Source of the DNA: Vicugna vicugna
Lineage: Eukaryota
Assembly: GCA_013265495.1 (NCBI GenBank)
Contig: MU057744.1
Coordinates: 372,001-436,000 of the forward strand
Reading direction: 5' to 3'
DNA length: 64,000 nt
Below the pieces are notes generated by a model. It saw nothing but the letters and a program-made list of their open reading frames with translations, had not been told where the DNA came from and did not search any database. The position numbers were made by a program, and so were the translations under genes. Shown here piece after piece: positions 1 to 64,000 of this stretch. Within the stretch, counting starts at the first letter, position 1. The number at the start of each line of letters is the position of its first letter.

Positions 1-133
1 ATCGCGGAATCATCAGAAAGTGGCAGAGTCCACGCCCCATGTGGGACTTCCTGGTTTCTAAGCACTGCACATGGGACGAAAGCCTGGGGTGTAGGAAGAA
101 ACTTGCCAAGCCAGTCCGGGTGATAGCCCATAG

Positions 134-250
<117 letters not shown>

Positions 251-332
251 TGACATGATTAAGTAACCTCGCCCTGCCCCGTGCTTGAGCTTGCTTCCCG
301 TCCACTGTGTGACCGAGTCCTCCTTTTTCTAG

Positions 333-397
333 GGTGCAAGACGTCCATGTTCCCGTCCTTGCAGTACCTCGTTCTAAATGACAATCAGATATCACAC
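333..397 (+). CDS. TBCE: TBCE coding exon (exon 11 equivalent)
   Basis: tttttctag| ... CAC|gtaagg; (G)CKTSMFPSLQYLVLNDNQISH; 65 bp; phase consistent with the previous exon across an 87-bp intron. Confidence 0.95.
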
Positions 398-713
398 GTA
401 AGGGCTCCTTCAGAATGGCCAGACCTGGTTGTCCACTCTCATGGGGGTTTGTAAGCTCCTTCTATTCAAGAGTATTTTAAATTGAAAGAGGGATGCTTCC
501 TCAGGGTGAAACTCCTCATACCAACCCCAGAATCCTCGCTCGCACGTACGCAGCCCGTCGGTGGCTTTCACGGCCCCGGGGGCGCTAGCTGCAGGGGACG
601 TCCCGGGCTCCGGGGCAGCGGGGGCCTGGGCGTTGCTGTCGCTGGTCCAGATCATCTGGAAAACCAGCCTGAAACGTGTTTCTTTCCGTGTGTCCTCCGT
701 GGCCGGGTGGCAG

Positions 714-866
714 TGGTCGGTTATCAGTGAGCTGGACAAGTTGCCGAGCCTGCACGCCCTGTCGTGCGCCAGGAACCCCCTGACCGAGGGCGGCAGAGAC
801 GCGCAGACCACCCGCCAGCTCATCATCGCCAGGGTCGGTCAGCTCCGAACCCTCAACAAGTGCGCG
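714..866 (+). CDS. TBCE: TBCE coding exon (exon 12 equivalent)
   Basis: ggcag|TGG ... GCG|gtgagc; [51 protein letters not shown]; 153 bp. Confidence 0.95.
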
Positions 867-928
867 GTGAGCGGGACGGGCGGGCCCGCGGGAGGCGGGG
901 GCGGGGGCGGGCTGCGTGGGGCCCAGGG

Positions 929-1077
929 AGTCCCAGGGCTGGCCTGTCCTCGTGGCCGTGGCTCCTCGTGGCCCCTCGAGGGGCTGCCCCGCTCCGTCGG
1001 ACAAGTCCCAGGGCTGGCCTGTCCTCTTGGCCCTGGCTCCTCGTGGCCCCTCGAGGGGCTGCCCCGCTCCGTCGGAC
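929..1077 (+). repeat. 75-bp tandem duplication (2 copies)
   Basis: agtcccagggctggcctgtcctc...gctccgtcggac starts at 929 and again at 1004; 2 mismatches. Confidence 0.95.
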
Positions 1078-1325
1078 TGCGGGGCGCAGCGTCCCCGTGG
1101 CCTGCTGTGCGAGGCCGGGGACGGGCGCTGGTGCCTCCTCGGTGGCCGGCCTCGCGAGTCCTGCGCCCGCGGCGGGGGCCCGTGTGAAGGCGGCGCGCCC
1201 CGAAACCCGTCTTCTCTGAGTAACTGCTGGGTCCTGTCACTGTTAGCAAGGACGTCGCCGTGTGGCTCCCCTCCGCGGGGGCGGGGCGGGGGTGGGGCAG
1301 CGTCACACCGCGCTTCCCCGCGCAG

Positions 1326-1479
1326 GTTGAGCCCGAGGAGAGGCGCGGCGCGGAGCTCGACTACCGGAAGGCGTTCGGGGCCGAGTGGAAGGCGGCCGGC
1401 GGCCACCAGGACCCGGGCCGGGACCGGCCGAGCGCGGACTTCCTGGCCGCTCACCCCCGGTACCAGCTCCTCTGCCGCA
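1326..1479 (+). CDS. TBCE: TBCE coding exon (exon 13 equivalent)
   Basis: cgcag|GTT ... CGCA|gtgagt; [51 protein letters not shown]; 154 bp. Confidence 0.95.
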
Positions 1480-2671
1480 GTGAGTCCTCGTCACCGTCGC
1501 CAGGGCCCTGGCCGCGCGGCTTCCTCGGGCGCCCCAGCGGGTCCCCGCGTTGTCGCTTCTCGGGGAGGGGGGCTTCTCGCTCGTCTCGGTGGGCGAGACG
1601 CCCCTTCCTGGGCTCCGCAGCGGGGACCCGGGGGTGGGCGGGGACTTAATGAGGCAGCGGCCTCCCCCGCGGGGGAGCTGGGAGCCCCGGGGCGCCTGGC
1701 AGGGAGAGCCTGGCCCCCGGGGGGGGGGGAGGCGGCTCTGAGCAGGCCCGCCGGGTCCCAGGAGGTGGGGACCGCCGGTCAGGAGGGGCAGGGGTTCCCC
1801 GGCGACCCCCACCCCGGGAGGTTTGGACGTGAGCAGCACTGAAGGTGGAACCGAGGCTCCGGTGTTGCTTTGTGCCCCCCAGGTAACTTTACTGTTCCTG
1901 AAAGTCAAGCGCTGTCCTGGCGCCCCGTGTGCCCAGTGCCCGCGCCTCCTCTCTGTCCCTGGTGGACTCGCCATTTTGTTTTGACTTCATTATATTCCGA
2001 ATTTCCCTTGTATGTGCTTTTCTTTTTTATTTATCTCCTGATGTGAGAGGCTCCCATGTAAACGCGTCTGGCTGGAGCGTTATCTTTGAAGAAGAAAAGC
2101 TGCCTGTGGGAAGCGCTTTGCAGTGGGGCCCTGAGGCTCCTGGTCTCTGTCACTGCGGGTGACTTCTGTCACTGCTGGTGGGGAAGGGGGCTCCTAAGTA
2201 AAGCAGCCCGGCAGGCAGGGCCCAGGGTCTCCCTGCTCAGGACAGAGCAGATGCGGCGCATTTACACCCAAGTCACCCCGGGCCCAGCCCCGGCTGGAGC
2301 AGAAGGCATGGCCTTCCTGCGCGGATGGCTGCACCCGGGGAAGGTGTCCCGTGACCCGGGGAGAGAGGGAGCCGTTACCAAAGGTGAAACTGAGAATCGC
2401 GGTTTGAAGTATTTGGAGGTGCAGTGCAGCTGGTGGGCGCTGTCTCTGGACGGGGGACACAGGTGCCGAGGAGGACTCTAGGAGGCGGCTGCCGTCCATC
2501 CCTCCAAAAATAAACGAAGTAACTGAGTGACAGGGAGCGAGCAGGCCCCAGGTTAGCGTCCCCGCTGCCGCTGCTCCATCTGGGAAAGGAGAGGGCCGTG
2601 CTGACACTTACCTGCGTGCTTCTCTCTGCAGTGGGCTTTGGGTTTATTTCCTCCTTTTGTCTCTACCACAG

Positions 2672-2740
2672 AATACGGTGCACCTGAGGATGGGGAGCTC
2701 AAAACGCAACAGCCATTTCGGCTCAAAAACCAGCTACTAA
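2672..2740 (+). CDS. TBCE: TBCE coding exon (exon 14 equivalent)
   Basis: Pyrimidine tract + cacag| ... CTAA|gtaaga; (K)YGAPEDGELKTQQPFRLKNQLL; 69 bp. Confidence 0.95.
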   Translation, partial: NTVHLRMGSSKRNSHFGSKTSY

Positions 2741-3254
2741 GTAAGAACCTCACATTCACAGCCCATTAGCACCGAGTCCCCAGGGGCTGAGCCACAGGGA
2801 TGACCCAGGGGTGGCTTGTTTCTCTTCAGGACGCCCTGAAAAGAGTACTTCAGTATTTACACAAATGATGGATTCTCAGATACGTTAAGTTCTTAGGTTC
2901 AACATTTTAGCAAGATTCCATGCTTGTAGCTCACTGGCTAGTGTGATAAACGCGGGAACTAGCCAAGTAGGGAACTGAGCTGTGATTTGGAAATGTGTGA
3001 GTGTTCTTGCGCTTGAAAACCTGGATGAATTGTCCGGAAGGCAGTAGTAAAGGGAGAAGGGGAGGCGGCAGAACGTCGGTCCAGCCACGCTGGTGCTGGT
3101 GCTGGTGCCTCAGCGAAGCCCTAAGAGAAGGCACGTTCAGCGCCAGGCCTCCTGCCCTTCCTGGGCGCCGAACCCGGCTGCCCCAGAGCAGCGTCCCTGC
3201 GTGTAACTTAATCCTTACAGTACAGGGCTCACTCTCTTCCTTTTTTCTTTCAAG

Positions 3255-3314
3255 CCCTGAAGATAAAATGTCCTAATGAACTTGATCAGGAAGTCGTAGA
3301 GAAGCCCCTGCCAG
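3255..3314 (+). CDS. TBCE: TBCE coding exon (exon 15 equivalent), start of ubiquitin-like domain
   Basis: ttttctttcaag| ... CCAG|gtaagg; (T)LKIKCPNELDQEVVEKPLP; 60 bp. Confidence 0.93.
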
Positions 3315-5183
3315 GTAAGGAGGAGTCTGCCACCCCTGTGTGCTTCGGAACCGCGCGCGCGTTGCCGGGAGGGAAACTGCGTCGCGTGTGAATGTGGACT
3401 TAGGCAGCTTATGGCTTTTCGCTAGTCTCTGACGTCCTAAAATGCAGTCGATCGTGCGAACGCCACTCCCCCTGAAAGCTCAGGTTGCCTGTAAGTTTTC
3501 AGCTTGTCTGGGAAGCAGCCCTGTTAGGATTGCGTGGCCCGCTGCGTGCGCCCAGCCCTGGGTTCCAGGCCTCTCTGCGCCCCCGGCTGTCTAGTTCCCC
3601 CATTGTTGCTCTGGGGGTTTCTCAGCCAGGGAGATGGGCGTCCTGGGCTCGCAGTCTGTCTGGCTCTCCCTTCGTGAAACAGGGCGCTGCGTTGTGAGGG
3701 GGCAGGCGTTTAGGCTCAGCGGCATGACGCCTGCTCCTCACCAGCCAGGGGCCCTGCACAGACAGCTCCTGGGCACTGACTCCTCATGGAAGCACTGAGC
3801 TGGTTTTCCTGGAAAAAACTTCAGAACTTTAAATCTTGATGCTACTCGAACTGAATTCATTTTATTTGGAAAATAAGTACTTTTATGTCAACAAATTAGA
3901 TCAACATAACTTACCCTAAATTTGCACTGAAAAGAAAAATTACAGTCTGAATCTTTAGTACACCGTGAATCTCAAAATTAAACTTGATTCACAGTTAAAT
4001 ACAAAAATATAAACAGCTGAAATTTAGCATAGCAAGGATTTGAAGAAATAAGATACCTATCACACCGTAAATGACAGGTGAAACACCTTTCTGTTTGCCT
4101 GTCCGTGCCGTGAACGCACACGGATTTTTAAATTCATTTTATCATGTAACACAAGCTCATCACAGTCCTGCCTGTGGAAGGCTTGGGTTGTGCCCATGAT
4201 TGACAACATCGTTCAGTACCAGTTACCAGCTTTACTCCGTTTTACTTACTAGTAATCCAGTTGCTATTCCTCTGATGTGGAATTTGCTGCTGTTGCACAA
4301 TGACAAATTAAAATTAGCGGTTCCCCTTTCCTTACTTTGTTTCAAACTTGACTGTCAGGAAAGGCAGCCCTGAGGCTGGGCAGGTGAGAGGGACCAGAGC
4401 TTCCTGTGTGGGTGGCTGGCTGTGGACGTCTCTGCACCTGTCCTCCCCTCCAGACGCTGCTGGGGAAGGTTCTCATTAGATCTGTCAGGCTTTCCTTTCC
4501 GGGGCCACTCTGGGAAGGCCCTGAACCCCCGGGCAGGGACTGTGGCCGGTGGTGAGGGGTCATGGCCCTGGCTGACGGTGACCGTGACCGTGGGCGCCCC
4601 TCCCCGCCTGCCCCGTGTCAGTCGCCTGCGGGTGTGCCTGAGCCTGTCACCTCCGGGTCGAACTGGCAGGTTAGCGTTCCCAGAGGACATCCATGTAACA
4701 GCTGCGCTTCACCTTCAGAGCCCGAGTCCTGTGTTCTGCAGATGTTCTTACCGTCATTCTGAGGGCATGTGCTGTAAATACCAAACCACGAACATAACTA
4801 ACCTTTACAAAGTGATAAATGTAAAAATCCTGCAACATCTTTTTTTTGCTCATCAGATTAGCAAAAACAAGACAGTCATGTGAGGCTGGCATGAAATCCA
4901 GTATTCCCTTTCTGTAAAGTCAGGTGGGAACTGGTATAAACAGTCTGAAACACATACGCATTGTGACCAAAATACCTTGCGGCATTGTAGTGAAAAAATA
5001 AACACAATCTAAATATTTACCTGTGGGAGGATGGCTGTGTCAGTTCTGGGAGAGCCAATCCTCGTCCCAGGATGAGAGCTGGTCCCCAACAGCTTCTGAA
5101 AGGGCAGGGCTGCCTGTCACGTGTTCACACAGCAGAGCAAGTGAGGTTAACTGCCATGACATGTATCTCTAAGTGTCGTCACT

Positions 5184-5238
5184 CAACATACACACACAAA
5201 CAGGCCAGTTTTATTCTAAAATAAAGGTAACATTTATT
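5184..5238 (-). terminator. B3GALNT2: Candidate distal B3GALNT2 poly(A) site inside TBCE intron 15
   Basis: Minus-strand AATAAA at 5233-5238 and 5210-5215, followed on the minus strand by a GU-rich element (TGTTTGTGTGTGTATGTTG, 5184-5202). Confidence 0.55.
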
Positions 5239-5884
5239 ATCACAAGTTGCATAAAAACAGGTTTTAGAAAAATTTTTGATAGAAAAATACTTGAACACGT
5301 GACATTTGTAGGAACACCGCACTACTGCTGTACCTCCAGCTAAAGCTTCAAACTACATTTTTCTTAATCAAAATATCCAGTATTTACGACTACCATCTTT
5401 GGAAAGAAGTTCATAGCGTTTTCTGAACAAACCAAAGCACCACTCGTTAGGTGCCGCTCCACGTGCAGAGTGCGCTCACACTGCGATGGTGACAGACGGT
5501 GGTGCCGGAGGGGCGTGTGGGTCATCAGTCCGCCCTTCACTGCAGAGAGGAGACGAGGGCCAGAGACTGAGACGTCCTCTCGGTAACTCACAGGTCAGAA
5601 GTCACGGAGACTCAATGACTTCGCTCACATCACCCCTCTGCGCTGCGAAGGGGATCTCTGGTTTATCCAGACTGAGGAACCAGTAACCACCACTGAGAGG
5701 GTGTGAAAATGCAGTGTCCAAGAGCACTTAGGTCAGACGTCAGCTCCACCTCCCACCGAGTGGTGTGACACCAAGATCTGTGAAACGAACTGACAGCTGC
5801 GGTGACAACTGCAGGCTTGTCACGTGAGCCGGATTGACAGGGAGCTGTCACTTGAGAGAACTGATGGGCTCCTTTCCTTGACAG

Positions 5885-5976
5885 AATCCATGACCATCCA
5901 GAAGGTGAAAGGCTTCCTGTCGCGTCTCCTCAAGGTCCCCGTGGCGCAGCTGCTCCTGTCCTACGAAAGTCCCAAA
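5885..5976 (+). CDS. TBCE: TBCE coding exon (exon 16 equivalent), ubiquitin-like domain
   Basis: ttgacag| ... AAA|gtaagt; (E)[30 protein letters not shown]; 92 bp. Confidence 0.96.
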
Positions 5977-6148
5977 GTAAGTCGCCCAGCAGAACATGCA
6001 GTCAGCGAGTCCCCGGCGTGCCGTGCTGTTGAGCGCCACCTCTGCCCACGCGCTCTAAGTGGAACCACACGTCTGTGCTCAGAGGGGAGGGCACGGAACA
6101 GGCTGGGTCACATCTGTCTTAATCACCCCCTGTCTGTTCTAATTTTAG

Positions 6149-6241
<93 letters not shown>

Positions 6242-6410
6242 CAGCCAGCTGATAAACCTCAGAGGTTAGCCCGCTCGTGGTGGCTGGGTTCCTGGGAGAC
6301 GAACGGCTTACGGGCTGTGCTGTCAGAGGCTTTACGGCGTGCCCTGAATAGAGAACAGCTCGTGTCTGTAGAGGGAAAAGACCATTTCTAGGCTTGTACG
6401 TAGCAGCAGT

Positions 6411-6416
6411 AATAAA
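6411..6416 (+). terminator. TBCE: Probable TBCE polyadenylation signal
   Basis: AATAAA ~170 nt after the stop codon, followed by a T/GT-rich tract (ggttttctgactttgtttc). Confidence 0.75.
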
Positions 6417-7475
6417 GCCTCTGCCCCCGCTATGGTTTTCTGACTTTGTTTCATATTTATTTTATTGTTCATGACTTTCATGATGTGAAGATTTAAATAC
6501 TAAATAGAACCTCTCTAATGTCTGTCCTAAGAGCAGTTTTAATGGAATCCTCTGTTGACGGGACAGGTGCAAAGGTCGCGCGGTGACTGGGCGGCGGTCT
6601 GGGCAACATCCCTTCAGCGCCAGGAGGCGCAGCCCCCGAGCTGCGGGAGCGCTGGGCCTCCCTCGGCGCCGCCCTTCCCAGCGCCGACAGGCCGCACGTC
6701 CTGCTTCTCCCCAGGTGCACCTAAGCTGGTTCTGCAGAATGTGCCCAGCCCTGACGGGCCGTCACTGAGAACAGGCAAACAGCAGGCAACGCCGGAAGGA
6801 AGCAAAACGAATTCTTTCAGCTGAGAAACAGCCTTTCCCGTGGCACTAAAACCCCGCGAGTGCTGGATTTTACTTACGACACGTCAGCATTTGCTTCGCT
6901 GGGAGCAGTAACTGTGATCTTGGGGAAACTTGGGTGCTATTCGTCCCCTTCATAAATGAACTTTAAAACTTCACCAGGCCCAGAACTGAGAGTCACACTG
7001 GCTCCTTCTCAAGCTGCCCTCGTCATTCAGAGCCACAAAATCTGCCATGACTTCCAGAAACCCCAAACTTCGGTGTAAGTGACACAGATCACAGAGCATT
7101 TCTGTGAGTTCTTTTTGGGCCTTAATTATTCTAATTACACTCTACAGAGCTAGTCTGCAATCCAGGTGGAAAGTCAAACTTCAGGTTACTAAAGATTTCT
7201 GAATCAAGCCGAGTTTTAACCAAAAACGACAGGTAATAAATTACTAACTAGAAATGATACACTGGGGTTTAGAAATATTATCTTTTTATAAACAGTTGGG
7301 TATTTTTTCAAAGCGTCTTCCAATATATAAGTAACATTTTTCTTATGCTACAGTATTCGTTTATTTTTAAAAAGGAACTTTTGTGCAAATGTTAGGAAGT
7401 ACCACGCTGGTTCCAGCAAAGTGCCAGCAGAACCGTCCTGAAAGACCAAACCTCAGCTGGAGAGCGCGGGCGCCG

Positions 7476-7610
7476 TCACCTGGCCGCGCACTGGCAGGGG
7501 TCCCCGCCCGACTCCTTCAGCTCCCACAGCGCGGCCAGCTCCCGCGGGGAGTACTGCGGGGACGACAGCATCCCCGGCTCGCACGTCTTCTCGCACAGCC
7601 ACAGGCCGTC
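7476..7610 (-). CDS. B3GALNT2: B3GALNT2 exon 12, coding part with stop codon
   Basis: tctcaccag|[47 protein letters not shown]; the 12 exons sum to 1503 nt (500 aa + stop). Confidence 0.96.
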
Positions 7611-9117
7611 CTGGTGAGAAACAGCAGGCTGACCTGGGTGCTGCAGGGCCTCGCTGCGGACAGACAGCGCATCCCAGCCGCCCCATGGCCCAGGGGAGAC
7701 GGGGTCACTGCAGAGACGGCCTGGGGCGCGGTAGGAGATCACCCAGGGAGTCCAGTGAAGAGGACGCTCAGAAACCACAAATGGAGTCTCACGTTCGCTG
7801 CTGAAGGCGGCCAAGCCGCGGTGCAAGAGCAGCTGGTTGGAGGGAGTGCTCACGGTGCTGCCCCGGGAGCCCCGTGAGCTGGGGAGTTTCCTTTTCACAA
7901 GTGAGAAACTGAACTAAGACGACACTTGCTCAGGGTCACAGTGACTTTAAGCTGGTAAACTGAGCCAAGGAGGGACCATACCAGGCTGCTGGACGCCTGG
8001 GCCTGTGTGCTCCCTACCAGCCGACCTCCCCTACAGGATGGCAGCGCACGGATCCATCGAGAACACAAAAATGGGGGCTGTCGTAAAACAGGCCCTTCTA
8101 AAGTGTGGCTGACCTGGGTGGGGGGGAGGAGAGGGACTGGAGAGGGTGCGGCCTTGGGGTCGGCTGTGCCCTGAAGATGCCGTGGTGCTGAGGCCATGCT
8201 GGGGACCTGACCAGCGCCGCCTCCTGGGAGCTATGCCCCTTGCGGCCGAGCCACTCCACGAGGACTAAAAACAAAGCTGCGCAGAGGCTGGTCTGTGTCT
8301 CAGCCCTGACCCCAGCTGGGTGGGTGTCAGGCACACGGGGGCCTGCGGTGGGAGGCGCGTCCTGCAGCCCTGGGAGTACCAAACAGAAATGCAAAGACTG
8401 TGATGCCCTTAGGAGCGCGGCACCCAAAGTGGCGGTCCTCTGTGGCCTGCACCCCGAGTACAGAGCGCAGCTTCCAGGAACAGGAGGTGACAGTATAAAG
8501 TCAACACACCAGGAAATGAGAATGGTGAGCAGCGGTCTGCAGGGACGGCTCTGCACCGACCACAGCCGTCAGAGCCATCGGACCCGGAGTGACGGTGCTC
8601 ATCGGGAAGGGCCAGGGAGGGGCCTGAAGCAGGAGCGCTTGCCCAGGTTCGCTGCTGCTCCCCGCGCGACACTGCAGTCAGAGCTGGAGAATCAGCAGAA
8701 ACCTCTCAGGCGGAGGCCAGCCCTATGCTTGCCACCTTCCCAAGGCGCCACCTCTGGTCTCGGCACGTTCCTCTTTTCTCTGGCTCAGTTACCAGTGTAT
8801 TTTAAAAGACACCTCACAGTATGTTATCCAAGTGTTTTACCTGCATCAGTCGGAAGAGCTGAAGGGCTCCTGGACCCGCTCACTGCTGGAATCTAAAGTC
8901 AGCTGATTCTTTACGTTTTAAAGCTGCAAAGAATTTCTGATGAAATCTAAAAAACCGAATTCTTCTTTATGGGTAGGGGACTTTCCATTCAAAGCATTTC
9001 CTTTAGTTTTAAACTCAGAAAAATGCTACATGAGACCGAGGCGGCTCACTGTGAAGCCAGCCGAGAGCCCAGTTCTGATGCCAGCAGCTCTTTCCTGCCC
9101 GGTTCCCGCCCAGGCTA

Positions 9118-9240
<123 letters not shown>

Positions 9241-9577
9241 CTACACGTGCCCGTCAGGTTTAAGATGTAAGAATGTCAATGTGGTTTCATCTGGAAGGGC
9301 AGTGCCACACCCATCCCATAAGTAACCTTTCTCTTCTGGCTGGTGATTACTCTAAAATGAAATGCCAAGTGTGCGTGAGCACTGACACAGTAAAAGCTAC
9401 TGGGCGTTCACATGCAGTGCGCACACCACAGTGAGCTCAGACCGCGTGTGTCACCAGCCCCTCCCGCGGACCCGAGTCCGCCTCGAGCAGCGGGAGAGGC
9501 TCGGGTCGGAGGACAGGCAGCCACTGCCGACACTGTCAGCAGAATCGGCAGAGAAGGAAGCTTCACCTCCAGCCTCA

Positions 9578-10060
<483 letters not shown>

Positions 10061-10589
10061 TCACTACAGAGGAACGCCCTGCGGGGGGAGGGGAGGGGAG
10101 GGGGAGAGGGTATGTTCTAGGGAACTCTATCTAGTGGTGGTTTACACGCAAGACCAGTAAGTTAAATTCAGAGTCCCCGCTGTCAAGTTTCTGAATCATC
10201 TTGTGTACCGACACTAAAAAAAATTAAAAAATGAATCACCAGTCCATACTGCATTCCTACAGAGACAGAAAACGGCTTCAGAAACGGGTCACAAGTTTAT
10301 TCTCATGCAGAACTTCAGCCCAGCCACTTCTAATCTGAGCAGCACTTACTCGTCGGGCAGGAGGACAAAAGCCACAGTTTCCTCCACACACGTTAGCTGG
10401 AGGTTTTCCATTTAAGAGTGTTTTCCTCCTCTAATTGCAGATGAGTAAAACACAGTAAGCCAGATAGGGACACCTCCTAGCCCGACAACATTTTCTCACG
10501 GAAAACTATGTCTATATTTCATTCTAAGTAAATGACGTTTGGTCAGGGACAGGAGAGGAACGCCAGCAGCCTCACAAAGTCCAACTTAC

Positions 10590-10715
10590 TTTCCCCACCA
10601 AAAGTTAGGCCCGTCCAGATTCTTGAGGGCAATTCTGTTAAAAACGGCTTCTAAGTCTATGTAACAGTCATCATCTGTCTTCAGCAACAAATCGAAATCG
10701 GTTGTTTCCACGGTC
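10590..10715 (-). CDS. B3GALNT2: B3GALNT2 exon 9 (GT31-family DDD metal-binding motif)
   Basis: aacag| ... GAAA|gtaagt; [41 protein letters not shown]; 126 bp. Confidence 0.97.
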
Positions 10716-12334
10716 CTGTTGGCGAAAAGGGGGATGAGAGTCAGTACGTCCCTGCAAGGAGACAAAGGCACGCTGACATGACCAGCTTCTGTTCTTCCAG
10801 GGTCGGGAACGCCTGCGATAACAGGACACTGCTGCGCCCAGCTGCAGGCCTCACTTTGTCTCCACTGAGCAGCCACGCCGGTTTTAGAAGGTATAAAGGG
10901 AAAAAACACTGAAGATCTGGCTTAGTGGAACATAAAATCTTAAGCACATCTGAGAGACATGTGAACTGGGCCCGGTGTTCTCAGGATGAGGGGACAGGTG
11001 TCCCCCGGCTCACACAGAGAGCTGCGGAACGGCAAGATGGGTCTGTGCTGCTGTTCGTGTGACACTCAGTTCATGGTTTTTTACAAAGTTGAGTTAACAC
11101 ACTGAAATGCATTTTCCCCTGGAAACGGTTTCTAGCTATTCAGCTACTACAAATGACCTTCTGGAAGGCACAAGAGGGTGATTCCATTTATCTAGACATA
11201 AAAAAAATATACAGTGGCAACCAGAGACAAAACTGACTCTTTCATTTCCCATCGCCAGTCCCTGTACCTCTTTGTTTCAAAAACCCAGACTCTTGCTAGG
11301 GAACCAGTCAGATGACAGAAATATGAATTAAAGAAATCGGGAGAAAGTTTCACTAAGTCACAAAATGGTGAATTTACAAGTCCACAACAAAAAGCATAAC
11401 CCTATGTTTCTAAAGTTTATTTCAATTAACAGCATAATGCTAATAAGAAACAAACTTTTGTGATAAAGGCAGTGAGGCCACTGATGAGTTGACTGACTCA
11501 AGATGAGTGAATAATGACGGTCTCCTTTATGGTGTGGAGGGCAGATGGGGGTGGGCTGCTGGGAATCGGGTCCCAGGAAACAAGCTCACTGATAATTTAA
11601 AAAAAAGCCAAAGGCAGAGATGTAAACATACTTTATAGGTTTGGTCTGGACAGAGAAGCAGATTTCAGTTCTGCTGTCAGGGTGGACAGCAAATGGTAGG
11701 GCCCTAGAGGAGCTCAGCAACATTAACAACTAAGTATCCAGTGAGTAACAGTTACTGCTACTTATGTCGTTGTTGGCATCATTACAAAGGTAGGAGTTAC
11801 ACCTGCGACCCGAGACGCCTGGGAGGGTCGGGAAGTGACGGTGTGATGGCTCTGAGGGCTGAGGAATTTTATCTTGCATAAGCGTTCCGGGTTAGAGCGG
11901 GCAGAGTAAGTGGGTGGAGGAGAGAGAAGTCGGCTGTGGATACTCAGATGAACAGACTTGGGCCAGGAGCCTGAGAGCCAGTGACTAAATGGGGGACAGG
12001 GGTAGGGGTGACTGGGCGACAGTGGGCTGTTTTCACACTCACTGATTTTCGTCCCATGTGGGCCTGAGACAGCTACGGCCAGCGGGAATGACTCAAAGTG
12101 AATCAATTTCTGCCTCATTTGTTTTTGATAGATTAGTGTCATTCACACTGTGGACCCGCCAACCTGAGCAAGAAAATGGCAGCCTTTTAGATCAGTCCAC
12201 ACGAAGAACCAGGATCCGACAGATCACAGCCCAGGTGGTCAGGGCTCTTAGCTTTGTTTTTTTAAAAAAAAATGTCAGTGGCTTGATGTCGATGAATTCT
12301 TTCTACATCAGAAGAAAAATAAAGCAGCACCCAC

Positions 12335-12518
12335 CATCGATAGAAGTTCAGTAACTTCGCAGGGACGTTCCGGTAAGTGTCGATGACGTCCACGAAGACA
12401 ATGTCACCATGGAGGCGGCTTTCCTCCTTCAGCAAGGCGTCCTCTTCCTGAAGATTACTTATGTGGTCAAGGAGTCTTCGGGGGCGAGAATGAAGGTTTT
12501 TTAAGAGAGCGTCACCTT
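12335..12518 (-). CDS. B3GALNT2: B3GALNT2 exon 8
   Basis: ccttttcag| ... ATG|gtgggt; (E)[60 protein letters not shown](W); 184 bp. Confidence 0.96.
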
Positions 12519-13869
12519 CTGAAAAGGAGAAGAGAGTTTGAGAAAAATGCTATAGCAAACTTAAGACTCAGAACTTACAACACGCTGTGCACTAATACCC
12601 AGCAGAAGTACAGCTGTCCGGCTCCGGGAGGCAGGGACACAGGAACTGGGCACATGGCTAGCGCGAGGACAAACGGGCATGCTCCCTCTGGAGAGCGACG
12701 CCTCAGCTCCTCGCTAGGCCGGGCTGAAGGCGTGCTGGCGACGTGTTAAGTCCACGTGCAGATGTGGCCCTAGACACTGTGTGTGCCACGCTCACAAGGA
12801 CACTTACTGCAGCAGCGTTACTGACAGCAGGAAAATGGAACTGGCCTAAGCGCCCAGAGACAAGGGCTACACTGTGGTATGTTTACGTGAGGGAAACACA
12901 GCAGGTAAAAAACCTAACCCCATCTCGCATGTGAACAGCGATGGCACCGAAAACCAATGCTGAGCGAGAAAAAGAATCTTGTCAACTGAAACGTACATAT
13001 GATACCACAAATTATAAATGACAAAGTACCAGAAACTCCATGGGATGAACGTACACGGGTGGTGGAAGGCAGAAAACTAAGAACAAGAGGGCACATGGGA
13101 ATTTCAGGACAGCGGGGTCCCCTCGAGGGGAAGGGAGAGGGACAGGGCGGGGGAGGACTGGGGGGGCTTCGACTGTTTCTAGAATGCTTTTTCTCTGAAA
13201 AAAAAAGGAGGCAAATATGACAAAATGTAAATGTGTGAATTCTGCAGCAAGCACATGGGCGTTCTTTGCAGCAGCCCGTCTGGTTTATCTACAGTATCTT
13301 GTAACACACATGGCTACCGTGTGCTTCACAGACAGTTTAACTACCGCCTCCTGAGCTGCCAGTCACTTGTCATGTTTGTGGAGGACTAGCCTCATGAGGC
13401 AGCTCTTTCTCTAGGGCAGGGCTTTCTCAACTGTCTCAATCAAATTAGGAAGTTTCTGAATAAAAAGTGGCCGAGGGCTGGGGAAAGGAAACTGGGAGGG
13501 AACGTGGCGTGCTGCTCTCTACGCCTCATACCTGCAGACAGGCTGGGGCTGGGGGCGGGGAGGACCTGTATTTGATTTCCACCCCCGCCATGGTCTGCGA
13601 GGTACGGGACACATGGCACGTTTCTGGGCCTCAGTATTGTCACCTGTGAAAGGAGGAGCGGGGCTCCATCAGTGGCTCCCTCAGAATGCTCACTGAGGTA
13701 GAGATTCCTAGGCCCCAGGCCTAAAGATGTAGCAGGTCTGGGGTGCAGCCCAGGGAGCTGTGTTTCTAACCTGGGACTTTCCTGTAACTTTGCTGCAGCT
13801 ACCCTTGAGAAACACAGGCCTAAATGACCTTGGGTCCCTTCCAACTCTTACACTCAACTGTGGCGTCTT

Positions 13870-13988
13870 CACAGCTCAGCAGTAGAGCACGTGCCTAGCA
13901 CACACAAGGTCCTGGGTTCAATCCCTGGTGCCTCCTCTAAAAATAAGTAAACCTAATTATCCCCTTCCCCCCAAAAAGCTAAAAAAAT
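13870..13988 (+). mobile_element. tRNA-derived SINE (Vic-1-like), slightly 5' truncated
   Basis: agctcagcagtagagc (A box) ... ggttcaatccc (B box) ... taaacctaattatcccc + A tail. Confidence 0.8.
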
Positions 13989-15660
13989 CAATTAAAAATA
14001 AGGATAGATATACACAATTTAACACCTGAAGGAAAGAGAATGTTACAAAACTGCAGTAATAGGAAAAGGGTTGATAACAAGATCAGATGAGAAACTAAGT
14101 ACAGGCTTTTTCATTCACCAGTTGTACGTTTTGTTTTGTACTAACGCACGTATCTGAAATGTGTGAGTATACAGAAGTACGTCTGCGTGTGTTTTAAGTC
14201 TGATCATCTGTCCAGGTGCTATTTAAAAGAATCGCATGGTTACAGCCTCTCAAACTTCAAAGGCATCAAATCCATTTAGGGAACTTGTTAAAATACAGGT
14301 ATCTGAGCTCCAATCCTGAAGATTTTTAACTCTGTAGGTTGAGGTAGGGCCCAGGAGAGACACCAACGCCCAAGAAAATTTGAAAACTTGTGTACCATGT
14401 GATTCTTCTAAATACCATAGATCCTCAGCTTTTTAAAAACTTATATACAGATTTTCAGATATATCCAAGTACATGAGAAGAAAACCTATTCATTTAAATT
14501 CCCTTTACCCTAAAACTTGAGTTATTTCTCTCTTGTTTGAAAGGGATTGTCCTCAGACAAGGCTTAATCCATTGGCCTCAGTGAGAGAAAATTTATGCTC
14601 AACAGCTGTTTCAGGAACAGGAGCTGCTCCCTGTAGACCAGTTTGGTGCCGGAAGTCTCGAGGGCCCCTCAAGGTTTTCAAAACTCCTGACGGTACAAAC
14701 TTGAACTAACTGGCAAGAGGAAGGAAGCTGCTAGACGTTAAGTCAGATGGTGTGGTAGCACTTGTACCTGGCCCCCAAGAGTGGCCTGACCCCTCGTCTG
14801 AGTTCCCCAGGGCCCGGCCATCAGCTGGCCTCTGGTGAGCTACACTGATACCTTCCTTGACAGAGTGGTTTCACGGTTTTATGAAAAATCTCTGGACTAA
14901 AATTAAGGATCCCTAAATTTTTAAATCTCTTTTAATGGCAAGCTTGTGGGCAAAACCTAGGTACCTGTTCCAGCCTAGTATTAACGGCTGATCTAAGAAC
15001 AGAAATACTTCTAATGCAGAAACACTGGAAATAAAGATGCTAGAAATAAAAAAGCCACGGCCCATTCACATCCTCAGACTGCTGGCAGAGGCCTCGAACA
15101 GAGGGTCTGCCCACCCGCAGCTCTGCGCTGCTGAGGGAGCCCCCTGGAGACTCGCCTTGCAGAATCCGGCCTCTGCCTTCCCAGGCACTGTGAGCCTTTG
15201 GGGAAGCTGTCCTGATCCTTTTACAGGAACCCAGGATCCGCAGGGCTTTGCGAGCCAGAGAGAAGCACTGGGCAGAGCCTCTCTTCACCAAGTGATGACC
15301 AGGACACACGGCCAACAGCAAGTGTGCGGACAAGAGTTTTTCCTTCTGAAAGATGACAAGTGCAGAACTCGGGATTCGCAGATGCGGGGAGTAAAAGGAG
15401 CGTCGCTCGGGAAGACAAACAGCCACTTCTTTTTGGGGGTGATGGGAATGGTCTGGAGTTAGTGGAGAGGGTTGCAGAACTCAATATACTAAAAACCACT
15501 GACTCAAACACTTAAAAGAGGTAAATTACAGGGTATGTGAATTATATATCAACAAAACTATTACTTTCAATGACAAAAAAAAAATTACCCTTCATGTTCA
15601 GAGTATGAAGATTAGGTAGGTGAGAGTACGTATGCTTTTCGACTCAGCCAGCTGACTTAC

Positions 15661-15739
15661 CCTGAATAGTGAAAATAAAACCGCCTGCGACTCCCTCCGC
15701 ACCTTCCGTGAATTCATGGGGCAACGCCCCCTCCCCAGC
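15661..15739 (-). CDS. B3GALNT2: B3GALNT2 exon 7
   Basis: cctttcag|GCT ... CAGG|gtaagt; [26 protein letters not shown]; 79 bp. Confidence 0.95.
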
Positions 15740-17981
15740 CTGAAAGGAAAGAGAACAGAAGTGCTCGATGTTTCATTACTGAAGGTACACTTCTTATTTG
15801 TGAAAACTGAGTCGGCAAAACTCATCATGTGACTGGTCCACAGCACACAAAGCTGCCCAGGGTACTGGTCCACCAGGCAGCTCTGCCGCGGGGTGACAGC
15901 AGCGTTCTGCCACTCGCGCTGTCAACGACAGTGCCCACGATCTGGTCCAGCAGTCCAGACAGTGTTCCGAATTCCAACTCACATAGTCATGTATTCTTGA
16001 ACTTGCCACCGACAATATCACAAAGACTGATTTTATTTTACATCCTGGCCCCACCATGTGAAAAAATTATTGCCACCTTTGGTTTCTTGGAGATTGAAAA
16101 TGCCCGTGAGTTCAAATTCATCAGATTCCTCGAGGCACATGTTTAAACATCACTATTACCCGGCAGAGAAGAGCCCCTCCAAGCACACAGTTCAGACGAG
16201 CCCGATGACTCATGTTGTTGCAGGAGCCTGGACGTGCCTGTGCCCACTGCCAGCAACAGTCCCTCCTACCTCCTGGGGCTGGGAGACCCTTTGTGACCAG
16301 AGACTGACTCCTCCTCACCTCACCAGGCACACGATGCCCCGCCTCCGTGCTGCACAGCACTCATCCCACCGGCCCTGCCCTGGGTCTGGGTCTGCTTCAG
16401 CTCGGCCACGGCACTTCCTCCGCACACTCACCTAAGAGGGCCTACGGCTTGGCTGTTCCTCCTCTGAACAGATCCTTCTAGCAGAGCTGTGCTGCACAGA
16501 GCAGTTACTTCACGGCTGGGAGAGAGACAGCAGTGCTCGGAGGCCATCTAATTCCGAACACCCGGCAGCTGAGTGCAGAGGGAATCTCCGACGGTGAACG
16601 CTACAGATTCCAACCTTGCAGTCCCATAAAAGACTGCATGTGCATTTTAAAAATTGTACACTCTGTATTGTTTTGGCTTGTTTAGAACTTAACAGTACTT
16701 TTTGGTTTTTAACTTCTACTGAAAAGGTCACAGCCTGACTTGTCTTTAAAGTTTTTGTGACATCACTACTTGCTGGCAAGGGGCAAGACTTTGGAGAACT
16801 TTGGGCTTCATACATTTATGATGAAAACTTTTACTTATTTGCACATGGGTTTCTTAGAACAGGCTACTAAGTCATCTGCCTTTCTGGGGGTTAGCTGAGT
16901 GTGTAAGCTGTCTTTCGTCCTCCACAACCATATTCACCCAGAGCAGGTCCTGTGAATCTTTATATTTAAACCGAGCCCTCAATTCAGAAGTGAACTGATT
17001 TCCTTTTGTGCAGCCAACTAAATATTACAGAATTCTGGCACATTTTGGACTTTTTAAACTTTCATAAACAGAAAAGGAAGCAAGATATTAAAGGCTTTGA
17101 AAATAAGGAAAGAAAAAAAACCCTAATTCCATAAAATATTGTATCTTAAATAAACGACTTTTCATAAAATCAAGGATGAAATCCTAAACCTGGCCTTCAA
17201 GGCTAAGGTTGTAATTATCCATGAATCTGTGGGTCTTTTTTCCTCACTGGACTGTAAGTTCCACTGTGGGCCAGTCCTGGGCCTGTTGTGTCCACAGCTG
17301 CGCCTGGCTGACCACACGTGTGCACAAGTGTTTTCAAATTCAGGGGTTAATTCATGTGAATAAAGTTAACATCTAATGAAAATATACTGAGCTTGTGAAT
17401 TTAAATGCCAAGTGCTTCCAATGATTCTGTGACACCAGCACACACACCACTTGCTTAGAGCGCATCATTTTCAGTTTGCCTACACTTTGTCATCCTGCAT
17501 TTACTGTGAGAAACTTACCTGTCAAACTGTTTTAAATTTTAAGAAAATGTGGTAACTGAAAAATGTAACTCAGGAACCCCAGCAACGTCAGCGACAGGGA
17601 GTACTCAGGCTTACTTCCTGATGCTTTTCTCTGCAGTATTTTAACCGACATCATACCATCAAGGTGAGACCATGAATATTCTCAATACTGTACATAAAGC
17701 ATGTTGACTTAAAAACGATTGAGAAACAAAACACTACACTTTCTAAAACGCACTAATCTTAAGGCAAAACTATGTATTTACTCAGGTTGAAGTTATAAAA
17801 TCACAGAACATTTGAGTTTTTCATCTTTACTATGGTGACTCAACATTTTCTAGTACATATGTTGTAAAACACATAAGAGTCATTGTTCCATATGAGTTGG
17901 TACAAAAGTAAACTTAAAGACCCTTCCACATGTTAAAAAACAGGAAGGTCCGCCGCCCCCTCCCACAAAGGACTGACTCAC

Positions 17982-18092
17982 CGTAAGGACTCTGAGAACC
18001 CCTCCTCCGTCATTTACTGCCACCCTGTGGAGGTTCCTGGACACCAGGCCTTGGAGGTCTTGGCTCTCCCACACGATCGTACCTTCAAAGCT
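17982..18092 (-). CDS. B3GALNT2: B3GALNT2 exon 6
   Basis: cacaaaag|AGC ... ACG|gtgagt; [37 protein letters not shown]; 111 bp. Confidence 0.94.
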
Positions 18093-19400
18093 CTTTTGTG
18101 GAACAAGGTGAACAGTGAGTCAGTTTCTCTACTGCTGGCATGTAGGTTCTCAGCACGTCTTTGGAGAGGAGTTTTTCCTAAGACACAGATTCTTAGTGCA
18201 CGCTCTAACGCACCAGTGCTAACACTGTGGTGTGTGTCTTAGAGGCATTTTTTTTGTGCTCATCTAAAATAACAAAGACCAGTTTCACATGCTGCTGTCT
18301 GTCTTTGTCCACTGTCTCAAAGGCATTTCCTCACGCACCTGCAGCTGACCACTCCTTTCCAAGTGCTTGTAACAATGCCACTGAGTGGAGGCGTCCTGAT
18401 CCACTCACAGGTCCCTGCTGTCCAGCATTTTCAGGCTACCAGATACCTACTAAAATAATCCGAGGCATGTTCTGATGTAAATGTTTATTTTCCCCTCAAC
18501 GCTTTGTTTTTTTATTTAAAATAAATTCCCAAAGGTGAAATGACTGGGAAAGAACAGATATGTCGGATATGGATTTTAATACACATTGCCAACCTGCTTT
18601 TCAAAAGCAAATTACACTTGGAGGGTCATTAGCAATTTACGAGAATGCCGCTGCCTGTACTTGTCCCAGTGTGGGGTATTAGTCAAAGAAAAGAAGGTCA
18701 CGCCAATTTAGCAGATTTAAGAAATGGCTCCTCATTTAATTGGTGCGTCTTCTGATTTGTAATGATGTTTATGAATTACACAGTCTCTTCTGGGAACTGC
18801 CTTGTCATACTTCTTTGCCACGTACCTAGTGAGTTTTATGTTTCTTATTAATCCATTAAATTTATTTTAATAAATTATCTTAATAAGAATACTTTTTTCA
18901 GAATTGTCTGCCGCTTAATATGGCAGTTTTTTTGAAATTCAAAAATGCATAAATTTTATCTTGTCCAATCTGACAAGCTTTTCCTTTGTGATTATTACCA
19001 TTAAATTTGGAGCTTAGAAAGTTACACTCTGTGCCCCATATGAATTCCAGTGTCTCCTAACTTCTCCACAGTCCCACTTGGAGCATCTGCGCTCAGCTGG
19101 CTCCTCAGTGCCGCCAGGTCTCAGCTCACCGTCACCTCCTGGGGAGGCTTTCTCCACAGTCAACTCCCGATTTCTCTCTCACATCAGCCTGTCTTACTCT
19201 CTTAAAACCACTTACCACTCTTGACATTTATTTTTCTATTGTCAAATGGACTCCTCCCACTAGACTGCAAACACCACAAGAGCCATGATCTTGACTGTCT
19301 TACCAACCTCTATACCCCCAGCACCTAGCATGCCGGGCGTGTAACAGGCACTCAGATAAACAACTGAGTAAAATGGAACTCAAAATCCATTAGAATTAAT

Positions 19401-20020
19401 TCTGGGCATGTATCTGGAGAAAACTCTAACTCAAAAAGATACATGCACCCCAATGTTCACAGCAGCACTGTTTACAACAGCCAAGACATGGAAGCAACCT
19501 AAATGTCCACTGGCAGATGACTGGATACAGAAGTTGTGACCTATTTATGCAATGGAGTACTACTCAGCCATAAAAAGAAAACAATGCCATTTGCAGCAAC
19601 ATGGATGGACCTAGAGATGATCATACTAAGTGAAGCAAGTCAGACAGATGAATATCATATGATATCAACTTATATGTAGAATCTGAAAAAAAAAAGATAA
19701 TAAATGAACTTATTTACAAACCAGAAATAGATTCAGACACAGAAGACAAATCAGTTGCCAAAGGGGAAATGGGGTGGTGAGGTGAGGGATAAATTAGGAG
19801 TTTGGGATTAACAGATACACACTACTACATATAAAACAGATAAACAACAAGGACCCACAGTACAGCACAGGACACTATACTCAGTATCTTGTAATAATGT
19901 GTAGTGGAAATGAATCTGAAAAAGGATATGTATGCGTACGTGTAGCTGAATCACTGCTGTGTACCTGAAACTAACACAACATTGTACATCAACTACACTT
20001 CAATAAAAATAAATAAAATA
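19401..20020 (+). mobile_element. LINE-1, 5'-truncated (end of ORF2, 3'UTR, A tail)
   Basis: caaaaagatacatgcaccccaatgttcacagcagcactg...gacatggaagcaacctaaatgtcc; ends caataaaaataaataaaata. Confidence 0.9.
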
Positions 20021-21137
20021 ATCCTGGTATACAGCAGGAGCTTAACGATTCAGCTTCAGTTATTCTAAAAGCACTTCACATATTAAAATTAAAAGATAAA
20101 GGACTTTACAGTAATGTCTCCTTTAGCCAGCATTATAAGGAAACTATGCAAAACTGAAGCTGTCCAATTAGCTAGGTCAATGGTTTGCAAGGTTTTTTTG
20201 TTTTTTTTTTAAATAAAACTCCTCTACCAAAGATACAAACACAGAGACTCTGGACCCCTCGGGCAGTGTGCTGTTCGATGCTGACCTAACGTATCTTTGA
20301 ACTTCATGGTTTGGGACACTCCTGGTGGCCTCGGGCTCCTCAGAGCAGATCCTGCAGACATGCCTGGTGTCCGCATTCCCCAGCCTTTGAAACAGAGAAC
20401 GTCACACCCACCTGAGGGGCTGTTGGAGGATGACTGAGTGAGTGATGATGGGTACAGGGAGGTGTCTGCTCAGCAAGTACATGCAGCTTTCGTACCACAG
20501 ACGGACACAGGGTCAAGCGGCCCTTGGCAAGATTCCACTTCCTCATCTGGAACAGCGGCTGCTTATTTCTGTACTTCCCTGGGTGGCCTCAGCTCTTTAC
20601 TGAACTTGATGTTCATGAACCTCAATTCTTTTTGCAAAAACCAAGACGCATTCTTGCCAATAGATAAATACACAGAAGAATCAAAAAAGACCAGGAAGGA
20701 AGGAATACACCAAGAATGCTGGGCAACAGACGGGTGACATCATATCCTTTTAACTTTTCCCTATTTCTGTCAAGTTTCAACAGCGAATATGTATTACTTT
20801 CATAAATTTTCCTATTTTTACAATCAGGAAAAACATTTTTGAAACTAAACATATGTACATGACTAAACCTGAGGGTCAATCTTCTTTCAGACATGAGCCA
20901 TTATTTCAACTTTTGAGTGTCTTCTGTGCACCAGGCGGTGGGCTCTGTATCTGAAGACTGAAAGAAAAAAAGAATCAGCCGTAGCTTTCAGTAAGTGTAA
21001 CATGCCAGAAGAGGCTCCGCAAGGAAGGGAAGTCATTCTGCTGGGGGAGGTCAGACAGCATGTCTAAAGCCGGGAGAGCTGAGCTACGTCTTAAAGGAGT
21101 CTGAGTCAGAAAAAACAGGAGGTAGAGAAAATAACAC

Positions 21138-21799
21138 ATGAACAACTATATGGAAACAAACTGGACAACCTAGAAGAAATGGACAAGTTTCTGGAAACAT
21201 ACAGTCCACCAAGACTGAATCAAGAAGAAACAGACCACTTAAACAGACCAATCACTAGAAATGAAATAGAATCAGCAATAAAAAACCTCCCTACAAACAA
21301 AAGTCCAGGGCCAGACGGCTTCACTGGGGAATTCTACCAAACAAAAGAAGAGCTCATACCGATCCTTCTCAAACTCTTCCAAAAGACTGAAAAGGAGGGA
21401 ACACTCCCAAACTCATTCCATGAGAACACCATCACCCTGATACCAAAACCAGACAAAGACACCACCAAAAAAAAAAATTACAGGCCAATATCATTGATGA
21501 ACATAGATGCAAAAATCCTCAACAAAATTTTAGCAAACAGAACCCAACAACATATAGAAAAGATCATACACCATGATCACACTGGATCCACCCCAGGGAC
21601 ACTAGGCTGGTTCAGCACAGGCAAATCGACCAACATGACACACCACACCAACAAGAGAAAGGACAAAAACGACATGATCATCTCAATAGATGCAGAAAAA
21701 AGCATTTGATAAAATTCAACACCCATGTATGATAAAAACTCTTACCAAAGCGTGTATAGAGCAAACATATCTCAACATAATAAAAGCTATTAAAAAAAA
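21138..21799 (+). mobile_element. LINE-1 ORF2 internal fragment (Z domain and start of RT)
   Basis: ORF 21179-21709: [14 protein letters not shown]...[22 protein letters not shown]...MIISIDAEK. Confidence 0.95.
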
Positions 21800-22117
21800 T
21801 AGCATATGAACAGGCAGACCTGAAACAGCACTGCATGTTCAGAAAACTGTCAGGTAGTGTGGCACCGCCAAGGCGCCAGGCTGAGGAGGGGAGGGAAAGG
21901 GAGGTGGGGCTGGCCCTGCTGGAGCAGCCTGCCCCCTCCCGGAAGGCAGTGGGAAGCACGGAGCAGGAGGGCAACAGCATCCCACCTACGGCTTCAGAGC
22001 CGCCCTCCAATACCAGAGAGGCAGCACGCGGAGGCCGCGGGGAGAGCGGTAATGAGGCTATTTCAGAGTTCAGGTGAGAAGTCAACACCTGTCTTAGGAA
22101 TTAAGACTGCCCTCTGA

Positions 22118-23850
22118 GAAAGGAATGAAGACACAAATAAATGGGAAGATATTCCATGACCACGGACTGGAAGAATTAAAAACTGTTAAAATGGGGGGTT
22201 GAGCCAAGATGGTGGAGTGGAGAGACTCCGCTCGCCCACCCCCACAAACACATCGAGAATTACATCTACAAACCCATCAAATCGCACAGAACACCTACTG
22301 AACTCTGGCAGAGTGTCTCTTGCTTCCAAATACAGGATTCCTTACAAAATCCGATAAACAACAAGTTCATACGGTATATCACAAGGAACTATATTCAACA
22401 TCCTGTAGTCACTTTTGGTGAAAATATGAAAACAAATATATGTATGTTCATGTATGACTGAAGCATTGTGCTGTACACCAGAAACTGACACAACATTGTA
22501 AGTGGACTAGACTTCAATAAAAACAAAATACATATATACAAAAAAATAGCTTTTGAGGCATTAAAAAAACTTAAAATATCCATAAAACACATAGAACCTG
22601 CAGATTAAGTTTAATCCCTATCAAAATTCCAATGGCATTTCTCACAGAAATATTACAAACAATCCTAAACTTTGTGTGGAATCACGAAAGACCCCGATGG
22701 CCAAAGCAATCTAGAGAAGAAGCACAAAGCTGGAGGCATCATGTGCCCTGATTTCAAACTATACTACAAAGCTGTAGTCATCAAAACAGTACGGTGCTGG
22801 CCTAAAACAGACACATAGAGCAATGGAACAGGACAGAGCCCAGAGATAAACCCAGGCATATATGGTCCATTAATCCACAACAAAGAAGCCAAGAATATAC
22901 AATGGGGAAAGGACAGTCTCTTCAATACACAGTGCTGGGAAAACCGGACAGCCACACGTTGAACACAAATGAAAGCGGACCACGAACTCATGCCACACAC
23001 AAACATCAACTCAAGATGGATTAAAAGCTTGAACGTAAGACCTGACACCATGGAACTCCTATAAGAAAGCATAAGCAGTAAGCTACTTGACATCAGTCTT
23101 GGGTATGACTTTCTGAATTTGACACTAAAAGCAAAAGCAACAAAAGTAAAAATAAACAGGTAGGGCTACATCAAACTAAAAATCTTCTGCACAGCAAAGG
23201 AAACCATCAACAACTTGAAAAGGCAACCTACCATATAGGAGAAAATATCTGTGAAATCATGTATCTGATAAGAAGCTGATATTCAAAGTACATAAAGAAC
23301 TCATACAACTCAACAGCAAAAGCCAAAGAATCCAATTTTAAAAAATGGACAGAGTATCTGAATAGACATTTTCCAAAGACACACAGATGGTCATCAGGTA
23401 CATGAAACGGTGCTCAGCATCACTAGTCATAAGGGAGCTGCAAATCAAAACCACAATGAGATGTCACCTCACACCTGTTAGAACAGCTATCATCAAATAG
23501 ACAAGAAATAACAAGTGCTGGTGAGGATTGTAGAAAAGGGAACTTTTGGGCACTGTTGATGGAAATGTAATTTGGTGAAGCCACTATAGAAAAAAGTTTG
23601 GAGGGTCTTCAAAACATTAAAAATAAAACTAACATCTGATCCAGCAATTTCACTTCTGGGTGTTTACCCAACAGAAATGAAAACATGATCTCTAAAAGAT
23701 ACCTGAACCCCGTGTTCACTGCAGCACTATTTACAACAGCCAAGGCAGGTCAGCAACCTAGTCTTAAGTGTCCATCAATGGATGAATCGTTGAAGAAAAT
23801 GGCATATCTATATACAGTGGAGTATTACTCAGCCATAAAAAGAATGAAAT
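22118..23850 (+). mobile_element. Decayed LINE-1 ORF2 3' half, interrupted by an insertion at 22193-22563
   Basis: Typical L1 motifs (aaagctggaggcatc, ggacagtctcttcaat, caaatcaaaaccacaatgag, tattactcagccataaaaag) with many stops and frameshifts. Confidence 0.9.
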
Positions 23851-25396
23851 CAAATCCTAATGATTAATATTTAAGAGGAAAACAAAAGAGGAAACAAAGT
23901 ACAGGGAAGAAGACCAGGCCAGATGAAGCTGAACCAGAAGAACGGACATCGTGCGAGCTGAGAGAAAACCGCAGGCCCCCAGGGCAAGGAGTAAAGTGTC
24001 CCCGGGAGTTGGCAGCAGGTCTCAGGAATCTTAGTGACTGTAGTGCCAAATGAACCCTGCCAGAGTAAGAGCCATAGGGACCAAATCAAAGCTTCGCCTG
24101 GAAACTAGAAATCTAGCAAGTATGATGAAGGACAAGTAACTCTCTGTCCGGTCCACTCAGTTGACACCTGGCACCTGACTGCCATTTCTCCTGCCCAGCA
24201 CCCAACTCCATTTTGTTTGATGGGGTCATGATTAACATCAACAGTGTTGACTAGATTGAGTAATTACCAGAAAAACTCATTGGCCAAGAAAGTGATCCTG
24301 GTTTACTCACTCCATTTACATCATCCACCAGCTGTTCTGTTATTAGGGAAGGGAGATGCTCTGTCCTCCCCAGCTCTCCTGCACCTGCTCTGTGTCAGTT
24401 AAATTTCTCCTTCCCACTTCCTTTCTTACAAGCCTGCTTTTTCCTTCCTGGTACAAAGTCATCACAAAGCCAGGAATCTCTGCAGATGTGAAACAACCTG
24501 TCTGTGGCAGTTCCCTGCTAAGATCACAGAACCACAGTAAAAGGGAGAACACAGCATGGTACAGGTTGGGAAAATGAGTGCCGCCAAGCCCTGTCCCCTG
24601 TGACAGAAGCAGCTCGTGCTGTTCATTCTTCTGTGTCTTACTCCAAATAAGCATGTAAGTACCCCTAACGCTAACAAGAACGTCTTTTGTGACTCAGGTT
24701 GAATGAAAATAGTCTTTTTCTTGAAATCAGTCTCAGGTGCACCACTAAGGAAAATATGAAATTAGAGAAGTAAATATTTTAAGCAAAACACACAGCAGTC
24801 TCCACTTAAGCCTGTGACCCCTGCTGAGATTTACGCTCTAGTGAGTCACAGAGAAAACACCACAAGAGACCTGCTCAGCGGACACGTGTTCCTCCAGCGG
24901 CCTGTGAGGTGTGGGGGGCAGGAGATGACGGACGTGCCATCTGCCTCTCCCCCTCGGGTGGGGTGATCGATCTGTGTCTCTCCTGCCGTCCTTCGCTGAC
25001 AACAGGCCAACAGGCAGGCAAACCCACCCCTTCTCCACTTTCATTTCTCTCTGTGCAAGTCAGCCCACTTAGGTCTGATGCAGCAAAAGTGACTGTCCAT
25101 GCGAAATCAAACGCAGTTTCAGCAAAAATAGGATTTTGTGTAAAAGGAAAGAATATTTTATGTTAAAAAGTTTATTTTTTCTTTTAATAAAGCTAATACA
25201 TATTTACTTCAGAACATTTAGGAAATAGATACCCAAAAAGAAGGAAATGAAGATCCATAATCTTACTCCCTCAAATGGAGACACTATTAAATAACTGGGT
25301 GTTTATAAAAGAAAAAAGCATTACTCAGATATAATGAGAAATCAAAAGCCAATGTAGCTTAAAGCTCAAAGGGAAATGAAGATCAAAAGGCTATGT

Positions 25397-25833
25397 GAAA
25401 AGACACCTGCACCCCAGTGTTCAAAGCAGCACTGCATACAGGAGCCAAGACATGGAAGCGACCTAAATGCCCATCGAGAGGTGACTAGATGAAGAAGTTG
25501 TGGTATATTTATACGATGGAATACTACTCAGCCATCAAAAGAATAAAATAATGTCATTTGCAGCAACATGGATGGACCCAGAGATCGTCACTCTAAGTGA
25601 AGTAAGCCAGAAAGAGAAAGTATCATATGATATCGCTCATATGTGGAATTAAAAAAAAAAAAGACACTATGAACTCATCTACAAAACAGAAACAGACTCA
25701 CAAACCTAAACAATCTTATGGTTACCAGGGAAAGGGGGTGGAAAGGGATAAATTTGGGAGTTTGAGATTTACAAATATTAGCCACTATATATAAAAATAG
25801 ATTTTAAAAAGTTTCTTTTGCATAAAAAAAAAA
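25397..25833 (+). mobile_element. LINE-1 3' end
   Basis: aaaagacacctgcacccc...gaagtaagccagaaagagaaag...3'UTR, A tail; degenerate TSD atca(a/c)aaggct. Confidence 0.88.
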
Positions 25834-26317
25834 ATCACAAGGCTGTAGCCAGTACAAGTCTTACTAATGTAAAAGGCCGCCCCCTGATGTGGCCGAGTGT
25901 CCCCTCAGCAGTGCCTATGGCCACGTGTACCATCCTCAACACTGGCAGGGAAGACAAGCCCTTGCCCCAACCTAGTTTTTATTTTCATAAACATCAACCC
26001 TACAAAAAACCTGAAGATGAACACCCAGACACTGAAGGCAGCCACTGGCCACGTGTGCTTTATTTCTGTCCGTAAACAGACTTTTCTGTTCGCTGTCGAA
26101 TCATTTGAAAGTAAAATGCATTTCACCTTTACTTCCTAAGGACAAGGACATGCTGACAGAAGGGTAGTATTTCGTTGTGAACAAAATCAAAAACTGTAAT
26201 TCTCTCTGTGAGGCTGACTGAGATAACGGAGTAGACCCCGTAAAATTGTGATTAGCCTGAAGTTAAGGTTAAAGCTTATCTCTTCCCGCGCTGCCCCACA
26301 CTGTGACTCCTTCCTCT

Positions 26318-26529
26318 TCGAGTTTCTCATCCGAGGCACCCCTGGCCTCTTGGGCCGTCACTCTTTGCTGTGGGGACTGTCCCGTTCAGGGGAGGCTGCT
26401 CAGCGACATCCCGGCCTCTCCCCACAAGATGCTGGTCCTCCTCCACGCCCGGCTGCAACAGCTAAGCGTATCTCCAGACACTGCTGAGTGTCCCCTGGGG
26501 GCAGCCTGCCCCAGGCGGGGAAACACGGC
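26318..26529 (+). mobile_element. MER20-like hAT non-autonomous element
   Basis: tttgctgtggggactgtcc...cagcgacatcccggcctctccccacaagatgc...tctccagacactgc...tgtcccctggggg. Confidence 0.7.
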
Positions 26530-27303
26530 TCTTCAGGAAGAGGAACTCCGCATCCTCAGTACCAGCAGTAACAAGGACGGCATATACCTGTTTACTGACC
26601 GCCTGCCACAGGGCAGCACGTTCTCAACATTCTACATCCATTCAGTTGTTTACTCCCTGAACAACCCTCTGAACTGGGTCCCTGCACAGAGGAGGAGAGA
26701 GACACAGTGGGGTTAAGCAGCCTGCACAAGGTCACAGGGCCACTGAGGGGCAGAGCAGGGACCCACATGCAGCCCCGCTGCACTCACAGGTGTCCGCCCT
26801 CATGCATTTAACTCCCAGGCGCGGCGGGGCTTCCCGTCCTGCTTGGGCCAGTCCTCGGACGCTGTCCATAAAGACCAGCCCGACAGCAGCTTCAGACCTT
26901 TCCGACTGTGCCCGACACTAGGCTAGTGCCCCCAGTCCTCAGAGTCCCAGGCTCTCCCCTGGGTCCTGCCCACGCTGCCTCTCAGTAGAAGAGCTGGACT
27001 CTCACCCGTGACTTGCTTCAATCCCAAAGAAGCCTGCTGACCAGTCAGTGCAGACCTCTGCTTACAGCTCTGCCGGGGACGCAGTAAGTTACAGCAGGGC
27101 CATGTCAGCTCTTCCTCCCCGACTCTCACGAGCTGCTTTAAGGGCAGGGATCTTTGAACTATGTCATTGTACAGCCCCGGTGCTCTGCACAGACTCAGCT
27201 CTCAATAAACAAGTCAACAAACCAAATGGCTTCCTTCAAAAACAGATCCAACACTTGGCCAATGCTACTTAGTTGAGCCACTATTCTTAACTAAGAGCTA
27301 CCA

Positions 27304-27394
27304 GGGGGAGGGTACAGGTCAGTGGCAGAGCACGTGCTTAGCATGCACGAGGGCCTGGGTTCAATCCCCAGTACCGCCAATAAAGAAAAACAAA
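27304..27394 (+). mobile_element. tRNA-derived SINE (Vic-1-like), short form
   Basis: ggggagggtacaggtcagtggcagagc...ggttcaatccccagtacc + A-rich tail. Confidence 0.85.
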
Positions 27395-27712
27395 GAGATA
27401 CTTTTGATAGTACATACTTCATTTAACAAAGAAAAAATTCATATATGAGATTTAGAAAGGATATAACACGAATGGCATTCTCATATAATGCTGACAATTA
27501 CTCAGATTGATTAAAAACTGCTAACTGTCCTCGAGAAACAAATCCTGTGCCTCAAAACTGTGTATAAATTTGAGCCAACAATTCATCCTGATAACCACCA
27601 TGTACACAAGCATGTCAGGACGCTCACCACAGTCTTTTTTATAACTGAGAAACTGGGAAATTTTTTACAGTATGTTTTAGTTCTGCTTTTATTTCACATT
27701 TCAAAAAAATAA

Positions 27713-27834
27713 TTTTTCTTTTTTTTGAGAGTAATCAGGTTCATTTATTCATTTATTTTAATGGAGGGACTGGGGAGTGAGCCCAGGACCTCGTGCACGC
27801 TAAGCACGCGCCGTACCAGAGCTACACCCTCCCC
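27713..27834 (-). mobile_element. tRNA-derived SINE (Vic-1-like)
   Basis: Reverse complement of the same family, with poly(T) at the left end. Confidence 0.85.
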
Positions 27835-28577
27835 TACTATTTCACATGTTTTTAAACAGAAGTTCACATATAGGTGAGACAAAGGAGCTCCCTTTGACAC
27901 TTATGGAATTAACACATAGTTTAACTACTAGTACTCAGCTCCGGAGGGCCACAGCATGTTATAAAACGTGTGATTTTGCTGTTGCATAAACATGGACAGC
28001 ACCCCCTCCCTCCCCACGAAGGGCGGCAGGAAACTGTGTCCTGGTTAGTGCAGGACCTGTCCACCATCGAGCTCTCGCATCTTAACTCAGCTCCGATACT
28101 GCCGGATGAGCCCCAGCGCTGAGCTACAGTGACCACCAGAGATGACCGGGAAACTGACCCCCACTGCGGTTCCAAAGCCCTGGGCTCAGAACTGCCCTCA
28201 GACTAGACCGGAGCAGCCTGGAAAGCCCGAGGTTGACGGACGAACGATCTGTAACACACTGGGACGCAGCCGCATTCCGGTTAACTCCAGGCCTGATGAG
28301 GGCACCTGGCAGCTGAGATGGTCTCCAGCACACATCTCCTTAAGACTGGACCGAGAGCTACAGTCTTGTTTCAAATATCCTCCACATCTCAGAGTAGTTT
28401 TATTAACCCTGGAGATGTGGCTGATCGCTCTGCTGTTATCTGTCTGCACTTCCCTCCACCCCGACGCCTTAGATCCCTAACCATCTGCTTTACTCCAGTG
28501 GCAGCTGTGTCTGGTCCATCAGCACACCTACGACTGTCCTTTGTCGTTAAGGCAGGCACGTAGTCCCTGGCCCACTA

Positions 28578-28958
<381 letters not shown>

Positions 28959-30189
28959 TCAGTCACAGCAGATGCAACGGGTTTCCAAACAGCTTGTGGC
29001 TCGGTCAGCTAAACTCTCAGTGGCCCCAACCATGGTTACGGACATGGTTCCACTGTGGTTTCGGAACCACATGGGTTTTCTAGTGCAATCATGGTTATTA
29101 AACAAAGATTTAAGACACGAAAGTTGTCAAAAAGTTCTAAGACACTAAATATATAACTCACATAACCTCAAAAAAAGCCACCTTACAATGAGGAGCATTA
29201 GGAGCAGTATAAATACAGTGTTATTAAATCAAGCCGACTACCAGGCTTAACCCCAGAGAGTTAGGAATAAACTGAAAGATTAGAGATTTCTACATAGAAC
29301 AGAGGTACCCAGGAATCTCCCTTCAAAAGCACCCTTTAGAAGAAAAAAAACAAAAGCGAAAAAGGGAACACAAGAGAGGGCTGACTGTCTCTGTCTGTTG
29401 TTTTCTTTGGGTCCTTTCTCCCTGTTTTAGGCAAGAATATCTCCTTATTCTCAAGCCTACTCTTAGATACCAATTTACCACAGGGGAAGCTTCTGTTAAA
29501 GCTATCAAGGCCACGCAGAAAGTCAGAATGAAGGGGGTTTTAATAAATTATGCATGTTTCTTTCATTAACATCAACTCTTGGCAATGCTGTGGTAAGACT
29601 TTTTACATGGTGACAACCTGTGAACCCAGAAGGGTCTACCTTAGATTACGCCTTTCTTGAGGACAAGGATTAACCTCTCCTTGGTTAAAAATAAGGCAGC
29701 TCAAAGTTAAATCAACATGATCAAAAACTACGTCTGAATCAAACCACTTGACCGAAAAGCACTGTGCATGGTTCAGAAAAGCCTACGTACACTACAATTA
29801 ACTGCCAAATTCAACACTGATGCTACTTGCTAGGTAAGGCTGACGGTGGAATTCAGAGTGCTGCTGTTCCAGTCACCTGTCTGAGCTTCGGTGTCCATGA
29901 AACCCTCAACCACAAGAATACACGAATGCAGGCACTTGAGTAACATGATACAGCTTTTCTGGCAGGAACCATCAGTGAGCGCTGCTCCCAACCTACATTT
30001 ATATTTATGTCATTAAGCACACTTACAAAAGACACAGGCTCTTTAGAGGACGAAGGAACAGGACAAACTGCAAACAAATTTAATCGTAAACTGATCTGTG
30101 TTTATCGCTGACTCTAATACTGTTATCCGTCAGTAGCAATCAATGTTAATAATACATAAACATTTTTAAAGATGCCTTAAAAAAACTGA

Positions 30190-32970
30190 ACAGAGTTCTG
30201 CTTCCAGGGATATAAAGTTCTCCTACAGATAGCAATTATGAACAGTAGATGAAACATTTTAAAAACTGATCTGAAGGCACTGGAATGCACACAAAGCAGG
30301 CAGAAACTGGAGGAAAATCAATACCAAGAAGATGAGAAAGACACTGGGTGCGTGTGTCCCCACTCGTTTTCTTTAATGGCTTTTTGTCTGAGGCACACCT
30401 CAGGGGGCTAACTAAACATCCGAAAAAAACAAACAAACAAAAAAGAAAGCTGCAGCCTTTCTGGCTACAAATCAGAAGACAGAGCAGTGGCAAAAAGATG
30501 AGCTAACAATGAGGAAGAAAACCCCAGAAAGGAAGGAATCATAGAGAAAGCTCTGAACTCTTCGTATAAATTCTATCCTTACCTGTGGCTGACTCAGAAA
30601 TGCACATTCAAAGAAGAATCCAAGTGCCCGCCGTCTAGGTTCAAATGAACAGAACAGAGATTTCAGCCACTGCCCATTGCAAGGAGACAGGACTGAGAGC
30701 CTGAGCCCAGCTAACTTAACTGCTACAAGAAACAAAAAAATCAACACTCCTCAAAGAATAAGAGGATGCAGAGATCCTACAATGAACCATTCACAATACC
30801 CAGGATACAACCCCAGGTTACTCGATATAAAACAGGAAAGTGTTACCATACTCGAGAGGAAAGGTAATCAATAAAGACAGGCCAAGATGACTCAGACTTA
30901 GAGCAGCAGACAGGATTTTAAAGCCGTTAAGCACAGTTAAGGTCAAGGCCATAGAGAACATATGTTCAAACTGAACTCAGAAAAATACAAAATTTAGAAA
31001 AACAGGAAATTTTGGAAAAATAGAAACTTCGAGAATTAAATGTAAATTTTAGAACTAAAATGTACAGTATCTAAAAAAAATCATTGGCTAGGCTTAAAAG
31101 ATTTGAGGTGACATAAGAGTCAGTAAACGTGAATATACATGGACAGAAATCAAATTTCAAATCAAATTTGAAAAACAGAGGGAAAAAAACTGAAAAAAAT
31201 GAACAGTCTTATGACCTGTGGGGCAATATGAAAAAGTCTACCATACATGTAAGTGGAATCCCAGAATGAGTGGGGTGAAACGGGTTAAGAAAAACCCAGC
31301 AAAAACACACTACTGTACAACACAACCAAATTGCTTAAAACCAGTACATATGAAGAGAAAAACTCAAGAGCAGCCAGGAGAAAACAAAACCAAACCCACA
31401 CTGCATACATCATACACCAGAACAACCACCCGAAGGCAGACTGACTTCTCTCCAGGAAACACAGAGGCCAGAAAACACGGGAGTGCTATCTTTAAAACAC
31501 TGGAAAGTAAAGAAGGCAACCCAGAATTTCAGTATCTAGAAAATACCCACAAAAATAAAGGAGGGGAAGAATAAAGGCAAAATAAAAACATTTTCAGAAA
31601 AATGAAAACTAAGCAAATTCATCACCAGCAAACTTGCACTGTAAGAATTAGTAAAGATTATGATTTGGGCTGAAGAAGGTATCAGATGGATATTCAGGAG
31701 GAATGATGAACAACAGAAATGGTAAATAAGTGGGCAAATATAAAAGATTTTTTTCTCTAAATTACTTTAATATACATTTAGCTTTTTAAAGCAAAAACCG
31801 TGGCACTGTCTCGTGGGGTTTATAGCACACAGAGATATAAGGCATACGATAACCAGAGCAAAGAAGACTGGGGGCGGTAAATTGGCTTATACAAGGCTCT
31901 TACATTTTATATGAAGTTATATAACATTAACTTAAAGAAGATCAAAAAGCTTAGGATGTGTACTGTAATTCTTATGTCAACCAGACACAAAAAATTATAG
32001 TACAAAGAGCTATAGCTAAAAAGACAACAGAGAGATTAAAATGGAATTCTAAAAAAAATCCAATTAACCCAAAAGAAGGCAGGAAAGGAGGAACAGAAAA
32101 ACAAAAAGTAGAACATACAGAAAACAAATAGCAAAATGAAAAACTGAAATCCAAACACTTTAATAATTGCATTAAATGTAAATGGAATAAACACTCCATG
32201 TAAAAAGCAGAGATTCTCAGACTGGATAAAAAGGAAGACCTAACTATATGTTGTCCACAAGAAACACAACTTCCAGCAATATATATAAAGAATAATACAT
32301 CACACTCAAGAGGAATACACGGTTGGATGAACACTCCAAAAGTTAATAAACGTAATTCATCACAGTAACAGAATAAAGGAGAAAAACGCTGGAAACATTC
32401 CAGATGCCCATCAAGACTAGATAAACGTTGTACATTGTTGGAATACAACTTAGCAATTCAAAGAAGGAAAAGGAAAAATGTACTGACACATACAATGACA
32501 TGGATGAATTTCAGAAATATTATGTTGACTGAAAGAAGCCTTACCCAAGAGAGTGCTTAGTGTATGACTCTATTTACATATGAAGTAGGATCCTACAACA
32601 GGCAAAACCAGTCAATGGCTGGGGAAAAAAAAAACTGGTTGCCTCCAGGGAATAAGATGAGGTGACAGGAGTTTAGATTACACAGATTTATAATGTTCAA
32701 AAAACTGAATGCACATTACACTGCATGTAAAATTTTAAAACCATAAACAAATATTAAAGCCTAGTTAATGATATGCTCACCAAAGTGTTCAGGGCTGAAG
32801 GGTACCGAGGCCTGCAACTTACTCTAAAATCCATTTTTTAGAAAAGACGGATTGATGAACGACCACAGATATAAAGGAAATACAGCAAACTGTAACTATT
32901 GTATACATCAGCTGGTGGATATATGGATGCTCACTGTGTAATTCTTTCAAGATTTACGTAGTTTAAAACC
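30190..32970 (+). mobile_element. Ancient, heavily decayed LINE-1 (5' region, ORF1, endonuclease start and 3' pieces)
   Basis: A-rich plus strand; ORF1-like remnants near 31200-31650; endonuclease start attgcattaaatgtaaatggaataaacactcc near 32165; old 3'UTR motifs at 32390-32950. Confidence 0.7.
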
Positions 32971-33456
32971 CAGAAACAGGTCTTCTCAAGTACAGTTCCT
33001 TGTTACACACCTTCAGATACACTCTGGGAACAATCACATTTCCCCAAACATCAGCAACAGTAACCCCAGTTGTTTTAAATTTTTATTCCCTCTACACCCT
33101 TATTACAAAAAAGGTTTGAAGCAGCTGTTAGTCTGTGTTATGGTGACAGACTTTTAAGGTTGGAAGAAAGAGGCAGTAATACTTGATTATACCTACAAGT
33201 CCAAAACTTATATTTATTATCAACTTGTGAAACTCTTTAGACTTTAGGGGATTGTCCAACTCCTCCTTCCCTAGATGTAACACATTTACTCATTGGTACC
33301 CTCTCCCCAGACCAGCACTGTAACACATTACACCATCATGTGTCTAATCGACAAGGAAGAAAGGTGCAAGTCTCCCAACCTAATAATTGCCATGAGGAAA
33401 AGCTGACGGTTTTGAAAAAGAAAAATGGGGAAAAGCGTATACAAAGCAGTACATAC

Positions 33457-33650
33457 CTCCTGATCTGCCTGGTAAAGCTTGACAGTGATGTTCCTCTGGA
33501 AGCCCCCATCGCTGGCGTCATAAAACACCCCGAGACTGGTAATGACGATTGGATAGAGAACGCGGAAGCTCACGCTGACGACTCGGTCCTCGGAGAGCTC
33601 TGATGAAGTGTCTTCGGAAAGACTGAATGCTTCAATTTCCTGATTCAAAA
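33457..33650 (-). CDS. B3GALNT2: B3GALNT2 exon 4
   Basis: ttccgtag| ... GAG|gtatgt; [64 protein letters not shown]; 194 bp. Confidence 0.96.
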
Positions 33651-34184
33651 CTACGGAAGCAATGAGAAAAGGAGTCTTACATAAAGAAATACACTATTTT
33701 ATTTTACTAATATGAAGTAATGAAGTGGGCTTGATAGCAAAATCTAGATAATTATTTGTTATACAATTCTTTCACAAATGGCAATACATTTTTAAAATGT
33801 TTCAGAAATATGGCTGCTTCTGGGGCAGGGGGTAAAATTTGTTTTAAAATTTAAGAATGAAATTTTCAGCCACATCTAAGTAGAATATTTAATTATCAGA
33901 ACTACTGTAACAGATTTTTGTACACACACGTATGCATGTGTGTATACAAACGCTACAGGGAATATTAAATTTAAAGGCACCTATTAGGAAAGGCTAAATG
34001 GGAGTACTCACTGTAGTCATAAATAATGAGTAAATTCTGTCTTGTCTGCAAATTCCCAAGATCCTACTTCTTGTTGAGCACTTTTTGTAGTGTTGGGCAA
34101 TTACCACAGTACAAAAATAACAAATCACTTCAACACTGAAAACCTCTTGCTATATACTATCAATAAGAGATAAGCACAGCAAAC

Positions 34185-34395
34185 ATGGTGAGCATTTCTG
34201 ACCCCTACTTGGTGTTAAGTCCCAACACATTTAATTTTCACAACTACCCTATGTGGTCGTGACCTTATCTCCAGGTCACAGATTAAGACAATGAAGTCCA
34301 GAGACGTTAAGTAATTCGATCAAGGTCATAGGAAGTGGCAGAGCCTGGATTCAAATCCAGATTTACTGCCTTCAAATTTGAAACTCTTTCTATTC
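34185..34395 (-). mobile_element. MIR SINE
   Basis: cacaactaccctatg...gttaagtaattcgatcaaggtcata...gtggcagagcctggattcaaatccag. Confidence 0.7.
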
Positions 34396-35711
34396 CCCTG
34401 CAGTTGTCTAATCAAAGCCCAAAACACTTCTTTTCAAATAATTTTCTCAACTACCATAAACAGATCAGGAGATATTACATGAGGCACTTAATATGGCTGA
34501 GAATATCAGTGCCACCTTGAGAAATAATATAAAAACTTATTTTAAAAGATTATTATATCAAAGTTCTTTGTATTTCTTAGATCTGTGGTTTTCCAACTTT
34601 GCAGATCACACAACCTCATCAGTTAAAAACATTTGTACACATACTCATATTTATTTACAGAATATACACATTATTATCAGTTAATATATTCAATATTAAT
34701 AAAGATCACATTTTATTTTCAGATAATTTTATTTTCAGATAAACAGAAACTGTTTTCTTCCCACACCCCAGTGGATCATTTAGATCCCTAGAATGCTATT
34801 TTACACTTAGTGGATGCTCAATAAAATGTGACTAAATGGAATTGATGGCTCCTACCCAATTACATACATAAGCAGGAGGGAAAAAGGAGGATACAGATTT
34901 CATCACAGGCTGGGGAAGCACTGGCCGGAGAGTCTAGACTCCAAATACACTGGACAACAACAAAAGCTTTTCTCTTTAATATAGTCGGTAAAGAGGATAC
35001 CCAAGCTGAAGCATGTCTACTAGAGGCAGTAGGTTAAGCACATTATGACATGCAACCTATTTTCTATATAAAACAAATGTACCTTGAACTTCAAGCTCCC
35101 TGGACACAAGGGATCCTGCTGTTTCGACAATGCTATTAATCAGAACTTTGATACACCCTGAGTATCTTGATGACTAATGTTCATGATGACCTTAAGGTAC
35201 TGAAGGAAATCTAAATGCTATTTAAATCACCAAAAAGATAAAATTAGGTTCAATCTTAATTTAGTTATACCTATTTTAAAAAGCTGGTAACCTAGGTATT
35301 ACATATATGAAAATTTTCTATTAAAGAAAAGCTTCACTCCTTTACTATTAATGAATAGTAACATTTAAAATAAAAGTCTGGTTAATTTGAAGGTAAGGTT
35401 TCTTTAAATTTGGTTTGGTTTGGTTTTGGATTTCAAACATAATTTGTTCTAAGCTACTTTTACATCATTAGTAATACAGCATTTTGTTAGGTTCCTGATC
35501 CCTTTGGGCTCCCAGTGAAAAGCTAAAGGACTCTCTCCCCTAAAAAACACAATTACACACAAAATTTTAACATTGAATGATGTGAGCTAAATTCACAGAC
35601 CTCCTAAGTAAGAAACCTCTGCTGTACAATAGACCTGAAAATTATAGTCCCCAATTCATTAAAAAAAAAAGCTGATTGAAACACAATTTATAAAAAGACA
35701 AGTTCCTTAAA

Positions 35712-35948
35712 ATAACAATAAACACTTATCATGTCCCAGGAATTATTCTAAATATTTTACATGTATCAACTAATTTCATCATCATGTCAATCCCTTACGA
35801 GTAAGTACTTTTACCCCAGTTTATGGAAGATGAAACTGAGGCACAGGGGTAAATAACTCTTTGAGGGTCATACAGCCGGAAAATGGCACAGCCTATACTT
35901 AAGCCAGGAAGCCTGACTCCAGAGCCCAAGCTCTTAACCACTATACTA
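35712..35948 (-). mobile_element. MIR SINE
   Basis: MIR core gatgaaactgaggcacag...ggtcatacagc...ctgactccagagccc...cttaaccact. Confidence 0.8.
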
Positions 35949-36676
35949 TCGCTGCCTGCAAAAGCAAGGTGCGGATGATTACATAGGTGTGGCAAACCTT
36001 AAAACACCTGAAGTCATAATCAGCACATGTAAGATTTGGAAAAGTTTAAGCTCCCTTAGAACCACAGCTGAACATAATGGGAAATACTAATAAAACAGAC
36101 AGATACAGTTATCAGCTTCCTAAAACTGGTTCCCTGGTAACAGAGAACCTAACTGGGATCATTCTTCATCCTCATCAGAACTCCCACAAGTTTGTTTTTC
36201 TAACTGAAATATAGTTAGTTAAAAAATTTGTGGAAATTGACGTAATATATAATTGCAAGGAATAAAAATTATCACCTGTGTCTTCTATGTTTCTTTTTAC
36301 AATGTGTTTTACTATGTTTCTTTTGCAAGAGCTTAGGCAATAATTCTTAGAGAAAGTTAATTACAGTATTTGTATCAAGGGTATTATAAATCAACAGGCT
36401 GGTGAAATCAGCAGTTTTCCATAAGTTTAAAATTCAGTAATTCAAGATTTAGTTATGCATAACGATTTCCAGATGCATCTGAATCATACTAAAAAATAAA
36501 CTCTCCTGGATCCTAAAATTACACATATCTATAAAGAATCTTCACAGATGCCCAGAGTGTTTAGTCTGTCTGTCAAAAAGGATGAAAGATAAATTTTCAT
36601 GAAGGTTCGATTTTAGTCTGCTAAAAATAGACCACTGTACTCTCCAGCTCAACTTCTTCTCGACATCAAACTTGTA

Positions 36677-37489
36677 CAGTAGTCCTCCCCTCTGGTCGGC
36701 GGTTTCACTTTCCAAGGTTTCAGACACCCACAGTCAACTGTGGTCCGAAAGCATTACGTGGAAAATTCCAGAAATAATTCCTACATTTTAAACTGCAGGC
36801 TGTTCTGTGCAGCATGACAAAATGCCTGGCCATCCAGCTCTGTCCCACCTGTCCTGTGAACCGTCCCTCTGTCCAGTGTATCCCACCCACCGACACTCAG
36901 CAGCTGTTTGTGTTAGCAGATTGACTATCAGAACGTCCGGGTGCCTGCGTTCCAGTAAGCCTTGTTTTACTTCAGTGAGGCCCCAAAGCACAAGAGCAAT
37001 GACGCTGGCAGTTCGAATATACCAAAGAGAAGCCATAACATGCTTCCTTTAAGTAAAAAGGTGAAAGTTCTCCACTTAATAAGGAAAGAAAAAAAAAATG
37101 CTGAGGGTGCTAAGATCTACAGTAAGAACAAATACTCTATCTGCGACATTGCCAAGAAGGAAAAAGACATCTGTGCTAATTTTGCTGTCACACTCCAAAG
37201 TGCCAAAACGACGGCCACGTGTGTGGTAAGTGCTTAGGTAAACAGAAACGGCATTACATCTGTACAATAAGCTATTTTGAGAGAGAGACAATATCACATA
37301 ATTTTTATTACAGTCTGTCTTTACAACTGTTTTATTTTATTATTTATTGTTGTCAATCTCTTAGACTTCATCCCAGTCTGTCTGTATAGGAAAAGACATA
37401 GTACCCGCAGGGTTTGGTCCTATGCAGGGTTTGAGGCATCTAAAGTGGGGTCTTGGCCCGGGTCCCCAGTGGATAAGGGGGCACTAGTG
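36677..37489 (+). mobile_element. Tigger7/MER44-type DNA transposon deletion derivative
   Basis: TA|CAGTAGTCCTCCCC ... GGATAAGGGGGCACTAGTG|TA TIRs with TA TSD; internal transposase HTH remnant (KRSHNMLPLSKKVKVLHLIRKEKK). Confidence 0.85.
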
Positions 37490-37527
37490 TATATGGAGTC
37501 GCAGGGCTGAGGACAAGGAAGACTCAC

Positions 37528-37628
37528 CTAGGTTGGTGATGTTTAGGAGTCTGCAGGAGTAAGGATCCTCCCTGTCTTCCACAGGCACTTGGCAGCCACG
37601 AGCACCTATTACGAACTTCACAAGCACA
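37528..37628 (-). CDS. B3GALNT2: B3GALNT2 exon 3
   Basis: ctcttag| ... CTAG|gtgagt; [33 protein letters not shown]; 101 bp. Confidence 0.95.
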
Positions 37629-38013
37629 CTAAGAGACGCGTTGACGTTAATAGCGGTCATTGATCTTCTCCTTGCACACACACATTTCCTCAGGCCCATT
37701 TCATTTTACTTTCAGACACAAGTATTTATTAGGATTAAATCTAACTGCTTCTATTCTAGCAAAAAGGGGAACAAGCAAACCAAAAGTTGCTAACTACCAA
37801 ATGACTCACGCGTAAGCCCTCTACTGCGGTACTATATTGAAGTGAGCGTGAAGCTGTCTGGCCTGGCCACCAGCAAAGGCTCATGTCTTTTCAAGGCAAA
37901 CTACAGCAAAGTCAACTTCCCCTGCCCATACCTACAAACACATCTGTATCTGCAATATTCTTTACTGGCTTTCTTCTATTTCAGAAAGTGTTCCTTTTGC
38001 TCAAGATTAGTCT

Positions 38014-38132
38014 TTCTTTGTTTTTTGGGGGGGGTAATTAGGTTTATTTATTTTTAGTGGAGGTACTAGGGATTGAACCCAGGACCTTGTGCATGCTAAG
38101 CACACACCCTACCACTGAGCTACACCCTCCCC
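38014..38132 (-). mobile_element. tRNA-derived SINE (Vic-1-like) with perfect 14-bp TSD
   Basis: TSD ctcaagattagtct at 38000-38013 and 38133-38146. Confidence 0.92.
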
Positions 38133-38759
38133 CTCAAGATTAGTCTCTCTGTCCAAGAGGAGGTCCCCTCCTCTCCTCAACCTTGCTTCACTAGCTACCT
38201 GTGCCCCCAGCTCCTTCCCTACACATTATAAATATGATGAAGCCTGGACATTAATTTCTGTTACCTACCATCCCTCCTGGCCCCCATCCTTTCTTTTACA
38301 GTGAAGTACTACAAAAGAATAACTAAAACTGCAGCCTCTAGTTGCTCATGTCACAAAGCAGATTTTGGCTTCAATACCCACCGTTCCCACTGAGACGTCC
38401 ACCACCAGTATAGCCAGTGACCTGCTGCTAAGTCAGCAGACACTGTCCAGCCCTCGCCCTCGCGGCTTCCTGCGGCTCTTGGAAGAGCTCGCTCCCTTCT
38501 CCATGTGGCCGCCCAGCGGGCTTCCGCAACTGTCCTCGCCCAGCTGGTCCAGTGCGAGTGGATATGACCCCGGGGCTTTGCCCTGGGACCTCTTCTCACT
38601 TTACTCACTCTTTTCACTCGCTCTTGCTGAACAATTATTATTCCCAAGGCTTCAACTAGACTGAGAATGATTCCTGAATTGGCATCTCTAGTTTGGCCTC
38701 AGCTTCTAAGTAAAAGACCCATCAATTCATGGTATATCTTCACCCAGATGGCCCACAGA

Positions 38760-40884
38760 CAGTGGCTCTGACTGGGTCATGGGGGCCAACTGCAAAGTTC
38801 TCAAGGAATCTGTGAGCTGGTTATGAAGCACAGCCTTTATTAAAAATTAACTTATATAAACTTACAGTTAAGTACATTAAAAACAGAGGAAATAATTGGA
38901 TTCATGACTTCTTAGTTATCTCACTCTTGCCTGCGCTCCTGGGGTGATTTGCACCGACTGCACCCACGTGGTGGAAATCCCACAAAGCAGCGCTCCCGCC
39001 TGTCTTCCCCAGCCCTGTGGTCAGAGACGTCACGTTAGTAGCTTGAAGCTGGCTGTGGTGGGAACATGACCCATGGAAACTGGCAAACACTACAAATAAG
39101 GGTTTGGTTTATTGTTTTGCTGACTGTCTAGATTTAGTGACGGAGAAAATGTTAGTAATGCAGGTTAAACTTAAAAATGCGAAGTAAAACAAAACGACAA
39201 CCTACGGAATGGGAGAAAATTTTTGCAAATGAAACCAACAAAGGCTTGATCTCCAGAATATGTAAGCAGCTCATACGACTTAATAAGAAAAAACAAACAG
39301 CCCAATCCAAAAATGGGCAGAAGACCTAAACAAACAATTCTCCAGAAAGAAATACAAATAATCGATAGGCACATGAAAAAATGCTCAATATCACTAATTA
39401 TCAGAGAAATGCAAATCAAAACTATAATGAGGTATCACCTCACACCAGTCAGAATGGCCATCATTCAAAAGTCCACAAATGACAAATCCTGGAGAGGCTG
39501 TGGAGAAAAGGGAATCCTCCTACACTGCTGCTGGGAATGCAGTTTGGTGCAGCCACTGTGGAAAACAGCATGGAGATTCCTCAAAAAACTAAAAATGCAT
39601 TTACCATATGACCTGGGAATCCCACTCCTGGGCATATATCCAGAAGGAACCCTACTTCAAAAAGACACCTGCACCCCAATGTTCATAGCAGCACTATTTA
39701 CAATAGCCAAGACATGGAAACAGCCTAAATGTCCATCAACAGATGATTGGATAAAGAAGATGTGGTATGTTTATACAATGGAATACTATTCAGCCATAAA
39801 AACCGACAACATAATGCCATTTGCAACAACATGGATGTTCTTGGAGAATGTCATTCTAAGTGAAGTAAGCCAGAAAGAGAAAGAAAAATACCATATGAGA
39901 TCGCTCATATGTGGAATCTAAAATAAATAAATAAATAAATACAAAACAGAAACAGACTCATAGACATAGAATACAAACTTGTGGTTGCCAAGGGGGCGGG
40001 GGGTGGGAAGGGACAGACTGGGATTTCAAAATGTAGAATAGATAAACAAGATTATACTGTATAGCACAGGGAAATACAAGATCTTGCAGCTCACAGCAAA
40101 AGAAATGTGACAATGAATATATATATGTGCATGTATAACTGAAAAAGTGAGCTCTACACTGGAATTTGACACAACATTGTAAAATGACTATAACTCAAAA
40201 AAAAAGTTAAAAAAAAAACAAAAACAAATATCCTATGAACCGCTTAGAGGAGGTACCCAGAATACGCAGATTCATAGACAGAAAGTAGAACTGAAGTTAC
40301 CAGGGGTGACAGAAGGGGGCAGTGGGGGTTATTGTTTAATGGGCAAAGATTTTCAGTTTGGGATGATGAAAAATTTCTGGAAATGGACGGCGGTGATGAC
40401 TGTACAATACTGCAAATGTACTTACTGTACACTGGAAAATGATTAAAATGGTAACTTTAAAAAAAACGCGACCTGCCTGTGGCCATTCCATTGTGAAGAG
40501 TATGAAAAATTGAGGAAATACTCTTCCATTGTTCAAAACCTATTATCTGATTCAGCAAAGACGTCACTCACTTCCTCACTGAGAGTAAAGTCCTGTCACA
40601 CAGCTAAGTTGTCACTTCAGTCTTACCCTTTACCTTACAGGGAACAGTCGTGTCAGAGCTGCAGCTGTCAGCTGCAGCCGTGAGGAGGCTCCAGTGCAGT
40701 GGAAGCAGCCTAAGAATCGGTCGGCTATGTGGGACTCTGTAAGGAGGAGTATGACGTGTGATTATGGCTCCACCACGCGCTGCGCCGCCTTCACAGCGCT
40801 AAGATGCGCAGGAAACACGCACGCACGGGTGAGCATGCCTTCTCTTTAGAGAGCCGGCTGCCAAGCATCCCCAGCGCACCGCCG
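38760..40884 (+). mobile_element. MER63-like hAT DNA transposon, split by an L1 insertion at 39183-40461
   Basis: attaaaaattaacttatataaacttaca..., gtcacgttagtagcttgaag..., terminal gagagccggctg...ccagcgcaccgccg. Confidence 0.65.
39183..40228 (+). mobile_element. Young LINE-1 3' end with uninterrupted ORF2 C-terminus
   Basis: ORF 39313-39921 contains [17 protein letters not shown] (Cys-rich domain) and reaches the natural stop; 3'UTR and poly(A) follow. Confidence 0.95.
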
Positions 40885-41764
40885 CAGGCAGGCACCTTGG
40901 ACTGCATATGGCTCCCTCCCCGTGAAGCCTGCTTTTTCTCTCATGTTTGAAGCTGGCAACCACCCTCAAATCCGCCTCCTCCTTCTACATTCAATTATGT
41001 TACTTCTTAAAAGGTCGCGGCTTTAGCCCAGCCCCTCAGCAGCCCCCATCTGCACAGGCTCACCCCCTGCCCGGCCTGGGCACCGGCGCCACGCCGGGTA
41101 TCAGCCCTCCCGCCTTCCCTTGGTGACAGCCTCCCTCTCTGCCCCTCTCCCCTTCCCTCAGGCTCTCCACCCTCGCCCTGAGCTCTGCACTCCAGCCACA
41201 CAGGACTGTGTGGAGTCTCCTAAACACTCCAGGCTATTTCACACCTGATTCTACCACAGCACAGAGAACATCTTATTACACTGCTACACCCATTTCCTTC
41301 TTCTCAACTCCCAGCCCCCATGCAGACTCAGCCCATCCTGTACCTGTGTATCCACTACACACAGCACACTACCTGTATACACAGCACTCTTAATAACTCC
41401 TTGTGAAACTGGCAACTTACAGCCTCAGTACAAAGGCTTCTAATTAAATAAAGTCTTTGAAATATATGTAGAATCTGGCTCCTTCAGGGAAATGCAAGAT
41501 TTGAAAGTAAGCCATAAGCATAGAAATGCACACTTCCTTTTCACTAATGACCAATTAAGGCAGAACACCTTTTATAAACAACCAGCATTTAGAATAAAAG
41601 TATAAACAGCCTTGAATAAATCTGTTAATTAAATTATTGCACATATTTATCAAAATTTTTTTTAGTTACCTTAAATAGTCTTACTAGGTCCACAAAATCA
41701 CTCTGCCCCAGGAAGAAGTTTTTGGCTAATATCTGTTTCTATACAAACATCCCACCATTTTTAT

Positions 41765-42069
41765 AAAACAAATCACCAAGCTTACTAAATTTAAAGAAAA
41801 TATACTATGATAATACATAAATTACTGGTGATTGCCTGAAATGTCCATTTTACTCATTATATTTAGCTCCGAGTCATTCCCTTAATAGTTGTTGAGTACC
41901 TTACTCTGTGCCAAGTTAAAAACAAATCACCAAGCTTACTAAATTTAAAGAAAATACTTTGATAATACATAAATTACTGGTGAGTGCCTGAAATGTCCAT
42001 TTTCCTCATTATATTTAGCTCCGAGTCATTCCCTTAATAGTTGCTGAGTACCTTACTCTGTGCCAAGTT
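41765..42069 (+). repeat. ~153-bp tandem duplication (2 copies)
   Basis: aaaacaaatcaccaagcttact...ctctgtgccaagtt starts at 41765 and 41919, with a few substitutions and a small indel. Confidence 0.95.
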
Positions 42070-42800
42070 GGGTTTTAGGCGCTGGAAATACATCAATGAA
42101 AAAAATTGAAGCCCCTAGGCTCATAACACATATTCCACTAGGGAAAGACAAACAATTTATAAACATACAACTAAATATAATAAACATGCTAGTCAGTGGT
42201 AAGTATTATAGAGAAAAATAAAGCCAAGTGAGGGAGGACAAGGTTGGAATGGTACTGTTTAATATTAATGGTGCTGCCTGCTAAGGTGGTATCCAAGCAG
42301 AGACCTGAGGAACGTGAAGAAGTGAGCCACACGGACACACAGTGGAAGAGTGGGACAGGGAGGAGGAACAGCAAGTGCGAAGGCCCTGGGGCAGGAGCAC
42401 ATTTAGTATACTGAGGCACCGCACGGTGGCCAGTGCAGGGGACATAGATGTAGATGAGGTCACAGACCACAGTGAAGACTTGAGATTTCACTCTGAGCAA
42501 GAAGAGAAGTCAGCGGAGGGGTGTAAGCGGAAAACTGACATAATTAGCCTCACTTTAAAAGGACCACTCTGGCTACTGTACAGAAAATGAAACATAAGGG
42601 ATCAAGGGTGGAAGCAGGAAATTCAGACCGAGAGGCTTCTGCAGTGATCTAGGTGAGAGGTAACGGTGGCCCAGATCAGGACAGCGGTTCTGACAGTAGT
42701 GGTAATGGTGGTGAGAAGTTGGACTCTGGATATGATCTACAGGCAGCAGCAAGAAAATACGTCAATGGACTGGATGTGGCATGTGAGACAAAGAAGAATG
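42035..42800 (-). mobile_element. LINE-2 remnant
   Basis: tgagtaccttactctgtgccaag...gcaagtgcgaaggccctggggcaggag...tttaaaaggaccactctggct...ggactctggata. Confidence 0.7.
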
Positions 42801-43206
42801 AGGTAACAGAGTTTGTAAAATTTTAAAACCTTGTATTTTCCTGATGCCTCAACACCCCGACCTGTGAGCATCCTCTCCAGATGACTGGGTGCACTGGGGA
42901 CAAGGCTGGGCCCTGCCTCCTTGCCCCGCCCTGGGAGTGACCCAGTGACAGCCAAGCCCAACAAAGAAATGCCCTCACGCTTTCTGCTTGTACTTTCCAC
43001 CCTGACCTCAAATAAAGGCACCTGCCCGCGGTCCTCACTCTCTTGGGGCCCCACCTGCCTGCTGAGCCCGTTCCCTGGACGCTCCCCGTCATGTGGCGCT
43101 CTGCCGCCCTCTCAGGACCCTCTCCCAGGGTAGTTTTCATTGCCCTGGTGGAATGATCCATGAAGGCCCCACAAGGGGGACTTCCTCCTCCATTCGCAAC
43201 AAAACA
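42800..43206 (+). mobile_element. ERVL-class solo LTR (MER54/73/74-like) inserted into L2
   Basis: Internal AATAAA, ends ...gcaacaaaaca; L2-like sequence resumes on both sides. Confidence 0.45.
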
Positions 43207-43965
43207 CCGAGGTTTCTGGTCTGAGCACCTGGGAGAGAGGGGTCATTATTTTCTGCACCGGGAGAGACTGCAAAGGAAGTGCATTTTCCAGGTGGTTCTG
43301 GCAGGAGTGATGATTCTCAGTCCTTTCACGTGCTGGGCAGTGGCTTCTGTTCTCACTGCAATCATGAACTAGAGAAACCCATCTTGAAGAGGAATGGAAG
43401 CTGCTCTGAGCTAGACAGGAAATGTATAAATGTTCACTACTGGTGACAAGAAAATTCACAACTGCAATTCCCTTGTAGTGCTACTCAGTCACAAATGTGC
43501 AGGTTTAATGCCACCCTCAGGGCCTTCACTGCATATCAGTGACTTCACACTAGCAGAGAGCTACCGTCACATAACTAGAAGCCCAAACCTCCACACTTTG
43601 CCACCAGCCTTCACTACATCATCTTCAGAGGCTGGCTTCCCTGAGAAGACTAAGGCCTTGGGCTACTGATCTCGGAGTCACCTAACGTCAACGTGTGACT
43701 TGCGACCAAGGCTCGGGCCTGGAAGGGCGCTCAGGAAGAAGAGCAGGGCAGACTACACAAACCGCAGACCACACAACTACCCGGCACTACAGGACTGAAG
43801 GCAGTCCAGGTGTATCTCTGTAAAGTTAGTCAAAAGCATATAGACACACACGTGTCTAACAGAGAAAGACTTTTAAAGAATTGTTAATCTAAATCAAAGG
43901 AAAAAAACCAAAAAGCCAAAAAACAAAAACAAACCAAACCAGGTATTTATAAAAACAAGGTATGC

Positions 43966-44088
43966 TGGGTGGGTATAGCTCAACTGGTAGAGTGCGTGCT
44001 TAGCATCCTGCGTTCGATCGCCAGCACCTCCACAAAAATAAGTAAATAAACCTAATTACCGCGGCCCCCCTCCTGAAAATTATTTTTC
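43966..44088 (+). mobile_element. tRNA-derived SINE (Vic-1-like)
   Basis: gggtatagctcaactggtagagtgcgtgcttagc...taaacctaattacc; degenerate TSD containing aggtatg. Confidence 0.82.
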
Positions 44089-44321
44089 AAATGAGGTATG
44101 TTAACCAATGAACATATTCTTCTCCAAATATCTTTCAGCTTCAAGCCTTGGTTAAATTGACTTTTTGGGCCCCACTATATGGAGGAAAAACAAAACAAAA
44201 TAGCCACTTCTCCCAGGAAAAGAGGCCACGTATCTGAATTAACATCTCGGACTAAGCAAGAAGAGGTTTTTCGGGACACTTATTCAGCACATCAGGCAGG
44301 GTGTGAAATCAGGAAACCTAC

Positions 44322-44469
44322 CGCTGGCTCAGCGCTGGATGCTGTAGTGAGTGCTTCAGCCACGTGCTTCTTATAACGTTGCGAAGTTCATGGTTATTGC
44401 GAGCAGACAGCACACCAACCACCACATCATAGTGACTCGATTTCCACTGAGGAAGTAAGGTCAGTTGAT
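44322..44469 (-). CDS. B3GALNT2: B3GALNT2 exon 2
   Basis: tttctag| ... CG|gtaggt; (D)[48 protein letters not shown](R); 148 bp. Confidence 0.96.
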
Positions 44470-46424
44470 CTAGAAATGAACAACAATAAATCAGAAGTGT
44501 CATGTCTCAATGAATGTTGAGTTCAATATGTAACATAAAAATGTTTATTATAATATGAACCTATGTTCATGTTTGCAGAAAATACAACTAAATACAAAAA
44601 AATTTTTTTTTCCATTTTCTACATTTTGGTGTAGAGTCTTTTTGCTTCCACACCTAAGTATGCATCCATGCTCACGTTAAGTATGTAAATTCTTCAAAGC
44701 AAATAAGGTGTGTCTGAGAAGGATCAGTTTGGAAAGTCAATGTGACATAAACCATACAACAGTAGGTAGTAAGAGTCAATTAGACTGTAGTCAGAATCCC
44801 GGCTCTTTATTTAAATTTTTGAGCCTCAGTTTCCTTAAATAGAAATGGGTACAATAATACTTCTCATAGTTGTAAAAATTAAATAAGATAATGTGTATAA
44901 AGGTACTGGTTTGGTGCCAGGCAAATAGGAGGCATTCAACAACCACTAACAGCAACAATCAATGTGTTTTCGACGGTGAAGTCCCATATTAATATCAGTT
45001 ATTAAGTTCAGGAAGTGAAACTGAAGGACTACTAGAAAGAATCAGAATGCTTATTTATGTCAATAAATTCTACAGCCAGTAAACATTTATCACTTAAATA
45101 TTCTAAAGAATGAAGGAGGGGAAAAACATTTCTAGTTTAAAAAAAAATCAAGTGACAAGTCTTTTTTGCTGTCATTTTTATAACTCGTTTTCTTTACTGT
45201 CTTATTTAATGGGCAGGATTAGATTTTTAAAATTTGCCCTTAGAAAAAGACAGAGGGAAAGATACTCTTTTCCTATTTTTCATCACCAGTGTCAAAGCTG
45301 AAGAGCTACAAGCTTATATATAGCTCTGATTACGGACCCCATTTCATCTCTCTCTCCAGGGGTGGAAACTCCTCCAAAATGTTTCCAAAAATAACTTACT
45401 GAAGGCCAGAGGTCTTTACTATACTCAATGCGATGTTCTCATACACCATAGGATCTAGGTACTCAGGCAAAAGACAACAAAAGCAAGTTGATTATTTCTT
45501 CAAGGGAGAATAATTTCAATGCTTATGTAAAACTGGCAGTGATAATTCATTCCACTGCTCCCCAACTTTTTCAGAGACATATTAGTAGGAAGCATGTTTT
45601 ATTGACAGAAGCGAGGCAAACGCAGTAACCAGACACACCTGACATGGATTCTAAAGCCAACACGCTGCATAATATCAGTAAGAAGTTATTTAAATCCTTG
45701 TGCCTCAGTTTCCTAATCAGAGAAAACTGATACCAAGAAAAAGTCTTTATTTCATCTGTTTCAAAATGTCTTCTCCAAAGAATAAGGTTTCAAAGATTAG
45801 AAGAGCAAACACTGTATGTATCCTAAATGCCTCATTTATCTGACACTGCAAGAAAACAAGGTTGTTGCACAAAAGTAAAATTTCAAAATAACTGAAACAT
45901 CCCTTTAAATGCCAAACATCACCATCTTATTTGTGATGGGTAATCAAGATAAATCTTTAAGGGATGGATTACATAAGACATATTTTAACCGCCTCCTGAT
46001 GACAAGATCGTCTTAAACATGTCTCCAATCACTCTCTCTCATCCTTAATTCCAGCCACAGCTTCTGCTCAAGAGTATCTTTCACCAGGACCTATAAGGGT
46101 ACCCTAATGGTTTCTCCCAGACTTCTCCATATCTCCAAAGAAGATTCTTCTAAAAATAAACGAGTGGATATGAAGATACCCACGTGGTACGTGAAAACCT
46201 CATGGATTACAGCTGTAAAGTACTTTTTGATCTTATTCCTCCTCTCTGCCACTGTCAATCCTCTCTGCTTCTAATCCATGTCTAAGCTGCTTCTGTTGAA
46301 CTGCTTTACTTTACATGTGTTTCTTTTTCTTGCAGAAGAGAGGTACACGGCAGATTATGGCCTTTTAGAGAACTTCTACTTATATGGCCTTTAACTTCTA
46401 CTTCCAGATATATGGAAAAGAGGG

Positions 46425-48432
46425 TTTCTAAAAGACTCAACCAAAAAACTGCTAGAACGAATAAACACTTTTGGTAAAGTTACAGGATACAAAATTTTAT
46501 ACAATAGCAAATGATCAGGAAGAGAAATTAAGAAAACAATTCCAATTTCAACTGTATCAAAAAGAATAAAATACCCTGGGATAAATTTAACCAAGGAGGT
46601 AAAAGGTCTGTACACTGAAAACTATAACACATCGATGAAAGAAAACGAAGATGAAAGTAAATGGAAAGGTATTCTATGGTCATAGGTTGGAAGAATTAAT
46701 ATTGTTGAAATGTCCAAACTACCCAAAGCAACCTACAGATTCAATGCAATTCTAATCAAAATTCCAATGACATTTTTCACAAAAATAGAACAGATAATCC
46801 TAAGATTTGTATGGAACCACAAAAACCTCAAACAGCCAAAATAAACTAGAAAAAGCAGCACAAAGCTGGAGGCACAGGCTTCCTGGTTTCAAACTACAGT
46901 ACAAAGCTACGGTAGTACTGCATTGACATTAAAACAGATACACAGATAAATGGAACAGGATAGAGAGCCCAGAAATAAACCCATGCATGTATGGTCAATT
47001 CACTTACAACAAACGAACCAAGAACATTCAATGGGGGAAAGGACAGACTCAAATGGTGTTGGGAAAACTAGGCAAGGACGTGCTAAACATGAATGAAAGT
47101 GGACCACTAACTTACGCCACACCCAAAAATCATCTCAAAATGGATTAAAAACTTGAATGTAAGACCTGACACCATAAAACTTCTATAAGAAAACACAGGC
47201 AGTAAGCTCCCTGACATCAGTCTTGGCGATGATTGTTTGGATTTGACACTAAAAGCAAAGGCAACAAAAGCAAAAAATAAACAAATGAGACGACATCAAA
47301 CTAAAAAGCTTCTGCAGAGCAAAGAAAACCATCAATGAAATGAAAAGGCAGCCTACTGAATAGGAGAAAACATTTGGAAATCATATATCTGATTAATATC
47401 TAAAACATATAAAGAACTCATACAACAAGAGCAAAAAATCAAAGAATTTGATTTAAAATTGGGCACAGGATCTGATAGATATCTTTCCAAAGAAGACATC
47501 CAGATGGCCAGCAGGTAAGTGTGAAGGTGCTCAACACCACTAATCATCAGGAAATGCAAATCAAAACCACAGTGAGATTTCACCTCACATCTGCTAGAAT
47601 GGCTATCATCAAAAAGACCAGAAACAACAAGTGCTGGGCAAGGATGCGCAGAAAAGGGAACCCTCGTGCACTGCTGGTCGGAATGTAAACTGGTTCAGCC
47701 ACCGTGGAAAACAGTATGGAGGTTCCTCAAAACACTAAAAGCAGAATTACCACATGATCCAGCAAGTCCACTTCTGGGTATTTAGCTGAAGGAAACAAAC
47801 ACACTCCCTAGCAAAGATAGATGAGTGGGGATGCAATGTGTGATAATGAACTTGGGCTTGTTCACTGCAGCATTATCTTCAAAAGCCAAGACACAGGAGC
47901 AGCCCAGGTGAATGAAGAAAGAAAGTTGTGTTCTCTACACAATGGAATATCATTCTGCCATAAAAAAGAAGGAAATCCTGCCATCTGCAACAACATGGAT
48001 GAACCTTGAGGGTATTATGCTAAGTGAAATTAAGTCAGATGAAGACAAATACCATATGATCTCATTCATATGCAAAATCTAAAACAAAACACTATATTCA
48101 CAAATACAGGGAACAGACTGGTGTTTGCCAGAGGTGAGAGGAAGAGAGTGGGCCTAACAGACGAAAGGGGTCAAAAGGTACAAACTTCCAGTTATAAAAC
48201 AAGTAAGTACAACACAGTGGCTACAGTCAAGAATACTGTATTGTATATTTAAATGTTGCTAACGAGAGGAGATCTTAAAAGTTCTCATCACAGGAAAAAA
48301 AGTCTGTAACTATACGCAGGGATGGATGTTAACTATACATACTGTGGTGGCTGCTCTAGAATACGTATGTATTTTGAATCATTATGCTGTACACCTGAAA
48401 CTACTGTAATTTGTCAATTATATCTCAAAAAA
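46425..48432 (+). mobile_element. Decayed LINE-1, ~2-kb 3' portion
   Basis: Continuous L1 ORF2 similarity (aaagactcaaccaaaaaactgctagaac...aaatacctgggataaatttaaccaaggagg...) through the 3'UTR to caattatatctcaaaaaaa. Confidence 0.9.
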
Positions 48433-48987
48433 ACCTGGTTTCTTCTACCATGTACCATCAATGTAAATCAGCCCAACACCTGGGAGTGCTGTGTTACACA
48501 GTATGAAGCCCGAAGTGAATTTTCAGTAACTGCCTCTGTGAGACTGCGGCCCGGCTTCCCAGTCCCCTCACCAGGACTGGGCTCTCTATGCTTTCGTCAC
48601 CCTCTACTCAATGTCGTAAGTATAGGGCACCTAGTTTGACTCTGGTGTTTGGAAACAGAAAAACAAAAAACAAAACCAAAAAAACTAAGAAGTAAACACG
48701 AGGCAAAAAGAAAGATAATTTACAGAAGAAGAAATGCAAATAGCCAACAAACCTATGGAAAAAGTTTTAATTTCACTAGGAATCAAGTTTGAATTAGAGC
48801 AACGAGATACCACATTTATTCTAGATTCAAATGGACAAATTATCTTCTTAAACTATAATACCCGAATGACTGGAATTTTGATAGTTATTTCAACGAAATG
48901 GCTACTTTCCTCTGCTGCTGATAGCAAAGTAATTTGGTATCGTATTCTGCAGGAAGATTTGCCAACTTGTATCAAATAGCTCAGAAC

Positions 48988-49130
48988 TGGGGCAACGGTA
49001 TAGCTCAGTGGAAGAGTGGGTGCTCAGCAAACATGAGGTCCTGGGTTCAATCCCCAGTACCTCCAGTAAATAAACAAACAAATCTAATTACCTCCCCCTC
49101 AAGTTTAAAAAAAACACAAAAACAGAAAAA
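48988..49130 (+). mobile_element. tRNA-derived SINE (Vic-1-like)
   Basis: A and B boxes plus tail; degenerate TSD aaatagctcagaac / aaatacctcagaac. Confidence 0.85.
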
Positions 49131-49513
49131 CCCAAATACCTCAGAACAGCGTAACTTTTGTCCAGCAATTCCACGGCTAAAGAGCACACTGTAAAGAAAT
49201 AATCAGTGATACACTGAAAGATCTCTATCCATCAGTGTCATTTATTAATAGTGAAAAGCTGAAAACTACATTCATGCACAAAAAAGGCACTAAATTATGG
49301 TGTATCTGTATGCTAGAATACTATGCAGCCATTAAAATTATGTTTTAAACATACCAAATGCAGTTGTACGTCATATTAAGATAAGCAGGCTATAAGAACT
49401 AGGCACATGGGTTTCATTTATATAAAACACAAAAGAAGGCAAATCTGCCATCACGGACCAGGTAGTGGTTCCCACTGCTAGCAGTGACAGATGGGACCAT
49501 AAAGGCAGCTTCT

Positions 49514-49634
49514 AGTGGGCAGGATATAGCTCAGTGGTAAAGTGCATGCCTAGCATGCACGAGGTTCTGGGTTCAATCCCCAGTACTTCTGTTTAAGATA
49601 AATAAATCTAAAATAACCTCCCCCATTAAAAAAA
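49514..49634 (+). mobile_element. tRNA-derived SINE (Vic-1-like)
   Basis: tatagctcagtggtaaag...ggttcaatccccagtac...aataacctccccc + A tail. Confidence 0.85.
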
Positions 49635-49661
49635 ATTTTTTTAAGTGTGGGAGGGTAAAAA

Positions 49662-49780
49662 GGGGGGCGAGTATAGCTCAAGTGGTAGAGCGCGTGCTTA
49701 GCATGCACAAGATCCTGGGTTCAATCCCCAGTACCTCCGTCAAGTAAACCTAATGACCTCCCCCTTCAAAGAGAAAAAAG
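49662..49780 (+). mobile_element. tRNA-derived SINE (Vic-1-like)
   Basis: tatagctcaagtggtagagcgcgtgcttagcatgc...ggttcaatcccc. Confidence 0.85.
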
Positions 49781-50699
49781 AAAATGGAGACATTATTACC
49801 AATTCTGCAGAAATAAATTATTAGAAGACAGTACTATGAACAATTGTCCGTCAACAAATTGGACAACCTAGATAAGATGCACAAATTTTTAGAAAAACTA
49901 AAAAAACTATCAAGACTGAATCACAAAGAAATAGAAAATCTGAATCGACCTATAACTGTCAGGAGATTGAATCTGTAATCAAAAATCCACCCCTCCCCTA
50001 AAAAAAAAACCCAAAAAGAACCAAAAAGAAAAAAAAAAGGAAGCATCTGACGTGTTGGTAGTTTTCTTGTTTTTCACTTGGGTGCTGATTAGTTGGGTGT
50101 ATTCCATCTGTGAAACCACATCAAGCTCACATTTACATGTACTTTTTCTGAATGTACATAAGTCCCCAAAAAAACTATTTTTAAATACTAAATAATTCCC
50201 CCAAACATGTTTTATATTCATGTGCATTCAAAAACTGCTCAGTACAGATCATTTTTCTTTTTAAAAAGTAATTTCAAATTTTTCTGTAAAGCACTTGTTT
50301 TACTTTAGTAAGAAAAAAATTCCACCGTAAGATCATCATGAAACGTGACAAGATTCATATTTTGCCAATTTTATTCTTTTAATTCATTCTTTCAAATTAC
50401 TGAGCACCTCCTAAGATCACTGTTCTAGATGGCAAATACATAGCAATAAACAAATCTTCATAATGTTAAGAGTAATTAAAACCCCACCCAGGCTTCCTGA
50501 AGGCAACGACTTTAATATGTAATATATCCTGAGAGTCTGGCAACCGCAAGGCTCTGCACTGGAAGTGGACATCCAAAAGTTCATGAAAGACCAATGGAGG
50601 CTGACTTCAAAACCGATGGTTCAAAATCAGCCCAAAGTATCCAGGTGGCAGGCACTGTGCTAGCAAGCATCTGCATGGGTTAACTTCACATGTAGTGGG

Positions 50700-51020
50700 G
50701 AGACGGCGGGGGAGAGAGAAATCAGAAGTTTGGGATTAACAGGTACACTACGTATAATATATATAAAGTTACATATATACTAAATATTTACTATATGTAA
50801 AATATATATATACTATAAATTTACTATACATAAAATAGGTAAACAACAAGGACTTACTGTACAGCACAGGGAACTATATTCAGTTTCTTGTAATAACATG
50901 ATGGAAAAGAATTTGAAAAGAAAAAATATATATGTGTATGTATAACTGAATCACTATGCTGTACATCTGAAACTAACATTGTAAATCAACTACGTTTCAA
51001 TAGGAAAAAAACAACAAAAT
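50700..51020 (+). mobile_element. LINE-1 3'UTR tip with internal TA-rich expansion
   Basis: gtttgggattaacag...(TA-rich)...aacaacaaggacttactgtacagcacagggaactatattc...A tail. Confidence 0.85.
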
Positions 51021-52458
51021 AAGCACAAAGATTCTTAAAAAATCAGACCAAAAGTTCCACTCTTGTGTACATGCTCTTGGATGACATCAATCACATATGG
51101 ACAGAAATCTTGAAAATGAAGAAAACATGCAAGTTCCTCACAGACCTACGGAGAAGGACAATTACACACACTGCCAGCGTGCTCTTGTCAATTTCAGGTC
51201 CCGCCCAAAACACTTCCCTAGCGTCTGCCACTGTCACACTACCGCTCCTCCCTAAAATTCACAGGGTGTTCACTATGAATCCAGCGCTGTCCTGGATGTT
51301 TTATTAACCGAATCTCCACAATAACCCTATCAGGTCATCATTTTATAAATAAGAAAACCAAAAGAGAGAGACAAGATTAGCATATAGGGATCATTTTGGA
51401 CAAACCAGCCCCAGGCCAGACTACAAAGCCAGCTCAATTTGTCTCTGACCTTTGACTTACTCCAACAAACTGCGAGCACCTTGAGAGCAAGGACTAGGTA
51501 CCTAGCACCATACCTGGCGCTCTAAGCATTTGTTGAGGGGATAGGCTTCTTTCCTTTCTCTTTGGCTCCCTTTCCAAATATCCTAGAAACAGAAAGTTTC
51601 TTCTGTCACATCGTTTTTCTAAATTAACTGTTCAATAATTCCTGTGAAGTCATTACCCAAAGCCAACATGTTCTAATCAGGCTCTCCTGTATATCTACTC
51701 CCTGGTCCAATGCTAGTCTCCGCCTCCACTTTCCTCACCCCAGGGGCACTGCGTTTCCCGGCAGGAGCCCAGTTTCCTCCTCACCAGTGGTTCTCCCGTC
51801 TGTGCTTCACCTGCTTAAGATGAGCCGCCACATCAGATGAGCAACGGGGGAGGGGGGGGTGTGAACGTGACAGGCTCACTGCATTCAGGCTCCTGCCCAA
51901 CCCTCCCTTCTTCACAGTGGCCTCCTCCGATCGCCCTATTTAAAACAAAAGCACATCCTTCTCTATCCTCTTCCACTGCTTTATATTTGTCACCGCACTT
52001 GTCTTTCTCCCCTATGACATTTAATCATTGTTTTCTTATGTTGTCTCCCCTTCTAAATCATAAACTGCACGAGGGCAGGGACTCTATCTTGGTTGAGCTG
52101 TAATTCCACACCTACAACAGGAGTTGGCACAGAGAAGGCGCTCAAATATTTGTCGAGTCGACTGCAAGTGAGAGGGCCTTTTTCAATATTCAGGGAAGGT
52201 AAATCTCCCTTTCAGAAAAGACTGCCATGACTTAATGAGACTGAAGACAAAAGAAGGCAGCAGAGTAAAGAGAACAAAACCAAATCTTAAAATGTTAATT
52301 CAAAGGAAGAATACTTAACAAAATCTTGGGTTTTCTCTCTCGCTTCAGGCTTAAGAGATAAGCGCAGAGTGTAAAAATGTTCAGATGTTTTAGTTTGAAG
52401 TGGTGACAACACAATGAGAAAAGCAGCTGTGGGGAATTTTAACAATCAAGATGTTTCT

Positions 52459-52592
52459 GGGGGGAGGGGACAGCTCAGCGGTAAAGCATATACTTAGCAT
52501 GCAGGAGGTCCTGGGTTCAAGCCCCAGTACGGCCATTAAAATAAACAAATAAAACTAATTACCTCCCCTTCAAAAAAAATTTAAAGGAAAAA
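52459..52592 (+). mobile_element. tRNA-derived SINE (Vic-1-like) with TSD
   Basis: TSD aagatgtttct at 52448-52458 and 52593-52603. Confidence 0.9.
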
Positions 52593-53914
52593 AAGATGTT
52601 TCTACTGCTTTTAGTTTTCAAAGTACCAAGTGAAAAAGGAAAGTTAGGAGTCTGCAAAGTTTCACTTAGAATGAAAATACTCCATTACTTGACTAGATGC
52701 ACAATATCCAACTAAGGTCAAAGTTAATTTATGTAACGAGTACTGATCCCCTCACTTATAGCCCTGTTCCTTTCCAAGGTCTACTTCCTCATTTCCTTAG
52801 TCTTGCCTGATCTCATTGGATGGCAGATAAGTGTCTAGATGATGATCTAAGAGACAGGGAAAAACTTATCCCAAAAAACTAAGAAATTTCCAGGCTAACC
52901 TACTGAGTTTTAAACTTGATTATAGGGTTTTTGCTTGTTTATGGACCCTAAAAGATACACAGGTCATAAATATCCCAAGAAAGCTCTCCAAGTAGCTTCC
53001 AGTAGAGCTCACTCATTATCCAAAAATCCCCCCCAAAAACAAAAAAACAAAAACCCTAAAAACCAAAACAAAACAAACTTGTAAAGTACAAACAGACGTT
53101 ACAAAACATTTTTTACATATGGCACTCTTTCCTCAGCTCACCTTACAAAACCCTAAAGAAACAAAACAGAAAAGCCTAATCTGTTAACAGGTTAAATGCC
53201 CTGTAACATTGCGTTTTCAATTAAATCATTTAAATGGTATCTTAATTCGACTCAGGTGACACAAATAACCTTTTCAAAGAGCTTGTGGTTTGTCTAAAAG
53301 GATTTTCAGAGATTGCTACCGAAATAAAGAACTTCAATTACAACGAGTTTCTATACTTTCTAAGTTAAGGCACAGAGCCATCTCAGAATTGCAAATTTTT
53401 AATTCTAATTCTCAAAAATATTAGATAACAGAACAACTGTTTGGGGGAGTAGTGGCAAGAAAAAAAATCCCCAGTGTAGTTTAAAAAAAAACCAACTATT
53501 ACCTCATCTTTAAAACTGCCTTCTAAGCTTCTTTCTAAGTCTTAGGGCAAGCCCTTAAAAAAGAAAAGGAAAAAAGGGAGGGGGGAGCCTTAAGTAGTGT
53601 TCAGAGCGGTGGAATTCATTAACAAAAACAACAAAAAGATCCACTGGGCGGTGGGCAAAGCATTGTTTCTTAAGCTGGGAAGCGAACATGCACAAAGCCT
53701 TCTTTAACACGAGAGGGTAACTTTTAGAGCAGACGGACAGGATCGTTAAAAAAAACTTGATAATCTCGTGCATATTTCATCAGGAGGCTTTGCAAACCAA
53801 ATTCCCAGGAACAACTCCACTCACGCCCTATTTCATACCCAGATTTGCTGAACCGACTCCCATCGCAGAGTTTGCAAAGGCTACCGAACACTGTGTACCC
53901 TTCCAGCCAAGTTA

Positions 53915-54979
<1,065 letters not shown>

Positions 54980-55607
54980 CTAAGATTTAAAGGAGATCTG
55001 AGGGAGAACGCTCGTTTTCAGCCACGCCGAACTTCCTTCTGCCGAATGCCAGTCTCGTGTAGGGGATGGGAGCTTGCTGCCGTCTCCTTGGCCCGAAGTG
55101 CAGGGCGAGGCAGCCCAGTTACCTGTGTCTTCAGGAAAGACTCATCAAGTGTCATCAGTTCTGGTGCAGGCGGGCCCGGCTCTCTGCCTGGTTCCGTACG
55201 CTAGGAAGTCCGGAGGAGTAAGGCCGCGCCCAGGGGATCTGGCCGTGGAGACGGGCAGCTATGGTCCAATGGAGGGTAAAACCCCACGTGCCCCGGTTTC
55301 GAACGGGCGCGGGGAGGCTGCGAGCAGCACAGGTGCGCGCACCTGCAGTGGGACCCGGGCAGCAGAGGCGGTGTCTTAGGCACGTCAGCACCAGTTTAAT
55401 TCCAGCAAAACGATCCTCTATTAAAATGACTGGCTTTTTATTGGATTGTTTTGTTGTAGCGTCTGTACTAGATTAGATTTTAAAATTTCTTTTGTATAAA
55501 AGCGATGAGCCTAAGGATATAAATTCCTTACGTTTGTACTATTTAAGGAAAATATGAAAAACAATTAATACGAGGTCAGAAGTCATTTGTCCCTTCAAAG
55601 ATATTTG

Positions 55608-56072
55608 CATATTCGTTAGTTATCGATTGCTAGCTAACAAATTACCCCAAAACTCTTTTTAAAGAAAACAACAATAATCATTTACTATGTCTCACGGTTT
55701 CTGTGAATCTGGAATGTGGGAGCCGAGTTCTGGCTCGGGGTCTCCCACAAGGTTGCAGGCTGCGCCGTTTCCTAGGCGGCTCACTTCCAGAGCTGCCGAG
55801 CTGGTGTTCTCTTCGGCCTAACTGGGCCTCTCCAGCAAGCTGCCGCCTTATCCCCTCCCCTGGCGACCTGCTTCCCCAAGAGCTGGAGACCCAAGAGACC
55901 ACTGCAGGTGGTCGCTGCCCCTTATGATGAATCCCTGGAAGACACACACTGTCACTTATGTAGATTCTATTGGTCACACAGACGGGCTCAGATTCACTTG
56001 GGAGGGACCCCAGAGGTGGAATACCAGGAGGCAGAGATGATTGGGGGACATATTAGGGGCTGGTTACCCCAG
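55608..56072 (-). mobile_element. MLT1-type MaLR LTR remnant
   Basis: taacaaattaccccaaaact...aaacaacaataatcatttact...ctcacggtttctgtg matches the recalled reverse-strand MLT1 signature. Confidence 0.65.
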
Positions 56073-56744
56073 GCTATAGTGCAAATTTGAGGAACACTAC
56101 TGTTTCTTAACAGCAGGGGAGTCTTTAGGACCCCTACATACTCACCATGGCCCCTGAAGACCCCAAAGACAAGAAACAGCAATTTGTCATTCTTGCGGGA
56201 AAGGTGGAATTAGTAGCCTGAGATCCTTGTGACTTATGAGCAAATGTCATCAAGACCTGAGTGCCCCTTTCCCAGGGGCAACTGTGCACACATTGCAATA
56301 AGGAAGGAGAATATGTAGTGGCTACAAATGTTTTGTTAGACATTCTTCTTTGTTTAGAAAGTCTGCTGAACTGCTTTCTCCATTTCAATTAAAGAGATTG
56401 TCAAGAAAGTAATAATTGGATATCTCTAAGGGTGTCCTGTTTTTTATTGTCAAGAAAGGCATTCACATGCCTCTCTTGATGTCTAAAAATTTTCATCTTG
56501 TGATTGAAGAATTATAACTTAATCCCCAAAGAGGAATAACCCCTGATTTAGATAGGCAGATCATTTATCAAATACTTATTGCACACCTCTTATGTGTCAG
56601 GCATTTTTGTAGGTACTTGGGATACACTGATGAACAAAACAAAGATGCGTGTCCTGTGGTGATGTGGGCAGGGGCGGACTATAAACTACAGATATAATAA
56701 AGAAACACATTTTACCAGCAAGTGGAAGATAAGTGCTACAGAAA

Positions 56745-56865
56745 GGAGGGAGGGTACAGCTCAGTGGTAGAGCACATGCTTAGCCGGCATGAGGTCCTGG
56801 GTTCAATCTCCAGTGCCTCCATTAAAATAAATAAAGAACTTAATTACTTCCCCCCTACCAAAATA
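56745..56865 (+). mobile_element. tRNA-derived SINE (Vic-1-like) with TSD
   Basis: TSD aagtgcta(c/t)agaaa at 56731-56744 and 56866-56879. Confidence 0.9.
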
Positions 56866-58698
56866 AAGTGCTATAGAAAATAAGAAAAGTAGAGCGGGGT
56901 ACGGGAATTGGGAACATGGGACTGAAATGGGACAGACTTCATTATTAAATAGCAGAATTAAACAACTGTTCAGAATTACAGTGAGCACTAAAGGGAGGGA
57001 TAAACAAAGCCATCCTAACACATTAACTGATCAAGATGTGCCTTCCAGTTACCAAGATGCTTTCAGCTAGAGGAAAGCTCACTGCTGTCTGCCAGACCTA
57101 GGATAGAGAGTCATGAGTAACCCTTTAGCATCATTAGATCTCACCACCATGGCGGGAGCTGCCTATACCACCTACTGATAGATCCAGTCAGCCCTCCATC
57201 TACTTGTTACCTGTTATCACCTGATAAGCTTCAGATTCACGTGGGTAAAGATCACAAGACAGACAAGATCTATAGTGGAAAGGATAAAATGTTTAAACCC
57301 GGAGACACTGTAAAAGATCTGTGGAGACAAAGTGCTCACAGACTAAGATGTGAACAAGTTAACAGAGAATTAGATTCAGGGAGAAGCAAACCAGGACAGT
57401 TGGCCACCCTGACTGCAAGTCAGTGTGATGGAATCACCGAGCGTGACTGCAGAGAAAAGGAGGAGGTATCTGACCCACCCCAAGGCACCCCCGAGGAGGC
57501 TATCCCTTGAAAACATGGCGCTGGGGCTTGAAATCGAAGAGGCCAAAGAGTTAGCAAGCCCAGAGGGTAAGAAGGGCATTCAAGAGCATCCTAGGCAAAA
57601 ATAAATAATGAAAACAAACCCGAAACAGTGATGACATGGCCATCAGGGGAAGCCAAGCATTGTGGTATGGCCTTAGCAAGGTGAGACCGGGCACTGGTGA
57701 GAAGGTGAACAGGGGGCTAGGGCCAGATCATGGTCACATGCTTCTCTAAGGAATTTGGACTTTATCGGGAAGGCTCTGGGGAAGAATTTTTTTCCCGACT
57801 ACAAAAGGAATACATAATTATAAAAAGGAACTCAGAAAATACAGTTTATAAAGAGGAAATGACATCACACCAAATACAAATCATATGTTGCTTTTTTCCA
57901 TTTAAAAACCTTTGCAATCATCCTGAAAATACAAATTTATATCCATCTCTTTTCACCTAACATCTAAGCATTTTCACATTTAATTAGTAGTAGAAAATAT
58001 AACTTAATTGTGTAATCACTTGTCCACACTGTAATTTCTTACCTGGTCCCTTAATGGACATATGGGTTATTTCCATGTTTCTATAATAATAACAATGGCA
58101 CTTCTGTGTATAGTATTTTACCCACATTTCAGATGATTTCCTTTTTATATATTATTTTAAGACTCTTTGTTCATATTGACATGGTATCAATGTATGTGCC
58201 TGACTTTAACAAGTATATTTCTATCTCATCCTACTTACCCTAGCATTAAAAAAAATTCTTTTCTAATTCAAAGGGCAAACATTTTTTCATTAATGAGATT
58301 AAATATTTTTATGTTTATTAGGTGATTCTATTTCTTATTTGGTAAATTATCTGTGTATTTTGCCTTTTATTTATTTCTAAGAGCTCTTTATATATTAAGG
58401 ATATTAAACCTTTATATTTGTATTTGTTGAAAGTAGTTCTCTCAGTTTCCTTGTCTTTTAATTTTTTTTGCAGCTTTAACAACTTTGTAATGTTTGCAAA
58501 TATTCCTATTTAATAAAGAGCAATATAGGTACAAATAAATGAATCACTATGTTGTGTACACTAGAAATTAATATAACATTGTAAATGGACTTTGATAAAA
58601 AAAGAGAAAAACACTTTAAATTTTGATGAGTTCAAATCATCAGTATTCTCTTTCTTCTGAAATTTTAGGCCATTTCTGATCATGAGATCTCATCCATA

Positions 58699-58939
58699 CA
58701 GGCATATCTCAGAGATGTGGGGTCTGTTCCAGGCCACTGCAATAAAGTGAATATTGCAGTGAAGTGACTCATGAATTCTTTGGTTTTTCCAGTGCACATA
58801 AAGGTATGTTTACACTATATTGTAGCCTATTAAGTGTGTAATAGCATTATCTCTAAAAAAAAAAGAAAACCAATGTACATATCTTAATTAAAAAATACTC
58901 TGTTGCTAAAAAATGCTAACCATCATCTGACAACTCAGG
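58699..58939 (-). mobile_element. Tigger1-family terminal fragment
   Basis: TA|CAGGCATATCTCAGAGAT...gtttacactatattgtagcctattaagtgtg...ttgctaaaaaatgctaaccatcatctga. Confidence 0.8.
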
Positions 58940-58945
58940 CTTTGA

Positions 58946-59279
58946 ATAATACCCAGAAGTGGAATTGCTAGATCATATGCTAGTTCTATTTTTAATTTTT
59001 TGAGGAATCTCCATACTGTTCTTCATGGTGGCTGCACCAATTTACATCCCCACCAAGAGAACACAAGGGTTCCCTTTTCTCCACATCCTCGCCAACACAT
59101 GTTACTTCTGGTCTTTTCGATGACAGCCATTCTAACAGGCATAAGGTGACATCTCGTGGTGGTTTTCATTTGCATTTCCCTAATAGTGAGTGATCTTGAT
59201 CATCTTTCCATCTACCTGTTGACCATCTGTATGTCTTTTCTGGAAAAATGTCTGTTCAGATCCTCTGCCCATTTTTTAA
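58946..59279 (-). mobile_element. LINE-1 ORF2 fragment
   Basis: atacccagaagtggaattgctagatcatatg...ttttctccacatcctcgccaac...ctctgcccattttt (reverse complement of L1). Confidence 0.88.
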
Positions 59280-59359
59280 CAGGGTCCAATCCTCATTTGC
59301 CAACCAATGAAGTACCCTTGAAAATCTCTTAAGTAGCCAAAAATTATATTATGTGTATT

Positions 59360-59430
59360 ATCCACAGATTTTTGCACACACAAAACCAATTGTGCATAAT
59401 AAGGTTTTGTGTGTGCAAAAATCTGTGGAT
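59360..59430. repeat. Perfect 28-bp inverted repeat with 15-nt spacer
   Basis: 59360-59387 is the exact reverse complement of 59403-59430. Confidence 0.97.
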
Positions 59431-60179
59431 TTTTTCCTTCTAATTCTTTATCATCAGTGTTTCTCTACAGTTCTTCAGTTGCTCACTCTCTTATCCAAGG
59501 AAACCATCTTGCTTAGACACCTAAACAATAAAGTTCACTTTTTTGGGAAGGCTTTAAAGCCAATCAAGCTTTCTTTTCAAGGGTTTCAGGACTACTGGCA
59601 TCCTTTCCCTAGGGCACATTGCTGCCCGAGTAACGTGTACTATTTAGGTGATTTCTTCTCTTTCTTTTTCAGCCAACAGTTGAATTCTTTTAAGTTGAGA
59701 ATGAACTTAAATGACGTGGCTCAGATCATCTTTGCAGAAGACAACCTTTTTACACCACCAGATGGGAACGCTTAACATCTCAGTCTGAAGCATCTTGACT
59801 CTTGTTTTTTGATTATCCTGCTTGTTCAGGGGTCCTCCAGAAAGAGTAGGAAAACAGATACTGCCAGAGTGTCTTACAAAAATGTGTGCAAGGGGGAGGG
59901 AGGAGGCTGGTGTAGTGGGAGCTGAATGAATGAGAAGGAGAATAACAGGGATGATGAGGTCGGGGATGCAGCCTCCGGCAAGAATGTGGTACAAAGCAGG
60001 GGAGGATGTTAGCTTTTACACTGATATGGAGAGTAGCTGCTTGATGCTTTTGAGCAGAGAAGTGACGTGATCTGGCATGCCTTAGGAGGACCGTTCACAT
60101 TGCTATGTTGAGAATAGATTGGCTGAGGGTGGGGTAAGTCTACCAGGGGTAGCAGAGGAGGAAGAGGATGGGTAGCATG

Positions 60180-60581
60180 TGTACTCTGAGACGAGCTGCA
60201 GCAGCAAGGACCAACCAGAAGACAGAGGGTGGAACTCAGCTTCCATATGGGAACTGAATGGTAAGAGGTGCAAGGGATGGATTGAGGGGAAGCTGTGGGG
60301 TACCACCCAGGTGCCCCCTTCCGGATGGAGAGTGGACTGTGATGACTCTCAGTTGACTCTCCCTTTGGAAATGGCTCTGAGCTGAAGGATGCTGTCTGCC
60401 CAAGGGTGTAACTCTCCTCAGCTGAGGCAACCTGCATCCAGTGACTAGTTAAGTTCAACGGCATCTCCCCAGTTCTGCTTTGTTGGCTCCCTTCCACGTG
60501 TCTCCAAGAGCGGCCCCCCGGAAGCCTCCTGCACACTACCTGAATTTCAGAGTCTGCTTCCCGGGCAACCCAACCTAAGAC
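60180..60581 (+). mobile_element. ERVL LTR16-like remnant
   Basis: Ends tcagagtctgcttcccgggcaacccaacctaagaca, typical of LTR16-type 3' ends; 5' boundary uncertain. Confidence 0.55.
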
Positions 60582-60589
60582 AGTGATTC

Positions 60590-61150
60590 TGTTAAAATGT
60601 AAGTAAGACTGTCCCATTTCTCAACCTGAAACCCTGCCGTGACCACCAGTTCACTCACAAGGAAACCAAAGTACTTACAATGGCCTACAGGCCCTATAAC
60701 CTCATTCCCTGTCACCCTCCCCCTCACTGCCTTGGCTCCCGAGCCACACCAGTCTCTTTGCCGTCTCTTGAATATGACAGAGACCTTCTTGCCCCAGGAT
60801 CTTTGCACTGTCTGTTGCTTCTGCTTGTCCTCCAGATGTCTTCATGACTCGCTCCTTCTTCTCCTTCAAGTCAGCTAAACTGTCACCTTCTCAAGGAAGC
60901 CTAATCTGTCCATTTCACTGAAAATTACAGCCTCCCCTCCACACCACTGATCTCCAGTACTCTACCCTACTTCCCTTACCACCTTCTAACACACTGTACA
61001 ATCTACTCATTTTGTTGTTGCTGCTTATGGCCTATTGTCCTGCGTAGAGCAGGAACTTTCCCCTTCCACTTCGTTCACTGACATATCCCAGAACATGGCA
61101 CTTTGTAGATGTTTCACCAGTATTGCTGAGTGAACGACCAAATGAATGAA
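60590..61150 (+). mobile_element. LINE-2 3' remnant
   Basis: ccagga-tctttgcact...caccttctcaaggaagcc...cccagaacatggcac...tgagtgaacgaccaaatgaatgaat. Confidence 0.7.
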
Positions 61151-61397
61151 TTTGGAAATCCTTATCAAGTTGACAGTAGTAGAGTTCATGGCGTGTGGTT
61201 ACACAGGGATAGGGTGCAGAGCAAAGATGAACAGAGACACAAGCATTTAGGTGCAAGCAGAGGAAGAGGAAATTGCAAAGGACACTGAGAAGAAGCCAGA
61301 AAACAAGAGAAAGGGTCACCAAAGACAGGGGTGATGCGAGGAAGAGAAGAAGCCACTGTGAACAGTGTCATCAGTGAATGAACAAGGTAAAGACCTA

Positions 61398-62337
61398 AGA
61401 CTGAACGTGTCCTCCAGATTCATCTATTGAAATCTAATCCCCAACATAACAGTATTTGCAGGTGGGGCCTTTGGGAAGTAGTAAGGCCACAAAGGTGGAG
61501 CTCTCATGATAAGATCAGTGCCTTTATGAACCCTCCTACACTGTTGGTGGGAATGTAGTTTGGTGCAGCCACTGTGGAAAACCGTATGGAGATTCCTTCA
61601 AAAACTAAAAATAGATTTACCATATGATCCAGCAATTCCACTCCTGGGCATGTATCCAGAGAAAACTCTAATTCAAAAAGATACAAGCACCCCAATGTTC
61701 ACAGCAGCACTGTTTACAATAGCCAAGACATGGAAGCAACCTAAATGTCCATCGACAGATGACTGGATAAAGAAGATATGGTGTAATTATACAATGGAAT
61801 ACTACTCATCCATGAAAAAGAATGAAGTATTGCCTTTTGCAGCAACATGGATGGACCTAGAGATTATCATACTAAGTTAAGTTAGTCAGAGAAAGACAAA
61901 TATCAAGTATCAGTTATATGTGGAATCTAAAATATGATATGAATAAACTTATTTACAAAATAGAGAGAGACTAACAGACAGAAAACAAACTTATGGTTAC
62001 CAGGGCAGAGAAGGGGTAGGGAGGGATAAACTGGGAGTTGGGGATTTACAGATACAAATTACTATGTATATATATAAAATAATATATAAAACTACAATTT
62101 TAAAAAAACAGTTAATGCCCTTGTAAGAAGAGGCCAGAGAGCTAGGTCATTCCTATTACCAACTTCTACAATAAGAAGTTGGCAGTCTACAACCCAGAAG
62201 AGGGCTCACCAGAACCCAACCATGCTGGCACCTTGATCTCAGACTTGCAGCCTTCAGAACTGCAGGAAATGGATTTCTGTCGTTTATAAGCCAAGCAGTC
62301 TGAGGTGCTTTGTTACAGCGGCCCAAACTCAAAGACA
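61398..62337 (+). mobile_element. MLT1A-like MaLR solo LTR, split by an L1
   Basis: ttgaaatctaatcccca...ggtggggcctttgggaag / ccatgctggcaccttgatctcagacttgcagcc...tttgttacagcggccc...aagaca. Confidence 0.75.
61531..62108 (+). mobile_element. LINE-1 3' end inserted into a MaLR LTR
   Basis: ORF 61560-61880 [29 protein letters not shown]...; 3'UTR follows. Confidence 0.92.
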
Positions 62338-62730
62338 GAAAAGTGTCTACTGACCTGGTGGTGGGTAGGTAACAGGCAGTTCTGAGGAGTAGTTAGGGCA
62401 GAAGGGAGGGTACTGTGAGTGGAGGAAAGAATAAAAAGGGAAAACGGTGTACAGATTCCTTCTTCAAGAAGCTTGCTTGTAAAGGATAAACTGTACTCTC
62501 CCTCCTAATACAGAACAGTTTCTGTTAACATCACCAGTGCCATTCCAGTACATGCACTGCTCTATGCGCACATTTCTTATTTGTCCATACAAAATTTTTA
62601 GTCAGGTTCAATTTCTATAGAACTTGGGGGACCCTGCTATTGAAGATTGTAAGTATTTTTAAATGATTATGAATTACACCAAATTTCCTGTTATTAAAGA
62701 CAAGGCTAGACAGGTCCAAAGATTTTGAAA

Positions 62731-62859
62731 TTTTTAATTTTTTTTTGGAGTGGAAGGCAATTATGCTTATTTGTTTCTTTATTAATGGAGGGACTGGGGA
62801 TTGAACCCAGGACCTGTGCATGCTAAGCACGCGCCCTACCACTGAGCTATCCCCTCCCC
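62731..62859 (-). mobile_element. tRNA-derived SINE (Vic-1-like)
   Basis: Reverse complement of the family: gggattgaacccaggacc...ctaccactgagctatcccctcccc. Confidence 0.85.
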
Positions 62860-64000
62860 GCAAAGATAAAACATTTTAGAAATTCAGAATGGTAAAGGAA
62901 AGAGCACACATTATTCAAGCCATCTTGTCAGAATCTAGTATCATAAAAGTTAAAATTCAGAAAACTTTGTCAGAGAAGAAACAGAATTAGAGCATTCTCT
63001 GCAGCTCCAGCAGACAAACTTGAGTTTGCATTTATGAGTTATGTGGCTGCGAGCGAGGACAGTCCTTAATCTCTTTAGGCCTCCTAAAGGTTCCTAATCC
63101 GTGAAATGAGATTCACAGGGCACATACTTCAGCGAGTTGTTTTGAACAGTAAAACAGAAAACACATGGGGAAAGGCTGTGAAGGCGAGCATCCCGCTCTC
63201 CGCTAGACACGAGCATGAAGGCAGCTAGGCTAACACGAGCCTTGTGCAACCTCAACCCTTGGAAAATGTATCGCAAAGATTTAGAACGTGAAATGAATTC
63301 TAACAGTTGCCTTAAAACAAACAAGCAAACAAACAAAATCCCCAAAAGGACTGGACAGAACCTAATTCAGTATTTTTTCTACTTGACAACTCAGATCCCA
63401 GTGATCCAGGCACATCCTGACCCAGGGAGAGGTCTCCCTACAAGGGAATTTAGGGACAAAAATTGCAACGTTTGGATTAGGGTCAGAGTTCAAACTCCTC
63501 CTCGCGTCTTGTCTTTTTTTTAACTAAATGAACTGTATTTCTCTGTGCCTTCCTCCCTTTCCTCTTCAGCTTGATGGAAATGCTAAAAGCAAGCCACAAC
63601 ATCAACCATATCAACTTCCGTGGGTGGCGGGCTCAGCCCTGGCGGCGTCCACCCCGCGTCAAGGCCCGGCCTCAGTGCAGAGGCCCTGCTGGCTGAGGCG
63701 CGTCCCTCGGCCAGTCTGGAGCTGGCGAAGCAACAGTCACCCGTGGCTTTGACCACAAACAAGAAGCGTCCACTGTCTTTGTAAGACTCCCTAAAATGCC
63801 CTTATTCTGGGAAATTCTACTGGCTCTCTGATGACGTTATGGACTAATTTGTTCATTGACTAATTGACATACACATTTCAGTGGCTGGAGGTGGGAGTGG
63901 GTTTGGGGAGGAGGGCTGGCGGGAGGTAGGTGCTGGAAATGACTGAGGCCATGGGAAGCGTAAAAACAAAAAAGGCTACGGCTTGCACCGTGGAGATCTC

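Follow-up and report, generated by a model that had tools for sequence, protein, structure and literature searches.

The window analysed here, by which the whole 64-kb stretch of DNA is meant, contains the coding motifs of B3GALNT2 on its reverse strand. One of the exons matches the Vicugna pacos protein at 100% identity and Camelus proteins at 95–97%, which assigns the window to a South American camelid. A ~370-nt insert (22193 to ~22564), in which the head of an L1 5'UTR is joined directly to an L1 3' end, lies antisense to this gene, in the intron between the exons located by coding motifs near 28.9 kb and 18.1 kb. As far as B3GALNT2 is concerned, nothing points to a function of the insert, which is one old antisense intronic insertion. 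The features of the locus are as follows:

7562..54385, reverse strand: B3GALNT2, span of detected coding motifs, with exons between 54.4 kb and 7.6 kb
22118..22177, forward strand: upstream portion of the older L1 ORF2 segment that hosts the insert; aligns to a paralogue near 46640–46700
22178..22192, forward strand: left target-site duplication (TSD), beginning at an L1 endonuclease-type site
22193..22353, forward strand: L1 5'UTR head, 161 nt, 50% GC, with a G run at its start; putative exon 1
22354..22546, forward strand: L1 3' end, its last 193 nt, directly after AG in paralogues; putative exon 2
22547..22562, forward strand: 16-nt non-L1 spacer between two A runs
22563..22577, forward strand: second A run and right TSD, 12/15 identical ungapped, or with a 2-nt deletion
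22578..23850, forward strand: older host L1 ORF2 segment, part downstream of the insert; 77% identical to 46705–47784 and matching other L1s of the window

An initial sequence-only reading of this DNA had described an older L1 interrupted by an element that starts at 22193 and is flanked by a degenerate TSD. Both observations held. Without the insert, the flanks make up a single older L1 ORF2 segment, which aligns without a break to its paralogue near 46640–46840. The two TSD copies (22178–22192 and 22563–22577) agree in 12 of 15 positions without gaps and in 14 of 17 if the preceding TT is included; in a window-wide control, a 14/17 match 370–400 nt downstream occurred at only 3 of 9043 positions. 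The target site, TT/AAAAA on the top strand at 22176–22182, is of the L1 endonuclease type. Judged by the decay of its TSD (12/15), the insertion is old. Eighteen of the 22 listed sequencing runs, representing four organism labels and six studies, contained 0.65–0.79 of the words from 21700–22700, while a share of at most ~0.59 would be expected if the insert were absent. At most, this hints at the presence of the insert in the best-matching runs, the best of which may be the source itself. Further upstream, an L1 ORF2 piece at 21095–21790 carries a 204-residue open frame with the Pfam domain RVT_1. Non-L1 sequence of ~330 nt (21790–22117), located where the reverse transcriptase core would be expected, lies between this piece and the host L1 segment.

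The insert opens with a G run at 22193, followed by a YY1-type motif, CAAGATGG, at 22205. The L1 3'-end homology begins at 22354 and includes AATAAA at 22516. The succession of an A-rich tail, a 16-nt spacer and a second A run, also noted in the initial reading, was found as described: the first tail is decayed and ends at 22546, and the second A run (22563–22569) continues into the right TSD. The 17-mer 22547–22563 has no second match with up to four mismatches on either strand of the 64-kb window; the spacer probably represents transcription that continued for a few bases beyond the 3' end of the source element.

No ORF1 or ORF2 sequence was detected in 22193–22562 by window comparison, by profile, or by a Pfam check of the open frame. 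A single frame is open across the insert; it has no Pfam match, and a search with the translation of this junction-crossing frame gave no credible homologue. Its sole match in the representative set, a six-fold repeated insect reverse transcriptase fragment, was rejected. There is no tRNA call in the insert and no Rfam match near threshold in 21000–24000. An RNA polymerase III type SINE was thus discarded, the head being an L1 5'UTR and not related to tRNA, 7SL or 5S RNA. The RNA folding score of the insert (z = -2.0; 3 of 100 shuffles as good) was uninformative, as was a bacterial promoter scan.

The origin of the 3' part is clear from the window itself. Positions 22354–22546 are 72–78% identical to three L1 3' ends near 19.8, 40.0, and 50.8 kb and score 118 bits against their profile, in agreement with the earlier view that the last ~190 bp are an L1 3' end shared with other copies in the window. 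In all three of these copies (3/3), strong homology starts right behind an AG. Two further L1 copies of the window, 25398–25810 and 61528–62090, end in A-rich runs near the start of the 3' part, the last 190 nt being absent from both; the terminal ~190-nt L1 block therefore looks like a separable module.

Nothing else in the 64-kb window resembles 22193–22353. One metagenome scan with a 25-nt motif yielded five L1 5'UTR loci (L005–L009) on contigs of 1.0–1.4 kb without ORF1. These loci are GC-rich, differ in their upstream flanks, and are 84–85% alike over 0.7–1.2 kb. Since they are much less similar to the insert than to each other, they probably belong to another host. In blastn comparisons, the head of the insert matched four of them over 73–89 nt at 75–81% identity and L007 over 35 nt at 89%. 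Local alignment scores of the head were 100–122 for four of the five loci, with shuffle maxima of 62–67; L007, which lacks the head, scored 62.5 against a shuffle maximum of 61. A profile built from these loci with the exception of L008, which was omitted because of an internal duplication, matched 22201–22330 (envelope to 22350) with 43.9 bits and an E value of 1.9e-15. The duplication in L008 is a tandem one of ~40 nt at ~291–372 of the oriented locus, upstream of the donor site discussed below.

The published giraffe consensus L1-1_Gir (PMC8620236, supplement file 2) begins with sequence that is, by eye, clearly homologous to the head, which identifies the head as the start of an L1 5'UTR. 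The sequence-only reading had called this part 5'UTR-like and had made its case dependent on a match to L1 5'UTRs; such a match now exists in the giraffe consensus and in the metagenome loci, and the only correction concerns its length, which is 161 nt and not ~155. These 161 nt are all that is retained of a 5'UTR exceeding 1 kb in relatives. The YY1 site proposed for this end is present as a motif, with GGTG in place of the GGCG of L009 and the giraffe consensus; this difference is likely due to CpG decay. Taken alone, the 9-nt motif is no more frequent in the window than expected by chance: at one mismatch it occurs 14 times, against an expectation of 18.4.

The relatives of the head also indicate where it ends. 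In all five metagenome loci (5/5), the 5'UTR continues as G/GTAGGG past the position at which the insert leaves it. The first G/GTAGG lies 164–168 nt from the head in L005, L006, and L009 and 211 nt from it in L008, the locus with the ~40-nt duplication. In the multiple alignment, base 22353 of the insert falls on the G before GTAGGG. The homologous site of L1-1_Gir, identified by eye in the supplement of PMC8620236, reads GAG/GTAGGA after nt 163. Two shorter giraffe versions given there, L1-1A_Gir and L1-1B_Gir, both leave the parent sequence exactly at this nt-163 donor, and both resume where the parent has AG just before, L1-1A_Gir behind a long pyrimidine tract (these comparisons were made by eye and not computed). 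The breaks in these two versions imply that the donor gives rise to retrotransposed L1 versions in another artiodactyl. The switch from 5' to 3' sequence, placed at ~22350 by the initial reading, is confirmed as a transition to L1 3'-end homology, and the switch point itself is most likely 22353/22354. The junction is most likely a splice junction, with its GT and AG read from relatives and not from the camelid parent L1.

Several observations count against splicing. The acceptor looks weak, with only 8–10 pyrimidines in the 22 nt upstream of AG in the three window copies. A plain donor-consensus count ranks the site first only in L009 and places it below the top four in the other four of five loci. 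Finally, a two-template breakpoint scan over 15 template pairs (L005–L009 combined with the three window L1 3' ends) gave means of up to ~14 for breakpoints at 22327–22346 and of 6 at 22353. A second comparison gave the same preference. The 5' templates of the scan match only 21–25 of 41 bases in the preferred zone.

The zone preferred by the scan is one where the 3' template can supply A-rich bases, as would be expected if the junction arose from a single template switch in the course of target-primed reverse transcription. ORF2p acting in cis would then have copied ~200 nt of a full-length L1 RNA and jumped at short A-rich homology to the 5'UTR. This origin would fit the weak acceptor and would make a trans step unnecessary, and internally deleted L1 insertions do arise in cultured cells, as stated in PMC3414825. 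On the other hand, the jump would have to fall by chance no more than ~26 nt away from the donor where the two giraffe versions leave their parent, and a later change would be needed to account for the CCG before the 3' part. We consider such a switch unlikely. The AAAAT microhomology previously reported at the junction is indeed present and is favoured by the scan with distant templates. However, by eye, the giraffe bases before the donor share with 22328–22353, in this order, ACAG, ATT, CTT, CAAAA, and the final G. The A run of the insert can therefore come from the 5' template, given that the giraffe 5'UTR has CAAAA just before the donor.

The coincidence with a splice donor also weighs against the insertion of a full-length L1 followed by the loss of ~6 kb through genomic deletion at microhomology. 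Both ends of the insert are complete, as such a deletion would leave them, and the age of the insertion (TSD 12/15) would have allowed time for it; no remnant of either ORF was left behind, however, and this course of events appears very improbable. The earlier interpretation as an internally deleted non-autonomous L1 thus stands with regard to the combination of 5' end and 3' end, the absence of ORFs, and the L1-type insertion with TSD, but is weakened with regard to deletion at a microhomology, as the junction coincides with a GT donor of related L1 5'UTRs and an AG in the L1 3' end.

The reading we favour, with a probability of about 0.78, is that a spliced L1 RNA, which read 16 nt past the tail of its source and was polyadenylated, was inserted by ORF2p in trans. 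An L1 RNA would have been spliced from a GT donor ~160 nt into the 5'UTR to an AG ~190 nt before the 3' end, a step that would remove the rest of the 5'UTR, ORF1, and ORF2. The resulting short polyadenylated RNA would carry the 16-nt read-through from the source locus. Reverse transcription at the TT/AAAA site by the ORF2p of another L1, presumably in trans, would have created the TSD. Directly observed elements of this scheme are the anatomy of the insert, its TSD and target site, the origin of both halves, a GT donor at the corresponding position of related L1s, and the breaks of two giraffe L1 versions at this donor; the camelid parent L1 is inferred to have had the same donor and acceptor. 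With both ORFs gone, the insert depends on proteins supplied entirely in trans. The preference of L1 proteins for the RNA that encodes them (PMC3414825) counts against this step, since ORF-less L1 RNAs should move rarely as a result.

With respect to the source of the spliced RNA, there is about an even chance that it came straight from a full-length L1, making the insert a dead-end product. Derivation from an earlier mini copy is possible but carries a lower likelihood; one locus cannot separate it from a full-length source. Compatible with the splice origin, and counted within the probability given for it, is the existence of a self-propagating non-autonomous family, an L1 SIDE, whose mini copies, with the 161-nt head or host promoters driving their transcription, would be recopied by L1 proteins. 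The insert keeps an intact 5' start and 3' end, as a member of such a family should, and its tail, with a decayed first part, a spacer and another A run, may reflect a genomic source copy with an aged tail. A full-length source explains the double tail equally well, however, and human SpIREs lose promoter activity and are termed dead ends (PMC5860796). A self-propagating family of this kind is a tentative proposal. In its full form it would state, again with some doubt, that an ORF-less mini-L1 of ~370 nt arose in camelids through a donor conserved among cetartiodactyl L1 5'UTRs and has become a non-autonomous family of polymerase II type that propagates itself. The sequence-only reading had held that multiple copies with the same junction would reveal a SINE-like family. 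This does not follow: repeated splicing of ordinary L1 RNAs is expected to yield identical junctions in the absence of a master copy, so that a shared junction alone does not demonstrate a SINE-like lineage.

No second copy with the junction of the insert was found among the metagenome, viral, and prokaryote collections scanned. All that the metagenome scan returned were the five L1 5'UTR loci, none of them with the junction, and plasmids gave no match to the insert. The junction pattern had no matches in viral contigs and four bacterial ones in genome contigs, all limited to 21–23 nt; its gapped form had one and two matches in the two collections, none with extended likeness. All seven loci (7/7, all patterns together) were rejected as chance matches. 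The head pattern gave 0 matches in the viral and prokaryote collections. A control pattern from the tRNA-derived SINE of the window also gave 0, and because this SINE is abundant in the window, the blanks in these two collections are uninformative as to copy number and probably reflect an absence of camelid DNA.

The literature searched, mostly titles and the beginnings of abstracts, contained no ORF-less L1 spliced from 5'UTR to 3'UTR and no camelid mini-L1; Belancio 2006, Repbase, Dfam, and the supplements of PMC8605555 and PMC5872511 were outside this scope. Searches for motifs of the insert had no result in main texts and in the supplements of PMC5381506, and two DNA motifs had 0 matches in the supplement files of PMC5203782 that were covered.

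The closest known counterparts of the insert are the SpIREs of human L1 (Larson et al. 2018, PMC5860796), of which 131 copies in three classes are reported. In SpIREs, a 5'UTR donor is joined to a downstream AG, a makeup that the relatives suggest for the insert as well. Shared with the insert is an L1-type insertion with a TSD of ~6–25 bp, poly(A), and a TTTT/A target, all of which it displays. Like the insert, they often lie antisense in introns. In the SpIRE classes described there, splicing stays inside the 5'UTR or reaches into ORF1, and ORF2 is retained, whereas the insert lacks both ORFs and measures only ~370 nt. It is thus most likely an ORF-less variant that works as SpIREs do but falls outside the described classes. 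SpIREs are not always dead ends, as one is reported to have been revived by a host promoter (Law and Burns 2026, PMC13174262).

The giraffe versions L1-1A_Gir and L1-1B_Gir (PMC8620236) have in common with the insert a homologous head, the break at the same G/GTAGG donor, and AG before the point of resumption. Unlike the insert, they pick up again within the 5'UTR and agree with the full element at 99.7% elsewhere. In that paper they are termed large 5'UTR deletions, and the string 'splic' has 0 matches in its main text. In our comparison by eye, they look like unrecognised SpIREs.

Bipartite ORF-less LINE derivatives, including SIDEs (Eickbush 2012, PMC3414825; Kojima 2018, PMC5786205), likewise combine the 5' end and the 3' end of a LINE, contain no ORF, and are described as moved in trans, as the insert would have been. 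The insert differs from them in its proposed origin, by splicing and not by DNA deletion, and in self-propagation, which in its case is only a hesitant suggestion. According to PMC5786205 and PMC7245038, such derivatives are reported for RTE, Ingi, Vingi, and R2 only. L1 was named in 2012 as having no SIDE, and its cis preference was offered as the reason (PMC3414825). HAL1 (half-L1) is also a non-autonomous L1 derivative with both ends; it retains ORF1, while only 161 nt and no ORF precede the 3' end of the insert.

If the splice reading is true, the germ line allows trans mobilisation of an L1 RNA that has lost both ORFs, and L1 can undergo splicing of its whole body, of which humans show only milder forms. 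The reading would also extend SpIREs beyond primates and bears on whether they are always dead ends. The giraffe versions, as far as their published sequences go, suggest that the same donor made unrecognised spliced L1 families in a second lineage. If a self-propagating family exists, splicing and not DNA deletion would be a route from L1 to a SINE-like parasite, and an L1 SIDE, so far listed in PMC3414825 as unobserved, would have been encountered.

Other repeats of the window include about ten copies of a 130-nt tRNA-Ala-like SINE (at 13.9, 27.3, 27.8, 38.1, 49.0, 49.5, 49.7, 52.5, 56.8, and 62.8 kb), six of which were called as tRNA-Ala by ARAGORN. This SINE is probably the camelid vic-1, a name that SINEBase gives for camels (PMC3531059). 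A camelid repeat survey (PMC8605555) assigns nearly all SINEs to MIRs and does not mention vic-1; this survey is therefore not a complete catalogue. The window also contains near-perfect tandem duplications of ~153 nt (96% identity; 41765–42069) and 74 nt (97%; 929–1077), and a 72-nt near-palindrome (92%; 59360–59430).
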